A stretch of 64,000 bases of DNA from an uncultured Gammaproteobacteria bacterium (GCA_964342745.1 CAYFFW010000005.1:1046-65045), one strand, 5' to 3'. Positions 1 through 64,000 are shown, counted from the stretch's first letter. Notes: a model not told the origin generated them from the sequence alone. Numbers and translations: made by a program.

Positions 1-43
1 TCTTTAAAGCTAGCAGGCATATTTTTTTATATAATTTCATAAT

Positions 44-121
44 CTCCTCGTAGCTCAGTTGGATTAGAGCAACTGCCTTCTAAGCAGTGGGTCGCAGGTT
101 CGAGTCCTGCCGAGGAGGCCA
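44..121 (+). tRNA. tRNA-Arg (anticodon TCT)
   Basis: Cloverleaf read by eye: acceptor CTCCTCG/CGAGGAG, anticodon stem ACTGC/GCAGT with loop CTTCTAA, T-loop GGTTCGAGTCC, encoded CCA. Confidence 0.9.
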
Positions 122-145
122 CCTTACTTAAAGAGCTATAAGAAG

Positions 146-174
146 TTGATTTAAATTCTCGTCAATATTATATT
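146..174 (+). promoter_or_regulatory. sigma70-like promoter candidate for acyP
   Basis: TTGATT (146-151), 17-nt spacer, TATATT (169-174), about 40 nt upstream of the ATG at 213. Confidence 0.4.
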
Positions 175-212
175 TTTGTTATTGATAATTGGAATTAGAA
201 TTTGAAAGAAAT

Positions 213-482
213 ATGAATGCCTTACATATCAGTATCTATGGACGTGTTCAGGCCGTGGGTTTTAGAAATTGGATAAGAGATAATGCAAAAAAGAAAGGGT
301 TATTTGGGTGGGCAAGGAATGCTTCCGACGGCTCAGTTGAGGTTTTTTTGCAAGGTAACGAACAAGAAATTAATGATCTATTAGCTATGTCCTGGGAAGG
401 TCCAAACTTAGCTGAAGTAGATGATGTGCTTACTCAAGACTCTAAAGTAGATGACTCTTTAGCTTCATTTGAAGTCTATTAA
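213..482 (+). CDS. acyP: acylphosphatase
   Basis: Motifs ISIYGRVQAVGFRNW and GWARNASDGSVEV match the acylphosphatase signatures. The ATG at 213 is preferred over the TTG at 189 given in the ORF track. Confidence 0.85.
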   Translation: MNALHISIYGRVQAVGFRNWIRDNAKKKGLFGWARNASDGSVEVFLQGNEQEINDLLAMSWEGPNLAEVDDVLTQDSKVDDSLASFEVY

Positions 483-555
483 CTGTAAGTAATTTTTTCT
501 TAATAAGTTAACCCAATAAAAATAATTTATGTTCAGTGTTAGAATGCCAAAAAAT

Positions 556-632
556 GGTGGGTGTAGCTCAGTTGGTAGAGCTCTGGCTTGTGGCGCCAGT
601 GGTCGTGGGTTCGAGCCCCATCACCCACCCCA
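556..632 (+). tRNA. tRNA-His (anticodon GTG)
   Basis: Acceptor GTGGGTG/CACCCAC with an extra 5' G(-1) typical of tRNA-His. Anticodon stem CTGGC/GCCAG with loop TTGTGGC, T-loop GGTTCGAGCCC, encoded CCA. Confidence 0.9.
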
Positions 633-652
633 ACAAACAAATAGGATAAAAA

Positions 653-1957
653 ATGCGATTTTCTTTTGGAAATAAGAACGGAATAGAACAAAGTTTAAAA
701 GTATCTGTACCCTCAGATGAAATAGAAAAGCAAGTTAAGATAAAACTTAATACAGCCAGCAAAACAGCTAGGATTAAAGGATTTAGAAAAGGAAAGGCTC
801 CCATGGATGTGGTAAAGAAAATGTATGAGCCTGAAATCAGGCAAGATGTTATCAATGACTCCATAATAAAGAAATTTTATGATTTAGTAGAAGAACAAAA
901 CTTAAAGCCTGTAGGTCGTCCAAATCTAGAGCCTGAAAGTATGGTGCCTGAAAAGGATGTAATTTTTAAAGCCACCTTTCAGGTCTATCCTGAGATATCC
1001 TTAAATAGGCTCAATAAATTAAGTTACACCAAAACAATAAGTAGCATTTCTGATGAGGATGTTGATAAAACTATAGAGTCAATAAGAAAAAGAATGTGTA
1101 CTTGGGAAGCCAAAGAAGATGTTTCTTCTTCTGGAGATCAAATTAAAATTGATTTCATAGGTAGAATTGATGGAGAGGAGTTTGAGGGTGGTTCCGCTAA
1201 AGATTTTTTAGTAGAGATTGGATCTAAATCAATGATAGAGGGTTTTGAAGATGGTTTAATTGGACTTAGCAAATCTGAAGAAAAGGATTTAAATTTAACT
1301 TTTCCAGAAGATTACGCTAAACCTGAATTATCGTCTAAGGAAGTAGTTTTTAGTATTGAAGTAAAAGAAATATTAGAACCTCAACTTCCTGAATTAAATG
1401 AAGACTTCTTTAAAAATACTGGTATAGAAGCTAAGAATTTAAAGAAGTTTAAAGATGAAATTAAAATTAAATTAGGAGAAGATCTAGAGACACTTCTTAA
1501 AAATAAATCTAAAGCTAGCGTGTTAGATGCACTTCGAGAAGCACATAATTTTGAAATTCCTAGTGCAATGATAGATTCTGAAATAGCAAACATGAGAGAA
1601 AGTGCTGCTAGAAGAGTTGGGATGGATCCTAAGGACATAAAAGAAGATCTTTTTCCTAGAAAAACATTTGAAGAAGAAGCAAAGAAAAGGGTAAGTGTGG
1701 GAATAATACTTAATAAAATTATAGAAGAAAAAAATATAAAGGCTGACGGAGATAAGGTAAGAAAAATTATCGAAGATAGAGCAGCTATGTACAAGGATCC
1801 ACAACAAGTTATCAATTGGTTTTATTCAAACGAAGAACAGTTAAGAGGTATAGAGTCAATTTCTTTGGAAGAACAGGTAATAGAAATTCTTTTATCAGAA
1901 GGAAATCCCATACAAGAAGAACTTAGTTATGAGGAATGTGTCTCTTCATTAAATTAA
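653..1957 (+). CDS. tig: trigger factor
   Basis: 434 aa with an FKBP-type central domain (DFIGRIDGEEFEGG). It sits immediately upstream of clpP-clpX-lon. Confidence 0.95.
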   Translation: MRFSFGNKNGIEQSLKVSVPSDEIEKQVKIKLNTASKTARIKGFRKGKAPMDVVKKMYEPEIRQDVINDSIIKKFYDLVEEQNLKPVGRPNLEPESMVPEKDVIFKATFQVYPEISLNRLNKLSYTKTISSISDEDVDKTIESIRKRMCTWEAKEDVSSSGDQIKIDFIGRIDGEEFEGGSAKDFLVEIGSKSMIEGFEDGLIGLSKSEEKDLNLTFPEDYAKPELSSKEVVFSIEVKEILEPQLPELNEDFFKNTGIEAKNLKKFKDEIKIKLGEDLETLLKNKSKASVLDALREAHNFEIPSAMIDSEIANMRESAARRVGMDPKDIKEDLFPRKTFEEEAKKRVSVGIILNKIIEEKNIKADGDKVRKIIEDRAAMYKDPQQVINWFYSNEEQLRGIESISLEEQVIEILLSEGNPIQEELSYEECVSSLN

Positions 1958-1985
1958 CTTGATTTTTTAGACTTTAACCCAAAAT
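1958..1985 (+). promoter_or_regulatory. sigma32-like heat-shock promoter candidate upstream of clpP
   Basis: CTTGATT (1958-1964), 13-nt spacer, CCCAAAAT (1978-1985), compared with the consensus CTTGAAA-N13-15-CCCCATNT. The match is partial. Confidence 0.35.
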
Positions 1986-2001
1986 AGTATTAAATAACGT
2001 T

Positions 2002-2613
2002 ATGAGCAACGAAAAAGATATATTAAATAATCAGTTAGTTCCCATGGTTGTTGAGCAAACGCCCAGAGGTGAAAGAGCTTACGATATATATTCTAGGCTA
2101 TTAAAAGAAAGGGTAATATTTCTTACAGGTCCTGTTGAAGATATTGGTGCAAATTTAGTAGTAGCTCAAATGCTCTTTTTAGAAGCTGAAAATCCTGATA
2201 AAGATATATCTTTATATATAAACTCACCAGGAGGCTCAGTTACTTCAGGCCTATCTATATATGACACTATGCAATTTATAAAACCTGATGTAAGCACTCT
2301 CTGTACAGGACAGGCATCTAGTATGGGAGCTGTCTTGTTAGCTGGGGGAGCAAAAGGGAAAAGACATGCCTTGCCAAACTCCAGAGTTTTGATACATCAA
2401 GTGATGGGGGGGTTCCAAGGTCAAGCAAGTGATATTGAGATTCACGCAAAAGAGATCATCTCCATAAAAGAAAAACTAAACTCTATTCTATCTTCACACA
2501 CCGGCCAAAAGATAAGTAAAATTGAAGAAGATAGTGATAGAGATAACTTCATGACCCCAGAAGAAGCAGTTGAATATGGCTTAATTGATAGTGTAATGAA
2601 AACCAGGTCTTAG
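2002..2613 (+). CDS. clpP: ATP-dependent Clp protease proteolytic subunit
   Basis: Strong ClpP signature ([35 protein letters not shown]). Confidence 0.97.
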
Positions 2614-2619
2614 CTAGTA

Positions 2620-3894
2620 ATGACAGACAAGATAGATAATAACGAAGAAAAATTACTTTTTTGCTCGTTTTGTGGAAAGAACCAGAACGAGGTTAGAAAA
2701 TTAATAGCTGGTCCTTCTGTATATATTTGTAATGAGTGTATAGATCTCTGTAATGATATTATTCAAGAAGAGATAAATGAAGTTTCAGAAGAAAAAGAAG
2801 AGGAAAGATTTCTCGTTCCGAAAGAGATAAAAGAAACCCTTGATGATTATGTAATAAGTCAAGAGGAAGCTAAAAAGAATTTATCTGTAGCAGTTTATAA
2901 CCATTACAAAAGACTAAGAGAGGAATCAAGAAGTAATGAAAAAGATGAGGTCGAATTAACTAAAAGCAATATTCTTTTGTTGGGACCAACTGGTTCAGGA
3001 AAAACTTTATTAGCTCAAACTCTCGCTAGGCTTCTTGATGTCCCATTTACTATTGCTGATGCTACTACATTAACTGAAGCAGGATATGTTGGTGAGGATG
3101 TTGAAAATATTATCCAGAAATTACTGCAAAAATGTGACTATGATATTGAGAGAGCACAGCTTGGTATCGTATATATCGATGAGATTGATAAGATTGCAAG
3201 AAAATCTGACAATCCTTCTATAACCAGAGATGTTTCAGGAGAAGGGGTTCAACAAGCGTTACTAAAATTAATAGAAGGTACTATTGCGTCTGTTCCACCT
3301 CAAGGTGGAAGAAAACATCCTCAGCAAGAATTTTTACAAGTTGATACTTCTAATATTCTTTTCATTTGTGGAGGTGCGTTTTCAGGACTAGAAGACATAG
3401 TAAGACATCGATGTGAAGAAACCGGTATAGGTTTTGGAGCCAAAGTTTCTTCAATAAAAAAAGCAGGTAAGTCAGATGAGCTTATTAGTAAAGTTCAACC
3501 TGAAGATCTAATCAAATTTGGTTTAATCCCAGAATTTGTCGGGAGACTTCCAGTTACTTCTACTCTTAAAGAGCTTGATGAAAAGGCTTTAGTTAAAATC
3601 TTAACCCAACCAAAGAATGCACTAACAAAACAATTTAAACGTCTTTTTGAAATGGAAGGAGTTGAACTTGATATAAGGGAAGAGGCTCTCAATGAGATTG
3701 CAAAAAAGGCTATGGAAAGGAAGACTGGAGCAAGAGGACTAAGATCAATAATTGAAAAAATTTTAATGGAAACTATGTATAAAGTCCCCTCAGAAGCTGG
3801 TCTTAAAAAGGTTGTACTCGATGGTTCAGTCATAAAGGGGGAAAATGAGCCCCTAATGGTTTACGAGAAATCTAAAGCAAAAAAGAGTGGTTAA
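2620..3894 (+). CDS. clpX: ATP-dependent Clp protease ATP-binding subunit ClpX
   Basis: N-terminal C4 zinc finger (CSFCGK...CNEC), Walker A GPTGSGKT and an IGF-loop region. Confidence 0.97.
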
Positions 3895-3912
3895 AACTTT
3901 AAAGGAAAAACT

Positions 3913-6312
3913 ATGACAGAAGCTAGGACAGAAAATTTACCGCTTTTACCGCTAAGGGATGTAGTAATTTTTCCTTCTGTGGTAACACCTCTTTTTGTTG
4001 GAAGAGAGAAATCAATCGTTGCACTTCAAGCATCCATGGCGGCAGACAAACAGATAATGCTTGTAGCCCAAAGGAAGCCTCAGAAAGAGGATCCTTCTAA
4101 GAAAGATATGTACCAGGTTGGAACAATTGCATCTATTCTTCAATTAATAAAACTTCCTGATGGCACTGTTAAGGTTCTTGTTGAAGGAGTAAGAAGGGCA
4201 AAACTTGAACAGATTAAAGATTACAAAGATTATCATGCAGCCGATGTAACTCCTTTAGAAGACGAAGTAGAAAATAGTGACTCAAAAAAGTATGTAAATT
4301 CTCTGAGGAAGAATTTTCAGGAATATGTGAAGGTTACCAGAAAAGCTACGCCTGAAGTTTTAAGTACTGTAAATTCAATAGATACTTTAAGCAAACTGTC
4401 AGATACATTAGTAGGACATCTCTCCATAGATTTAAAAGAAAAACAAGATATTCTAGAGACTCTTTCTTTAAAGCAACGAGCAGAAAAAATTCTTGGACAC
4501 TTAGCATCACAATTAGATTTAACTAAGGTTGAAAAAAAGATTAGAGGTCGTGTAAAGAAACAAATGGAAAAAAGCCAGAAAGAATATTATCTGAATGAAC
4601 AAATGAAGGCTCTTAAGAAAGAGTTAGGAGAATTGGATGAATCTGAAGAGGCAGAAATAATTGAAAAACAAATACTCGATGCAGGTATGTCTAATGAAGC
4701 AGAAACGAAGGCTTTAAATGAACTTCAGAAATATAAAATGATGTCACCCATGTCCGCTGAGGCCTCTGTTGTCCGGGGTTATATAGATTGGATAATAAGT
4801 ATTCCTTGGAAGAAGAAAAGCAGAATTCAAGCAAACCTAAAGAAGGCTAGTCAAGTTTTAGAAGAAGATCATTATGGATTGGAAGAAGTTAAAGAAAGAA
4901 TTTTAGAATATCTAGCTGTTCAGAAGAGGGTTAAAAAACTAAAAGGCCCTGTACTTTGTCTTGTTGGTCCACCTGGAGTGGGCAAGACATCTTTAGGTGA
5001 GTCAATTGCCAGATCAACTAACAGAAAATTTATCAGGATGTCTTTAGGTGGAGTTAGAGATGAAGCTGAAATAAGAGGGCATAGAAGGACTTATATAGGG
5101 TCAATGCCAGGAAGAATATTACAAAAGTTATCTAAAACCGGAGTTAAAAATCCTTTATTTTTACTAGATGAAGTGGACAAGATGGGAATGGATTTTAGGG
5201 GTGATCCCGCATCTGCTTTGCTCGAAGTTTTAGACCCCGAACAAAACCATACCTTCAATGATCATTACCTAGAGGTTGATTATGATTTATCTGATGTAAT
5301 GTTTGTATGCACAGCAAATAGCATGAACATTCCTTCCGCTCTTTTAGATAGGATGGAGATAATCAGACTGCCAGGTTATACAGAAGATGAAAAGGTAAAT
5401 ATAGCCGATAGGTATTTGATACCAAAACAAATGAAGAACAATGGGGTTAGTGAAAAGGAATTAAAAATTTCTCAAGAGTCTATAAAGGATTTAATAAGAT
5501 ATTTTACTCGTGAAGCTGGGGTAAGATCTTTAGAAAGAGAAGTTTCTAAGATTTGCAGAAAATTAGTAAAAAATAATGCTGATAAAAAGGCTCCCAAGAA
5601 ATTAAATCTTAAACCCGAACTCTTAGAAGAATATTGTGGAGTTAGAAAATTTGATTTTGGTGAGGCAGATGAAAAAGATCGAGTTGGACAAGTTACAGGC
5701 TTAGCTTGGACTCAGGTTGGCGGAGAGCTTTTAACTTTAGAAGCAGCAAGCTTTGACGGAAAAGGAAAAATTATTAAAACCGGTTCCTTGGGTGATGTAA
5801 TGCAAGAATCTATTCAGGCAGCAATGTCAGTTGTCCGATCAAGGGCAGAATCTTTAGGCATAGACCCAAGCTTTTATGAAAATCAAGATGTTCATATACA
5901 TGTTCCAGAAGGAGCAACGCCAAAAGATGGACCTAGTGCTGGAATAGGTATGTGTACAGCTGTAGCTTCTGTGCTATCAAATATTCCAGTAAGAGCAGAT
6001 GTAGCTATGACAGGGGAAATAACTCTTAGAGGGGAAGTTCTCAAGATAGGTGGCCTAAAAGAGAAGTTATTAGCAGCAAGGAGAGGTGGAATAAAAACAG
6101 TGTTGATCCCAGATGGAAATGTTAGAGATTTAAAGGAGATCCCTGACAACATAAAAGATCAATTAGAAATTAGGCCTGTAAAATGGATAGATGAGGTTCT
6201 TAATTTAGTGCTCACTCGACAACCAGTTCCTTGGGAAAAATCAGAAGAAATTTCTCAAAAAGTACCTAATAAAAAGAAAGGCTCATCAAAAAAGTCTATA
6301 GGCACTCATTAA
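3913..6312 (+). CDS. lon: Lon protease
   Basis: 799 aa, with Walker [10 protein letters not shown] and protease active-site motif PKDGPSAG. Confidence 0.97.
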
Positions 6313-6330
6313 TTTTTAGTAAAAACCTTC

Positions 6331-6359
6331 TTGACAAGCTATATTAGGGGGGTTTTAAT
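6331..6359 (+). promoter_or_regulatory. sigma70 promoter candidate for hupB
   Basis: Perfect -35 TTGACA (6331-6336), 17-nt spacer, -10 TTTAAT (6354-6359). Confidence 0.55.
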
Positions 6360-6414
6360 CTAATGAACCAGCCTGTTATTACAGGTTTAGCTTAACTATA
6401 TTCAGGAGATAAAT

Positions 6415-6684
6415 GTGAATAAAGCCCAATTAATAGATTCGGTAGCTTCAAAAGCTGATATGTCAAAAGCTGATGCCGGTAGAGCGGTAGATGCAACTTT
6501 AAGTGCCATTGGAGGCAGCCTTTCTGGAGGAGATAGTGTTTCACTTGTTGGATTCGGAACTTTTAGTGTTCGTCATAGAGCAGCAAGAATGGGTCGAAAC
6601 CCTCAAACTGGTGAAGCGATACAAATTAGTGCCTCAAAGTCTGTAGGTTTTAAGGCAGGAAAAGCACTAAAAGAAAGTCTTTAA
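6415..6684 (+). CDS. hupB: DNA-binding protein HU
   Basis: MNKAQLID... and [22 protein letters not shown] are the HU/IHF signature. GTG start preceded by AGGAG. Confidence 0.95.
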
Positions 6685-6701
6685 AAAGAATTTTAAGGAA
6701 T

Positions 6702-6731
6702 AAAAGCGCGCCTTTTTTGGCGCGTTTTTTT
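6702..6731 (+). terminator. intrinsic terminator after hupB
   Basis: Stem CGCGCC/GGCGCG with loop TTTTTT, followed by a T7 run and flanked by an A-run, so it may work in both directions. Confidence 0.8.
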
Positions 6732-6743
6732 AATGATAATAGT

Positions 6744-8627
6744 ATGACAGTTATAGGAACAATAAGAGAAAATTTAACAGGCACTCTATCTAAGATAATA
6801 GTTGCTTGTATTGCTGTAACTTTTGCTATGTTCTTTGGATGGGGAACAATGTTTTCTAATAGCGATGTAAATGTAGTAGTTTCAGTTAATGAAAAGAAAA
6901 TAGATTTATATGATTTAGATTTAGAAATGGCTAGGGTTCAATCAATTCTTTTACAAAGGTTTGACGACCCTAATTTTCAAATTGAAGAAGAAGATCTTAA
7001 GTCTTTAGCTATGAATTCTCTAGTTACCGAAGCTTTGATTGTTGATTATCTTAAAGAGAATAACGTTGTTATTTCCTCGTCAACTGCCTACAAATTATTA
7101 TCAAAAAATGAAATTTTTCTAGAAGAAGGAAGATTAAGCTTAGCTAAAGTTGAGACTTATGCTAGACAAAATGGCTTTTTACCAGGCAAATATATTCAAA
7201 GTATTAGAGATGATGTAGCAGTAAATTATTGGAGGTCTGGTTTATCGAATAGTTCCTTTCTAACTACGCAAGAGCTAAAGAAAAATATTGAACTTGCAAA
7301 TCAAACTAGAAATATAACTTTTACTAAACTAGATAAAGTAAAGGCTCAAGAAGACATACTTATCAATGAAGAAGATGTAACAGAGTTTTATCAAAATAAT
7401 TCTTCTCTTTTTCAATCTCCAGAAAAAGCAAAAATAAAATATGTAGAAATTAATTTAAAGAGTATTGAATCTGAAGTCAGTGTGACTAATGAAGAAATAA
7501 AAAGAGAATACCAGGATTATCTAGCAACCTTCGACGATACAGCTAGAAGATCAGTTTCACATTTAATGATAAATATTGATGGGTCAAGAGATGAGCAAGC
7601 TTCTATTATTTTAGCCAATAAATTAAGAGATGAAATAAATAAAGGAACAAAGTTTGAAGATTTAGTAAAAGAATATTCCGATGATGAGGGGACTAAAAAT
7701 TCTGGAGGGTCTCTTGGAGTTAGTGATGGGAGTTCATTTCCTGAAGAGTTTGAACTAGCTATAAGAGATATGCAGGAAGGTGAAATTAGTGAAGCGGTTA
7801 TTCTAGAAAGTTCTGTTCACATTCTGAAGCTTAATGAAGTTCAGACTCCTGTAGCTGATGATTTCGAGTCTAAGAAGAAAGAAATCCAACAAAACTTAAT
7901 TGAACAGATTTCTGTTTCGAATTATATAGATATGTTGGATATGGCTTCTGAATCTTTATTTTTAAATGAAGATGTAGATGGATTAGCAAAAGACTTGGGT
8001 CTTAAGGTAATTACCAAAGATTACTTTTCAATAGAAGATTCTGAAGGAATCTTCAAAGAATCTAAATTACAAAAAGTTATTTTTGAAGATCCTTCAATAA
8101 AAGAAGGGGCAATAAGTGATCTAATAGAAATAAATGACCAATATGCCTTAATTTTAGAAGTGCAAGATTTTAAAGATGTAGAAGTAAAGGAATTTAAGGA
8201 AGTTAAAGAAGAGGCAGAGGCTTTGCTGCTTACCAGGCTACTTGAAAGTAAAATGGAGTCTATCAAACAGGATATTTTAACTCAGCTGCAATCAGGTAGA
8301 TCTTTTGAAGAGGTCTCAGCTAACAAAGGCTTAAAAATTGAATCTTATAAGTCATTAACTAGAAGTTCTTCATTATTTACCCAAACAACTCTAAGAGAAA
8401 TTTTCAATGAACCTAAAGTTAATGCTGGCAAAACATACTCTTCTGCTCCTATGTCTAATGGAGATATTTTAATATTCAGGTTAGACGAAGTAGGGACTGC
8501 TAGTGCTCAATCTTCTAGCGAAGACGAAGAAGCCTTTAAAAACTTTTTCTTAGAAGAGAGATCAGAATCTGAGATTACAGATTTACAAATTGGTATGCAG
8601 GAGAATGCTTCAATATTTATTAATTAG
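6744..8627 (+). CDS. ppiD: periplasmic chaperone / peptidyl-prolyl isomerase PpiD
   Basis: N-terminal membrane anchor, SurA-like and parvulin-like regions, and the conserved position after hupB. The ATG at 6744 is preferred because the TTG at 6717 lies inside the hupB terminator hairpin. Confidence 0.85.
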
Positions 8628-9414
8628 TTTCTTCTAAAGATTCCATTGCAGTTATATTAAAGCCTGCATCAACATAAAGTGTTTCACCTGTTATACCACT
8701 AGATAGGTCAGAGGCTAAGAATGTAGCAGCATTTCCTACCTCTTCAGTAGTAATATTTCTTCCTAGAGGAGCCCTCTTTTCATTATAAGAAAGCATTTTT
8801 CTGAAATTTTTAACGCCAGAAGCTGCCAAAGTTTTAATAGGGCCTGCTGAAATTGCATTCACCCTGTGTCCTTCTTTTCCTATAGATACAGCTAAGAATC
8901 TTACGCTAGATTCAAGACTAGCTTTTGCTAGACCCATAACATTGTAATTAGGTAATGTTTTTTGAGAACCAAGATAAGAAAGTGTTATTAGAGAACAGCT
9001 CCTTCCCTCCATAAGTTCTTTTGCACCTTTTGCTAGGGCAATAAAGCTGTATGAGCTTATATCATGAGCAATTTTAAATCCTTCTCTGGTAGTTACATCT
9101 AAAAAGTCACCATCTAACATTTCTCTGGGTGCAAACCCCACGGCATGAACTATGCAATCTATACCATCCCAATGATTTGATAGTTCTTTGAAGACCTTAT
9201 TTATTTCTTTGTCACTTGCGACATCACAAGGTAAACATATTTCAGAACCCCAGTCTTTAGCTAGGGCTTCGACCTTAGATTTAAGCCTTTCATTTTGATA
9301 TGTAAATGCTAAGTTAGCTCCGTAATTTGACATCGAATGGGCTATTCCGCTGGCTATAGAGTGTTTATTTGCAACCCCAACTATCAGGACGTTTTTATTT
9401 TTTAAGAGGGACAT
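8620..9414 (-). CDS. fabI: enoyl-[acyl-carrier-protein] reductase (NADH) FabI
   Basis: 264 aa. N-terminus [16 protein letters not shown] and the typical FabI layout along the full length. Confidence 0.93.
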
Positions 9415-9531
9415 TTCTTAGATTGTATTATAAATTTTTTAATTGCCTAGAATTAAATTAATCATTTTTATGGTCTAAAGGTATAAATTTAATTCTTTAA
9501 AGTAACAAAAAAGTGGCAATATATAGGCAAT

Positions 9532-9550
9532 ATGCGTACAATTCACGCAT
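9532..9550. promoter_or_regulatory. inverted repeat ATGCGT-N7-ACGCAT (candidate operator)
   Basis: Perfect 6-bp arms read directly, 68 nt upstream of the TBDR start. It is preceded by a direct repeat of GGCAAT at 9515-9520 and 9526-9531. Confidence 0.3.
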
Positions 9551-9617
9551 TAATTTGGGCTAACTGACTAGTTTGCCCAGTTTTTATAGTTTAACTAACA
9601 AGTTATCGGGGAGTTAT

Positions 9618-12437
9618 ATGAATACAAAAATTTTAAATTTGTTTAAGACTCTTGCGTTTTCTGCATTGGTAGCGACTTTCTTTACGCCGTCTATACTAAT
9701 GTCAGCTGACGATGATGAGGCCGATGTTGAGGAAGTAGTTGTAACCGGATCAAGAATTAAAAGGGATACAATTAACTCTGCAGCTGTTATTACAACAATA
9801 ACTGCTGAAGACATTGAGCAAAGCCAGGCTTTAATTACTGCTGATGCTCTAAGACTTTCTACTTACAACACTTTTGGTTCTTATCCTTCAACAGCTGGTA
9901 ACAGCGCAATGTCGAACACTACTATAAGCCTTAGAGGTTTAGGTGGTGGAAGAACTTTAGTTCTTATGGATGGCAGAAGATTACCAGGTTCTCCACATTT
10001 AGGTGGTGCTGGTGCTGCTAATATAAACATGATACCTACAGTTTCAGTTGATCGTATTGAAATACTAGCTGATGGTGCATCTTCCGTTTACGGTTCTGAT
10101 GCTATAGCTGGTGTTGTAAACGTAATCACTAAGAAAGGTTTTGACGGAATGGACATTCAGGTCAGAAGTGGTGATCGTTCAAGAGATGACGGAGTAGAGC
10201 AATCTATTTCTATGCTTTTTGGATCTACTAATGAGAACGGTTATGTAACAGTAGCTATCGAACATGATGAGAGAGATGAGATCTATCTTAAAGATAGATG
10301 GTATACAGCTGCTAGAGCTAATGATGATAATGGAGATGGAGTAATTGATCTTTATTTTGAAACATATGGTTTAAGCTGGTACTCAAGAAACCTTGCCGAT
10401 CCAGTAACAGGAAACATTGCTGCTGCACCTACTTGTGAGGGTAACATCGATGGTTCAACCACTCCTTGGTGGGGTCCTGATTTTGGTGGAGCTGCTTTTG
10501 GACAGCCTGCTAAAACAACTGGTTCATATGCTGGTGCTCAACCTAGAGGTATTTGTGGATACGCATGGGCAGACATCATGGTTCAAGATGCTGGTCTATT
10601 TAGAGACACAATCACAGCAAATGTAGAGCATGCTATTAATGATCAATTAACCTTTAACAGTAGAGCAGTTTTTGTTAGAAACGAGTCCGTAGGACGTTAT
10701 GCACCTCCTGCAGCTAGTTACCCTGGCATACTACCTTCTGATCCTGCTAACCCATACGATGTACCAGTAACTGGTTACTGGAGATGGACAGAAATAGGAA
10801 ATAGAGGAATGCATTTCGTAGATCAATCTTCTGATTGGTTTGGTGAATTAGTCTACGAACTTAGTGATACTGTTGAGCTTAGTGTTAGTCACCAAGTTAA
10901 TAAATTCTATGGTACTGACATAGGTAGATATTACCTAGACTATGCTGGTCTTGCTTCAAACCTTTACTACGAAACTCCATTTGGTTCTGAAGATGGTCTT
11001 TATGCTTTATCAGCAACCACAGTAGTTGAGTACGATAATCACTACGAAAAATCTGATGTAATTGCACAAATAAGCGATCTTATGGAATTACCAGGCGGCC
11101 CAGTTGATATGGTTCTTGGATATGAAGGCTATGACAACAGGTATTCAGCTCAGTATGACAAGCACTCTGAAGGTGGATACGTTGGTGGTTCTGCAGGTAA
11201 CTCAGGAGCTGGAGATAGAGCAGTTAACTCATATTTTGGTGAAATTCTATTCCCAGTAATGCCTGGTCTTGAATTGAATGCATCTTTCAGAACTGATGAT
11301 TATGATGATGTTGGTTCTAATGATTCCTTCAAGGTTGGACTTCTTTGGGAAGGAGACAGAGGTACCGCTATTAAGGTGAACTTTGGTGAAGGGTTTAGAG
11401 CACCAACTATGGATACTCTTTATGGTGTAACTACATTTAGTGCTAACACAGCTACAGACTACTTAGCTTGTGCTAATGCTGGGATTTCACAAAGCGCATG
11501 TGCTTCTAAGCAGGTTTCTACTTTAATAACTTCAAACCCAGAGCTTGGTGCTGAAACTTCTGAATCACAAGTATTCAGTATTGCTCAAGACATGGGAGAG
11601 TTAACACCTGTTTTAGAGAATGTGATAGTTAGACTTGACTGGTATAACATAGAAATGGAGAACTTAATTTCTTCAATTTCAACTCAAGATGTTCTTTATT
11701 CAGATTTTACTAATGGTAATCTTCTGACTAATAACTATGAGTACTATGCTTCTGGTGGTCTTACTAATGATGGATCGGCAGCTGGTGCCCCAGTTGGAAC
11801 TGGGACTAGTCCTTCTTGTCCTTCAAATGCAGCTTACTATAAGAGGTTGGGAGTGAATGACGCTCTTTACACTATTAGAAGCTGTGCTAATGGTAGGATC
11901 GATTACGTTGGAGCAAGTTATGCTAACCAAGGTAAATATGTTGTTGAAGGTTATGATCTACAAGTTAACTACACTATAGAGCTAGGTGGTGGTGACTTAG
12001 ATATAGATCTAGACTACACGCATGTTGATGATTATGGTGGAGCTCCATTTATTGGAAGTGATGCTCATCAAAACAATGCTGGATTCAACGGTTTACCTGA
12101 TTCTAGATATAACCTAGGTTTAACTTACACTTGGGGTAACTATGGGGTTTCTGTACAGAACCGTCACATAGGAGACTTCGCTTTTAACTCTGACTGTGCT
12201 TCTTCTGAAGAAGGTGGTCTTTGTACGAAAGAAGGTCCTTACCAAGATAAGTATGACACTATAGATATTCAAGCCAGAGCAGACTTTGGTAAGTATGGAA
12301 CTATTAGTGTAGGTGTTATCAATGTTTCAGATAAAGACCCTTTACCTGATAAAGGTGGTGTGAACTATGATGCTTACACAAGTCTTTACGATAACAGAGG
12401 TAAGATGACTTACGTTAGATGGAAGCTAAGTCTATAA
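9618..12437 (+). CDS. TonB-dependent receptor
   Basis: Signal peptide, acidic N-terminus, TonB box EEVVVTGSR, plug motif RIEILADGASSVYGSDAIAGVVNVITK and a long beta-barrel. The ATG at 9618 follows GGGGAG, and the upstream TTG extension is rejected. Confidence 0.9.
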   Translation: MNTKILNLFKTLAFSALVATFFTPSILMSADDDEADVEEVVVTGSRIKRDTINSAAVITTITAEDIEQSQALITADALRLSTYNTFGSYPSTAGNSAMSNTTISLRGLGGGRTLVLMDGRRLPGSPHLGGAGAANINMIPTVSVDRIEILADGASSVYGSDAIAGVVNVITKKGFDGMDIQVRSGDRSRDDGVEQSISMLFGSTNENGYVTVAIEHDERDEIYLKDRWYTAARANDDNGDGVIDLYFETYGLSWYSRNLADPVTGNIAAAPTCEGNIDGSTTPWWGPDFGGAAFGQPAKTTGSYAGAQPRGICGYAWADIMVQDAGLFRDTITANVEHAINDQLTFNSRAVFVRNESVGRYAPPAASYPGILPSDPANPYDVPVTGYWRWTEIGNRGMHFVDQSSDWFGELVYELSDTVELSVSHQVNKFYGTDIGRYYLDYAGLASNLYYETPFGSEDGLYALSATTVVEYDNHYEKSDVIAQISDLMELPGGPVDMVLGYEGYDNRYSAQYDKHSEGGYVGGSAGNSGAGDRAVNSYFGEILFPVMPGLELNASFRTDDYDDVGSNDSFKVGLLWEGDRGTAIKVNFGEGFRAPTMDTLYGVTTFSANTATDYLACANAGISQSACASKQVSTLITSNPELGAETSESQVFSIAQDMGELTPVLENVIVRLDWYNIEMENLISSISTQDVLYSDFTNGNLLTNNYEYYASGGLTNDGSAAGAPVGTGTSPSCPSNAAYYKRLGVNDALYTIRSCANGRIDYVGASYANQGKYVVEGYDLQVNYTIELGGGDLDIDLDYTHVDDYGGAPFIGSDAHQNNAGFNGLPDSRYNLGLTYTWGNYGVSVQNRHIGDFAFNSDCASSEEGGLCTKEGPYQDKYDTIDIQARADFGKYGTISVGVINVSDKDPLPDKGGVNYDAYTSLYDNRGKMTYVRWKLSL

Positions 12438-12450
12438 CTTAGTTAGACTA

Positions 12451-12482
12451 AAAAAGGGGCGGTTTTACCGCCCCTTTTTTTT
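12451..12482 (+). terminator. intrinsic terminator after the TBDR
   Basis: Stem GGGGCGG/CCGCCCC with loop TTTTA, followed by a T8 run. Confidence 0.85.
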
Positions 12483-12554
12483 AGTACATCTAATTGTATA
12501 GGGACAGAACCGATAAGTGGTAAAATTAGATATTAATTCTTAATACCCTAGTAA

Positions 12555-14159
12555 ATGAATATTATAAAAACTCTAATCCTTTTTTTATCTTTATTTTTAA
12601 TTTCTTGTAATAACTCAGTATCTAAAGTCGATGCTGCTTTGGAAGAACAGATACTCTATTTTGGTAATGGAACAGAGCCTAAAGACCTTGACCCTCATAC
12701 AGTAACAGGAGTTCCCGAGAGTCATATTCTTATGGCTCTATTAGAGGGCTTGGTTACTAGGCACCCTGAAGGCCTAGATCCCATACCTGGTGTAGCAGAA
12801 AGTTGGGAGATATCCAATGATGGGTTAACTTACAGTTTTTATTTAAGAGAAAATGCAGTTTGGTCTAATGGAGATTCTGTAACAGCCAATGATTTTGTGT
12901 GGGCCTGGGAAAGAATGCTTACTCCTAGTTTAGGCTCAAAATATCCTGATATGTTATATGACGTTGTTAATGCAGAAGAGTTTAATAAGGGAACTATAAA
13001 AGATTTCTCTAAAGTAGGTGTTAAAGCAATTAATGAAAAGGAATTATTAGTAAATCTAAAACACCGCGCTCCTTACTTTTTAGGACTTTTAACTCACTAT
13101 ACTTCTAGGCCAGTGCATAGACCCACTATAGAGAAATTTGGGAATATGGACACAATTGGAAGTCAGTGGACTAGACCTGGAAACTTTGTAGGAAATGGAC
13201 CTTTTACTCTAGAAGATTGGCAATTAAATAAGGTTCTAAAAGTTAAAAAGAGTAATAATTATTGGAATGCAGAAAAAGTTAGACTTAACGAAATTCATTT
13301 CTTTCCAGTAGATAATGCTACAAGGGAAGATTTAATGTTTCGTAATGGTTTGTTGCATGTAACATCTACAGTTCCACTAGAAAAGGTAGAGGTTTATGCC
13401 AAAGAGTATCCTGATTTAATTCATATTGACCCTTACTTTGGAACCTATTATTTAAGGGTTAACGTAAACAAAGAACCTTTTAATAATAAGCTGGTAAGAA
13501 AAGCTTTGTCTTTATCTATAGATAGAAAAGAAATAGTAGAAAGAGTAGCAAAAGGAGGCCAAATTCCTGCTTTTTCATTTACCCCACCTGATCCTAATAA
13601 TTACTACCCTCCAACTTCCTTAGATTTTAATCCTGAGTTAGCAAGAAGCTTATTAGAAAAAGCTGGGTTATCAGAAAAAAACTTTCCAACCTTTGAACTT
13701 CTTTATAACACCAGTGAAGGTCATCAAAAATTAGCTCAGGCTTTCCAGCAAATGTGGAAACAGAATTTAAACATAGATGCTCAACTTATTAATACTGACT
13801 GGAAAGTTTATTTATCTAGGCAAACCATTGGTGATTACTCCATCGCGAGAGCTGGTTGGATAGGGGATTATCTAGATCCAAAGACCTTTTTAGATATGAT
13901 GGTTACCGGCAGAGGTAATAATCAAACTGGATGGTCTAATGATAAATATGACAAGTTATTGCAAAAAGCTGCTAAGAGCAAAACTAAAGAGGAAAGGTTT
14001 AATAATTTTTATGAAGCAGAGAAGATTTTGATGGATGAACTTCCGATAATTCCTATTTACACCTACACCCGAATATATATGTTAAAGAAGGATGTAAAAG
14101 GTTGGAGCCCCAATTTATTAGACAGTCATCCGTATCAATTCCTATATTTAGAAAGATAA
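12555..14159 (+). CDS. ABC transporter substrate-binding protein, Opp/Dpp family (peptide/nickel type), probable lipoprotein
   Basis: 534 aa with family-5 SBP layout. Lipobox LISC at residues 15-18. Confidence 0.85.
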   Translation: MNIIKTLILFLSLFLISCNNSVSKVDAALEEQILYFGNGTEPKDLDPHTVTGVPESHILMALLEGLVTRHPEGLDPIPGVAESWEISNDGLTYSFYLRENAVWSNGDSVTANDFVWAWERMLTPSLGSKYPDMLYDVVNAEEFNKGTIKDFSKVGVKAINEKELLVNLKHRAPYFLGLLTHYTSRPVHRPTIEKFGNMDTIGSQWTRPGNFVGNGPFTLEDWQLNKVLKVKKSNNYWNAEKVRLNEIHFFPVDNATREDLMFRNGLLHVTSTVPLEKVEVYAKEYPDLIHIDPYFGTYYLRVNVNKEPFNNKLVRKALSLSIDRKEIVERVAKGGQIPAFSFTPPDPNNYYPPTSLDFNPELARSLLEKAGLSEKNFPTFELLYNTSEGHQKLAQAFQQMWKQNLNIDAQLINTDWKVYLSRQTIGDYSIARAGWIGDYLDPKTFLDMMVTGRGNNQTGWSNDKYDKLLQKAAKSKTKEERFNNFYEAEKILMDELPIIPIYTYTRIYMLKKDVKGWSPNLLDSHPYQFLYLER

Positions 14160-14168
14160 TATTCTGTC

Positions 14169-15089
14169 GTGATTTCTCTTATTTTGAGACGCCTAGGAAC
14201 AGCAATACCTGTTTTATTAGCCGTTATAACTTTAACTTTTTTTATGGTTCATTCTGCTCCAGGAGGACCCTTTGACGAGGAAAAGGCTGTCTCACCTGAA
14301 GTCTTAGTTAAATTAAATGAAAGGTATAATTTAAACGAGCCTCTTTTAGTACAATATTTTGATTATTTAAAGAATGTTATTCAGGGAGATTTTGGGCCTT
14401 CTTTTAGATATCCAAGTAGATCAGTTACCGAACTTATATTTATTGGCTTGCCTATAACTTTTGAGTTAGCTATTTACGCAATCTTATTTGCCTTAATGCT
14501 GGGAGTTATAACTGGTGTAATCAGTTCTTTGAGACCAAATACTGCTTATGATTATGTACCAATGACTATAGCTATGGCAGGAATCTGTATCCCCTCTATT
14601 ATTCTTGGTCCTTCTTTAACTTTAGTTTTTGGAATTTGGTTAAATTGGCTTCCAGTTACAGGTTGGGGCGACATTCCTGGTGATAAAATCTTGCCTACAA
14701 TAACTCTTGGTACAGCTTATGCAGCTTATTGCGCTCGATTGACGAGGGGTGGTATGTTAGAAATCCTCAATCAAGATTTTATAAGAACAGCTAGAGCAAA
14801 AGGCTTGTCTGAATTTAGGGTAGTAGTAGTTCATGCCTTGAGAGGAGGATTGACTCCAGTTATTGCTTTTTTAGGACCTGCCATGGCGGGATTGTTGGCG
14901 GGTTCTTTCGTGGTGGAAACTATTTTTGGAATACCTGGTTTAGGTAGGTTTTATGTTGAAGCAGCCTTCAATAGAGATTACACAATGATATTAGGTACTT
15001 CCATTTTCTTTTCTTGTTTAATCATAAGCTTTAATTTGTTGTCTGACTTAGTAGCAGCAAGCCTAAATCCAAGATTGAGAGATCAATGA
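14169..15089 (+). CDS. ABC transporter permease, OppB/DppB-like
   Basis: N-terminus ILRRLGTAIPVLL and EAA-type loop FIRTARAKGL. GTG start. Confidence 0.88.
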   Translation: MISLILRRLGTAIPVLLAVITLTFFMVHSAPGGPFDEEKAVSPEVLVKLNERYNLNEPLLVQYFDYLKNVIQGDFGPSFRYPSRSVTELIFIGLPITFELAIYAILFALMLGVITGVISSLRPNTAYDYVPMTIAMAGICIPSIILGPSLTLVFGIWLNWLPVTGWGDIPGDKILPTITLGTAYAAYCARLTRGGMLEILNQDFIRTARAKGLSEFRVVVVHALRGGLTPVIAFLGPAMAGLLAGSFVVETIFGIPGLGRFYVEAAFNRDYTMILGTSIFFSCLIISFNLLSDLVAASLNPRLRDQ

Positions 15090-15943
15090 ACATAAGCTCT
15101 ACAAGTCTTTCTAAAAAAGCTTTTGATAGATTAATTTCTAATAAACTATCTTTATTTGGCTCGGTTTATATTTTGTTGCTTATACTGATTGCAATATTTA
15201 CTCCACTAATTGCTCCTTACGACTATGCTTATCAAGATCTTAGTCTAGGTCCAGTGGGTCCTTCACCTGAACATTTACTTGGCACTGATACTTTAGGAAG
15301 AGATCTTTTAACCCGAATGATGTATGGAAGCCGAATCTCTTTAATGGTTGGTTTTTTAGCCACTATTGTCGCCCTTGTTATCGGAGTTTTATGGGGCACT
15401 ATTGCTGGTTTCTCGGGAGGTAGAGTAGATGCAATTATGATGAGAATAGTAGATGTTCTTTATGGAATACCTTTTATTATTTTAATCATTTTGTTAATGG
15501 TTATTTTTGGTAGAAACTTAGTCCTGCTTTTTATGGCTATAGGTGCGGTGGAATGGTTAACCATGTCTAGAATAGTTAGAAGCCAAGTTATGAGTCTAAG
15601 CCAACAAGAATTTGTCATGTCCGCAGAAGCCATGGGCGTATCAAAGAAAGATATTATTTCTAGGCACTTAATACCTAATGCTATAGGGCCAGTTATAGTC
15701 TACGCCACCCTTACAGTTCCACAAATTATGCTGCTAGAAGCCTTTCTATCTTTTCTTGGATTAGGAGTCCAAGCTCCAATGAGTTCTTGGGGCATATTAA
15801 TTAGGGATGGAGCTGTATCAATGGAAGAATATTGGTGGCTGTTAATATTTCCTTCTCTTGCTTTTTCTTTAACTCTTTTTTCACTTAACTTTATAGGAGA
15901 TGGGCTAAGAGATGCTCTGGATCCAAGAACCGGACCTAATTAG
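15086..15943 (+). CDS. ABC transporter permease, OppC/DppC-like
   Basis: Typical OppC layout (HLLGTDTLGRDL). Its start overlaps the OppB stop by 4 nt. Confidence 0.88.
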   Translation: MNISSTSLSKKAFDRLISNKLSLFGSVYILLLILIAIFTPLIAPYDYAYQDLSLGPVGPSPEHLLGTDTLGRDLLTRMMYGSRISLMVGFLATIVALVIGVLWGTIAGFSGGRVDAIMMRIVDVLYGIPFIILIILLMVIFGRNLVLLFMAIGAVEWLTMSRIVRSQVMSLSQQEFVMSAEAMGVSKKDIISRHLIPNAIGPVIVYATLTVPQIMLLEAFLSFLGLGVQAPMSSWGILIRDGAVSMEEYWWLLIFPSLAFSLTLFSLNFIGDGLRDALDPRTGPN

Positions 15944-17439
15944 GACTGATTTCCGATTCCTGCTTCTAATATTATTTTAAGGACTTGACCAGGATAAATT
16001 ATTTCTGGACTTTCTAACTCATTCCAAGTTTGCAAGTCTTTAACGCTCAAACCAAACCTAGAAGCAATTCTCGAAAGAGTATCTCCAGATTTAACAGGAT
16101 AAAGCATTGTTCTAGTTTTTTTACTTGGTGTTTTGCCTCTTACTCTCTCATATTTAGAGTACAATTTTATTTCTTGACCTATTTGTAGAGGGCTGGTTAG
16201 GTTTAAATCATTCCATAAAGTTATATCTTGAATTGTAACTCCAAATTTTCTGGAAATACCCCAAAAGGTATCTCCTTTAACAATCTTATAAACTCTAGCT
16301 TTGGGAACAAAGGTTTTTGTCCAAGCAGGACCTCTTGGGACCATAATTTCTTGACCAGCATATATTAAATCAGAATCCATTTGATTTATTTCCATAAGTA
16401 CGGCTACCTCCATACTGTATTGATTAGATATCTTAGTAAGGTTATCTCCGGTTTGAATTTTATATCTATCCCACTGAACAAGTTCTATTTCTTCCAAAGA
16501 AGAAAGTTGAATAAGAAATCTATCAGCTACCCCAGTAGGTAATAGTAGATAATGTGGACCACCTGGATCTGTAGCCCATTGACTAAATCCTGGGTTTAAT
16601 TCATAAATTGCTTCTGGAGTCATTCCAGCAAGATCTGCAGCTTGCATCAAATCGACCTGTCCAGGCGTTTGTACTTTGGTGAAATAAGGTCTGTTTGCAA
16701 TAGAAGGCAAGGTAACACCGTATTTTGATGGATCCATAATAAGTTCACTTAATATCAATAATCTAGGTATGTAAGCTAAAGTCTCTTTTGGCAATCTTAA
16801 AGACCAGAAATCTGTTGGCATTCCTTTTCTTTTATTTTCTTTAATTGCTCTATTAACCCTACCAGGACCAGCGTTATAGGCAGCAATAGCTAAAAGCCAG
16901 TCATTATCAAACTTTTTATTCAAATAAATTAAAAAATTAAAAGCAGCTTCAGTAGAAGCAATAACATCCCTTTTTCCGTCGTACCACCAGTTAGTTTTTA
17001 GACCCCATTCACTACCCACTGCAGGAAGGAATTGCCAAATGCCAGTAGCTCCAGCAAAAGATTGTGCATAAGGATCAAATTCACTTTCAACAAAAGGGAG
17101 TAAAGCTAACTCAACAGGAACACCTAATTCTTCTGATCTTTTAACTGTATGGAATAAATATCTTTGTCCTGACTTGCTTAGTCTATTAACAGCATGTTGA
17201 TTGTTTATAAATCTTGATCTATATCTATCTAAGTCTTCAAGTTCTTCAGGGATTCTTAGTGTAAGGTTTGCTCTCACTCTTTCCCATAGGTCGAAAGGTT
17301 CTCTATCAATACTTATCTCTACTACCTTAGGTGTTGCGTCTGAGAGATCTATATCCTCAGCAAGGATTAAATTCTTAGACTCTAAACCAACACAGCCCAT
17401 TAGTAGGTAAAATACACATATAAAAATCCATTTATTCAT
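15940..17439 (-). CDS. mltD: membrane-bound lytic murein transglycosylase D-like lipoprotein with three LysM domains
   Basis: Lipobox LLMGC, SLT catalytic motif ESEFDPYAQSFAGATGIWQF, and three LysM repeats (Y.I/V..GD.L..IS...). Confidence 0.88.
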   Translation of the reverse strand: MNKWIFICVFYLLMGCVGLESKNLILAEDIDLSDATPKVVEISIDREPFDLWERVRANLTLRIPEELEDLDRYRSRFINNQHAVNRLSKSGQRYLFHTVKRSEELGVPVELALLPFVESEFDPYAQSFAGATGIWQFLPAVGSEWGLKTNWWYDGKRDVIASTEAAFNFLIYLNKKFDNDWLLAIAAYNAGPGRVNRAIKENKRKGMPTDFWSLRLPKETLAYIPRLLILSELIMDPSKYGVTLPSIANRPYFTKVQTPGQVDLMQAADLAGMTPEAIYELNPGFSQWATDPGGPHYLLLPTGVADRFLIQLSSLEEIELVQWDRYKIQTGDNLTKISNQYSMEVAVLMEINQMDSDLIYAGQEIMVPRGPAWTKTFVPKARVYKIVKGDTFWGISRKFGVTIQDITLWNDLNLTSPLQIGQEIKLYSKYERVRGKTPSKKTRTMLYPVKSGDTLSRIASRFGLSVKDLQTWNELESPEIIYPGQVLKIILEAGIGNQS

Positions 17440-17512
17440 TTTTTTCTTTATAGAATGAGTGTTTCTTAAAAAATTAATGCCAAATGTATACTACAATTAA
17501 CCTTTAGACTAT

Positions 17513-17944
17513 ATGAACCTAATAGAAATTTTCACTGATGGTGCTTGTAGGGGCAACCCTGGTAAAGGTGGTTGGGGAGCTTTAATTAGATTGGATGATA
17601 AAGAGGAAACTATATACGGCGGAAATAATCATACCACTAACAATATAATGGAACTTACTGCTGCTATTAAGGCATTAGAACATATCCCTGAAAATTCTAT
17701 GGTGATTCTAACAACAGATTCGAAATATGTTATGCAGGGAATAACTGAATATATGGAAAATTGGAAGAGAAGGAACTGGAAAACAGCAGCAAAAAAACCA
17801 GTGAAAAATAAAGAGTTATGGGAAAGATTAGACTACCTTACAACCATACACTCTATAGAATGGAAATGGGTAAAAGGTCACAGTGGACACCGAGAAAATG
17901 AAATAGCGGATCAGTTAGCAAACAAAGGCATTGATAAAATTTAA
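17513..17944 (+). CDS. rnhA: ribonuclease HI
   Basis: FTDGACRGNPGKGGWGA and the C-terminal HSGHRENEIADQLA. Confidence 0.95.
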   Translation: MNLIEIFTDGACRGNPGKGGWGALIRLDDKEETIYGGNNHTTNNIMELTAAIKALEHIPENSMVILTTDSKYVMQGITEYMENWKRRNWKTAAKKPVKNKELWERLDYLTTIHSIEWKWVKGHSGHRENEIADQLANKGIDKI

Positions 17945-17946
17945 AT

Positions 17947-18666
17947 ATGGTTAGACAAATAGTTTTAGATACAGAAACTACCGGTATCGACTTCAAGTCA
18001 GGTCATAGAGTTATAGAAATCGGATGTGTAGAAATTATCAATCGAAGGTTTACAGGAGTTGAATACCAGACTTACCTAAACCCTGATAGAGAGATAGAAG
18101 AGGGGGCTATTAAAGTTCATGGGTTAACATTAGATTTTTTACAAGATAAACCTAGATTTACAGAAGTTGCAGAAGAATTTTTAGAATTTATTAAAGGTGG
18201 AGAGCTATTAATTCATAACGCAGAATTTGATGTAGGGTTTTTAAATAATGAATTAAAACTAGTTCCAGGAAAAAATACTTTTCTTGAAGATATTACTGAA
18301 AAGATTACTGATACTTTACAAATAGCCAGAGAAAAACACCCAGGCCAAAGAAATAGCTTGGATGCTTTAGTTCAGAGATATGATGTGGGGAAATATGACC
18401 GTGAATATCATGGTGCTTTACTAGATTCAAAAATATTAGGTGATGTTTATTTAGCTATGACTGGTGGCCAGAGTAACCTATTGTTTGAAAGTACTTCTGA
18501 AATCTCTAGAGCATTTAACCCATCAACGGAACAAAACAAAAAGAATGGCCAAAAAAATAGCTCTTTGTTAACCAAATTAAGTAAAGAAGAAGAGATACAA
18601 AATTTAGAATATTTAAGGAAAATGCAAAAAGAGACTGGTATTAAACCTATTAGTTTGAAAGAGTAA
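17947..18666 (+). CDS. dnaQ: DNA polymerase III subunit epsilon
   Basis: Exo motifs VLDTETTG, HNAEFD and HGALLDSKILGDVY. Confidence 0.95.
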   Translation: MVRQIVLDTETTGIDFKSGHRVIEIGCVEIINRRFTGVEYQTYLNPDREIEEGAIKVHGLTLDFLQDKPRFTEVAEEFLEFIKGGELLIHNAEFDVGFLNNELKLVPGKNTFLEDITEKITDTLQIAREKHPGQRNSLDALVQRYDVGKYDREYHGALLDSKILGDVYLAMTGGQSNLLFESTSEISRAFNPSTEQNKKNGQKNSSLLTKLSKEEEIQNLEYLRKMQKETGIKPISLKE

Positions 18667-20048
18667 TGAGCAAAATAGTAGGTAGGTTTGCTCCAAGTCC
18701 AACAGGATTACTTCACTTAGGTGGTGCTAGGACTGCCTTGTTCTCATGGCTTCACTCTAAAAGTTTAGAAGGTGATTGCCTTTTGCGTTTGGAGGACACC
18801 GATCAAGAAAGATCTAAACAAAAATATACAGATTCGATTATTGAAAGCTTTAGATGGATGGGAATTGAATTTGATCAAGAGCCTTTCTATCAATCAAAAA
18901 ATAAAGAAATACATTTAAATAGAGTTCAAGAGTTAGTAAATAATGGAAAAGCTTATTATTGTCAGTGTTCCACTGAAAGGCTTAAGCAACTTAGAGAGCA
19001 TCAAGAAAAAGAAGGCAAAAAGCCTAAGTATGATGGTAAGTGCAGAGATCTAAATATTAAAGATAGTAAAGATGCAGTTATTCGTTTTAAAAATCCGGAT
19101 ACAGGCTTAGTGTCTTTTCAGGATGTAGTTAGAGGAAAGATAGAAGTAGCTAATAAAGAATTAGATGATTTGATTCTAGTTAGAAGTGACGGTACTCCAA
19201 CCTATAATCTTTGTGTAGTAGTTGATGATATAGACATGGGGATTTCTCATGTTATAAGAGGTGATGACCATATAAATAATACCTTTAGGCAAATTAATAT
19301 TTTTAAAGCTTTAGATGAAGAAGTACCTGTTTATGGCCATGTACCAATGATTTTAGGTGAAGATGGAAAAAGAATGTCTAAAAGACACGGTGCTATTAAT
19401 GTATTAGATTATAAAGATCTAGGTATTTTGCCTGAAGCTTTGCTGAACTATATAGTTCGACTTGGTTGGTCGTATGGGGATCAAGAAATATTTAATCTAG
19501 AAGAACTTACAAAGATTTTTAAAGAGGGAAAACTAAACAATTCCCCTGCATCTTTTTCCATGGAAAAATTACTATGGTTCAATAGAGAGTATTTTCTAAA
19601 AATAGACAATCAACTTTTACTCGAGAAACTTATACCCATTTCAAAACAATTTATACAAAACGATTATTCTTTAAGGGTAGTGAGTTTAATTAAAGAAAGG
19701 TGTTCCTTGTTATCTGAATTTGAAGAAGAAGGTAGTTATTTTTATCAGGAATCTTTAAATATTAATCCCAAAGATTCTGATAAAACCTTTCATCAAGATG
19801 CTATAGAAATCTTAAATATGCTTTTAAAGGCTTTTATAGAAATTAAAGAATGGGATTTAAAAAATATAAAACAAACAATAAGTTCAATTATGGACCATAA
19901 GGGGGTAGGGATGCCTGCTGTAGGAAAGCCTTTTAGATTAGCAATTACTGGAAGAACTAATTCAGCTTCAATTGATGAAACTGCACTTATTTTAGGAAAA
20001 GAAAAAGTAGTTAAAAGATTAAAGCAAGCCATAGAGTTGTACTCATAA
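18666..20048 (+). CDS. gltX: glutamate--tRNA ligase
   Basis: HIGH-type motif PSPTGLLHLGG and KMSKS-type motif KRMSKR. Its start overlaps the dnaQ stop by 1 nt. Confidence 0.95.
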   Translation: MSKIVGRFAPSPTGLLHLGGARTALFSWLHSKSLEGDCLLRLEDTDQERSKQKYTDSIIESFRWMGIEFDQEPFYQSKNKEIHLNRVQELVNNGKAYYCQCSTERLKQLREHQEKEGKKPKYDGKCRDLNIKDSKDAVIRFKNPDTGLVSFQDVVRGKIEVANKELDDLILVRSDGTPTYNLCVVVDDIDMGISHVIRGDDHINNTFRQINIFKALDEEVPVYGHVPMILGEDGKRMSKRHGAINVLDYKDLGILPEALLNYIVRLGWSYGDQEIFNLEELTKIFKEGKLNNSPASFSMEKLLWFNREYFLKIDNQLLLEKLIPISKQFIQNDYSLRVVSLIKERCSLLSEFEEEGSYFYQESLNINPKDSDKTFHQDAIEILNMLLKAFIEIKEWDLKNIKQTISSIMDHKGVGMPAVGKPFRLAITGRTNSASIDETALILGKEKVVKRLKQAIELYS

Positions 20049-21017
20049 AATTTTTGTTAAAAATTTATCAATAGAATTCCAAGTTTGTTCTCTTAGTTTG
20101 TTACTCTCCATTAGAAGTTCATGTTTACCATTTATTCTCTGTATAGTTATATTCTTAATTGAGGCACAGAGCGATTCATTTTCATCTGAGTTGATCAATG
20201 AATCTTTATTTGCACTCAATAAAAGAATAGGCTTGGAAACATTTGTCCAATTTAAGAGTTTTAGTTCTTCTGTTCTTTTTATTGCTTCATTTACCCAACC
20301 CAGACTTATCCCTTTAACGCCTATCTTTGGGTGACTAGAAATAAGTTTATAAGATCTATTAAATCTATATTCGTCATCAGTTAATCCATTTTTCTCAAAA
20401 CTTTCTTTTAACCACCCTTTTTCTTCATCCCAGTTAGGTGGAAAAATAGGCAAGGGTCTTAACCAGGGAAGCAGTAAAGCAATAGATTTAGCTAGAAATC
20501 TAATCCATTTCTTAACTTTCATGGACAACATTGGCGAGCAGAGGATTAAAGCAGAATAAGGACTTTCATTTTTTATGAGGTTTGTTGCTAAAAGACAACC
20601 TCCCATAGAATGACCAAAACCAATCCACGGTTTAGGACATAATTTTTTGTAAACCTCTTCAAGTACCAACTCAATGTCTTTATCATATTCATTAAAGCTA
20701 TCTATGTGACCTAGACGTTTATTTTTTATTGTCCTATCGGATAACCCTTGTCCCCTCCAGTCCATTAAGGCAACAGCAAATCCTCTATCAATGAATTCTT
20801 GAATTACTTCATAATATTTTTCAATAAATTCTGTTCTACCAGACTGCAACAATATTGTTCCCTTAGTGGATCTTAAATTCCACATGGCTATTCTTAATTT
20901 TTTATTATCAAAACTACGATAATAAAAGCTGTAAGGATTTACTGGGTAAGTAAAATCATCAAGTTGCATTAATGGAGCTTCTTCATGTTTATTGATAAAT
21001 ATTTCCTTGTCGTTCAC
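20043..21017 (-). CDS. alpha/beta hydrolase (lysophospholipase / monoacylglycerol-lipase-like)
   Basis: MDWRGQGLS and nucleophile elbow GHSMGG. 324 aa. Confidence 0.75.
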   Translation of the reverse strand: MNDKEIFINKHEEAPLMQLDDFTYPVNPYSFYYRSFDNKKLRIAMWNLRSTKGTILLQSGRTEFIEKYYEVIQEFIDRGFAVALMDWRGQGLSDRTIKNKRLGHIDSFNEYDKDIELVLEEVYKKLCPKPWIGFGHSMGGCLLATNLIKNESPYSALILCSPMLSMKVKKWIRFLAKSIALLLPWLRPLPIFPPNWDEEKGWLKESFEKNGLTDDEYRFNRSYKLISSHPKIGVKGISLGWVNEAIKRTEELKLLNWTNVSKPILLLSANKDSLINSDENESLCASIKNITIQRINGKHELLMESNKLREQTWNSIDKFLTKIL

Positions 21018-21555
21018 AATTACATTCTATAACTTATTAATTAATTCGTTGAACAGTCAAACCTTAAAAAGCATTCTTTTCTTTTGTGCAATACTTATAT
21101 TCAGTAGATTGATTCCTCATCCACCTAATTTTACACCTTTAATCGCAGGTGCTATTTTTCTTCCTTTCTTTCTAAAAGATAAATGGGTGATTATCTGTTT
21201 GCCTATTCTATGTTTATTTATATCTGATTATTTTCTTGGTTTTCATGACGTTATGATTTGGACTTATGGCAGTTTTTTTATTATTGGATTAATAACCAAT
21301 ATTTTCTCTACAACCAAACTTAAGAATCTTATTGGATTAAGTCTTAGTTGCCCTACAGTATTTTTTCTTATAAGCAATTTTGGAGTATGGTTAGGATCAG
21401 CTAGGTATACTCAAGATTTTCAAGGTTTAATTGAGTGTTATTATTTAGCCTTACCTTTCTACTCTAGTAGCTTAGTTTCAACTATCCTGTTCTCTTCTTT
21501 ATTTTACTTTTGTCACAACTTTTTTGTTAATAGAAACTTATCTAAACAGGCTTAA
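20992..21555 (+). CDS. polytopic membrane protein of unknown function
   Basis: Five or six hydrophobic segments and the motif LIPHPPNFTPLIAGAIF. The start is uncertain: the TTG at 20992 overlaps the divergent hydrolase, and an in-frame TTG at 21049 is an alternative. Confidence 0.6.
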   Translation: MINISLSFTITFYNLLINSLNSQTLKSILFFCAILIFSRLIPHPPNFTPLIAGAIFLPFFLKDKWVIICLPILCLFISDYFLGFHDVMIWTYGSFFIIGLITNIFSTTKLKNLIGLSLSCPTVFFLISNFGVWLGSARYTQDFQGLIECYYLALPFYSSSLVSTILFSSLFYFCHNFFVNRNLSKQA

Positions 21556-21557
21556 TA

Positions 21558-22232
21558 ATGTCATCAGATCTTTATTTAGAGCAATTAAAACTGGGTCCCA
21601 TGGAAAATTTTATTTACATAGTGGGTTCTCAATCTACTCGTGAAGTGGCTTTGATAGATCCTGCTTGGGAAATTGATCTTCTTTTACAACACCTTGACAA
21701 GAATGATCTAAAACTTTCCTCTATTCTGGTTACCCATTATCACCCTGACCATATAGGAGGTGGAATGATGGGACAATCAATACCGGGCATTGCGGATATT
21801 ATGGCCAAAGAACCAGTTAAAATTTATGTTAATAAATTTGAAGCTGAAGGAGTAAAAAAAGTTACAGGAGTTTCTGACTCTGATCTTCAAATAGTTGATT
21901 CAGGTGACCACCTGAAAATAGGAGAAAATGACATAGAATTTCTTCACACTCCTGGTCATACCCCAGGTTCTCAATGTTTTAATGTGAATAAGAACTTGGT
22001 TTCTGGTGATACACTTTTTATTAACGGATGCGGTCGAGTTGATTTACCAGGGTCAAATCCAATTCAGATGTACCATAGTTTACAACATCTATGTTCCTTA
22101 CCAGATGACACTATTCTGTATCCTGGACATCACTATAGCGAAGAGAAGTCTGCAAGTTTAGCTGACACAAAAAGCCAAAACGTTTATTTAAATATTTCCG
22201 ATCTAGATGCTTGGCGACAAATCATGGGGTGA
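21558..22232 (+). CDS. MBL-fold metallo-hydrolase (glyoxalase II-like)
   Basis: HYHPDHIGG (the HxHxDH motif), plus downstream HTPGHTPG and a D/H ligand pattern. Confidence 0.8.
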   Translation: MSSDLYLEQLKLGPMENFIYIVGSQSTREVALIDPAWEIDLLLQHLDKNDLKLSSILVTHYHPDHIGGGMMGQSIPGIADIMAKEPVKIYVNKFEAEGVKKVTGVSDSDLQIVDSGDHLKIGENDIEFLHTPGHTPGSQCFNVNKNLVSGDTLFINGCGRVDLPGSNPIQMYHSLQHLCSLPDDTILYPGHHYSEEKSASLADTKSQNVYLNISDLDAWRQIMG

Positions 22233-22236
22233 AGTT

Positions 22237-23037
22237 ATGCAATACGAGCAAATTATTTATGAAACTAAAGGTAATGTGGCATTAATAACTTTAAATAGAC
22301 CTGATAAGTTAAATGCCTGGACTCCTAAGATGTGTGAGGAACAGGCTCATGCAATTGAAGCTGCAAATAAAAACAAGTCAATAGGTGCAATAATAATGAC
22401 TGGAGCTGGAAGAGGGTTTTGTGCTGGTGCAGATATTGGAGATACCTTTCAAACTAGGTTAGATGGAGAAGACCCAGGAAATGATACTGCAGGAGGTTCT
22501 GGAGGCATGCCTGCTGGAGTAGATTGGATTAGCCTAGTAAGAGAGTCTAAACCCATAATAGCAGCAGTTAATGGAGCTGCGGTAGGCATTGGCGTTACCA
22601 TGATCCTTCCATTCGATATGATTATATGCTCTGAAAAGTCTAAGTTTGGATTTGTTTTTGTAAAAATGGGAATTGTTCCTGAACTAGCTTCAACCCATTT
22701 TTTAGTTAGTCGTGTAGGATGGGGTAGAGCCAATGAGATGATGTTGTCCGGAAGTTTATATTCTGGTAAAGAAGCATTTGATTATGGTTTAACAGAACAC
22801 TTAGTTAATGAAGATGAACTTTTAAATAAATCTTTTGAAATCGCTGAACTTTTTTCTAAAAATCCTGATGCGCAATTAAGGATGACCAAAAAGCTCTTAA
22901 CAGAAAATGCAGTCACAACAGATATAAAAGCAGCTGAGGAACTTGAAACTAAGCTACTACAAGAGTGCTGGGAGAGAGAAGAGCACGCAGAGGCAGTCAG
23001 TGCTTTCCTTGAAAAAAGAGAGCCTAAATTTAAATAA
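22237..23037 (+). CDS. enoyl-CoA hydratase/isomerase family protein
   Basis: Crotonase fold motifs LNRPDKLNAW and GAGRGFCAGADI. The ATG at 22237 is preferred to the upstream start, which overlaps the MBL gene. Confidence 0.85.
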   Translation: MQYEQIIYETKGNVALITLNRPDKLNAWTPKMCEEQAHAIEAANKNKSIGAIIMTGAGRGFCAGADIGDTFQTRLDGEDPGNDTAGGSGGMPAGVDWISLVRESKPIIAAVNGAAVGIGVTMILPFDMIICSEKSKFGFVFVKMGIVPELASTHFLVSRVGWGRANEMMLSGSLYSGKEAFDYGLTEHLVNEDELLNKSFEIAELFSKNPDAQLRMTKKLLTENAVTTDIKAAEELETKLLQECWEREEHAEAVSAFLEKREPKFK

Positions 23038-23085
23038 AAAAAGAGAAAAAAAGGTTAAAAAAAAGGTTAAAAAAAATTAAAAAAA
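23036..23085. repeat. array of five phased A-tracts
   Basis: A7-8 runs start at 23036, 23046, 23057, 23069 and 23079, giving spacings of 10, 11, 12 and 10 bp. GGTT separators occur twice. Confidence 0.8.
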
Positions 23086-23089
23086 GGGG

Positions 23090-23117
23090 TTGTATTTTTT
23101 TTCTTTAGGAGTAATAT
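23090..23117 (+). promoter_or_regulatory. sigma70-like promoter candidate downstream of the A-tract array
   Basis: TTGTAT (23090-23095), 16-nt spacer, TAATAT (23112-23117). The A-tracts sit where an UP element would be. Confidence 0.35.
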
Positions 23118-23123
23118 TACTGG

Positions 23124-23337
23124 ACCAATTTAACCGACCTAGAAACAACTCGAGACGTTAAAAGGAGAGAAAAATTGGTTAGAGAAAGAAAGGAGAAAGC
23201 TCTAAAAGCAAAGCTAGCAAAAAAAGCTTTTAGACCACCAAGATAAAAAAGAGAAATTTATCGAGGAGCTAAACCAGAATCTCAAGTTTAGACACTTTCT
23301 TACTCGAACTAAACAGAGCCTTGGCTCTGTTTTTTTA
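23124..23337 (+). ncRNA. candidate small RNA (unclassified)
   Basis: Bounded by the promoter candidate and a strong intrinsic terminator. No ATG or GTG on either strand. A/G-rich with GGA motifs at 23122, 23163, 23191 and 23265. Hairpin TTAGAG(23178-83)/CTCTAA(23199-204) presents AAGGAG in its loop. The 5' end is estimated. Confidence 0.3.
23311..23337 (+). terminator. intrinsic terminator
   Basis: AAACAGAGCC-TT-GGCTCTGTTT followed by a T-run. It has no protein-coding gene upstream of it. Confidence 0.75.
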
Positions 23338-23343
23338 TGCCTG

Positions 23344-23372
23344 TTATTTAATCAACTAAAGACTGTTAAAAT
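23344..23372 (+). promoter_or_regulatory. extended -10 promoter candidate for tRNA-Ala/aroK
   Basis: TTATTT (23344-49), 17-nt spacer ending in TGT, then TAAAAT (23367-72), which is 15 nt before the tRNA 5' end. Confidence 0.4.
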
Positions 23373-23386
23373 AGTTCCTTTAGAAT

Positions 23387-23462
23387 GGGGCTATAGCTCA
23401 GCTGGGAGAGCACTTGCGTGGCACGCAAGAGGTCGTCGGTTCGATCCCGACTAGCTCCACCA
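23387..23462 (+). tRNA. tRNA-Ala (anticodon GGC)
   Basis: Acceptor GGGGCTA/TAGCTCC with the G3:U70 Ala identity pair. Anticodon stem CTTGC/GCAAG with loop GTGGCAC, T-loop GGTTCGATCCC, encoded CCA. Confidence 0.9.
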
Positions 23463-23489
23463 CTAGCTAAAGTTATAGAAAAAGTAATA

Positions 23490-24017
23490 ATGAAAAATTC
23501 AATATCTTTAATTGGTATGGCGGGGGCCGGTAAATCATCTATAGGAGAACGGCTGTCTAAGCACTTAAAACTTAACTTTGTAGATAGTGATTCACTTATC
23601 GAAGAAAAATTTGGTAAATCTTTACAAGATATTTTAAATAATAATGGAAATGAAAAATTTAATGAAATTGAAGAAGGTGTTTTACTCTCAGTTAAATTTA
23701 AAAAAATTGTTTTAGCAACTGGAGGAAGTGCTGTCTTTTGTAAAAAAGCCATGGAGTACATTAAAGAAAATTCTACAGTTATATACCTTGAAGTTCCTTT
23801 TGATGATATATCAACCCGCATATCAGATTTTTCTGAAAGAGGTTTAATTAAAAGATCAGATCAAACTATTAAAGAGGCTTACAAAGACAGAGAAGGGCTG
23901 TATCAGAAATATGCAGATTATATTGTTAAAAACAACGGAATAATTGATTCCTGTCTAAATAAAATTATTAATTTAATTAAAGACTTAAGCAGAAATAATA
24001 ATGGCTTACGCACATAG
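23490..24017 (+). CDS. aroK: shikimate kinase
   Basis: P-loop GMAGAGKSSIG, then DSDSLIEEKFGKS and LATGGSAV. The ATG at 23490 is preferred because the ORF-track start at 23418 lies inside tRNA-Ala. Confidence 0.85.
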   Translation: MKNSISLIGMAGAGKSSIGERLSKHLKLNFVDSDSLIEEKFGKSLQDILNNNGNEKFNEIEEGVLLSVKFKKIVLATGGSAVFCKKAMEYIKENSTVIYLEVPFDDISTRISDFSERGLIKRSDQTIKEAYKDREGLYQKYADYIVKNNGIIDSCLNKIINLIKDLSRNNNGLRT

Positions 24018-25167
24018 AGATGACATTCATGATGCGGATACGCACATGATGGAGAAACCCGATTGGGTTTCACATTTTGCTGATTCAGATATCAAAGATT
24101 CTTTAGAACCTTTTGTTGGTGGCAAAAAAGAGGTTCTAAAAGAAATAGACGAAGCTATTTCAAGATTTAAAGAACGTAAATCTTCACCAGAAAAAGCTAA
24201 ACAGGCTAGTGAAAAATTTATGTCTATGAAATATAAAGGTTGGAAAGGTTTAGGAGCTTTTGACTCTCAAGAAAGAAGGTTGGCTAATGACCTTCTGGGG
24301 TTTCAGGCATACATACTCTTTCCCACTAGTGCTTTTAATCAGGTTATAGCTGCTAAAGAGGAAAAAGTGTTGATAGGAGGTATACAGGCTTTAAACAGAG
24401 GGCTAGCTACGTTTTCTGAAGAAGACAAGAGAATGTTTCCAACAGCCTATATTCCATTAGGCCTCGGACCTGATCTCTCAATAAAGTTTTTAAATGAAGC
24501 TATTAATATGGATTTTTCTTTGATCTTAATAGATACAGTAGCTCCCATCAGCCAAATCTCCTTCACTCATCCAGATTATTATAAATTTTGGTCGAAGGTA
24601 GAAGAGGCAGATATAGCAGTTACTTTGCATGTTGGCGCAGATGGAGGTTATAGCCCAGTACCCAAATCTTTTTATAATAATATGAAGGCTGTACCTACTC
24701 ATGTAGAAGGGGATGCACCAAATGATGCTCTAGCGTATATGGCCATTCAATATAATGCCGAGCTTTTTTTATCAGCTATGATTTTTGATGGAATCTTAGA
24801 AAGGTTCCCCAAACTTAGAATAGGAGTAGTGGAGTTGGGCGCTAGCTGGATTATTTCTTGGATGAAGCACCTTGACCAATCTTTTAAAGCTTTTAGAAAA
24901 TTTCAGGATCTATCAAAGTTAAAACTTCTTCCTTCTGAATATGTTCAAAGACAAATAAAAGTAACTCCTTTCGCTGGTGAAGACATAAGTTGGATTATTA
25001 ACAGTGGAGGCGAGAATCTTCTTATGTTCGCTTCTGATTATCCTCACCATGAAGGCACTGACGATCCCATAGGGAGATTTGAAAAAACTATGGGGAAACT
25101 AAGCAAAGAGTCAAAAAATAAGTTTTATTCTCAAAACTTTAAAGATTTTTTAAGTAGCCACCTGTAA
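24001..25167 (+). CDS. amidohydrolase-2 (TIM-barrel metal hydrolase/decarboxylase) family protein
   Basis: N-terminal DADTH metal motif and C-terminal FASDYPHHEG. Confidence 0.75.
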   Translation: MAYAHRDDIHDADTHMMEKPDWVSHFADSDIKDSLEPFVGGKKEVLKEIDEAISRFKERKSSPEKAKQASEKFMSMKYKGWKGLGAFDSQERRLANDLLGFQAYILFPTSAFNQVIAAKEEKVLIGGIQALNRGLATFSEEDKRMFPTAYIPLGLGPDLSIKFLNEAINMDFSLILIDTVAPISQISFTHPDYYKFWSKVEEADIAVTLHVGADGGYSPVPKSFYNNMKAVPTHVEGDAPNDALAYMAIQYNAELFLSAMIFDGILERFPKLRIGVVELGASWIISWMKHLDQSFKAFRKFQDLSKLKLLPSEYVQRQIKVTPFAGEDISWIINSGGENLLMFASDYPHHEGTDDPIGRFEKTMGKLSKESKNKFYSQNFKDFLSSHL

Positions 25168-25185
25168 TTTTAAGAAATTGAAATT

Positions 25186-25377
25186 ATGATATTTTATTTT
25201 TTATTAATTCTTGTAGTTATATGGGAAGCTTACTGGACCTTCAGGGCTTGTTGGCTTGCTTCTAAGAACAACCATAAATGGTTATTCTTATTCTTTCTTC
25301 TATTTAATCTATTGGGAATACCAGAGATTATTTATGTTTATAAACAAAAAAAGAAGAAGACTACGCCTATAAATTAA
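25186..25377 (+). CDS. small two-TM membrane protein
   Basis: 63 aa with two hydrophobic helices and a basic tail KQKKKKT. No family was recognised with certainty. Confidence 0.4.
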   Translation: MIFYFLLILVVIWEAYWTFRACWLASKNNHKWLFLFFLLFNLLGIPEIIYVYKQKKKKTTPIN

Positions 25378-25985
25378 ACAGAAGCACTAGGCCTTTCGTT
25401 AACTCTCTCGAACCAAGAGCTAATGTTTTTAAGTTCAGGGTTAAAATCTTGTCCTACTGTTTTACCAAAGTTGAGAAAACAAAATAAGACTATGTCAGCC
25501 TGAGTAAATCTTTCACCACAGATAAACTGTTTATCTTCCATTTGCTTATTTAACAAAGATAAATTTTCTTTAACTTGTTCCTTTAAGTTATCTGCAGATT
25601 CAGGGAATGTCCTGAGTCTATCTTTAAAGAATTCATGACCTTCCGCTCCCCTGAATGCAGTGGTCATAGCTTCACAGACATTTAAGCTTATTCTTCTTGT
25701 CCACATTCTAGAAATAGCACGCTCTTCCGGGTTGGAACCAATTAAACTGGTTCCTCCTTTAAGGTCATCTAGATATTCACATATAGCTGTAATTTCTGCT
25801 AAAAAAGTTCCGTCTGCTAGTTCTAGTGTAGGTAACTGTCCCATCGGGTTTCTATTCAGGTGACCTTCTTGTCGATTTTCTCCTGACATAATATCAACCT
25901 TTATAGTTTCTATTTCCATACCTAGTTCAGCTAAAAACATTCTGACAACTTGAGGGTTTGGTCCAAGACCATCGTAAAGTTTCAT
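25374..25985 (-). CDS. glutathione S-transferase family protein
   Basis: 203 aa. N-terminal thioredoxin-like half (GQLPTLELADGTFLAEITAICEYL) and a helical C-terminal half. Confidence 0.8.
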   Translation of the reverse strand: MKLYDGLGPNPQVVRMFLAELGMEIETIKVDIMSGENRQEGHLNRNPMGQLPTLELADGTFLAEITAICEYLDDLKGGTSLIGSNPEERAISRMWTRRISLNVCEAMTTAFRGAEGHEFFKDRLRTFPESADNLKEQVKENLSLLNKQMEDKQFICGERFTQADIVLFCFLNFGKTVGQDFNPELKNISSWFERVNERPSASV

Positions 25986-26073
25986 ATTTAATCCTTATAT
26001 ACTTTAGTAAAAGTTTGTTTCTATACTAATTTTAAATTATCTTTATTCTTTAAAGTAATTTTTTAGGAAGAGA

Positions 26074-27081
26074 ATGGTTGAAATTAATATAGGAAGTGAG
26101 GAATGGTTGAGCCAAGTTCAAGAAGAAATAGTTGAGCCAGATATACCAATAATTGACCCTCATCATCATTTGTGGAATGACAGAGGTAGCACATATTTAG
26201 TAGAACAACTACAAAATGACACTAGCTCTGGGCATCAAGTTCTTAAGACTGTATATATGGAATGTGGGTGGGCCTATAGAGAAGGAGGGCCAAAACATTT
26301 AAAAGTAGTTGGAGAAACTGAAGCAGTTTTTGAGCAAGCACAAAAGAGCAAGGAAACTGGAGGTGCAGTTATATCAGCAATAGTTTCTAGAGCAGATTTA
26401 AGACTTGGGGATGAAATAGTAGAAGTATTGGAAGCCCATGAAGAAGCTTCTAGGGGATTATTTAGAGGCATCAGGCATGCAGGAGCAAGGGCTGAGTACC
26501 CTGAAGTCTTGACTATACCTGGAGGTGCTCCTAAGGGGTTATTTCAAGATGAAGATTTCCTTAAAGGTATGAGGGCGTTAGGAAGAAACGACTATACATA
26601 TGATACTTGGCATTATCATTATCAGAATGGCGAGTTTGCCGAAATGGTAAAAAAGGTACCAGATACAAAAATAGTTTTAGATCATTTTGGTACCCCTCTT
26701 GGTGTTGGACCTTACGCAGATAAGAGAGAAGAGATATTTCAACAATGGAAGTTAGATATTAACGAAATTTCAAAAAGTGAGAATGTTTTTATGAAAATCG
26801 GGGGTATGGCTATGCCTGATAATGGGTTTGGCTGGAATAACAGAGATAAACCTGCAACCTCGGATGAATTTGTTGAAGCTCAAAGACGATATTACTTACA
26901 TGCTATAGACTGTTTTGGTCCTGAAAGATGTATGATGGAAAGTAATTTCCCAGTTGACAGAATGTCCTTGTCTTACCACGTTCTATACAACGGATTGAAG
27001 AAGATAGTTGCTGATTTTTCTTATGATGAAAAAGTCCAAATGTTTTATAAAACTGCTGAAAATATTTATAAGGTAGACTGA
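26074..27081 (+). CDS. amidohydrolase-2 family protein
   Basis: IIDPHHHLW, VLDHFG and ESNFPVD motifs. Confidence 0.8.
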   Translation: MVEINIGSEEWLSQVQEEIVEPDIPIIDPHHHLWNDRGSTYLVEQLQNDTSSGHQVLKTVYMECGWAYREGGPKHLKVVGETEAVFEQAQKSKETGGAVISAIVSRADLRLGDEIVEVLEAHEEASRGLFRGIRHAGARAEYPEVLTIPGGAPKGLFQDEDFLKGMRALGRNDYTYDTWHYHYQNGEFAEMVKKVPDTKIVLDHFGTPLGVGPYADKREEIFQQWKLDINEISKSENVFMKIGGMAMPDNGFGWNNRDKPATSDEFVEAQRRYYLHAIDCFGPERCMMESNFPVDRMSLSYHVLYNGLKKIVADFSYDEKVQMFYKTAENIYKVD

Positions 27082-27086
27082 TAACT

Positions 27087-27974
27087 ATGAATTCTGAACT
27101 ACAACCAATGGACTATCCTCCTTTAACGGAGGATTTAGAAGAAGCAAAAAAACACTTAGATGAGTTTGGTGTTTGCATTATTAAGAATGCTTTTTCTGCT
27201 GAGGAAATTGAAATAATAGATAAAAGATTGAAAGAACAATTTTCTGGAGAAGAGAAGAGCAAAGTAGGTTCAAAGATTAGAGGAGATGAAGGTTTTGGAG
27301 TAAAAAGTTCTGAAGATGAGAAAGTAAGTAGATTAGTTTGGAATTTATTCAATAAAGGTGATTGTTTTATACCTTTAATTAATCACCCAAAAATTTATCC
27401 TTTAATTGAACACATTATTGGAGAAAAAGTTCTTTTGTGTTCTATGGGGGCTCATATGAATGGTAGTGGAAATGAAAGGATGCCTTTGCATCAAGACCAA
27501 TGGCCTTTAATTCCTCATCCGCTTGAGTTTCCTGTTATGGCAAATTCCATGGTATTAGTAACAGATAATTCTCCAGAAAATGGTGGTACACGCCTTATAC
27601 CAGGATCTCATAAATGGCCAAAAATAGAATATGGAATTGCAAATTCTTCTAAATACCAAGAAATGGCTAAGTCAGTTTCTGCCCCAAAGGGTTCAGCAAT
27701 AGTTTGGGAAGGCAGGGTATGGCATGGCAATGGATTAAATCGTTCAGGAGAGATCAGAAGTAATATCTCTACTGCTTATTTTCAATCTTGGATTAGGCCA
27801 CAAGAAAATTCTCAATACAGTGTAAGGAAAGAAGTGTTAAAAAAATTGAGTGATAAGCAAAAGGAAATATTAGGGTTTGTCCCTTTTGGAAGCTTAGGCG
27901 GTCATGATGGATCGAGTGTTTCTCCAGCAGAATTTGATAGGGATAAAGAATCTATTGGAATTCTAAAAGGATAA
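27087..27974 (+). CDS. phytanoyl-CoA dioxygenase (PhyH) family Fe(II)/2-oxoglutarate oxygenase
   Basis: LHQDQWP, GGTRLIPGSHKW and WHGNGLN match the PhyH-family HxD...H pattern. Confidence 0.8.
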   Translation: MNSELQPMDYPPLTEDLEEAKKHLDEFGVCIIKNAFSAEEIEIIDKRLKEQFSGEEKSKVGSKIRGDEGFGVKSSEDEKVSRLVWNLFNKGDCFIPLINHPKIYPLIEHIIGEKVLLCSMGAHMNGSGNERMPLHQDQWPLIPHPLEFPVMANSMVLVTDNSPENGGTRLIPGSHKWPKIEYGIANSSKYQEMAKSVSAPKGSAIVWEGRVWHGNGLNRSGEIRSNISTAYFQSWIRPQENSQYSVRKEVLKKLSDKQKEILGFVPFGSLGGHDGSSVSPAEFDRDKESIGILKG

Positions 27975-28004
27975 AAGTTTATTTAAATTAATAAGGGAGT
28001 AGGG

Positions 28005-28817
28005 ATGTCATCTAGACTAAAAGGGAAAGTAGCTTTAATAACAGGTGGAACTAGCGGTATAGGAGCAGATACAGCCAGATTATTCTCAGAGGAAGGCGCT
28101 AAAGTAGTTATAACTGGTAGGTCTGAAAAAAAAGGGGAAAACCTAGCCGAAGCATTAGGGAAGAACGTAGCTTACAAGAAAGCTGACGTTACAAATGAAG
28201 AAGATATTTCTGGATCGATTGACTTTACTGTTAGTTCTTACGGTCAAATAGATATTCTATTTAACAATGCTGGTTATGGTACTGCTGATAATGTAGCTGA
28301 AATTACTAAAGAACAAATTCAATACGGTCTTGGTTTATTAACAAGTGTTATTTTAGGGATTAAATATGCCATTGAACCAATGAAGGCTATAGGGGGTGGT
28401 TGCATAATTAATAACTCCAGTGTGGCTGCTCATGTTTATGGACAAGGCTCACCTCTTTACTCTTCTTTGAAATCTGCAGTATCCCATTACACTAGAATGG
28501 CTGGCGTTAGCTTAGGACCATATAATATTAGAGTAAATGCTATCTCGCCTGGAGCTATAGCAACACCAATCTTTTGGGGTGGTTCTGCTAGAGCCAATAC
28601 TCTTTCAGATGAAGAAAATGAAAAAAAGATGGAAAAACTTAAAGGAAACTTAGCTAAAGCTGTACCCTTAGGAAAAACAGGACTCGCTGAAGACATTTCT
28701 GAAGCCGCACTTTATCTGGCTAGTGATGCAGGTAAATTTGTAACTTGCCACGATCTAGTTGTTGACGGTGGTAGATCCGTTGCTTACAACGAACCCCAAC
28801 AAAAAGATACTTCATGA
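28005..28817 (+). CDS. short-chain dehydrogenase/reductase
   Basis: TGGTSGIG, NNAG and the YSSLK catalytic motif. Confidence 0.88.
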   Translation: MSSRLKGKVALITGGTSGIGADTARLFSEEGAKVVITGRSEKKGENLAEALGKNVAYKKADVTNEEDISGSIDFTVSSYGQIDILFNNAGYGTADNVAEITKEQIQYGLGLLTSVILGIKYAIEPMKAIGGGCIINNSSVAAHVYGQGSPLYSSLKSAVSHYTRMAGVSLGPYNIRVNAISPGAIATPIFWGGSARANTLSDEENEKKMEKLKGNLAKAVPLGKTGLAEDISEAALYLASDAGKFVTCHDLVVDGGRSVAYNEPQQKDTS

Positions 28818-31800
28818 ATAAGATTCTTATAGCCAACAGGGGTGAAATTGCTATTAGGATAGCCAAGTCATCAAAAGATTTAGGATTAAAGACGGTAGGT
28901 ATTTATTCAGAAGATGACAAGGACTCGTTGCACGTATCAAAGATGGATGAATCTTTTCAGTTAAAGGGTAATGGGATTCAAGCTTACTTAGATATAAAAA
29001 ATATAGTCTCTATTGCTAAAGCTAATAAAGTTAATTTAATTCACCCTGGTTATGGTTTTTTGAGCGAAAACGCAAATTTTGCTAAAGCTATTTTAAAAGA
29101 AGGTATAACTTTTGTAGGACCAGAAGAGAAGACATTAAGGCTTTTTGGAGACAAAATTCAGGCAAAGAAGTTAGCGGAAGAGAATAGCATTCCAACCATT
29201 AGAGGCACTTCAGGAAAAGTTTCTTATAAAGAAGCAGAAAATTTTTATAAAAGCTTAAATAAAAAATCTTCGATCATGATAAAAGCTGTTGGAGGGGGTG
29301 GTGGTCGAGGTATGAGATTGGTTAATGATATTAATGAGTTAAAGGACTCTTTTAAAAGAGCCTCTTCAGAGGCTAAAAGTTCTTTTGGTTCTGATTCTTT
29401 ATATCTAGAAGAATACTTAACTAATCGACGCCATATAGAAGTGCAAATAGTGGGTGATGGTTCTGGTTTAATCAGTCATTTTGGTGAAAGGGAATGTTCT
29501 ATACAAAGAAGACACCAAAAGATTATGGAGATAGCACCCAGTCCAAGTTTAAAACCTGAGTTTAAAATTAAGATAATTGAAGCAGCTGTTAAATTAGCGA
29601 AGGCTTCTAAATACAAAGGTTTAGGTACTTTTGAATTCTTAACCACCGATTCCGGTAAAGATTTTAGATTTATTGAAGCTAACGCCAGGCTTCAAGTTGA
29701 GCATACAGTTACTGAAGAGATATACGGCGTAGACCTAGTGAAGTATCAAATACAAATTGCATTAGGAAAAACACTTAAGCAGCTAAAAATAATTCAAGAA
29801 AAGATACCTGTACCTAGAGGAACCTCAATTCAAGCCAGGATAAATATGGAAGTTATGGATAAAAATGGTTCCACCAAACCAACTGGAGGTTCCTTTTCTA
29901 GATTTGATTTACCTTTTGGCCTGGGCGTGAGAGTAGATACTTATGGTTATGCAGGCTATCAATCTAATCCATCCTTTGATTCTCTAATAGCTAAAGTAAT
30001 TACCCATAGTCCAGAAGATAGCTATCAACAAGCACTCAAACGATTAAATAACGCTTTAGGTGATTTTCATATAGAAGGAGTGTCTACCAATATAGAGCTT
30101 CTAAAAAACATTATTACCTACCCGTTAGTAAGAAAAAATAAAGTTAATACAGGTTTTTTGGAGCTTCATTTAGAAGATATCTTAAAGGAATTAGAGAAAA
30201 CTAGATCAAAGATTAAGAAAAAGAAAGCTAGTTTAGCTGGAGCTCAAATTGATAGTGGAGACCCCTTAGCAGTTTTAGACCACGGTAAAGGGCTGATAAG
30301 TGCCAATTCTGAGTTGGAGAACATAGTGGAAATGAGGACTGAGGATTTACCGGTAGGTGTGGAAGCTATTCAAGCACCCATGCAGGGCTTAATTATTAAC
30401 TTCAATGTTAAATCAGGGGATAAGGTTTGGATTGGAAAGTCAGTAGCTATCATGGAAGCAATGAAAATGGAACATGAATTAGTATCAGGGGTAAGCGGAG
30501 AAGTAGCAGACATAACAGTTGATGAAGGTGATACTGTTTATGAAGGACACCCTTTAATTTACATTAAAACCTCAGAAGTTGAGATTCCTAAGTCTAATCA
30601 ACAAGAAAAACTTAATCTAGATTTTATTAGACCTGATTTAAGAGAAGCTATGGACAGGAAAGAAGCAGGTCAAGATGTCAATAGACCTGAAGCAGTAGCC
30701 AAGAGAAGAAAAACAGGTCACAGAACAGCTAGAGAAAATATTGAAGATTTATGTGACAAAGGTAGCTTTACAGAATATGGCTCAGTTGTTCTTGCGGCAC
30801 AAAGAAGAAGAAGGTCTGAAGAAGATTTAATTAAAAATACTACTGGCGATGGAATGGTTTGCGGACTAGGTCATGTTAATGGAGATTTATTTCCTGAAGA
30901 AAGCTCAAGGGTAATGGCTATGTCTTACGATTATATGGTTTTAGCAGGAACTCAAGGCAAACAAAACCATGCAAAAAAAGACAGAATGTTTGAAATAGCT
31001 GAACAAAACAAACTCCCAACTATTTTATTTGCTGAAGGGGGTGGAGGAAGACCAGGAGATACTGATACTTCAGGCGTAGCTGGTTTAGATTGCCTGGCGT
31101 TTACTTACTTTGCTCAACTTTCAGGATTAGTTCCTGTTATAGGAATAACAACAGGTAGATGTTTTGCAGGAAATGCAGTTTTGTTAGGCTGTTGCGATGT
31201 AATTATAGCTACAGAAGACTCTAATATAGGTATTGGAGGACCTGCAATGATAGAAGGAGGAGGTCTAGGAATATTCACACCTGAAGAAGTAGGCCCTATG
31301 GATATACAAGTTCCAAATGGGGTTGTAGATATTTCAGTAAAAGATGAAAAAGAAGCAGTAGTTGTAGCTAAAAAATATCTCTCTTATTTCCAGGGTGTAA
31401 AGAAAGACTGGAAAGCGCCCGATCAAAGAAAACTCAGGTTTGCTGTTCCAGAAAATAGATTACGCTATTACGATATGAGGAAAGTGATAGAAGGTTTGGC
31501 TGACGAAGACTCCTTACTAGAAATAAGAAAAAACTGGAGTCCAGGAATGATTACTTCCTTTATTAGAATTGAGGGTAGGCCAATAGGAATTGTAGCTAAT
31601 AATCCAGGACATCTCTCAGGAGCTATAGACTCACCTGGAGCCGATAAGGGCTCAAGATTTATCCAATTATGTGATGCATTTGATATACCTGTTTTGTCTC
31701 TAATAGATTGCCCTGGAATAATGGTGGGGCCAGAAAGTGAAAAATCAGCTCTAGTAAGACATGCAGCTAGGATGTTTGTTGTAGGAGCAAATATGAAAAC

Positions 31801-32182
31801 CCCTTTAATGTCAGTTGTTATAAGGAAGGCATATGGACTAGGTGCTCAAGCGATGGCAGGAGGAAGTTTTAAAGTACCCTTATTTACAGTAACTTGGCCC
31901 ACTGGTGAATTTGGAGGGATGGGTCTAGAAGGTGCAGTTAAGCTAGGCTTTCGAAAAGAACTTGAAGCCATTAAAGATCCCAAAGAAAGAGTTAAAACCT
32001 ACGAAAAAATGGTTGAAGATAGTTACCAAAGAGGAAAGGCTGTCAATATGGCTTCTCATTTTGAATTAGATGATGTTATAGATCCTGCAGACACAAGAAA
32101 ATGGGTAGTATCTGCTTTAAAATCTTTGCCTCCTAAGGCTGAAAGAGGAGTAAAGAAGCGCCCTAATGTGGATACTTGGTAA
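28814..32182 (+). CDS. single-chain acyl-CoA carboxylase (biotin carboxylase + BCCP + carboxyltransferase fused)
   Basis: N-terminal biotin carboxylase (KILIANRGEIAIRI, GGGGRGMR). Biotinyl domain with EAMKMEH, where the Lys codon is at 30464-30466. The C-terminal ~520 aa form a carboxyltransferase domain of PccB/AccD5 type. The start overlaps the SDR stop by 4 nt. Confidence 0.88.
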   Translation: MNKILIANRGEIAIRIAKSSKDLGLKTVGIYSEDDKDSLHVSKMDESFQLKGNGIQAYLDIKNIVSIAKANKVNLIHPGYGFLSENANFAKAILKEGITFVGPEEKTLRLFGDKIQAKKLAEENSIPTIRGTSGKVSYKEAENFYKSLNKKSSIMIKAVGGGGGRGMRLVNDINELKDSFKRASSEAKSSFGSDSLYLEEYLTNRRHIEVQIVGDGSGLISHFGERECSIQRRHQKIMEIAPSPSLKPEFKIKIIEAAVKLAKASKYKGLGTFEFLTTDSGKDFRFIEANARLQVEHTVTEEIYGVDLVKYQIQIALGKTLKQLKIIQEKIPVPRGTSIQARINMEVMDKNGSTKPTGGSFSRFDLPFGLGVRVDTYGYAGYQSNPSFDSLIAKVITHSPEDSYQQALKRLNNALGDFHIEGVSTNIELLKNIITYPLVRKNKVNTGFLELHLEDILKELEKTRSKIKKKKASLAGAQIDSGDPLAVLDHGKGLISANSELENIVEMRTEDLPVGVEAIQAPMQGLIINFNVKSGDKVWIGKSVAIMEAMKMEHELVSGVSGEVADITVDEGDTVYEGHPLIYIKTSEVEIPKSNQQEKLNLDFIRPDLREAMDRKEAGQDVNRPEAVAKRRKTGHRTARENIEDLCDKGSFTEYGSVVLAAQRRRRSEEDLIKNTTGDGMVCGLGHVNGDLFPEESSRVMAMSYDYMVLAGTQGKQNHAKKDRMFEIAEQNKLPTILFAEGGGGRPGDTDTSGVAGLDCLAFTYFAQLSGLVPVIGITTGRCFAGNAVLLGCCDVIIATEDSNIGIGGPAMIEGGGLGIFTPEEVGPMDIQVPNGVVDISVKDEKEAVVVAKKYLSYFQGVKKDWKAPDQRKLRFAVPENRLRYYDMRKVIEGLADEDSLLEIRKNWSPGMITSFIRIEGRPIGIVANNPGHLSGAIDSPGADKGSRFIQLCDAFDIPVLSLIDCPGIMVGPESEKSALVRHAARMFVVGANMKTPLMSVVIRKAYGLGAQAMAGGSFKVPLFTVTWPTGEFGGMGLEGAVKLGFRKELEAIKDPKERVKTYEKMVEDSYQRGKAVNMASHFELDDVIDPADTRKWVVSALKSLPPKAERGVKKRPNVDTW

Positions 32183-32190
32183 AGAGTTTT

Positions 32191-34641
32191 TTAAGAATTG
32201 TAAATAATTTCTTTAGGATTTTTCTTTGTTATAGAAACTATAAGTATGACGCTTAACGCACATATTAAAATTGCACCTACAGCAGGACCAATCAACCAAA
32301 TGTTTGCGTGAAAAACTGCTTCTAAATCAAATACTTGAGTTTCAAGAAAGAAAATACCTAATTGTGCTAGTAAGGCCCCCAATAAACCAGCTAATAATCC
32401 TAGTAAAGCAAATTCCAAAGCAGTAGATTTCTGTAAAAGGGAAGTGCTTGCACCAAATGTTCTTAATACAGCAGATTGGTGTAGTCTTAAATTAAAACCG
32501 TCTTGAATGGTTGCTATAGTTAGAAATATAGCAGAAAAGATAGTTAATCCAAGGATAACCTCTAAAGCTTTTGAAACCTGCTCAATAATACTGTTGACTT
32601 GGTCAATAATGGCATTAATTGACAGAACAGAAACAGTTTTAAACTCAGACATAAACTTGCTTATTACTTTTTCTTTCTCTCTTGGGACATGAAGCGAAGT
32701 TATATATGTTGCAGGGCTATCCTTAAATATTGATGGAGATCCTATAACAAAGAAATTAGGTGAGAAGCTATCCCAATTTACTTCTCTTATACTCTGTATA
32801 TAAGTATTTACCTCATTATTAGAGAAAAAGACTTTGACTGGGTCTCCTATGTTAAGTTGATATCTTAATGCTATGCTATTTGAAATTGATAACCCGTCTC
32901 CAGAATTGCCCTTAAACCACTCTCCAGAAATAATTTTATTATTTTCAGGTAATTTATTTGACCAACTAGCATTAAAATTTCTGTCTATTGGTTTTGAAAT
33001 AGTCTCTCCATCTTTAGGCAATTTGAGTATTACTGTATTTGTTATTGGGTAAAAAGGACTTTCTTCAATACCATTATTTTTTAGAAAGATAGAAATAGGA
33101 TTTAAATCAGTCTTACTAATATTTATCAAAAAATTATTTGGAGAATCTTCAGGTAATGTTGTTTCCCAAGTTGACATTAAGTCGGTTCTTGCTGAAAAGG
33201 CAATCAAACTCAGACCAATTGCCATTGTAAAAGCGAGTACTTGTAGAGAGTTTGTGTATTTTCTTCTATGTAATTCAGACCAAGCTAAAGAGAAAGGATT
33301 ATTAGCACCTAAACCTTTTTTAGTTTTACTTTGAAATGAAACTAAGATCAAGCCATAACCTATAGTAAAAACGCCAAGGATAGAAAAAAAGACGATAGAA
33401 GATAGTAAGAGAGTTTTGGTATACAAAAAAACTAGTAAAAACATTGCTGTTAAGGCCAAGATAAACATTAAGTAAGAGCTGTTTAAATTTTGTTTATCTT
33501 CTCTTCGGAGGATATTTAACGGCGAAATGTTAACCAGTTTAATAAGATTGGGGTAAACAAAGCCCATAAGGCAAATCAAAACTGTTAATGAAGAAACTAC
33601 TAAGGGACCAAAACCAGGTGAAGGAAGGTTGGTAGGAAAGTATTGTTTTAAAATTCCTGTGAAAGCCTCTTGCATAAACCAACCTAGAGTTAGTCCAAAG
33701 ACAATAGCAAAGATACCTAGCTCTAAGAAGATAAGAGAATAAAGAAATTTAATCTCCCAAGATTTAGTTCCTAAAGTTTTTAAAATAGCCACATACTCTA
33801 CATGTCTTCTAGAGAATCTTTGAGAGCTAATTCCAACCGTAAATGCTGCCATTAGCACGGCTAAAAGCCCTCCCAGTAAGAAAAAGTTTCCTGATCTTTC
33901 TATTGCTTTACCCAGAGAGTCATTGGAATCTTGGGCCTCTCTAATGTCATCTCCTGGTTGTTTTATCCTTTGAAGAATATTCTTCAAAGTTAGTATCTTC
34001 TCTTCAGTGCCTAAATAAACAGTCGAAAATCTAACTCTACTGCCTGGTTGAACAATGTTAGTTGCCTGTAAGTCCTCAGTGTTAATTATAGCTTTGGGTG
34101 CAAAAGCAAAACTGTTAGTAGCTCTGTCAGGCTCACTAATAATCGTGTGACTGACTATAAAATCTGCATCTCCTATACTGACTAATTCTCCTATTTTAAG
34201 ATCTAAAATCTCCATTAAACGTTGGTCAAGCCATACGTAACCTCTATTGGGTGGTTTTTTTACATACTCTTTTGAGGACCCAGATTTAAGTTCTAATCCA
34301 CCAACAAGAGGATATTTTTGATCAACAGCCTTTATTGAAGCTAATTGTAAGTTCTCACCGGAAGCCAACATGGATGCAAATAAAACCATCTCAGTACTTT
34401 TAATTCTAAGCTGATTAATTTCTTCATATGCATCGTCATCAATAAGATCACTAGATTCAAATTTAAGATCTCCACCCAAGAATTCTTGGGTTTCAGATAA
34501 TAAAGCCTTCTCAAGTCGATCTGTAAATAAAGAAATACTAGACACTGTTGCAACAGCTAAAACTAACGCGAAAAACATAATACTCAATTGACCTGATCTA
34601 AGTTCACGCCAAAATAGTTTAAGTGAAAGTCCAAAAAGCAT
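32191..34641 (-). CDS. ybbP: ABC transporter permease, FtsX-like, YbbP type
   Basis: 816 aa with two FtsX-like four-TM modules. Adjacent to ybbA and divergent from tesA, as in enterobacteria. Confidence 0.85.
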   Translation of the reverse strand: MLFGLSLKLFWRELRSGQLSIMFFALVLAVATVSSISLFTDRLEKALLSETQEFLGGDLKFESSDLIDDDAYEEINQLRIKSTEMVLFASMLASGENLQLASIKAVDQKYPLVGGLELKSGSSKEYVKKPPNRGYVWLDQRLMEILDLKIGELVSIGDADFIVSHTIISEPDRATNSFAFAPKAIINTEDLQATNIVQPGSRVRFSTVYLGTEEKILTLKNILQRIKQPGDDIREAQDSNDSLGKAIERSGNFFLLGGLLAVLMAAFTVGISSQRFSRRHVEYVAILKTLGTKSWEIKFLYSLIFLELGIFAIVFGLTLGWFMQEAFTGILKQYFPTNLPSPGFGPLVVSSLTVLICLMGFVYPNLIKLVNISPLNILRREDKQNLNSSYLMFILALTAMFLLVFLYTKTLLLSSIVFFSILGVFTIGYGLILVSFQSKTKKGLGANNPFSLAWSELHRRKYTNSLQVLAFTMAIGLSLIAFSARTDLMSTWETTLPEDSPNNFLINISKTDLNPISIFLKNNGIEESPFYPITNTVILKLPKDGETISKPIDRNFNASWSNKLPENNKIISGEWFKGNSGDGLSISNSIALRYQLNIGDPVKVFFSNNEVNTYIQSIREVNWDSFSPNFFVIGSPSIFKDSPATYITSLHVPREKEKVISKFMSEFKTVSVLSINAIIDQVNSIIEQVSKALEVILGLTIFSAIFLTIATIQDGFNLRLHQSAVLRTFGASTSLLQKSTALEFALLGLLAGLLGALLAQLGIFFLETQVFDLEAVFHANIWLIGPAVGAILICALSVILIVSITKKNPKEIIYNS

Positions 34642-34643
34642 TT

Positions 34644-35303
34644 TTAGATGGTCATTCCTTCAGAAAGCTCTATCTGGTCATCGCATCTTGAAGCAAGGTC
34701 GCTATCATGAGTTACTACCACTAAAGCATTTGAAGATTCTGCATTAACTTCAAAAAGTAGATCTGAAATCTTCGCTCCGGTTTTTTTATCTAAATTTCCT
34801 GTAGGTTCATCAGCAAATAAAACTTTTGCATTACAGGCAAAAGCTCTAGCTATGGCAACTCTTTGCTGTTCCCCACCTGAAAGCTGCCTTGGGTAATGTT
34901 GCAATCTATTACTTAATCCAACACGTTTTAAATATTCACTTGCTCTTGTCTCGGCTTCTGGATCTAAGTTAAGTTCAGAAGGAAGCATTACATTTTCTAA
35001 TGCTGTTAGCCCAGGAAGAAGTTCAAATGATTGGAAGACAAAAGCTACATTTTCTTTTCTAACTTCAGCCCTTTGATCTTCATTTAAGTCATGTAAAGGG
35101 TGGCTATTTAAATAAATCTCACCGGAAGAAGGTGAGTCTAGGCCTGCTAAAAGACCTAGCAAAGTTGACTTACCTGAACCAGAAGGTCCAATGACTGCTA
35201 TTGATTTTTCTTTTTCAAGCTCTAAGCTTATGCTGTTAAGAATAATCAACTCGCCCTCTTCAGAGGGCACTTTTTTTGTTAGATTAAGTGTTTTAATAAT
35301 CAT
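34644..35303 (-). CDS. ybbA: ABC transporter ATP-binding protein YbbA type
   Basis: Walker A GPSGSGKST, signature LSGGEQQRV, Walker B LFADEPTGNLD. Confidence 0.9.
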   Translation of the reverse strand: MIIKTLNLTKKVPSEEGELIILNSISLELEKEKSIAVIGPSGSGKSTLLGLLAGLDSPSSGEIYLNSHPLHDLNEDQRAEVRKENVAFVFQSFELLPGLTALENVMLPSELNLDPEAETRASEYLKRVGLSNRLQHYPRQLSGGEQQRVAIARAFACNAKVLFADEPTGNLDKKTGAKISDLLFEVNAESSNALVVVTHDSDLASRCDDQIELSEGMTI

Positions 35304-35320
35304 ATGAATGCAGAATTAAT

Positions 35321-35956
35321 ATGAATAAATTTATCAATTTCCAGAAAAAGTCTAATTTTATAGTAATTCTCTTAATCTTACTGATTCCTCAAAATTTATT
35401 TTCTGAAAACGAAAGAAAATTACTTGTTCTTGGTGATAGCTTAAGCGCAGGATATGGAATTCCTTCTGAAGAAAATTGGGTAAACATAGTCCAGAAGAAG
35501 CTTAATTTAGACAAAAGAAATATAAGACTGATCAATGCTAGCTTATCTGGAGAGACCACTAAAGGCGGTTTATCAAGACTTCCTTCTCTATTGGAAAATA
35601 TAACTCCAGATTTTTTGTTTGTTGAACTAGGGGCAAATGATGGCCTTAGAGGATACCCATCATCTAAAATCCATTCAAATTTAATTGAAATATGCAATCT
35701 TGCTAAAGAAAAAGGAATTTCAATTATTATTATGGAAATAATCGTAGCTCCTAATTATGGCAAGAAATACATGGAAAGATTAAATAAGGTCTATGAAGAA
35801 GTAGCCAATGAATTCGATGCTCAATTAATACCTCCGATGTTGAATGAAGAGATCGTTTTAAATAAAGACTTAATGCTACCTGATGGCATTCACCCAAATG
35901 CGAAAGGTCAGTATGTTATTGCAGATGACATGTATGACTGGATCTCTAAGCTCTAA
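35321..35956 (+). CDS. tesA: SGNH arylesterase / acyl-CoA thioesterase I
   Basis: Signal peptide, GDSLSAGYG block I, GANDG block and DGIHPN block V. Confidence 0.9.
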   Translation: MNKFINFQKKSNFIVILLILLIPQNLFSENERKLLVLGDSLSAGYGIPSEENWVNIVQKKLNLDKRNIRLINASLSGETTKGGLSRLPSLLENITPDFLFVELGANDGLRGYPSSKIHSNLIEICNLAKEKGISIIIMEIIVAPNYGKKYMERLNKVYEEVANEFDAQLIPPMLNEEIVLNKDLMLPDGIHPNAKGQYVIADDMYDWISKL

Positions 35957-36026
35957 ATAGATTTAAAGAAGTAAGAATCTTTATCTTCTTAATTGTATTT
36001 ATAGTCAAATCGAGTAGCATGATTCT

Positions 36027-36809
36027 ATGGGTAGAATGGAAAATAAACTTGATATAGCAAAAGACTGGTTACCTAGATATACAGGAATGCCATTAAAGAA
36101 ATTTGGCAATCATATTTTGCTTACTAACTTTTCTGATTATGTAGAGAACTTTGCCGAAAAGTTTAAGACTGATATTTACGGAGAAAAGAAACCTATGCAG
36201 GCTTCAACTAATTCTGATGGCCTAACAATTATTAATTATGGTATTGGATCTCCAAATGCAGCAACAATTATGGATCTTCTAGTAGCTTGCAATCCTAGCG
36301 GTGTTTTGTTTTTAGGAAAATGTGGGGGTTTAAAACAAAGAAGTGAAATAGGAAACTTTATTTTACCGATTGCAGCTATAAGAGGAGAGGGGACAAGTAA
36401 TGATTACTTCCCTCCAGAAGTCCCTGCATTACCTTCTTTTAAATTACATAAATTTGTGTCTGATAAAGTTATTGAGAGCGGTCAAGAGTATAGAACAGGA
36501 GTTATTTTTACCACTAATAGAAGGGTTTGGGAGCACGATAAGACTTTCTTGAAAAGACTAAAAAAATCTACTTGCATTGGAATAGACATGGAAACTTCTA
36601 CTATCTTCGTAGTAGGACATTATAACGAGATAGCCAGAGGAGCCTTGCTACTTGTTTCAGATGTTCCTGTTACCCCTGATGGTGTAAAGACCGAAGAATC
36701 AGATAAAGGAGTAACTGAAGAATGGTCTGAATTACATTTGGAGATTGGTATAAATGCAATGACTGAAATAGATAAGAGTGGTGAACAAATTAGACATTTT
36801 AGGTATTAG
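36027..36809 (+). CDS. nucleoside phosphorylase-fold protein, AMP nucleosidase catalytic-domain-like (short form)
   Basis: 260 aa. ILLTNFSDYVENF and GIGSPNAATIMDLL resemble the Amn C-terminal domain. No N-terminal regulatory domain is present. Confidence 0.6.
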   Translation: MGRMENKLDIAKDWLPRYTGMPLKKFGNHILLTNFSDYVENFAEKFKTDIYGEKKPMQASTNSDGLTIINYGIGSPNAATIMDLLVACNPSGVLFLGKCGGLKQRSEIGNFILPIAAIRGEGTSNDYFPPEVPALPSFKLHKFVSDKVIESGQEYRTGVIFTTNRRVWEHDKTFLKRLKKSTCIGIDMETSTIFVVGHYNEIARGALLLVSDVPVTPDGVKTEESDKGVTEEWSELHLEIGINAMTEIDKSGEQIRHFRY

Positions 36810-36818
36810 TTTTAAGCT

Positions 36819-37772
36819 ATGAAAAGACTTCATTTGATAACCTTTTTTATTTTATTAGTGAATCTTTTTAGTTTCAGTAATGGTTTAGCTAGCTCAACAC
36901 CTCTTCCAGCAACCATTGATATTCCTAAACCAAAAGTTGATGAATGCATTCCTAGTCCTAAAAAAGGTAGTACAGATATCAAATGCAATGGCATTTTATA
37001 TAGTTTGCATGTTCCTGAAGTTTGTTTATCAAAAGCTTGTGGTCTAATCACAGATATTCATGGCTGGATGATGACTGGAGATATGCAAAACTATTATACG
37101 AATTTAGTTGATTTAGCAGGCGATAAGGGATTTATAGTTATTCAACCAACTGCAAGAAAAACTGTTTACGGAAGATCTTGGGAATATAGAAGAGAAAATG
37201 TTTTCAAAGTTTTTTCGTTCATGAAACAAGTTGAGAATGCTTTCCATGTAATGAAAGAAAGGATTCATGTTACTGGTTTCTCCCAAGGTTCATGGATGAC
37301 CTGGAGGTTCGTATGTGATTACCCTGATTACATAGGTTCAGCTGCTCCAATAGGTTTTGGAGCTGGATCGCCTAAAAACTTACAAAGAACACCTGTAACG
37401 ATCAACGTGTTTAACGATTGTTTTAAAAACCAACAAATAGATATTCTTTATGCCCACGGAAAGAAAGATCAAGTTGTTCATTATTCTGGTGCACTTTCTA
37501 CAGTAAAAAAAATTGGGGAGTCGTGGAATATGGCTAATGCTGAGGTTATATCTAAGGATGATCAACATCAAAGAGTCCGTTTTACAAATAGTCAGGGAAC
37601 TACTTTTGAATTCATTAGCTACAACTGGGTCGCCAAAAGATCTCGTTCAAAAGATGGTGATGGTCATTGCTTTCCAGGAGTTGATAACTATTTAGGGTGT
37701 GGCAGTAATAATCCTTTTCATTGGGGGGAGGAGGTGCTTAATTTCTTCTTAAATCATCCCAAAGAACTATAG
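36819..37772 (+). CDS. secreted alpha/beta-fold esterase (PHB-depolymerase / feruloyl-esterase-like)
   Basis: Signal peptide and nucleophile elbow GFSQGSWM. Confidence 0.6.
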   Translation: MKRLHLITFFILLVNLFSFSNGLASSTPLPATIDIPKPKVDECIPSPKKGSTDIKCNGILYSLHVPEVCLSKACGLITDIHGWMMTGDMQNYYTNLVDLAGDKGFIVIQPTARKTVYGRSWEYRRENVFKVFSFMKQVENAFHVMKERIHVTGFSQGSWMTWRFVCDYPDYIGSAAPIGFGAGSPKNLQRTPVTINVFNDCFKNQQIDILYAHGKKDQVVHYSGALSTVKKIGESWNMANAEVISKDDQHQRVRFTNSQGTTFEFISYNWVAKRSRSKDGDGHCFPGVDNYLGCGSNNPFHWGEEVLNFFLNHPKEL

Positions 37773-37812
37773 CTTTAAAATTGATGTATTAGGAAAAAAA
37801 AATTTTAACCAG

Positions 37813-38436
37813 ATGAGCTTATACGATAAATATATTCTTCCAAGACTGTTAAATAGCTGCTGTAGCAACCCACCTATGGTCTATCAAAGAAAGAAAGTAG
37901 TTCCTCATGCAGAAGGGGATGTGTTGGAAGTTGGAATTGGATCAGGGCTTAATTTACCTTTCTATGATAAAACTAAAGTTAATAAGCTCTGGGGATTAGA
38001 TCCTTCAGAAGAGTTGAATAAGATGGCTGCCGAAGTTGCCAAAGAAGAAAAAATGGAAGTTGATTTCATAATAAGCGGGGCAGAAGAAATCCCACTGCCT
38101 AGCAATAGAGTAGACACTGTTATTTTAACTTACACAATGTGCACTATCCCTGATGTTGAACTAGCAAATAAAGAAATTAAAAGAGTCCTTAAGCCAGAAG
38201 GAAAGTTAATTTTTTGTGAGCACGGAATTTCTCCCGATGAAAATATTTATAAATGGCAGAGAAGAATTAATCCAATTTGGAAAAGAATTGCAGGTGGATG
38301 TAACTTACATAGAGATATACCTGAAATTATCAAAAAGTCTGGCTTTAATATAGAAGAAATAGACACTATGTATTTACCTAGCACCCCAAAATTCGCTGGT
38401 TATAACTATTGGGGTTTTGCTAGACCGAATTCTTGA
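37813..38436 (+). CDS. class I SAM-dependent methyltransferase
   Basis: Motif I VLEVGIGSGLN and post-I LDPSEE. Confidence 0.8.
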   Translation: MSLYDKYILPRLLNSCCSNPPMVYQRKKVVPHAEGDVLEVGIGSGLNLPFYDKTKVNKLWGLDPSEELNKMAAEVAKEEKMEVDFIISGAEEIPLPSNRVDTVILTYTMCTIPDVELANKEIKRVLKPEGKLIFCEHGISPDENIYKWQRRINPIWKRIAGGCNLHRDIPEIIKKSGFNIEEIDTMYLPSTPKFAGYNYWGFARPNS

Positions 38437-38438
38437 AA

Positions 38439-39455
38439 TTAGAGAACTATTTCTGCTATCTCTCTTAGTCTTTCTTTGTCATGAGTGGAAATTAAAAGAG
38501 ATGTTACTGGTGTATCTCTCCAAGCCTCTACTCTCTCTTTAATTCTTTCTTTAGGTCCAACTAAAGAGATCTCATCAGCAAATTTATCGGGAACAGCTAA
38601 AGCTGCTTCAGTTCTTTTTCCTGCTAGGAATAGTTCTTGGATTTTATTTGCTTCACTCTCAAATCCCATTCTTTTCATTAAATCAGTGTGAAAGTTTTTT
38701 TTAGCAGCTCCCATTCCCCCAATATAAAGTGCTAAATTATTCTTTACTGGAATTAATCCTTTTTCTATATCATCGCAAATATTAATTAATACTCCAGCTG
38801 AGATTTCAAACCCTTTGTTAGCATCCTTAATCTGATCGGCATAAACTTCTTGCCTATAAGGAGAGTAGTATAGAGGTAACCAGCCTTCAGCTATTTCAGC
38901 AGTCATAGTTACATTTTTAGGACCTTCTGCACCTAAAAAAATTGGTAAATCAGCTCTTAAGGGATGGGTGATGGATTTTAAGGACTTGCCGAGCCCCCAG
39001 CTTCCTTCACCTATATAAGGAAGAGGGTAATGTTCACCATCATTGCTTACAGGCTCTTCTCTTTTCAATATTTTTTTAATAATCCCTACATATTCTCTAG
39101 TTCTCGAAAGAGGTTTAGAAAAAGGTTGTCCATACCAACCCTCTACTACTTGTGGGCCTGACACTCCTAGCCCAAGAATAACTCTTCCTTTAGTTAAATG
39201 GTCCAAGGTAATAGCTGCCATTGCGGTGGCTGCAGGGGTTCTAGCAGATATTTGTGCAATACCGGTTCCAAGTTTTATTTTAGAAGTGTGAGCTCCAATC
39301 CAAGCTAAAGGTGTAAAAACATCTGAACCCCATGATTCTGCACTCCAAATAGCATCGTATCCTAGGCTCTCAGCCTCTTTTGCTATACCTATAATATCCT
39401 CTGGAGGTTGAGCCCCCCAATAACCCATTTGAATTCCTAGTTTTAAATCTTTCAT
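38439..39455 (-). CDS. luciferase-like monooxygenase (LLM) family oxidoreductase
   Basis: 338 aa. SAESWGSDVFTPLAWIGAHTSKIKLGTGIAQI and GRVILGLGVSGPQVVEGW are typical of the LLM F420-dependent-type subfamily. Confidence 0.8.
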   Translation of the reverse strand: MKDLKLGIQMGYWGAQPPEDIIGIAKEAESLGYDAIWSAESWGSDVFTPLAWIGAHTSKIKLGTGIAQISARTPAATAMAAITLDHLTKGRVILGLGVSGPQVVEGWYGQPFSKPLSRTREYVGIIKKILKREEPVSNDGEHYPLPYIGEGSWGLGKSLKSITHPLRADLPIFLGAEGPKNVTMTAEIAEGWLPLYYSPYRQEVYADQIKDANKGFEISAGVLINICDDIEKGLIPVKNNLALYIGGMGAAKKNFHTDLMKRMGFESEANKIQELFLAGKRTEAALAVPDKFADEISLVGPKERIKERVEAWRDTPVTSLLISTHDKERLREIAEIVL

Positions 39456-39522
39456 TCAATACCTTATTAGTTTAGTTATGACAATTTTAGTATGATGCCA
39501 ACTGATAAAACCAGATTTAATT

Positions 39523-40077
39523 ATGAATCAACTAGGTTACTTACTCCCAGCTCTTATTTTTTTTGGAGTTTTCTTTGCTACAGGAAAAGATTTCTTAAAG
39601 GCCACAACTGCTCTTATGATTGTAGTAACCCTTCAAGTTATATTAGAAAAATATAAGAAAGGATCTGTTGAGAAAAAATTGTTTCTTACTTGGGTTGCCT
39701 TAATGGTCTTTGGTTCTGCTACCTTATTATTTAGAGATCCTTTGTTTTTACAATGGAAGGTTAGTATTATTAATTGGCTTTTTACTGTAATCCTTTTAAC
39801 AAATCAGTTGCTTAAAAGACCTCCAATACTTAAAAGTTTTATGAAGATTGCAGACCCAGAAGGGATACCAAATATCTCAGATAAGGCATGGTTAGATATG
39901 ACTTATTTGTGGGCCTTTGCTTTTTTTAGCATTGGATTAGTTAATTTATACTTTATGTTTTATACAAGTTTGACTACTTGGGTAAATTTTAAATTGTTTG
40001 GTGTTCTAGCAATGACATTGGTGTTTGGTTTATTAAATGCCATTTATTTAATAAGGCTGTCTTCAAAAAGTACTTGA
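39523..40077 (+). CDS. yciB: intracellular septation protein A
   Basis: 184 aa with five TM segments and a YciB/IspZ-like N-terminus (LLPALIFFGVFFATGKDFLKAT). Confidence 0.8.
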   Translation: MNQLGYLLPALIFFGVFFATGKDFLKATTALMIVVTLQVILEKYKKGSVEKKLFLTWVALMVFGSATLLFRDPLFLQWKVSIINWLFTVILLTNQLLKRPPILKSFMKIADPEGIPNISDKAWLDMTYLWAFAFFSIGLVNLYFMFYTSLTTWVNFKLFGVLAMTLVFGLLNAIYLIRLSSKST

Positions 40078-40173
40078 TTTTGGCTTAAAGTAAGTATTTT
40101 TCTTATAAAAGGTTTGCAAACTAAGTCAAAATTAAGCATAGTTTGTAGTGAAATTTTTTAATCTGGTTTTAAG

Positions 40174-40186
40174 GTCACTTTGTGAC
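40174..40186. promoter_or_regulatory. inverted repeat GTCAC-TTT-GTGAC
   Basis: Perfect palindrome 40 nt upstream of the TBDR ATG. Confidence 0.25.
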
Positions 40187-40225
40187 AGTAAATGCCAGGG
40201 TTTTAATTCATTTTTAGGGGGAGAT

Positions 40226-43183
40226 ATGAAATTAAAGTTCCTTATAAACTTAGCTTTTATCTCTATGTTTGGCTTCTCTTCTTTAGCTCTTATGGCTGAA
40301 GATGATGATGAAGAAGACAGAGATAGGGGTGGTATTGAAGAAATCACGGTAACGGCAGAAAAAAGGACCTCGACTGTATCTGATACATCTATGTCCATAA
40401 CTGCTTTTGATTCTAGTTTGATTGAAGATCTTGGATTACAAGGTGCAAACGACTTAATGGATCAACTACCAGCTACTACTCGAGATCCTTATGATGTAAG
40501 GATTCGTGGTGTTGGAAGAAACTTTAGAGCACTTGGTGGTGATCCAGGAGTTGCAACTTACTACAATGGTGTTTACTCACCAGACTTTGGTATAGCTGCT
40601 TCAGAAAACTACTATTATGACGTAGAGCGTATTGAGGTACTTCGTGGTCCTCAGGGTACTCTATATGGAAGAAATTCCATTGGTGGTGCTATTAATTATA
40701 TTACCAAGAAACCAAGTTTTGAAAACGGTGCTGAAGCCAGGATTCTAGCAGGTGATTACAGTAACATTCAGTATTATGGGATGGTTACTGGCCCAATTAC
40801 CGATAAGCTGGCATTCAGGGCTACAGCTGCAAAAATGGATAGAGATGGTACCCAGAAGTGTATTGGAGACTGTCGTGATCCTAGAAGCTTAGATGATTCA
40901 AATGAGGTTTTGACTCTTTTATGGCTGCCCAATGATGATATTGAGTTTCAAATAAGAGCAAATAACCGTCTGGTAGATAACATCATTCCCTCTAGAGTTC
41001 TCTTAGATTCAGGTTATGGTTCTTTAAGAGGCACTCAAGATACTTCCAATATGGTTCGTGGTGTAAGAAGAGCGACAGCTTCAACCCCAGGAGCTATAAG
41101 TTTTACTAATCCTACAACAGGAGAAGTTGGATATGGAGCTCCTTTAAGGGCTGGTGTTGATAATGCGGGCTGGCCAGGAAGATGGAACTCTTACTATGGT
41201 TCTACCTTGAATACTTTGAACACTTTTAATGTTGCTTTAAGTGATAATGAAAACTGTTGGGACTTCCCTTATCAGGGCGGATGTCAATCGAATCATCAGT
41301 ATTTCGAACATGAAGGAATTCAATCACATATAACTTGGCAAATGAATGACAGAACTGAAATTAAATACATTTATGGTTTTGTTGATTTTGACTATACGTT
41401 CAACATTGATTTAGATGGAACTGATGTTAGTTGGGACAAGTATGGAGTTACTGTTCTTGAGGATGTTCACATGAAGACCCATGAGATAACCATAAACTGG
41501 CAGATAGGTGAAGATGTTCTTATGACTTCAGGGTATTTCTATATGGATGAGAATAGAAAACAAAACTACAGTATTAGAAATAGCATTGGGGCAATTAAAA
41601 ATCCTGCTACTTATGGTGCTTATGATATTCCTCAAGCATTTTTAGGAGGAGTATCAACCGCAGCATTACTTGGCGCCACAAACACATGTACAACACCTCA
41701 AGTTGGGTGGGTAGGTTCGGCGCCTAATAACACAACCATCGCTTGTAGATGGGGGGGTGACGCTATGGGGCAGGTTTACCATCATATGAATGATGTACAG
41801 AATGATGCTACTGCTGTTTACACTCAAGGAACTTGGACTATTAATGAAGAGTTCGCTCTAGTAGTTGGTGCAAGATATGCAGAAGATGATAAAACTTGGT
41901 TAGAGCAAAGAGGCGGTTACGCTGAATTGTTTATGAACTTCTCAGGTGGCTGGGATTCAGTTTTAGCTCTTCAACAAGGGCAAGTTGGACCTTATTATGA
42001 ATTGTTAGGTTTTGCCCCTTGGTCAGGAGCAGTTCCTGAGCTAACACCACTAGCTTACGCCAACTTAATTATGGGTAATGCTGTTTACACAGGTGATCCA
42101 AACAACCCTATTGCACCTGTATGTCCGCTTGACCAGCAAGACACATGCGCAACTCCAATGAGATTGTTCCAAGGATTTCCTTACGGATACACTTCTACTA
42201 TTCCTGGTGATGATAAATGGAGTGATACAAACTACAGAGTGAACTTAGACTGGACACCAAACGGTGATCAGTTGTTTTACTTTGGAGTAACTACAGGATA
42301 TAGATCAGGTGGAGTGGCCTTAGGTATATCAGGTTCTAGGGATGAACAAAGAGATGAATTTGGACTTCCAACTGGCGCTGGTATCGAAGCAGTTTCTTAT
42401 GATAAAGAAAGAGTTGATTCTATTGAATTTGGTTATAAAGGAATTCATATGGATGATAAATTACAGCTATTCGCTTCGATCTATCATTATGATTATGATG
42501 GTTATCAAGATGTAGTAACTCAGTACGATCCTCTCAGAGGTGAAACTGCTGAATTCGCTTCAAACGCTGACGGTATTACTAATGAAGGATTTGAGATGGA
42601 GTTTGTTTATCAAGCAAGTGATAGATTAACTTTATCAGGAAACTTAAGTATTACTGAAACTGAATACGGGGAAGATTATTGGGTTATGACTACAGATGAC
42701 CCTATGAATCCACCTCAAATATTTGGAACCTTCACACAAGGAGTGGTAGGTAACTCCGGAACAGGTTCAGATGTTAATGGTGATGGAGTTATTGATGCTT
42801 CAGATTTTCCTTATGCAGAGAATGTGAAAGGAAATCCTCTTAAAGGAATACCTAGAGAGAAAGCAACTGTGAGGGCTACCTATGAAATGGACAGTAGGTG
42901 GGGTCCAATATGGTTATGGTTAAATCACTCTTTTACTGGAGACTTCTCAGCCTCAGGGATACAAAGAGCCTTAGATAGAATTCCTTCTAGGGAAACCACC
43001 AACTTAAGTGGTTCTTGGTGGAGTAGTGATGCAAAAATGTCTGTAAGAGTAGCAGTAAATAATGTCTTTGATAACGACAATATATACAGCATAAGCACTA
43101 CAACAAGTAGTGATAATTACAGCAAATATGGAGGTGCTTTATCTCCAAGAACTTTCTACGTGGATGTACGTTACAAGTTCTAA
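40226..43183 (+). CDS. TonB-dependent receptor
   Basis: Signal peptide, acidic stretch EDDDEEDRD, TonB box IEEITVTAEKR, plug motif [27 protein letters not shown] and C-terminal F. The ATG at 40226 follows GGGGGAG. Confidence 0.9.
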   Translation: MKLKFLINLAFISMFGFSSLALMAEDDDEEDRDRGGIEEITVTAEKRTSTVSDTSMSITAFDSSLIEDLGLQGANDLMDQLPATTRDPYDVRIRGVGRNFRALGGDPGVATYYNGVYSPDFGIAASENYYYDVERIEVLRGPQGTLYGRNSIGGAINYITKKPSFENGAEARILAGDYSNIQYYGMVTGPITDKLAFRATAAKMDRDGTQKCIGDCRDPRSLDDSNEVLTLLWLPNDDIEFQIRANNRLVDNIIPSRVLLDSGYGSLRGTQDTSNMVRGVRRATASTPGAISFTNPTTGEVGYGAPLRAGVDNAGWPGRWNSYYGSTLNTLNTFNVALSDNENCWDFPYQGGCQSNHQYFEHEGIQSHITWQMNDRTEIKYIYGFVDFDYTFNIDLDGTDVSWDKYGVTVLEDVHMKTHEITINWQIGEDVLMTSGYFYMDENRKQNYSIRNSIGAIKNPATYGAYDIPQAFLGGVSTAALLGATNTCTTPQVGWVGSAPNNTTIACRWGGDAMGQVYHHMNDVQNDATAVYTQGTWTINEEFALVVGARYAEDDKTWLEQRGGYAELFMNFSGGWDSVLALQQGQVGPYYELLGFAPWSGAVPELTPLAYANLIMGNAVYTGDPNNPIAPVCPLDQQDTCATPMRLFQGFPYGYTSTIPGDDKWSDTNYRVNLDWTPNGDQLFYFGVTTGYRSGGVALGISGSRDEQRDEFGLPTGAGIEAVSYDKERVDSIEFGYKGIHMDDKLQLFASIYHYDYDGYQDVVTQYDPLRGETAEFASNADGITNEGFEMEFVYQASDRLTLSGNLSITETEYGEDYWVMTTDDPMNPPQIFGTFTQGVVGNSGTGSDVNGDGVIDASDFPYAENVKGNPLKGIPREKATVRATYEMDSRWGPIWLWLNHSFTGDFSASGIQRALDRIPSRETTNLSGSWWSSDAKMSVRVAVNNVFDNDNIYSISTTTSSDNYSKYGGALSPRTFYVDVRYKF

Positions 43184-43203
43184 AAGATAACCACTTTATA
43201 AGA

Positions 43204-43230
43204 ATAGGCCGGTTTCCGGCCTATTTTTAT
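43204..43230 (+). terminator. intrinsic terminator after the TBDR
   Basis: ATAGGCCGG-TTT-CCGGCCTAT followed by a T5 run. Confidence 0.85.
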
Positions 43231-43270
43231 TTAAGTGTATATACTAAAGAAAATTAGTTAGGCATAAAAA

Positions 43271-44122
43271 ATGAAACCTTTATCTATAGCCGCCATTCAA
43301 TTAAATCTTGAGCTTAGAGATAATTATTCATTAATAGAAAAAAAAGCTCGCGAGACTATGCTTAGATACCCGTGGCTTCATATGCTTGTTTTTAGTGAAT
43401 TAGCTGTGGGGGGAGTAGGAGTAAAAGACTCATCTTTTTATCTTTCAGAATATTTAGATCCATTAAAAGTTTTAGCTAAGGAACTAGGTATTTGGTTGAT
43501 ACCTGGCTCTTTTTATGAAAGAACTGATGAAGGTATTTTTAACACATCTCCCGTTATCGATGATCAGGGTAAATTAGTCACAAAATGCAGGAAGCTTTAT
43601 CCATTCTTGCCTTTTGAAAAAGGAGTTACTGCTGGAAATGAAGTTTGTGTTTTTGAATTTCCGGGCTATGGAAAATTAGGTCTACAGATTTGCTATGATT
43701 TGTGGTTTCCAGAAACTTGTAGAGCTATTGCTATGAAAGGAGCGGAAGTGATTCTCCATCCCAGCCTTACTGATACTTGTGATAGAGATGTAGAAAGGGC
43801 CATGGTGAAGGCAACAGCAGCCCAACAACAATGTTATTACGTAGATATTAATGCTGCTGGTGAACAAGGAGTGGGACAATCTTTAATATGTGGTCCTGAT
43901 GGCGAAATTCTTCATGATGCTAATGAAAGCGAAGAGATAATGCTTATAGAGGTAGATTTTAATAGGGTTAGAAGGTGCAGAGAGAGAGGTTTAATGGGCT
44001 TAGGACAGCCTTTAAAAAGTTACAGGGATGACCCAAAGAAGCATTTATCTAATGAGCCTGATAAAGACTACCTTGATAATTTAGGCCCTTTAGATATACC
44101 CTCGAAAGAAAAGACTCCATAA
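43271..44122 (+). CDS. carbon-nitrogen hydrolase (nitrilase/amidase superfamily)
   Basis: E-K-C triad context: FSELAV, CRKLYPF, LQICYDLWFPE. Confidence 0.85.
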   Translation: MKPLSIAAIQLNLELRDNYSLIEKKARETMLRYPWLHMLVFSELAVGGVGVKDSSFYLSEYLDPLKVLAKELGIWLIPGSFYERTDEGIFNTSPVIDDQGKLVTKCRKLYPFLPFEKGVTAGNEVCVFEFPGYGKLGLQICYDLWFPETCRAIAMKGAEVILHPSLTDTCDRDVERAMVKATAAQQQCYYVDINAAGEQGVGQSLICGPDGEILHDANESEEIMLIEVDFNRVRRCRERGLMGLGQPLKSYRDDPKKHLSNEPDKDYLDNLGPLDIPSKEKTP

Positions 44123-44165
44123 TCTTTACGTAAGTTAATATACTATTCCTACAAAGGAGGCAGGG

Positions 44166-44984
44166 GTGAAGAAATTTTTTTACTTATTAATTCTTATCAG
44201 TAGTTTTATTACAGAAATATATGCTGAAAAAGATTTACCTAGGGGGCCACTCGGAAAGCCAGATCTAAATGGTGTCTGGCAAGTCTTAAATTCAGCTAAT
44301 TTTAATTTAGAAGCTCATGCTGCTAGCGCAGCACTTTCTTTGGTTGAAGGACCAGTTGTTCCTATTCCACATCCTAGTATTGTTGCCTTAGGTGCAGTAG
44401 GGTCTGTGCCTGCTGGCATGGGGGTTGTTGAAGGAGGGACTATTCCTTATAAAAAGTGGGCTTTAAATAAGAGAGATGAGAATAAGAAAAAATGGTTAGA
44501 AAGAGATCCAGAAATTAAATGTTACTTGCCTGGAGTGCCTAGGGCTAACTATATGCATTTACCCTTTCAAATTTTTCACAGTGAGAAAGCAGTCTTTTTT
44601 GCATATGAATATGCAGGAGCTGTGAGAAATATATATCTTGAGGATCCTGGTCCAGCGCCAGTTGATTCTTGGATGGGACAATCTTGGGGTTACTGGGATA
44701 AAGATACTTTTGTAGTTGAAGCCTCAGGTTTCAATGATCAAACTTGGTTTGATAGATCAGGTAATTTCCATAGTGAAGAATTAAAGGTTATTGAGAGGTA
44801 CACTTTATTGAATAACCACACAATGAGATACGAAGCTACCATAGAAGATGAAAAAGTTTTTACTAAACCTTGGAAAATAAGCATGACTTTATATAAGAGA
44901 GTTGGAAAGGATGCTCAATTACAACAATTTAAATGCGTTGAATTTGTAGAGGAATTACTTTATGGGCAATGGCGTGCTAAGTAA
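44166..44984 (+). CDS. secreted protein of unknown function (paralog A)
   Basis: Signal peptide ending IYA. It shares the motifs PDLNGVWQ, GYWDKDTFVVEASGF and VIERYT with the next gene. GTG start after AGGAGG. Confidence 0.7.
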   Translation: MKKFFYLLILISSFITEIYAEKDLPRGPLGKPDLNGVWQVLNSANFNLEAHAASAALSLVEGPVVPIPHPSIVALGAVGSVPAGMGVVEGGTIPYKKWALNKRDENKKKWLERDPEIKCYLPGVPRANYMHLPFQIFHSEKAVFFAYEYAGAVRNIYLEDPGPAPVDSWMGQSWGYWDKDTFVVEASGFNDQTWFDRSGNFHSEELKVIERYTLLNNHTMRYEATIEDEKVFTKPWKISMTLYKRVGKDAQLQQFKCVEFVEELLYGQWRAK

Positions 44985-45002
44985 AAAAAGGAGAAACTTA
45001 GA

Positions 45003-45983
45003 ATGAAAGGGTTAAAAGGTTTATTGATACTTGTTTTTATTAATAGCTGTGGTGTTGTTTTATCAGAAGAACAAATGAAAACTTGGTTTGGAGACCCAGA
45101 CTTACAAGGAACTTGGACTAACGCTAGCTTAACTACTTTAGAAAGACCTGATCAATTTAAGAGTTTAGTGGTTAGTGAAGAACAAGCTACAAGAGCTGAA
45201 GTAACCTCTGCTGCTTTTACTGAAGCTATAGACAACCCCTATGAAGAAGGTGAAACGCCAAAAGCAGGTGAAAATGTTGGAGGTTATAACACAGCTTGGA
45301 TGGATCCAGGCACAAAACTATTTAAGATTAATGGAGAATATAGAAGTTCTATTCTTACTTACCCTGAAGATGGAAAACTTCCTAGAAGGTGGGTTAGATG
45401 GGGGGTAGAAGGTCCCAGTATTTATCGTATGTTTTCTCAAGCAAATCATCCCGAGGAAAGGAGTCTAGGTGAAAGGTGTTTAGTGGGGTTCGGTTCAAGC
45501 GGCGGTCCTCCTATGTTAAATGTCTTATATAACAATCACTATCAAATTGTACAATCGCCTGGCTATGTGATGATTCTAGTGGAGATGAATCATGATGCTC
45601 GCATTATCCGTTTAAAAGGAAATCACCTTCCTGATCACATAAGACCCTGGTTAGGAGATTCTGTAGGTCACTGGGAAGGTAATACTTTAGTTGTAAAAAC
45701 CAAGAACCACCATTTGCAACAGCGCTTTAGAGCTGCAATCCGTCATCAAATACTTATTACTGAGGATGCAGAAATAACAGAAAGATTTACAAGGATTTCA
45801 GAAGATGAAATTCTTTATCAATTTGAGGTAGATGACAATGTTGCTTATAAAGATTCTTGGAAAGGCGAGATGCCATTAAGAGAAGCTGAAGGGAAGATCT
45901 ATGAATACGCTTGTCATGAAGGAAATTATGCCATGGCGAATATATTGGCAGGTGCAAGGGAAGAAGAAAGGAGGAATCAATGA
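45003..45983 (+). CDS. secreted or lipid-anchored protein of unknown function (paralog B)
   Basis: Signal peptide with a possible lipobox INSC. Motifs PDLQGTWT, GHWEGNTLVVKTKNH, ITERFT and YEYACHEGNY. Confidence 0.7.
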   Translation: MKGLKGLLILVFINSCGVVLSEEQMKTWFGDPDLQGTWTNASLTTLERPDQFKSLVVSEEQATRAEVTSAAFTEAIDNPYEEGETPKAGENVGGYNTAWMDPGTKLFKINGEYRSSILTYPEDGKLPRRWVRWGVEGPSIYRMFSQANHPEERSLGERCLVGFGSSGGPPMLNVLYNNHYQIVQSPGYVMILVEMNHDARIIRLKGNHLPDHIRPWLGDSVGHWEGNTLVVKTKNHHLQQRFRAAIRHQILITEDAEITERFTRISEDEILYQFEVDDNVAYKDSWKGEMPLREAEGKIYEYACHEGNYAMANILAGAREEERRNQ

Positions 45984-46420
45984 AACTTTATCTTAAATTT
46001 ATAGTTAGCATAAGTTGTTTAATTCTGTTTTCTAAAGTTTTCGCACATCACGCGTTTACAGCTGAATTTGATGCCAATGCTCCAATTAACATTACTGGAA
46101 AAGTTGTCAAGGTGGAGTGGATAAACCCTCATGCTTGGGTGCATGTTGAGGTGGAAGATGATAATGGAAAAACTATTTGGATGGTTGAAGGAGGAACTCC
46201 TAATACTCTTATTAGAAATGGAATTACAAAAAAAACATTAGTACCAGGCACAGTGATAGTAGTTAGAGGATATCAGAGTAAAGGACGTTTATGTTTGCCT
46301 AGATGTATAGCTAACGGAAGAGACGTTACTTTTCCTGACGGGAGCAAGGTATTTATGGGGTCATCTGGTACAGGAGCTCCTAGAGATGGTTCAGATCCAA
46401 GAGAACCTAAAAGGAAGTAG
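45980..46420 (+). CDS. small secreted protein of unknown function (from memory, resembles a DUF6152-type family)
   Basis: Predicted signal-peptide cleavage VFA/HHAF would leave an N-terminal His-His. All-beta-like sequence GKVVKVEWINPHAWVHVEV. Its start overlaps the upstream stop by 4 nt. Confidence 0.7.
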   Translation: MKLYLKFIVSISCLILFSKVFAHHAFTAEFDANAPINITGKVVKVEWINPHAWVHVEVEDDNGKTIWMVEGGTPNTLIRNGITKKTLVPGTVIVVRGYQSKGRLCLPRCIANGRDVTFPDGSKVFMGSSGTGAPRDGSDPREPKRK

Positions 46421-46443
46421 CTCTCTTAAGGCCTATCCTTCAA

Positions 46444-46875
46444 GTGAAAAAAAAATCTTTATTTATAATTTTAATTCTCTCTTTTATCCAAGTGCATGCT
46501 TCGGAATATGAGCACTCTGAGGTTCATGATTTGATGGCTTATATATTAGATCCTGCTGCTGAAGTTATTTGGGATTCGGCAGGTTTTATTATTACGGAAG
46601 AGGGAGAAACTAACTTAGCACCAACTAATCAAGAAGAATGGGATAGAGTTAAACATGCAGCTAAAGTAATCTCTGGAAGTTCTTATTTACTTTCTAGACC
46701 AGAGGTTGTTGCAGATAAGACTCAATGGGTTTCTCTATCAATCGCTTTAAAGGGGGTAGGGGAGAAGCTTTTTGAAGCAGCAGAAAATAAAGATTCTGAG
46801 AGTCTTTTTAAAACAGGTGCCGAGTTATATCAAGTTTGTGTAGCTTGTCATCAAGTCTATTGGATTAAAGACTAG
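46444..46875 (+). CDS. periplasmic class-II-like c-type cytochrome
   Basis: Signal peptide and a single CVACH heme motif 8 residues from the C-terminus (nt 46837-46851). The mature ~125-aa region looks helical. Confidence 0.65.
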   Translation: MKKKSLFIILILSFIQVHASEYEHSEVHDLMAYILDPAAEVIWDSAGFIITEEGETNLAPTNQEEWDRVKHAAKVISGSSYLLSRPEVVADKTQWVSLSIALKGVGEKLFEAAENKDSESLFKTGAELYQVCVACHQVYWIKD

Positions 46876-46903
46876 TAAGAGCTTTATATAGCTAGTTAAG
46901 AAG

Positions 46904-47473
46904 ATGTTAGAAATAGTTATATGGCTGTCTGAAACTAAGTGGAGCATAGCATTAGTTGAGTCTCTTTATCTCTATCCTTGGATTGAGTCAGCACATGTAC
47001 TTTCTATCTGTTTCTTTGTAGGTATATTGATATTCGTTGATTTACGGTTGATGGGGCTAGTGTTTAATAAATTACCTATCTCAGAGATGAATAGGAAAGT
47101 ACTGCCTTGGTCTTTATTTGGATTTGGGTTAATGACTATAACTGGGTTTTTGCTTTTTTACGCAATTCCTATAAGAAGTTATCAAAATATTTTCTTTAGG
47201 ATGAAGATTATCTTGATCGTACTAGCAGGCTTGAATGCCTATTTATTTCATAAACAGATGAAAAATAATGGAGATAAATGGGACGAAAGTAAAAATATTC
47301 CTAAAAGCGTAAAATTTAAAGCTACTGCATCTTTGTGTCTTTGGGCTTTGGTTATAATTTCTGGTCGTATGATTGCATACAATTGGTTTGATTGTGATAG
47401 ACAACCTCAACCAGAGTGGGTTAATTGGGCTGCAGGTTGTGTTGTTGAGTTATCTAATTTTGAGGATTTCTAG
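46904..47473 (+). CDS. integral membrane protein of unknown function (paralog 1)
   Basis: Four hydrophobic helices. Motif PWIESAHVL...VDLRLMGL is shared with the next gene. Confidence 0.65.
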   Translation: MLEIVIWLSETKWSIALVESLYLYPWIESAHVLSICFFVGILIFVDLRLMGLVFNKLPISEMNRKVLPWSLFGFGLMTITGFLLFYAIPIRSYQNIFFRMKIILIVLAGLNAYLFHKQMKNNGDKWDESKNIPKSVKFKATASLCLWALVIISGRMIAYNWFDCDRQPQPEWVNWAAGCVVELSNFEDF

Positions 47474-47952
47474 TGGGATCAGAGAAAATACTTTATATAT
47501 TTGATAACTTGGAGCAATCCTTTATCGGAGAGGCTATTAGGAACTCAATTTGGATGTTTCCTTTTATTGAAGCAATTCACTTGATAGGTTTAGCAATTCT
47601 TGGGGGTTCTATCTTAGTTGGAGATTTAAGGCTTTTAGGTTTAATGCTCTCTTCTAGACCTATTAATTATGTAATTAGTCAGACCACCTTCGCTATAAAA
47701 CTTGGTTTATTTGTTTTGATTTCAACGGGAATACCCCTGTTTTTAAGTGAAGCTATTAAGCTTTACTACAGTAGAGCCTTTTGGATAAAAATGATTACCT
47801 TGATAATAGGATTATTTTTCTTATTTTTTATAAGAAATCCTTTTGCCTTAAAAGCTGAAACAGACACTAATGTATTTAAGATTATAGGCGTATTATCTAT
47901 ATCTACATGGGCTATTATTGCTGGTGCTGGTAGATGGATTGGTTTTTCTTAA
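47473..47952 (+). CDS. integral membrane protein of unknown function (paralog 2)
   Basis: Four hydrophobic helices. Motif PFIEAIHLI...GDLRLLGL. The GTG start shares 1 nt with the upstream TAG. Confidence 0.65.
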   Translation: MGSEKILYIFDNLEQSFIGEAIRNSIWMFPFIEAIHLIGLAILGGSILVGDLRLLGLMLSSRPINYVISQTTFAIKLGLFVLISTGIPLFLSEAIKLYYSRAFWIKMITLIIGLFFLFFIRNPFALKAETDTNVFKIIGVLSISTWAIIAGAGRWIGFS

Positions 47953-47973
47953 TCAAACTAGTAAAAAATAAAA

Positions 47974-49350
47974 ATGAATTCAAACCCTAACTCTCTTAGT
48001 CTTGGCGTAAAGGTTGGTTATGGAATAGGGGATATAGCCATATGCCTCTATTGGAGTGGAGTTGGTCTTTATCTAATGTATTTTTATACTGATGTTGTAG
48101 GCATTTCACCTGTTTTGGCAAGTGCAATTTATTCCATAGGTATGGCTTGGGACGCTATCACAGACCCTTCAATGGGTTTCCTTGCTGAAAGAACTAGAAC
48201 AAGGTGGGGTGTTTATAGGCCCTATTTATTATTTGGAAATATTCCTTTAGCTCTTTCATTTATTCTTCTGATGTGGGTCCCTCCTTTTGAAGGAACTGCC
48301 CTTTTTATATTTCTCTTGTTTGCAAATTTATTGCATAGAACATGTTTCACTATTGTAAGTGTTCCTTTTTCCTCTTTAACACCAAGAATCACTGAAGATA
48401 GCCAACAAAGAACTAATCTTACTGGTTTTCGGATGATGGGAGCACAGACGGGTACCAACTTGATGTCAGCTTTTGCCTTTCCTATTGTATTTTGGTTTGG
48501 AATGGGCGATGAAGCTAAAGGTTTTGTATTTATGGCAATGATCGCAGGAATTACTGCTCTCATCATTCACAGTATTACCTTTTATACGGTAAAAGAACCG
48601 CAACAAGATCAGGGAATAGAAAGGGTAGGAGAAAATTTTCTCGAAATTGCTAAATCAATTAGGCGAAATAAACCTTTCTGGTTAGTTTTTTCTGCTACCT
48701 TAATAGTTGGTGTTACAACTATATTTTTTGGTAATAGTTTAGTTTATTACTCGAAATACGCTTTGGGATTGCATGAATATCAAGGCACTATTTTATTTAC
48801 TAATGGAATAGTTGCTTTTGCCAGCATTCCAATCTGGTGGTTAATCTCAAATAAAATTGGTAAACGTCATACTTGGTTAATATCAATGAGTATTACTTTA
48901 ATTGCTTTTATTTGCTTTTATCTTTACCCAATATCAACACTTAAAGAACTATTAGTTTTAGTTGCATTTATAGGATTTGGTGCGGGAGCTGGAGGTATCC
49001 TTTTTTGGTCTATGTTACCAGATACTATTGAGTATGGAGAGGTGTATACAGGAGTCAGAAGCGAATCATCTCTTTATGGTTTTATGACTTTTGCTCAAAA
49101 AGGATCTATAGCTCTAGCTATTCTAATATTTGGATTTGTCTTTAGTTTTATAGGCTTTGAAGCTAACCAAGTTCAAAGTGCAGAAACTATTTCTTCCATG
49201 AAAAGAATTATGAGTATTATCCCTGCTTTTGGTGTGGCGTTAAGTTTAGTTGTAATTTATTTCTATCCCATAGACACAGAAACTCATAAACAATTATTGG
49301 AGCAAATTAAAAGTAAAAATCATAAGCTGGAGGCTTTAGAAGAAATATGA
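47974..49350 (+). CDS. MFS transporter, glycoside-pentoside-hexuronide:cation symporter-like
   Basis: 458 aa, about 12 TM. GYGIGDIA and DAITDPSMGFLAERTRTRWG are typical of the GPH/MelB family. Confidence 0.8.
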   Translation: MNSNPNSLSLGVKVGYGIGDIAICLYWSGVGLYLMYFYTDVVGISPVLASAIYSIGMAWDAITDPSMGFLAERTRTRWGVYRPYLLFGNIPLALSFILLMWVPPFEGTALFIFLLFANLLHRTCFTIVSVPFSSLTPRITEDSQQRTNLTGFRMMGAQTGTNLMSAFAFPIVFWFGMGDEAKGFVFMAMIAGITALIIHSITFYTVKEPQQDQGIERVGENFLEIAKSIRRNKPFWLVFSATLIVGVTTIFFGNSLVYYSKYALGLHEYQGTILFTNGIVAFASIPIWWLISNKIGKRHTWLISMSITLIAFICFYLYPISTLKELLVLVAFIGFGAGAGGILFWSMLPDTIEYGEVYTGVRSESSLYGFMTFAQKGSIALAILIFGFVFSFIGFEANQVQSAETISSMKRIMSIIPAFGVALSLVVIYFYPIDTETHKQLLEQIKSKNHKLEALEEI

Positions 49351-51353
49351 TCAACTGGGGTATTTTAGGAACCGGGATGATAGCTAGGGCATTAGCTGTT
49401 TCTATAAGAGATAGTGAGGGTTGTAACCTAAAAGCAGTTGCCAGTAGAGAAATTGAAAAGGCAGAAAGATTTTCTGATAAATACAATTGTTTGCCTGTAG
49501 AGGGTTATAAAAATCTACTTGAAGACGATGAATTAGATGCAATTTATGTGGCTACTCCACATGATTCACATTTTGATCTAGCTCTGGCTTCGCTAAAAGC
49601 AAAGAAGTCTGTGCTTTGCGAAAAGCCTATGACTATAAATTCTACAGAGGCGATGGTACTTATAGATACCGCTCGAAATAATGAAGTTTTATTGATGGAA
49701 GCCTTTATGTACAGAACACATCCACAGACCGATAAAGTACGTGAATTAGTAAAAAAAGAATTTAAAAAAAGTCCCTTAACCATTGAAGCTTCTTTTGGCT
49801 TCTCAGCTGATGTGCCAAAAGAACACCGTTTGGTAAACCCTGATTTAGGAGGGGGGTCCATTATGGATATAGGATGTTACCCTATGTCTATGTCTCGAAT
49901 GATAGTGGGTACTCAAGAGGAAAAGCTGTTTTCTAATCCCATTTCAATTAAAGCTAAAGGTGAATTATCTGAAAGAGGAATAGATTTAAATGCATCTGCA
50001 GAATTAGATTTTGAGAATGGTTCTAAAGCTCTAATTAGCTCAGCCATTAATAAAACTTTAAAAAATACAGTTCTTATTTCAAATGATGATAAATCAATTT
50101 TAATTGAAGAGCCTTGGCAGTGTGGCGAACAAGTAGGTCGTAAATCTAAAATTATTTTTAAGAGTAAAGGGTTTGATGATCAGGTAATTGATTTTAAAGA
50201 AAATAAAGGTGTTTTTACTTTTGAAGTAGATCATTTTGCCAATCTTATTCGTCAAAAAAAGACTGAATCAAAAAAAGTTTCTCATGCAGATTCTCATGGA
50301 AATATGATCTGGCTTGATGCCTGGAGGAAGAAGATAGGAGTTTACTACGCAGCTGATAATCCTGAAATAAGGAAATCATCTGTTCTAGGAAAAGAGGCTC
50401 TTAAAAATCCAAAAAATATGCCCTTTAATTCCATAAGAGGTTTAGATAAGAAGGTGTCCAGGGTTGTTTTTGGGTGTGACAATCAATCTAGCACAGACCA
50501 TGCTTTTGCTATGTTTGATCATTTTTTTTCCTTGGGTGGTAATGCTTTTGATACAGCTTATATTTATAACAATGGAAAAAGTGATGTTTATCTGGGGAAG
50601 TGGATGGCTCATAGAGGTCTAAGAGAGAAGGTAGTTGTTCTCGGCAAGGGAGCTCACACTCCACATTGTTACCCTGATTTAATAAGACCGCAACTAGAAG
50701 AATCGTTAGATAGATTGCAGACAGATTATCTAGATATTTACTGTTTACATAGAGATAACTTGGAAGTTCCAGTTAGTGAGTTTGTCGATGCATTAGATGA
50801 AATTAAAAAAGATGGTTTAATCAAGTTATCTGGTGCATCAAACTGGAGTTTAAAAAGGTTTTCAGATGCAATTTCTTATGCTGAAGACTCTAATAAACAG
50901 CCTTTTAGTATTTTAAGTAATAACTTTAGTCTAGCTAAAATGCTGACTCCTGTTTGGCCAGGTTGCGAGAGTTGTTCTGAGGAAGAGTTTAAGGATTACT
51001 TGAAAGAAAAACAAATTCCTATTTTTCCCTGGTCTAGTCAGGCAAGAGGCTTTTTTCTTGATAAACAGGAGTTTCAAGGATCTTTGCACATAGCAAATCC
51101 TAATCAAGAAGAAAAAGACAGGGTTTGGTTTAATGAAGATAATGTTGAAAGAAGAAATAGGTGCTTTTCTTTAGCAAAGGATAAGGGTGTTGAAGCCATT
51201 GAGCTGGCTCTAGCTTTTGTATTAAATCAAGAGTTTCCATCCTATCCTTTAATTGGCCCAAGGAATTATTTTGAAACGAGAAGCTCCCTTAAAGCGTTGA
51301 ATATAGATCTAAGTAACTTAGAAAGAGACTGGTTAGATTTAAAGAGCGACTAG
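49347..51353 (+). CDS. fusion protein: Gfo/Idh/MocA oxidoreductase (N) + aldo/keto reductase (C)
   Basis: The N-terminal half has WGILGTGMIA and LCEKPMT. The C-terminal half has FDTAYIYNNGKSDVYLGKWM and a typical AKR barrel. Confidence 0.8.
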   Translation: MINWGILGTGMIARALAVSIRDSEGCNLKAVASREIEKAERFSDKYNCLPVEGYKNLLEDDELDAIYVATPHDSHFDLALASLKAKKSVLCEKPMTINSTEAMVLIDTARNNEVLLMEAFMYRTHPQTDKVRELVKKEFKKSPLTIEASFGFSADVPKEHRLVNPDLGGGSIMDIGCYPMSMSRMIVGTQEEKLFSNPISIKAKGELSERGIDLNASAELDFENGSKALISSAINKTLKNTVLISNDDKSILIEEPWQCGEQVGRKSKIIFKSKGFDDQVIDFKENKGVFTFEVDHFANLIRQKKTESKKVSHADSHGNMIWLDAWRKKIGVYYAADNPEIRKSSVLGKEALKNPKNMPFNSIRGLDKKVSRVVFGCDNQSSTDHAFAMFDHFFSLGGNAFDTAYIYNNGKSDVYLGKWMAHRGLREKVVVLGKGAHTPHCYPDLIRPQLEESLDRLQTDYLDIYCLHRDNLEVPVSEFVDALDEIKKDGLIKLSGASNWSLKRFSDAISYAEDSNKQPFSILSNNFSLAKMLTPVWPGCESCSEEEFKDYLKEKQIPIFPWSSQARGFFLDKQEFQGSLHIANPNQEEKDRVWFNEDNVERRNRCFSLAKDKGVEAIELALAFVLNQEFPSYPLIGPRNYFETRSSLKALNIDLSNLERDWLDLKSD

Positions 51354-51407
51354 CATTTATAGAATTGTTTCAATCTTTGGTATAATTTTTTAAAAATAGG
51401 GGGACAT

Positions 51408-52478
51408 ATGTCAGAAACGGTTGCTAATCCAGAATATAATCCTGCAGGGGTAGGGGATTGTATAGATACAAATAAACTACCTTGGTTACCTTTGTCGAAT
51501 GTAGAAGGTCTTTCCATTAAGCCAGCAAGAGCAAGTTCGGAAAGCGGAATCTTTAGCGTGATAATGAAAATTGATAAAGGAGCTTCTATACCTGAATCTG
51601 TTTATTTAGGTGGTATGGATATGTTAGTTCTTTCTGGGAAGGCTGAGTACGAACAGGAAGGTTCCAAAAGTACTCTTAATCCAGGAACATGGGGTTTTAT
51701 CTCAGCTAACTCAAGAGTTAATTCCTTTCTAGCTTTAGAAGATACAGAAATACTTGCTAACTTCTTTAGTGGCGTTGCATTTTTAAATGAGGACGGTTCT
51801 TTAAGTTCTTTGTTCACAGCCATGGATGTTCAACAGATGGCTAAAGATACTAAGATTTTACTTGTTCCAAGTTCACTTTCAGCTTGCATGGAAGTAGAGG
51901 GAGAACCTTATAAGGGTAATGGAGAGCCATTATCGATAGCTTCTGGAAATGCTGGAAAACTTGTCAACGACAATGTAGAAACTGAATCTAGCTCAGAAGT
52001 AACTCATCCACATTTTGTAGATACTCGTTCAGTTCCATGGCTTGTTTTGCCAGGAATGGAGGATGTTGGTCTTAAAATTCTTAGAGTAAGTGAAGAAACG
52101 GGTTATGTCTCTTTAATAGTTAGACATAATGGTGTTGCTGATCCTCATACTCATATTGGAGCTAGTGACTTTCTGGTATTACAAGGAAGGTTAGGAGTTA
52201 GAGCTGGACCACCTGAAGGTTATGGACCCGGTATTTGGTTTTACGAACCTGCTGGTGCTAGACATGATGCAACGCAAAGGGTAACAGACGAAGATTTAAT
52301 CTATACAGCTAATCTTTATGGACCCGTTATGTTTGATTCAGGACCTGGAACCCAAATAGAAAATATTCTTTCTTGGGTTGAATACAAAGGGATGGCAGAA
52401 GCAAATGGAATTAAACTAGTTCCAAGCACTAGACCAGATGACTCAAGCTTACTAGCTTGGGCACCTTTATCAGCTTAA
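51408..52478 (+). CDS. bicupin protein (two ChrR-like cupin domains)
   Basis: Two repeats of the LPW-L/VLP...G(L/V)..K.L pattern. The second carries DPHTHIGASDFLVLQG. Confidence 0.65.
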   Translation: MSETVANPEYNPAGVGDCIDTNKLPWLPLSNVEGLSIKPARASSESGIFSVIMKIDKGASIPESVYLGGMDMLVLSGKAEYEQEGSKSTLNPGTWGFISANSRVNSFLALEDTEILANFFSGVAFLNEDGSLSSLFTAMDVQQMAKDTKILLVPSSLSACMEVEGEPYKGNGEPLSIASGNAGKLVNDNVETESSSEVTHPHFVDTRSVPWLVLPGMEDVGLKILRVSEETGYVSLIVRHNGVADPHTHIGASDFLVLQGRLGVRAGPPEGYGPGIWFYEPAGARHDATQRVTDEDLIYTANLYGPVMFDSGPGTQIENILSWVEYKGMAEANGIKLVPSTRPDDSSLLAWAPLSA

Positions 52479-52490
52479 AAATATTATTTA

Positions 52491-52529
52491 ATAGACCTGC
52501 TTTTCTTTACAAAGCGGGTCTATCTTTTT
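52491..52529 (+). terminator. intrinsic terminator candidate
   Basis: ATAGACCTGC...GCGGGTCTAT stem followed by CTTTTT. Confidence 0.6.
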
Positions 52530-52556
52530 AAAGTTCGAAAAGATAAAGGTATTTTA

Positions 52557-53891
52557 ATGGCAGAATCAATTAAAACTTTAATAAGTAATGCTCAAATCTT
52601 AGATGGTTCAGGGTCTGAACCTTATCCAGGAAACCTTATTATTAAAGACGAACTTATTGAAAAGGTAGAAGAAAGTTCGACTAATTCTCATAAAAAAGAG
52701 GATTTTGATTCCATCATAGATGCCACAGGTTTAACGTTAATGCCTGGATTAATTGATGCGCATTGTCATATAACTTTTGATGAACCATCTTCTAATGACG
52801 AACTCTTTTATCATCGTAGAGAAGGTCTAGCAGCAATAATAGCCGGACAAAATGCTTTAAAGGTATTGCAGTCAGGAGTTACTGGCCTATTAGATGCAGA
52901 TTGTATTTTCGATGTTGGGGTTGATTTAAGGGACGCTATAGAAGCAGGAATTCTTGTTGGTCCTAGAATGGCAGTTGGAGGAAACGCACTGCTCACTTCT
53001 GTAGGGGGAACTGGTGGAAGGGTAATCCCTGATAAAGGAAGATTAGGCTACGGAGCAGTAGTTAGGAGTCCGGAAGAAATAGTTCTTGAAATCAGAAGAC
53101 AGATAAAATTAGGTGTTGATTGGATCAAGATTCATGTTTCTGGATTAGTTCCTCGACAATTTTCAGAGGGAGAAGTTAAAGCATGGAGCTATGATGAACT
53201 TAAACTTGCATGTGATACGGCACACGAATTAGGTATACCAGTAGTTGGACATTGCAGAAGTGCAGACAGTGTAAAAGATTCTGTCCTAGCAGGAATGGAC
53301 CTAGTTCTTCATGCTACCTATATGGATGAGGAGGCTTTAGAAGTCGTAGTCGAAAAGAAAGTTCCAATTGTTCCAACTTTCACATTCCAAGCTAATTTAA
53401 TTGATTACTCAGAAGAAATGGGCGCTTCAAAAGAGTATAAAGAAATTTTTGAAAAAGAAATCGAAGATAACCTAGACATCTTAATAAAGGCTTTTGAAAA
53501 TGGTGTACCTTTATTATGTGGTAGTGAATCAGGATTTTCTGTAACCCCTTATGGAGATTGGCATTACAAAGAAATGGAGGTTTTTGTAAAAAAACTTGGC
53601 TTAACTCCTTTACAGGCAATCAAAAGTGCTACTAAAGATGCAGCAAAAGCTTTAAGAAAAGAAGGGGAAGTTGGCTTAATTAAAGAAGGTTATTTAGCTG
53701 ATATATTACTCATAGATGGTGACCCTTCAAAAGATGTAACTATCTTAGGAAATAAGGAATTAATTAAAAATGTTTTCCTTAATGGCAAGGAAATAGATCT
53801 AACCCCTCCAATGGAAAGGGTTAAAGACCCAGAGGGTTGGAGAGTATCTTCCTATTCTGAAAGAATTTTAAAAAAGAACACTAAGAAATGA
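52557..53891 (+). CDS. amidohydrolase family protein (metal-dependent, imidazolonepropionase/prolidase-like)
   Basis: LMPGLIDAHCH metal motif and C-terminal ADILLIDGDP. Confidence 0.8.
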   Translation: MAESIKTLISNAQILDGSGSEPYPGNLIIKDELIEKVEESSTNSHKKEDFDSIIDATGLTLMPGLIDAHCHITFDEPSSNDELFYHRREGLAAIIAGQNALKVLQSGVTGLLDADCIFDVGVDLRDAIEAGILVGPRMAVGGNALLTSVGGTGGRVIPDKGRLGYGAVVRSPEEIVLEIRRQIKLGVDWIKIHVSGLVPRQFSEGEVKAWSYDELKLACDTAHELGIPVVGHCRSADSVKDSVLAGMDLVLHATYMDEEALEVVVEKKVPIVPTFTFQANLIDYSEEMGASKEYKEIFEKEIEDNLDILIKAFENGVPLLCGSESGFSVTPYGDWHYKEMEVFVKKLGLTPLQAIKSATKDAAKALRKEGEVGLIKEGYLADILLIDGDPSKDVTILGNKELIKNVFLNGKEIDLTPPMERVKDPEGWRVSSYSERILKKNTKK

Positions 53892-54631
53892 AAAGCCTAA
53901 TAGTCACTGGCGCAGCTGGAGGGATAGGTTCTCAAATTGCTAAACAAGCCAGCGAAAAAAACTACCGTGTCGGCCTAATGGATTTAGACGAGAAGAAACT
54001 TGAAGATCTTGCCAAGTTAATTCCTAATTCATTGGCTTTGCCAACAGATATAACTGATGAAGAATCAGTTACTGAAAGCATTAATGGCTTTGGCAGTTCA
54101 ATAGATGCTCTAGTTAATTGTGCTGGAATAGTAAGATTTGGAGGTCTTTTAGAGCAAGATATAAAAGATTTTAGAGACGTCATAAATGTAAACCTTCTTG
54201 GCTGTTTTATTGTTAGCTGTGCTGTTGCAAGAGTCATGATTAAACATGGTGAAGGAAATATTGTGAATATAAGCTCTATCAGTGGTGGAAAGCATCCTGC
54301 AATTCATTCAGGAGCCTATGCAGCAGCTAAAGCAGGAATAGTCATGCTTACTGAGCAGATGTCTCTTGAATGGGGTAAAGAAGGAATACGTGTAAACGCA
54401 ATATCCCCTGGATTCATCAACACTGGTATGGCCGCTTCGCACTATAAAAATCAAAAAGAAAGAGAAAAGAGAGAAGACATGGTTCCATTAGGAAGATTAG
54501 GAAGTTCTGAAGATGTAGCTAAAGTAGTTATGTTTCTTCTTTCTGAAGACTCTTCTTATGTGCATGGAGAAAATATCCTAATAGACGGTGGTGTTATGAA
54601 TAGCGTACTGGCTAATATAGGAAGGGACTAA
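53888..54631 (+). CDS. short-chain dehydrogenase/reductase
   Basis: TGAAGGIG and the YAAAK catalytic motif. Overlaps the upstream stop by 4 nt. Confidence 0.88.
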   Translation: MKSLIVTGAAGGIGSQIAKQASEKNYRVGLMDLDEKKLEDLAKLIPNSLALPTDITDEESVTESINGFGSSIDALVNCAGIVRFGGLLEQDIKDFRDVINVNLLGCFIVSCAVARVMIKHGEGNIVNISSISGGKHPAIHSGAYAAAKAGIVMLTEQMSLEWGKEGIRVNAISPGFINTGMAASHYKNQKEREKREDMVPLGRLGSSEDVAKVVMFLLSEDSSYVHGENILIDGGVMNSVLANIGRD

Positions 54632-54638
54632 TAAGAAA

Positions 54639-55616
54639 CTAATTTAAACGTAAAAGTCTTTTTGCGTTGTCAACAAGGAAAGATGGAGTAGAAGCTAGAT
54701 TATTTTTATCTGGTTGATCCCAACCAAGAAAATTAGTTCCCAAGACCTGTCTTTCTGTTCCTACTACAGAGTTTAAAAGTTCCAGAGATTCTTTTTGATG
54801 AACATGGTTATCAAACCATATTCTCTTTAAGTATTTTAGAAACTCTCCTTCTTTTTTTAACCACTCTGGAGAAGTAGGTCTTTTCTCTGCAGCTTTAGCC
54901 AATCTGCCTGCTAAGAATGCTACATTTCCTCCACCGTGACTAATACAGATATCAAGATTTGGATGTCTTCTTAGGACTCCTCCAAAAATTATTTTGCTTA
55001 GGGCAATGCTTTCGTCGTTAGCGAAACCTATAGTTAAGTCTAAGCTATAGTCATCAAGTCGCTTATCACAAAAAGGACCGTTAATACCTTGTGGAGCTGG
55101 ATGGATAAATAAAGGCACATTTAATTCACAACAATTAGAATAAAATTCATCCATTTCTTTATTGTCTATTCCAAAAGGAAAGTCAGTTCCTATATAACCC
55201 CCCAATAAACCTAGTTCCTTAACTGATCGATTCAGTTCTTTAATTGCCATCAAAGGGTCTTGCATAGGAAGAGCAGCAAAACCTCCTAGAGAGGTTGGAT
55301 TTTCAGAAATAATTTTAGCTAAAGAATCATTGTGAATTTTACAGAATTTATCTGCTTGTTTGGCTTCAATAAAATGAAAATAAGTAATAGGGTTGGGCGA
55401 AACAACTTGAAAGTCTATTCCCATTTCTTTCATGGCCTTCAATCGTAGATCTACGTCCATAAAAGGGGTGTTTTTATACCTAACTCCTTCTAGTCTATAG
55501 TTTCCAGCTCTAAACCAAGGCTCTTTATCTGTACCTCCAATCTCAGGTCCCAAGTCTTCAAGGACATTTAAAGTTTCAGGTAAGATTATGTGTGCATGGA
55601 TATCTATTACTTTCAT
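54639..55616 (-). CDS. amidohydrolase-2 family protein (ACMSD-like decarboxylase/hydratase)
   Basis: IDIHAHII, FIHP and CISHGGG motifs. Confidence 0.8.
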   Translation of the reverse strand: MKVIDIHAHIILPETLNVLEDLGPEIGGTDKEPWFRAGNYRLEGVRYKNTPFMDVDLRLKAMKEMGIDFQVVSPNPITYFHFIEAKQADKFCKIHNDSLAKIISENPTSLGGFAALPMQDPLMAIKELNRSVKELGLLGGYIGTDFPFGIDNKEMDEFYSNCCELNVPLFIHPAPQGINGPFCDKRLDDYSLDLTIGFANDESIALSKIIFGGVLRRHPNLDICISHGGGNVAFLAGRLAKAAEKRPTSPEWLKKEGEFLKYLKRIWFDNHVHQKESLELLNSVVGTERQVLGTNFLGWDQPDKNNLASTPSFLVDNAKRLLRLN

Positions 55617-55628
55617 CAGAAGAAGTGG

Positions 55629-56804
55629 CTACCAATCAGAACCATCTTTATCCATAAACCTTTTAATCCAATTATGATAATTTTGGACAGCAGGTTCATT
55701 TTTTCCATAAACAAAACTATAAGAACTCATTTTTGAAATAGTTGATTGAATTTGTAATCCCATTTTATAGTCTTCATCTTTAACTGCCTGCAAAACCATT
55801 TGATTGAAGTTTTCAGAAGTTTCCTTTTCAATTTTAGTTTTAGGTTCCTTTGCAGCTAGAATCGTCTGCCTGGTAATGGTTTTTTCAGGTGAAGCGGTAG
55901 GAAAGATCTGACTAACTAAACAGTGATCACCTAAGACTCCAGAAATAGAAAGATTGGGAAAACCAGAATGTATCAGTCTTATATTTTCAACAGGCGAATT
56001 CCAATCTGATTCAGGTTTACCAATAAGATTTTTTAAAGACTTTCGACCAAAAGTTAACCTCTGATGGGGTCCGTATGTATCTAAAACTAGCAAATTACCA
56101 ACGGTGTGCTTCCCAACGGTATCTCCGTGTAATTGGTTATGGTGATAAGCTTCTAGATAACCATCTAAAGCAACTTTCCAGCCAGGACCCTCAAGCTCTC
56201 GTTGATCAAAAATATACCAATCTTTTAGGTTAAGAGTTTCAAGTTCTAAAGCAAAATCGCCTAACCATTCATTTATATCAAACTTTATTTCAGGTGAAAG
56301 CATTACCCAAACCAGTCCAGCGCTTTCTGAACACTCCAGCTCTACTAAACCAAACTCTTCTTTATTAATCTCACCAAAAGTTTTTTCACCGTACATTCCA
56401 ATTAATTTTCCTTCATGGTTGTAGGTCCATGCGTGATAGGGGCAGATAAAGTTTCTATTTTTACCAGATCCTTCTTCACAAACAGGTGAGCCTCTATGAC
56501 GACAAACATTTAAGAAAGCTCTTGCTTTCATGTCTTCTGATCTAGTTATTAATACTGGTGTATCGACAATATTCATTGCTCTGTAAGTATTTTTAGAAGG
56601 CAGTTCACTGCTAAGACACAGGGCTAGGGGAAGCTCCTTATATATTCTATTTATCTCACTTTTATATCTTTCTGGATCTACATACGCTTCTACTGAATTA
56701 GACATTATTTGTTTAGCCTGATCAGTGGTCTTATTTTCAAAGTGATCAAGAGCTCTTCTTACAAGAGAGAGCATTTCATCTGAGTTAGAACTATTTTTTT
56801 TCAC
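55629..56804 (-). CDS. Rieske [2Fe-2S] non-heme-iron oxygenase, alpha subunit
   Basis: CRH-x17-CPYH Rieske motif and the mononuclear iron motif EAYHHNQLH. Confidence 0.88.
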   Translation of the reverse strand: MKKNSSNSDEMLSLVRRALDHFENKTTDQAKQIMSNSVEAYVDPERYKSEINRIYKELPLALCLSSELPSKNTYRAMNIVDTPVLITRSEDMKARAFLNVCRHRGSPVCEEGSGKNRNFICPYHAWTYNHEGKLIGMYGEKTFGEINKEEFGLVELECSESAGLVWVMLSPEIKFDINEWLGDFALELETLNLKDWYIFDQRELEGPGWKVALDGYLEAYHHNQLHGDTVGKHTVGNLLVLDTYGPHQRLTFGRKSLKNLIGKPESDWNSPVENIRLIHSGFPNLSISGVLGDHCLVSQIFPTASPEKTITRQTILAAKEPKTKIEKETSENFNQMVLQAVKDEDYKMGLQIQSTISKMSSYSFVYGKNEPAVQNYHNWIKRFMDKDGSDW

Positions 56805-57358
56805 TTCTTATACTTTTCTTGAAATTCTATCCATGCTGGAACTGATTCAGGTATATCTGCTGGAACTTTTCCATCTGCACCATTTACTCTTAAGGTCTCC
56901 GTTAAATTTTCTACATATTCAGAAGTTTTAACATAGTAAAAGAAACTTATAGTTCTTTTCGAGAATTTCCATTTTCCTTCCTTGTTTGAATATTCATCGT
57001 CATATCTCATTGCTGCAAGGCTAGCTATTCCATCTCTAGTAGTCTCTGCGTGACTGTAGACAGTTCCTGAAGCTTTGGAAGGGTTGTCGGAACTAATTTC
57101 AACCCTTACATCATGCGTCCAATGAAAAGAAGGGCCTCTAGTTTGAAAAACTTCTTTATACATTTCTATAATATTTTGTCGCCCTTTACTACTTAACATT
57201 CCATTAGGTGAATTAAATTCAGCTTCTTTTGTAAAAAGACCTTCTAAATACTTTAAGTCTTGTTGATCACAAGCTTCAGCATATTCAGAGACTAGCGTTT
57301 TAATATCTTCTTTTGATTCCAATCTATCTAGTCTTAATGCTATCTCTTCTATATTCAT
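56801..57358 (-). CDS. NTF2-fold (SnoaL-like) protein
   Basis: 185 aa with a SnoaL_4-like pattern. Its stop overlaps the Rieske gene start by 4 nt. Confidence 0.65.
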   Translation of the reverse strand: MNIEEIALRLDRLESKEDIKTLVSEYAEACDQQDLKYLEGLFTKEAEFNSPNGMLSSKGRQNIIEMYKEVFQTRGPSFHWTHDVRVEISSDNPSKASGTVYSHAETTRDGIASLAAMRYDDEYSNKEGKWKFSKRTISFFYYVKTSEYVENLTETLRVNGADGKVPADIPESVPAWIEFQEKYKK

Positions 57359-57376
57359 GTGAAAGATTAATGTGTT

Positions 57377-57895
57377 TTAGAATTTAGATGAAGTGGAGGC
57401 AGATAAAATCTCTATCCAATAACCATCAGGGTCTTTAATAAAGGCAAGTCCTTTCATATTTCCATCATCTGGTCTTTTTACAAACTCTACCCCAAGATTC
57501 TCAAATCTCTCACTCGCAGCATAAACATCTGGAACTGTTATGCCTATGTGCCCAAATCCTCTAGGGTCAGAATTACCATCATGATAGTTAAAGGAATCAT
57601 CTTTTTCTGTCCCCCAATTATGCGTAAGTTCAATCAAGGCCTTTTGAGAAAAAACATATTCTGTTCTATCTACAGGGTCATCTGGTACTGTCCCATCTTC
57701 TTCTCGAAGGTAGCCTAAGAAGAAAAGTGTAAATTCCATATCAGGAAAGTCTAGCCTTTTTAGAAGTGTCATACCTAAGACATTTACATAAAATTCTAAG
57801 GAAATATCAGGGTCTTTAATCCTCATCATAGTTTGATTCATGATGAACTCTTCAGTACCCTCAGCGTTTGGTTTATCTAGTTCATTTATACTCAT
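57377..57895 (-). CDS. gloA: lactoylglutathione lyase (glyoxalase I), long form
   Basis: [18 protein letters not shown] and THNWGTE...[12 protein letters not shown] resemble the long GLO1-type enzymes. Confidence 0.85.
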
Positions 57896-57985
57896 TTTTA
57901 TACCTTTTTTATTTAAATTCGTTGTTATAAAAGCCTTAATAGGATAAATTACAGATGTTATTTTATCTAATAATGGGGGAAAAAT

Positions 57986-60136
57986 ATGCTTAACGCATCA
58001 AGAAATATCTTTTTTATACTATTTTTAAGCTTAATTGCCTTTCCTTTCTCTTTTTTAGCAGCTGATGAAAGCGCTGATTCTATTGAAGAAGTAGTTGTTA
58101 CTGCTAGAAAAAGAGAGGAGAGTCTATTGGATATTCCTGAATCAGTATCTGCTATTTCAGGGGCGGCAATAGATCGTCAAAATATCAAAGGTTTAGACAA
58201 AATAGGACTAGCTGTACCTAACTTAAACTTAGCCATGAGAACTGATGGTTATCCCAATGTTTCAATTAGAGGTATAGGTGCTTTTGGACTAACACAAGGA
58301 GTTGGGTTCTACTTAGATGATGTTCAATTATTCGCTGATGCATCTTCTAGGTTTGGAGATTTAGAAAGAATAGAAATTCTTAAAGGTCCGCAAGGAACCC
58401 TTTACGGTGGAAGCAACATTGGTGGAGCTATCAAATACGTAAGTAAACGTCCTACTTCAGATGAAATGTCTGGAAGGGTTAAGTTACTAGGTGGAGATCA
58501 AGGGGTTCTTGATGTCGAAGCTTCGGTAAATATTCCGACTACTAACGATTGGGCAATACGCTTATTCGTTTTCTCTAGAGAAGATGATGGTTTTATGACA
58601 AATCCAAACTCTGACAACATAGATAATCAAGATCCAGATGTTGGGGCCTATGATGAAAGTGGAGGTCGTATCTCAATAGCTGGTTCATTATCAGACAATC
58701 TATCTTTATACGCTTCCTATAGATTCAATGAGTATGATGGTCCTGTTAACAATTGGGCAAGGGAATTAGGAACACCTCCTGATATGACTTATCCAAAAAC
58801 TTTAGATGCAGGTCTTAATTCTTCTCATGACAGAGAAACTACAGGAGCTAAACTAGAGTTAGTTTGGGAGATGGATGGTTTTGACTTAACTTCGATAACT
58901 TCTTACACAGATACAGAAAGTACACGTATTACTGATGTAGACCTTACTCAGTTTTGGTTTATGAACACTTACAGGCCTGAAGAAATGGAAGTAACTACTC
59001 AAGAGATTCGTTTAACTTCTACCACTGATAGTAATTTTCAATGGATTGGGGGTATTTACCTTTCTACTTATGAAAACAGAATGGATTCATACTTGGATTT
59101 CGGTCCTGGAATAATACTTCCTGATGCAAGCTTTCAATTACCTTTTGAACTTAGAGACGAAGAGAACACTCATCGTGCAGCATTTGGAAATGTTTCTTAT
59201 GAAGTTGGTGAATGGAGGTATGACTTAGGTCTTAGAGTGGATAAATGGGAAGAAGATGAAGACAATCTAGACTCTGCAAGTAATGGCGCTATTCACAGTG
59301 GTGTTATTAACGACACTGAGGTTTTACCTAGAATATCGATAACAAGAAATCTTGGAGATTCAATTGTTTACTTTACTTCTTCTAAAGGCTATGAGCCTGG
59401 CGGTCTTAATGGAAGTACACCGATATTTAGTCCCAGTGGAGCTCCAACTTTATTGGCTTTTTCAGCTGAAGAAGCTAACCAACAAGAAATTGGTTGGAAA
59501 GGTACACTTGCGGATGGAAGAGCATCCTTATCTGCAGCCTATTTCAGTATAGATTACAAAGATAGGGCTTATCAGATATTAACTGCCAATCCTAATGGTC
59601 CAGGTTTAATTGAGGGTATTACTAATGTAGGTGATACAGAACAATCTGGATTTGAGATTGATTTGTCGGTTAAAGCAACAGATAACTTAACTTTGTCCCT
59701 AGCAGCTGGTTGGCTTGATGCAGAATGGGATGATGGAACTGTTATGCCTGACGGAACTGATCTGAGTGGCTTAACCCCAGCAAACGTTATTGATAACAGC
59801 TTTACAGTTGCTGCGAGTTATTACATACCTGCAGCTAACGGAGCAGATGTGACAGTTGACCTTCAGTGGAATCATAATGGACAGGGCATGAGTATGCCTC
59901 CTTGGGATTCAATTAAAAACCCAAGCCATAATGTAGTAAATCTCCAAATAGGAATGATAAATGGACCTTGGGAGTTCGCGTTAAATATGGATAATTTAAC
60001 GGATGAAGAATACTACACTGATCTTGAGAACTTCCCCAATTTTGTTGAAGGCATTGTTGATAATGCTCCTGGCATAATAATTGGAACTCACGGTCATCCA
60101 AGAATCTATTCAGCGAGTTTAAGCTACAACTTTTAA
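57986..60136 (+). CDS. TonB-dependent receptor
   Basis: Signal peptide, TonB box [11 protein letters not shown], plug motif [27 protein letters not shown] and C-terminal F. Confidence 0.9.
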
Positions 60137-60155
60137 GTTGTTCTAATTCTCTTTT

Positions 60156-60190
60156 AAGGGCCTCCTTTTTTGAAGGAGGTCCTTTCGTTT
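60156..60190 (+). terminator. intrinsic terminator after the TBDR
   Basis: AAGGGCCTCCTT-TTTTG-AAGGAGGTCCTT followed by TCGTTT. Confidence 0.7.
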
Positions 60191-60247
60191 GGGATCTAAG
60201 AAGATTAGTTATTAATTTGAGATTTCACTCTAGGTAAATATTAATTG

Positions 60248-60292
60248 CACTTATAGTAAAGTAATAATAGTCTACTTAAGGCAATTTGCGTG
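60248..60292 (+). promoter_or_regulatory. conserved upstream element (copy 1)
   Basis: The ordered blocks ACTT, TAAAGTAA, TAATA, GTCT, CTT, GGCA and TTTG are shared with 63428-63474. Its 3' part AGGCAATTTGCGT matches 9525-9537 at 12/13 positions. Confidence 0.35.
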
Positions 60293-60308
60293 TAAGGGAG
60301 GAATAATT

Positions 60309-60758
60309 ATGAGTGATGTAGAACATAAAGACGCATTAAAAGGTAGGTATGTACAAATAGATGGTAATGAATGGAAACCATTCCCACCGCCATTAGCTGT
60401 AGGAGGAATTACTTGGAAGCTATTGAATGTCTCACCAGAGATGGGTTCCTGGGCAGCAATTTTTGATTGTCCTGAAGGATCTTCTTTTCATAGACACATT
60501 CACATAGGACCTGGAGAGTATTTTTTAACCAAAGGTAAAATGAATGTAAGAGGTGGAGATGACGAAGGAGGAGCAACAGCTGTAGCTCCTGGATATGGCT
60601 ATGAACCTTGTAATGCAAGGCATGACGAGACACATTTCTTAGAAGATAGTGAATTTTATATGACTTTTCTAGGACCTCTTCATTTTATTGATGAAGAAGG
60701 CAACACCGTAGCAGTTGTTACTTGGCAAGATGCCCAAGCTGCTTGGGAAGCTAGTTAA
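60309..60758 (+). CDS. cupin domain protein (ChrR-like cupin)
   Basis: 149 aa with the metal motif HRHIHIGPGEYFLTKG. Confidence 0.7.
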   Translation: MSDVEHKDALKGRYVQIDGNEWKPFPPPLAVGGITWKLLNVSPEMGSWAAIFDCPEGSSFHRHIHIGPGEYFLTKGKMNVRGGDDEGGATAVAPGYGYEPCNARHDETHFLEDSEFYMTFLGPLHFIDEEGNTVAVVTWQDAQAAWEAS

Positions 60759-60820
60759 AAACTAAGAATTTCTTATAATTCTATTTTTATAACTCTTTTT
60801 TAGGAGGGAGAGCTTTTGGT

Positions 60821-62203
60821 TTGAAAGATAATGTATTAAAAGAATTAAGAAATTTCTTGCCCCAAAAAGCTTTTTTATTGAATGAAGAGGCTTTAGAAAG
60901 ATCAGCAGGAGGCTTACATACGGAAGAGCCTATCAAGGCAGAAGCTATAGTTAGGCCCGAGAATACAGAAGAAGTTTCAAAAATCTTAAGATTATGCAAT
61001 AAACATGAACAACAGGTAGTGGTTCATGGTGGATTAACTGGCTTAGTTTATGGTACAAGAACTTCTTCTGAGCAACTTATTCTTTCACTTGAAAGAATGA
61101 ATCAAGTAGAAGAAGTAGATTCAATTGGAAGAACCATAGCTTGCCAATCTGGGGTTACTTTACAAACTATTCAAGAAAGAGCTGAATCTGAAAATATGAT
61201 TTTTCCTTTAGATCTTGGAGCTAGAGGGTCCTGCTCTATTGGAGGTAATATTTCTACAAATGCAGGAGGAAACAGAGTGATACGCTATGGCATGACAAGA
61301 GATTCAGTTCTTGGCATAGAAGCTGTCATGCCAGATGGAACAATACTATCCTCAATGAATCGAATGATTAAAAATAATGCAGGTTATGATTTGAAACAAC
61401 TTTTCATTGGCACTGAAGGCACTTTGGGTGTTGTAACAAGGTGTGTTCTAAGGCTAAGAGAGGCTCCAATTAGTCAGAATACTGCTTTGGTAGGCATAAA
61501 AGAATTCTCTTCTATTATTAAGTTCTTAAAACACATCGATTCTGGATTAGGAGGTAACATGAGCGCTTACGAGGTCATGTGGAAAGAATTTTATGAAATG
61601 GTCACAAATGACTTAGAAGAGAAATCCTTACCACTTAAGAGAAATATTCCATTTTATATCTTAGTGGAGTCTATGGGGTCTGATCAGAATAAAGATGAGG
61701 AGCACTTTGAACTTTTATTAAACAAAGCATTTGAAGAAGAGTTAATTACGGATGCTGTTCTAGCTAAATCTGAGAAAGAAAGATTATCTTTATGGGCTTT
61801 AAGAGATGATGTAGAGAAACAAGCTCAGTACGGACCAACAGTTATGTTTGATGTGAGCTTGCCTATAAATAGCATGGAAAACTATGTTTCAGAAGTTAAT
61901 AAAAATCTACAAAATCATTGGAATGATTTTCATCATATAGTCTGGGGCCACTTAGCAGATGGCAATTTACACTTAGTGGTAGGAACTGGAAATTTAGATA
62001 CCAGTATTATTAAAAAAATAGAAAGTTCTGTTTATGAACCTTTAAAAGATATTGGAGGTTCTGTATCAGCAGAGCATGGAATAGGAATAGAAAAAAAAGA
62101 TTATCTACATCTTAGTAGAAGCAAGGAAGAAATAAATTATATGAAAGCCCTTAAAAAAACCTTTGATCCTAAGGGCATCCTTAATAAAGGTTTAATTTTT
62201 TAA
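60821..62203 (+). CDS. FAD-binding oxidoreductase (GlcD / D-2-hydroxyacid dehydrogenase-like)
   Basis: PCMH-type FAD domain (VVHGGLTGLV, GGNISTNAGG) and a C-terminal FAD-linked oxidase domain (SAEHGIG). TTG start, which is not certain. Confidence 0.85.
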   Translation: MKDNVLKELRNFLPQKAFLLNEEALERSAGGLHTEEPIKAEAIVRPENTEEVSKILRLCNKHEQQVVVHGGLTGLVYGTRTSSEQLILSLERMNQVEEVDSIGRTIACQSGVTLQTIQERAESENMIFPLDLGARGSCSIGGNISTNAGGNRVIRYGMTRDSVLGIEAVMPDGTILSSMNRMIKNNAGYDLKQLFIGTEGTLGVVTRCVLRLREAPISQNTALVGIKEFSSIIKFLKHIDSGLGGNMSAYEVMWKEFYEMVTNDLEEKSLPLKRNIPFYILVESMGSDQNKDEEHFELLLNKAFEEELITDAVLAKSEKERLSLWALRDDVEKQAQYGPTVMFDVSLPINSMENYVSEVNKNLQNHWNDFHHIVWGHLADGNLHLVVGTGNLDTSIIKKIESSVYEPLKDIGGSVSAEHGIGIEKKDYLHLSRSKEEINYMKALKKTFDPKGILNKGLIF

Positions 62204-62213
62204 CAAATTTTAT

Positions 62214-63230
62214 ATGAAAGAAAAAAAAGCTAAGCTAAGTTCTTCGAAAACTTTTTCTATTCTTTCATCAAAGGAAAAGGCTAATTGGGAAAATATACTT
62301 GGTAAAGATTTTATTTCTGAAGCTAACTTAAGAAAAACTTCCTCTTTAAAAATGGACTATGAATTGGAATTAGGCCACATTGGAGAGCTTAGAGTAGTAA
62401 AGTCTAAGATAAAAATAGATGAACCTCGTGAACTCGTTACTGATTTTGATTTTTCAAAAAAAGAAAAGAAGATAGATATTTTACAAGAATTTTATGTCTT
62501 GAAAGGTCAAGTGCAAGTAAACTTTAAAACTAAAAAAGTCTTGTTGGAATCTGGTGACATATTAGTCATTGATAATACAGATTTACCTAGTTCAATAAAA
62601 ATACTTCAAGACACAGACATAATAAGCATTTACATGCCCTTGTCCTTGGTTAAAAGTTGGATTCCTAGAATTTGGGAAAACCTTGAAAGTAAAGTAATTA
62701 AATTTCCTGGAGATTCATCTGTGTTGCTTGGAAAATACTTATCTTTAGTAGCTGATTTCGCAATTAAGGTATCCAATAAAGAAAAAGGAGAAAGTTATCA
62801 GCCAAAAGCAATTATTCCTTTGATTATGGCTAACTTATCTATGTTAGTTTTTGCTTTAGGTGATTTAGAAGAAGAAAAGCCTTCTAGGATTAAAGATATT
62901 CAGCTTGATGCAGCTAAACAATTTATGCTAACTCATATGTCAGATTCTTCTCTTTCTCCTAAGATAATTTCAGAAGAATTGGGAATATCTGTTCGTTATT
63001 TACACTGGATTTTTAAAGAATCAAAAGAACAAGAAACTGTTTCCCAATATCTAACTAGAAAAAGATTGGAACTAGCGCAACTTTTATTAGCTACTTCAAA
63101 TAATTCTTTATACAGCGTTACTGAAGTAGCTTTTATGTGTGGTTTTAATGACAGTACTCATTTTAGTAGGAGATTTAAACAAGGAGTTGGTATATCTCCT
63201 TCTCAATATAGGATTAATAATCTTAGCTAA
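62214..63230 (+). CDS. AraC-family transcriptional regulator
   Basis: C-terminal double HTH (VAFMCGFNDSTHFSRRFKQGVGISPSQYR). Confidence 0.88.
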   Translation: MKEKKAKLSSSKTFSILSSKEKANWENILGKDFISEANLRKTSSLKMDYELELGHIGELRVVKSKIKIDEPRELVTDFDFSKKEKKIDILQEFYVLKGQVQVNFKTKKVLLESGDILVIDNTDLPSSIKILQDTDIISIYMPLSLVKSWIPRIWENLESKVIKFPGDSSVLLGKYLSLVADFAIKVSNKEKGESYQPKAIIPLIMANLSMLVFALGDLEEEKPSRIKDIQLDAAKQFMLTHMSDSSLSPKIISEELGISVRYLHWIFKESKEQETVSQYLTRKRLELAQLLLATSNNSLYSVTEVAFMCGFNDSTHFSRRFKQGVGISPSQYRINNLS

Positions 63231-63336
63231 TTCAGTCGGTTTTCTTTTTAAGTCAACACTCCTTACATTTTCTGACAGGTTTTTTTTGTTTACAAGAATA
63301 CAATTGCTTCGCTAGTTTTTCCCCAAAAGCTCAGTA

Positions 63337-63370
63337 GAAGGCTTCTTTTATTTTGAGAAGCCTTTTTTTT
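63337..63370 (+). terminator. intrinsic terminator
   Basis: AAGGCTTC...GAAGCCTT stem followed by a T8 run, about 105 nt after the AraC stop. Confidence 0.65.
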
Positions 63371-63427
63371 GCTTAAAAACCTTTAGTTATAAAGTAATCA
63401 GGAGTTTTTTACACTTAAATCCAAATA

Positions 63428-63474
63428 GACTTGCATTTAAAGTAAGGATAATAAAGTCTGTCTTGGGCATTTTG
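63428..63474 (+). promoter_or_regulatory. conserved upstream element (copy 2)
   Basis: Same ordered blocks as 60248-60288, 55 nt upstream of the TBDR start. Confidence 0.35.
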
Positions 63475-63528
63475 TTAGTTAAGAATTAAGCATTTTGCTT
63501 TTTAGTCTTTAATTTTGGGGGGGCCAAT

Positions 63529-64000
63529 ATGAGTAAATTTCATAAGCTGAACATTAGTATATTGTCAGCAATAAGTTTGTTAATTTTTCCTAGCATCTTT
63601 ACTTCTAGCATAGAAGCAGCAGATACAGTTGATGAGGTAGTTGTTACAGCAAGGAAAAGAGAAGAAAGTCTTTTAGATATTCCTGAATCTGTTCAAGCTA
63701 TCGGGGGTTCTGATATCAATAGACAAAATATTAAGAGTCTAGAGGATGTGGGGTTTTTAATACCTAACCTTAACCTTTCTCCAAGAGCAGATGGTTTTCC
63801 TAACGTTTCAATTAGGGGCCTAGGATCTTTTGGAAACACTCAAGGTGTAGGTTTTTATTTAGATGATGTTCAAGTTTTTTCTGATGCTTCTTCTAGATTT
63901 GGAGATCTAGAAAGAATTGAAGTATTGAAAGGACCTCAAGGAACTTTGTACGGGGGTAGTAATATAGGAGGAGCAATCAAGTTTGTTAGCGCTAGACCAG
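63529..64000 (+). CDS. TonB-dependent receptor (5' part, truncated by the window end)
   Basis: Not in the ORF track because no stop is reached. My translation from the ATG at 63529, which follows GGGGGGG, reads MSKFHKLNISILS...[22 protein letters not shown]...[26 protein letters not shown]. This is roughly three-quarters identical by eye to the N-terminus of the 57986 receptor. Confidence 0.85.
   Translation, partial: MSKFHKLNISILSAISLLIFPSIFTSSIEAADTVDEVVVTARKREESLLDIPESVQAIGGSDINRQNIKSLEDVGFLIPNLNLSPRADGFPNVSIRGLGSFGNTQGVGFYLDDVQVFSDASSRFGDLERIEVLKGPQGTLYGGSNIGGAIKFVSARP

What the first reader, a model, noticed from the sequence alone, without database searches (positions are those of the whole stretch)
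44166..47952. Six-gene block of exported and membrane proteins around a c-type cytochrome, with no recognisable enzyme family
Six consecutive same-strand genes are separated by -4 to +28 nt. They encode two paralogous signal-peptide proteins (272 and 326 aa), a 146-aa exported protein whose predicted mature N-terminus is His-His, a 143-aa exported protein with one C-terminal CxxCH heme motif, and two paralogous four-TM proteins with a conserved intramembrane His. Every product is extracytoplasmic, and none shows a motif of a characterised enzyme or transporter family that I can recognise. The block lies between a TBDR plus C-N hydrolase and an MFS symporter. Together this looks like a self-contained periplasmic/inner-membrane redox or metal-handling module of unknown role.
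Basis: partly seen in the sequence, partly recalled or inferred. Interest (0 to 1): 0.7.

Follow-up and report, generated by a model that had tools for sequence, protein, structure and literature searches.

The report
Conserved periplasmic metal-redox gene module
Six neighbouring genes of a marine SAR86 bacterium form an unnamed module, conserved across several bacterial phyla, that most likely captures a trace metal such as copper in the periplasm and passes it, with a one-electron step, to the inner membrane; no part of it has ever been studied.

Summary
Six co-directional genes (44166-47952) are separated by -4 to +28 nt, and all six products are exported or membrane proteins.

- **g1 and g2:** paralogs of a large superfamily (8,095 representatives at 50% identity) with no Pfam family and no PDB relative by sequence, profile or fold.
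- **g3:** DUF6152, a predicted OB-fold. Its mature N-terminus is His-His in 79 of 79 copies examined.
- **g4:** a class II-like cytochrome c with an invariant Met and a C-terminal CxxCH.
- **g5 and g6:** paralogous DUF6644 proteins with four TM helices, distantly HemJ/DUF2214/CopD-like. Each has one invariant His at the periplasmic membrane face.

The set recurs in SAR86, Alphaproteobacteria, Steroidobacteraceae, Acidobacteriota and Myxococcota with shuffled gene order. The neighbouring TBDR, C-N hydrolase and MFS genes are not part of it.

In six loci the DUF6644 pair is replaced by an unrelated HupE/UreJ-2 protein. That family belongs to the Ni/Co-permease superfamily, and its His1 domains were recently shown to bind Cu/Ni.

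**Best reading (about 0.4):** redox-assisted capture and hand-off of a transition metal. **Main rival (about 0.3):** a periplasmic oxidoreductase wired to the quinone pool through haem b.

No literature exists on these families.

The parts
44166..44984 (+). g1: exported 272-aa protein and the most conserved member of the module. It belongs to an unnamed superfamily whose C-terminal half is a beta-rich (faintly calycin-like) domain followed by a C-terminal helix. Two Cys are invariant (C119, C257).
   Evidence: ORF. No Pfam or NCBIfam hit. At least 8,000 homolog clusters, all unnamed. 65-70% identity across phyla. AF2 model with pLDDT 75 and pTM 0.72. No significant PDB fold match, best E = 7e-3. 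Invariant residues.
45003..45983 (+). g2: exported 326-aa paralog of g1. It represents the commoner type in the superfamily and carries two near-invariant His (H197 in EMxHDAR, H305 in ACHEGNY) that g1 lacks.
   Evidence: Paralogy E = 3e-11. Conservation. An exhaustive search found 8,095 representatives at E <= 1e-3. No Pfam or PDB relative by profile.
45980..46420 (+). g3: DUF6152, an exported 146-aa OB-fold protein whose mature N-terminus is His-His. Further invariant residues are H51, H55, a C105-x3-C109 pair and a conserved tail predicted to be disordered.
   Evidence: PF19649 at 9e-28. Alignment. AF2 model with pLDDT 82. Foldseek probability 1.0 to OB-folds. HH after an AxA site in 79 of 79 copies. 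Adjacent to g1 in 71 of 80 loci, median distance 236 nt.
46444..46875 (+). g4: exported 143-aa monohaem c-type cytochrome, class II-like. It has an invariant Met31 and a C-terminal C132xxC135H136. Many non-SAR86 homologs are lipoproteins.
   Evidence: PF01322 at E = 0.0017 and 19.7 bits, below the 26.5-bit cut-off. A profile search hits at least 25 cytochrome c' chains at E = 0.02-0.1 over the C-terminal helices. Invariant residues and lipoboxes.
46904..47473 (+). g5: DUF6644 paralog a, 189 aa, four TM helices, N-out/C-out. H31 at the periplasmic end of TM1 is invariant, as are T80-G81, K101 and G154-R155. The acidic periplasmic tail carries two invariant Cys (C164, C179).
   Evidence: PF20349 at 1.6e-8, with weak UPF0093/HemJ and DUF2214 hits. 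Conservation. Topology by the positive-inside rule.
47473..47952 (+). g6: DUF6644 paralog b, 159 aa, four TM helices. H36, T85-G86, K106 and G153-R154 are invariant. It always occurs next to g5, so the two probably form a heterodimer.
   Evidence: PF20349 at 7e-30. Paralogy E = 4e-11. g5 and g6 co-occur in 50-51 of 80 loci and are always adjacent.

Best explanation
The six genes encode an autonomous extracytoplasmic metal-handling module with a built-in redox step.

**Proposed mechanism.** After signal-peptide cleavage, g3 (DUF6152) exposes a free N-terminal His-His on an OB-fold. This acts as a histidine-brace-type chelator for a transition metal, most likely Cu(II), with Ni, Co or Fe as alternatives. 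H51 and H55 may help. g1 and g2 are periplasmic partner or ligand-binding subunits of a new fold family: g1 works with g3, while g2 carries its own His/Glu site. g4, a His/Met class II cytochrome c, supplies or removes one electron, for example Cu(II) to Cu(I). The g5/g6 heterodimer is the inner-membrane conduit that receives the metal, or in the rival reading the electron.

**Shown:** gene structure, export signals, family assignments, the OB-fold, the universal post-cleavage His-His, synteny, and the replacement of g5/g6 by HupE/UreJ-2.

**Inferred:** metal binding, the identity of the metal, the direction of transfer, the role of the cytochrome, and physical complexes between the proteins.
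For: 1. His-His directly follows an AxA signal-peptidase site in 79 of 79 DUF6152 copies, including those only distantly related. A post-signal-peptide His1 is an experimentally validated predictor of Cu/Ni-binding proteins (PMC12537917).
2. g3 models as an OB-fold. From my own knowledge, the periplasmic Cu/Ag chaperones CusF and SilF have this fold; only listed a SilF paper.
3. In six loci (L016, L018, L069, L073, L074, L079) the same g1+g3 pair and the same cytochrome are kept. The DUF6644 pair, however, is replaced in the same operon slot by a PF13795 HupE/UreJ-2 protein (3e-51) plus a His-bearing membrane-anchored protein. The two membrane families are unrelated (hhalign probability 0.5%).
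4. PF13795 belongs to the Ni/Co-permease superfamily. Its His1 domains bind Cu2+ at 62-74 nM and Ni2+ at 220 nM (PMC12537917).
5. DUF6644 members give weak hits to CopD, DUF2214 and UPF0093.
6. Metal-uptake modules that combine periplasmic binders, a permease and a redox partner have precedents: EfeUOB/M (listed, PMC9174327) and FtrABCD (read, PMC5681537).
7. The module is conserved as a unit while its flanks vary.
Against: - No metal-responsive regulator, Fur box or riboswitch lies nearby, and the neighbours are not metal genes.
- g1 is 65-70% identical across phyla and lacks a classical metal-ligand cluster. That looks more like an enzyme subunit than a chaperone partner.
- The invariant DUF6644 residues at the periplasmic membrane face include a Lys and an Arg beside the single His. 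This suits haem-propionate binding better than a cation pathway.
- The best Pfam relative of DUF6644 is HemJ, a proven b-type haemoprotein.
- PQQ-like dehydrogenases are the most frequent neighbours, sometimes in one operon with the DUF6644 genes. This points to electron transfer.
- I could not test whether H23, H24, H51 and H55 cluster in 3D, because model coordinates are not exposed.
Confidence: 0.4

Rival explanations
1. The module is a periplasmic oxidoreductase with its own wire to the respiratory chain. g1/g2/g3 form a soluble catalytic complex, with the g3 His-His metal centre as the active site. g4 shuttles electrons. g5/g6 form a HemJ-like heterodimer that binds one haem b through one His from each subunit, as in SdhC/SdhD, and exchanges electrons with the quinone pool. 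The complex may also serve neighbouring PQQ-type dehydrogenases.
For: - g4 is an electron-transfer-type cytochrome with invariant Met plus CxxCH.
- DUF6644 hits UPF0093/HemJ in 10 of 27 members, best E = 8e-5. HemJ is a dimeric b-type haem membrane protein (PMC13564367).
- There is exactly one invariant His per paralog, the two genes are always paired, and invariant Lys and Arg sit at the same periplasmic membrane level.
- PQQ-like beta-propeller dehydrogenases neighbour the module in 21 of 80 loci across phyla. In L036, L037 and L046 they lie in the same operon as the DUF6644 genes, and some carry fused cytochrome c domains.
- The fusion protein P0371 links a CxxCH-bearing domain to a g2-like domain.
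Against: - Replacement of DUF6644 by a HupE/UreJ-2 permease-family protein in six loci is hard to reconcile with a haem-b quinol anchor.
- In 15 loci with DUF6644 there is no cytochrome gene within 4 kb.
- No substrate, cofactor-biogenesis or quinone-site signature was identified.
- The HemJ similarity is below family cut-offs.
Confidence: 0.3
2. The module handles a hydrophobic small molecule such as a lipid, isoprenoid, quinone or tetrapyrrole. g1 and g2 are calycin-like periplasmic carriers that deliver a ligand to, or remove it from, a HemJ-like membrane enzyme (g5/g6). g3 and g4 act as redox helpers.
For: - The C-terminal half of g1 is a beta-barrel-like domain plus helix with faint calycin/FABP resemblance.
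- The superfamily is fused to or paired with lipase-type DUF3089 alpha/beta-hydrolases: P0299, and DUF3089 genes immediately adjacent to g1 in L017, L034, L045 and L075.
- It is also fused to a squalene-hopene-cyclase-like domain in P0371.
- HemJ, the best relative of DUF6644, oxidises a hydrophobic tetrapyrrole.
- Periplasmic beta-lactamase-fold hydrolases and a MacB/YbbP-type ABC system recur nearby.
Against: - The fold resemblance is not significant (best E = 7e-3, TM at most 0.47).
- The reading does not explain the universal His-His of g3 or the HupE/UreJ-2 swap.
- The hydrolase neighbours are lineage-restricted.
Confidence: 0.12
3. The six genes are part of a substrate-specific uptake locus centred on the adjacent TonB-dependent receptor. 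On this reading they process whatever that receptor imports, together with the C-N hydrolase and the MFS transporter.
For: - The window shows one co-directional array from the TBDR (40148) to a terminator at 52491.
- The same TBDR, C-N hydrolase and MFS context occurs in six SAR86 loci.
- The distant Novosphingobium variant also sits among two TBDRs, an M20 amidohydrolase and a permease.
Against: - A TBDR lies within 10 kb in only 11 of 80 loci, and within 1.5 kb in 4.
- Other SAR86 clades place the module next to unrelated genes.
- The conserved unit is the six-gene set, not the flanks.
Confidence: 0.05

Closest known systems
CopC/CopD and YcnI/YcnJ copper-acquisition systems
   Same: Both have a periplasmic protein whose mature N-terminal His chelates Cu(II) and works with a His-bearing polytopic inner-membrane protein. 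DUF6644 gives weak Pfam hits to CopD and its relatives. YcnI/YcnJ papers were listed (PMC8424229, PMC12362106).
   Different: g3 is an OB-fold, not a cupredoxin- or Ig-like sandwich, and has no sequence similarity to CopC or YcnI. DUF6644 has 4 TM helices and comes as two paralogs, whereas CopD has 8 TM helices. CopCD has no counterpart of g1/g2 and no dedicated cytochrome c.
HupE/UreJ-2 'anglerase' permeases (PF13795; PMC12537917)
   Same: Both have a post-signal-peptide His1 as the metal-capture device next to a membrane conduit. A PF13795 protein replaces g5/g6 in six loci that otherwise keep g1, g3 and g4.
   Different: The window itself has no PF13795 gene, and DUF6644 is unrelated to it (hhalign 0.5%). 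In anglerases the His1 domain is fused to the permease; here it is a separate OB-fold protein. DUF6152 and DUF6644 are absent from that paper and its supplements.
HemJ / PgdH2 (UPF0093), protoporphyrinogen IX dehydrogenase
   Same: HemJ is the best-scoring characterised relative of DUF6644: a small 4-TM protein with a conserved His in TM1 that oligomerises.
   Different: Scores are below the family cut-off. DUF6644 occurs as an obligate paralog pair inside a periplasmic module, not as a haem-biosynthesis gene. Haem binding is untested.
Class II cytochromes c (cytochrome c', c-556; cytochrome b562 fold)
   Same: Both have a single CxxCH a few residues from the C-terminus, matching length, and profile similarity over the last two helices. 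An invariant N-proximal Met matches the low-spin c-556/b562 type.
   Different: The Pfam score of 19.7 is below the 26.5-bit cut-off, and the PDB E-values of 0.02-0.1 are not significant individually. The four-helix bundle was not modelled.
EfeUOB/M and FtrABCD redox-assisted iron uptake
   Same: The logic is the same: periplasmic metal binders, an inner-membrane permease and a dedicated redox partner in one operon (PMC9174327, listed; PMC5681537, read).
   Different: No component is homologous. There is no FTR1 permease with REXXE motifs, no cupredoxin or P19, no DyP peroxidase and no polyferredoxin. The resemblance is by analogy only.
CusF/SilF periplasmic OB-fold metallochaperones
   Same: Both are small exported OB-fold proteins proposed to carry a metal ion. 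A SilF paper was listed (PMC10656224); the fold assignment of CusF/SilF rests on my own knowledge.
   Different: There is no sequence similarity: a DUF6152 profile finds nothing in the PDB. CusF uses a Met/His/Trp Cu(I) site inside the barrel, not a free N-terminal His-His.

Membership tests
DUF6152 (PF19649) | Pfam HMM score above the gathering cut-off (27 bits) | tested here: met
   g3 scores 96.6 bits, E = 9e-28.
DUF6644 (PF20349) | Pfam HMM score above the gathering cut-off (27 bits) | tested here: met
   g5 scores 35.3 bits and g6 104.6 bits. All 27 aligned relatives match.
Class II cytochrome c (PF01322, cytochrome c') | Pfam score above the gathering cut-off (26.5 bits) | tested here: not met
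   19.7 bits, E = 0.0017. The profile-versus-PDB search hits cytochromes c' only at E = 0.02-0.1.
Class II cytochrome c (PF01322, cytochrome c') | Single CxxCH haem-attachment motif close to the C-terminus | tested here: met
   C132-x-x-C135-H136 of 143 residues, invariant in 18 diverse homologs.
Class II cytochrome c (PF01322, cytochrome c') | Four-helix-bundle fold | not tested
Histidine-brace copper proteins (CopC, YcnI, LPMO, anglerases) | Histidine as the first residue of the mature protein after signal-peptide cleavage | tested here: met
   HH follows an AxA-type site in 79 of 79 DUF6152 copies. The cleavage site is inferred from sequence, not measured.
Histidine-brace copper proteins (CopC, YcnI, LPMO, anglerases) | Beta-sandwich (cupredoxin-, Ig- or FnIII-like) scaffold | tested here: not met
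   The g3 model is an OB-fold barrel.
Histidine-brace copper proteins (CopC, YcnI, LPMO, anglerases) | Measured Cu(II) binding with T-shaped N3 or N2O coordination | not testable with these tools
   This needs purified protein and EPR or crystallography.
CopD (PF05425) | Pfam match and the typical 8-TM architecture | tested here: not met
   Neither window protein hits CopD. Only 2 of 27 relatives do, at E about 0.009. g5 and g6 have 4 TM helices each.
HemJ / UPF0093 (PF03653) | Pfam score above the gathering cut-off (34.2 bits) | tested here: not met
   g5 scores 14.7 bits, E = 0.038. 10 of 27 relatives hit weakly, best E = 7.8e-5.
HemJ / UPF0093 (PF03653) | Non-covalently bound haem b | not testable with these tools
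   Only the invariant TM1 His plus Lys and Arg at the same membrane level are seen.
HupE/UreJ-2 (PF13795) | Homology of the window's membrane proteins to PF13795 | tested here: not met
   hhalign of DUF6644 against the HupE/UreJ-2 proteins gives probability 0.5%. PF13795 proteins occur only in six variant loci.
Lipocalin/calycin superfamily (for g1/g2) | Significant structural match to an 8- to 10-stranded calycin barrel | tested here: inconclusive
   The best calycin-type hits (CRABP-II, Tp0751, NanoLuc) have E = 0.04-0.12 and TM 0.35-0.47 relative to the target. The model pLDDT is 75.
TBDR-centred substrate-utilisation locus | Consistent adjacency of a TonB-dependent receptor to the module | tested here: not met
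   A TBDR lies within 10 kb in 11 of 80 loci.
EfeUOB / FtrABCD | FTR1-family permease, cupredoxin or P19 binder, DyP or polyferredoxin partner | tested here: not met
   No such Pfam families occur in any of the six proteins. FTR1 appears only at E = 0.063 in 2 of 27 DUF6644 relatives.

The most novel reading that the evidence does not exclude
The module is a previously unrecognised class of periplasmic histidine-brace metalloenzyme. The free N-terminal His-His of the OB-fold protein DUF6152 would be a catalytic copper site. It would be held and fed substrate by the new-fold g1/g2 barrels. Electrons would come from a private wire made of a class II cytochrome c and a HemJ-like haem-b membrane heterodimer. 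That would make it a bacterial periplasmic counterpart of LPMO- or pMMO-type oxidative chemistry acting on small organic molecules, in one of the ocean's most abundant heterotroph lineages and in many soil bacteria.
Probability: 0.15. Interest if true: 0.9.

Novelty: new variant of a known kind. Interest (0 to 1): 0.64.

Why it matters
SAR86 is among the most abundant heterotrophic lineages of the surface ocean. There copper, iron, nickel and cobalt are scarce and mostly bound to organic ligands. How SAR86 acquires or uses these metals in the periplasm is essentially unknown.

This module is conserved from SAR86 to soil Acidobacteriota and Myxococcota. g1 and g3 each have at least 8,000 clusters at 90% identity, and the g1/g2 superfamily has 8,095 representatives at 50% identity. 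Yet no component has a name, a structure or a paper.

It offers several things:
- a concrete, testable candidate for a new N-terminal-histidine metalloprotein on an OB-fold scaffold;
- a large protein superfamily with no known fold relative;
- a natural experiment, the swap between DUF6644 and HupE/UreJ-2, that can tell whether HemJ/CopD-like four-helix membrane proteins move metals or electrons.

Cultured carriers exist (Steroidobacter, Povalibacter, Phenylobacterium), so genetics is feasible.

Tried and rejected
- **PDB sequence and profile searches** for g1, g3, g4, the g1/g2 superfamily, DUF6644, DUF6152 and the 189-aa anchor protein found nothing significant.
- **Foldseek of the g1 model against the PDB** gave no significant hit. 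The hot-dog, Rieske-oxygenase and calycin matches have TM below 0.5.
- **Literature searches** by DUF name, Pfam accession or InterPro accession returned zero papers. One search was wasted on word-start matches to 'hupe'.
- **The P0364 'g2+DUF6152' fusion** was rejected as a frameshift artefact: Arg-rich nonsense separates the good stretches. It counts only as evidence of adjacency.
- **The idea that g3's His-His completes in trans, in g1, the His pair that g2 has in cis** could not be tested by adjacency, because of the g1-g2-g3 gene order. It needs multimer modelling.
- **Fur box and riboswitch searches** found none.
- **An alternative cytochrome in g4-less loci** was not found.
- **The plasmid collection** holds only 28%-identical Novosphingobium relatives, and those records are unannotated.
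- **The last homolog search, with the DUF6644 profile,** returned only close SAR86 relatives and added no new context.
- **The neighbour census** found only heterogeneous housekeeping or catabolic genes.

Full report
**1. Observation**

The junctions are +18, -4, +23, +28 and -1 nt, and clear Shine-Dalgarno sequences precede g1, g2 and g3. No credible intrinsic terminator lies inside the block. The first strong one is at 52491-52523, so in this genome the block sits in a longer co-directional array that starts with the TonB-dependent receptor at 40148.

- g1 and g2 are paralogs (E = 3e-11), as are g5 and g6 (E = 4e-11).
- g1-g4 begin with signal peptides.
- g5 and g6 each have four hydrophobic segments. 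By the positive-inside rule they are N-out/C-out.
- The closest loci elsewhere are SAR86 MAGs and single-cell genomes, with up to 85-87% protein identity.
- All six proteins exist verbatim in NCBI, Tara, JGI or ENA data, unnamed or 'hypothetical'.

**2. What the proteins are**

*g1 and g2.* Pfam and NCBIfam recognise neither protein. A profile of the superfamily also finds no Pfam family and no PDB chain. An exhaustive HMMER search with g2 counts 8,095 representatives at 50% identity (3,343 at E <= 1e-10), so this is a large unnamed superfamily. The AF2 model of g1 (pLDDT 75, pTM 0.72) has an irregular N-terminal half and a confident beta-rich C-terminal half followed by a helix. Foldseek finds no significant PDB match, only faint calycin/FABP-like resemblance. 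The superfamily core is a Cys pair plus E194, R200, E260, R261 and D278 (g2 numbering), kept even in 28%-identical copies. g2-type members add two near-invariant His that g1-type members lack.

*g3.* g3 is DUF6152 (9e-28). Its model (pLDDT 82) is an OB-fold. H23-H24, H51, H55, C105 and C109 are invariant, and so is a tail predicted to be disordered. In 79 of 79 copies, including the most distant ones, His-His directly follows an AxA-type signal-peptidase site.

*g4.* g4 has an invariant Met31 and a C-terminal CxxCH. It gives consistent sub-threshold matches to cytochromes c'. Many homologs are lipoproteins.

*g5 and g6.* Both are DUF6644. About 40% of relatives weakly hit HemJ/UPF0093 and DUF2214, and a few hit CopD. 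The invariant residues (one His, T-G, Lys, G-Arg) all lie at the periplasmic membrane face. g5 has an acidic periplasmic tail with two invariant Cys.

**3. Conservation of the set**

A scan of one genome per species returned 399 relatives of g1, and I analysed the best 80 loci. HMM searches of all ORFs gave the following counts for the 42 loci with at least 6 kb on both sides.

| Component present | Share of loci |
|---|---|
| g3 | 86% |
| g5+g6 | 67% |
| g2 | 67% |
| g4 | 62% |
| all six | 43% |

The taxa include SAR86, Phenylobacterium, Hyphomonadaceae, Steroidobacteraceae, Sulfurifustaceae, Acidobacteriota (Vicinamibacterales, Bryobacterales) and Myxococcota. Gene order is shuffled into three units, [g1-(g2)-g3], [g4] and [g5-g6], which lie in tandem, convergent or divergent. 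That pattern argues for functional linkage rather than inherited order.

g1 keeps 65-70% identity across these phyla. One 6.7-Mb genome carries two copies. A Novosphingobium megaplasmid carries a 28%-identical variant that still combines g1-like genes, two DUF6152 genes and two DUF6644 genes.

**4. What is not part of the module**

A TBDR lies within 10 kb in only 11 of 80 loci. The TBDR, C-N hydrolase, MFS and GFO-AKR context is restricted to some SAR86 clades. Other immediate neighbours are heterogeneous: RpoD, PurT, aldose epimerase, SDR, 2OG oxygenase, acyl-CoA carboxylase and others. There is no riboswitch or Fur box.

**5. Informative variation**

(a) *Membrane-part swap.* In six loci the DUF6644 pair is replaced, directly downstream of the cytochrome gene, by a PF13795 HupE/UreJ-2 protein (3e-51) and a 189-aa membrane-anchored protein with invariant His motifs. 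The two membrane families are unrelated. PF13795 belongs to the Ni/Co-permease superfamily. A 2025 study showed that PF13795 proteins carry post-signal-peptide His1 domains that bind Cu2+ at 62-74 nM and Ni2+ at 220 nM through a mono-histidine brace. The same study showed that a post-cleavage His1 is a general predictor of metalloproteins (PMC12537917). DUF6152 and DUF6644 are not in that paper or its supplements.

(b) *PQQ-like neighbours.* Divergent PQQ-like beta-propeller dehydrogenases, some with fused cytochrome c, neighbour the module in 21 of 80 loci across phyla. In L036, L037 and L046 they share an operon with the DUF6644 genes.

(c) *Other partners of the g1/g2 barrels.* DUF3089 alpha/beta-hydrolase genes sit immediately next to g1 in L017, L034, L045 and L075. 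One DUF3089 domain is fused to a g2-like domain in P0299. P0371 fuses a CxxCH-bearing squalene-hopene-cyclase-like domain to a g2-like domain.

(d) *Cytochrome not obligatory.* Fifteen loci with DUF6644 have no cytochrome gene within 4 kb.

**6. Mechanism**

I commit to a redox-assisted metal capture and hand-off module, at confidence about 0.4.

- g3 chelates a transition metal with its free N-terminal His-His. Cu(II) is most likely, by analogy with every characterised His1 protein.
- g1 partners g3, and g2 has its own His/Glu site.
- g4 performs a one-electron step.
- g5/g6, or HupE/UreJ-2 in the variant loci, is the inner-membrane conduit.

What is shown: gene anatomy, export, families, the OB-fold, the universal His-His, synteny and the membrane-part swap. 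What is inferred: metal binding, metal identity, direction of transfer, protein complexes and the cytochrome's role.

The main rival (about 0.3) keeps the same anatomy but reads g5/g6 as a HemJ-like haem-b heterodimer that links a periplasmic g1/g2/g3 oxidoreductase, and possibly the PQQ-type dehydrogenases, to the quinone pool. Points in its favour:
- HemJ is a proven b-type haemoprotein (PMC13564367).
- There is one invariant His per paralog.
- Lys and Arg sit at the same membrane level as that His.
- PQQ-like dehydrogenases are frequent neighbours.

The HupE/UreJ-2 swap argues against it. A hydrophobic-ligand-handling reading (about 0.12) and a TBDR-locus reading (about 0.05) are weaker.

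**7. Comparison with known systems**

By logic the module resembles CopC/CopD and YcnI/YcnJ, HupE/UreJ-2 anglerases, and EfeUOB/FtrABCD. By homology it belongs to none of them.
- g3 fails the beta-sandwich criterion of histidine-brace proteins.
- DUF6644 fails the CopD and HemJ cut-offs.
- g4 fails the cytochrome c' cut-off.
- No FTR1, cupredoxin, P19 or DyP component is present.

Membership holds only for the two DUF families.

**8. Novelty and interest**

The parts are built on familiar principles: N-terminal His chelation, a c-type cytochrome, and a four-helix His-bearing membrane protein. The combination, however, has not been described, nor have the OB-fold His-His protein or the g1/g2 superfamily. 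I rate it a new variant of a known kind, meaning periplasmic metal or redox modules. There is a 0.15 chance that it is a new class of histidine-brace oxidoreductase.

Its breadth, its abundance in SAR86 and the complete lack of annotation make it a worthwhile experimental target. The function remains inferred.

Noticed in passing
window 23128-23317 (+): An IMES-1 RNA motif (RF02034) scores 137.6 bits against a gathering score of 81. A tRNA follows it at 23387-23459. Two more tRNAs lie at 44-118 and 557-629.
   Followed up: no
L016, L018, L069, L073, L074, L079 (e.g. L073:11507-13366, minus strand): A variant operon reads cytochrome c lipoprotein, then HupE/UreJ-2 (PF13795), then a 189-aa membrane-anchored protein with invariant YDMHAEP and GIHGWFWENR motifs and no Pfam or PDB relative. 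It replaces the DUF6644 pair next to g1+g3.
   Followed up: partly
L004:13697-15496 (-), L036:4714-6522 (-), L046:6237-8306 (-), L081:7477-9642 (+), and others: A divergent PQQ-like beta-propeller family scores below the methanol/ethanol dehydrogenase cut-off and is also similar to 'acido-empty-quinoprotein'. Some members carry fused cytochrome c. It neighbours the module in 21 of 80 loci across phyla. The window itself has none.
   Followed up: partly
L017:8871-9995, L034:8806-9900, L045:8836-9930, L075:12411-13697; proteins P0299 and P0371: DUF3089 alpha/beta-hydrolase genes overlap or abut g1 in loci that lack g3-g6. DUF3089 is fused to a g2-like domain in P0299. P0371 fuses a CVSCH-bearing squalene-hopene-cyclase-like domain to a g2-like domain.
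   Followed up: partly
L001:4892-6843, L002:10782-12796, L003:10761-12751: The closest SAR86 relatives carry two tandem g2 copies (60% and 75-84% identical to the window's g2). The window has one.
   Followed up: no
window 32191-35303 (-): A MacB/YbbP-type ABC pair (816-aa FtsX/MacB_PCD permease plus 219-aa ATPase) lies about 9 kb upstream. The same family sits upstream of g1 in 14 of 80 loci, including Alphaproteobacteria.
   Followed up: partly
window 40148-40228: The TBDR ORF as listed starts at a GTG (40148). An ATG at 40226 with a GGGGGAG Shine-Dalgarno and a typical signal peptide (MKLKFLINLAF...) is the more likely start.
   Followed up: no
window 49347-52478 (+): Downstream in the same array lie a 668-aa fusion of a GFO/IDH/MocA oxidoreductase with an aldo/keto reductase and a 356-aa ChrR-type cupin (Cupin_7). 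The strong terminator at 52491-52523 follows.
   Followed up: no
L081 (ena:ERZ26167216, 6.7-Mb contig) 1080-12402: One genome carries two copies of the g1-g2-DUF6152 unit within 12 kb. They are separated by IS110 and DDE transposase genes and a quinohaemoprotein-type PQQ dehydrogenase.
   Followed up: no
protein P0364: An apparent g2+DUF6152 fusion in the representative library is a frameshifted merge of two adjacent genes from a high-GC assembly. This is a caution for Rosetta-stone inference from metagenomic proteins.
   Followed up: yes
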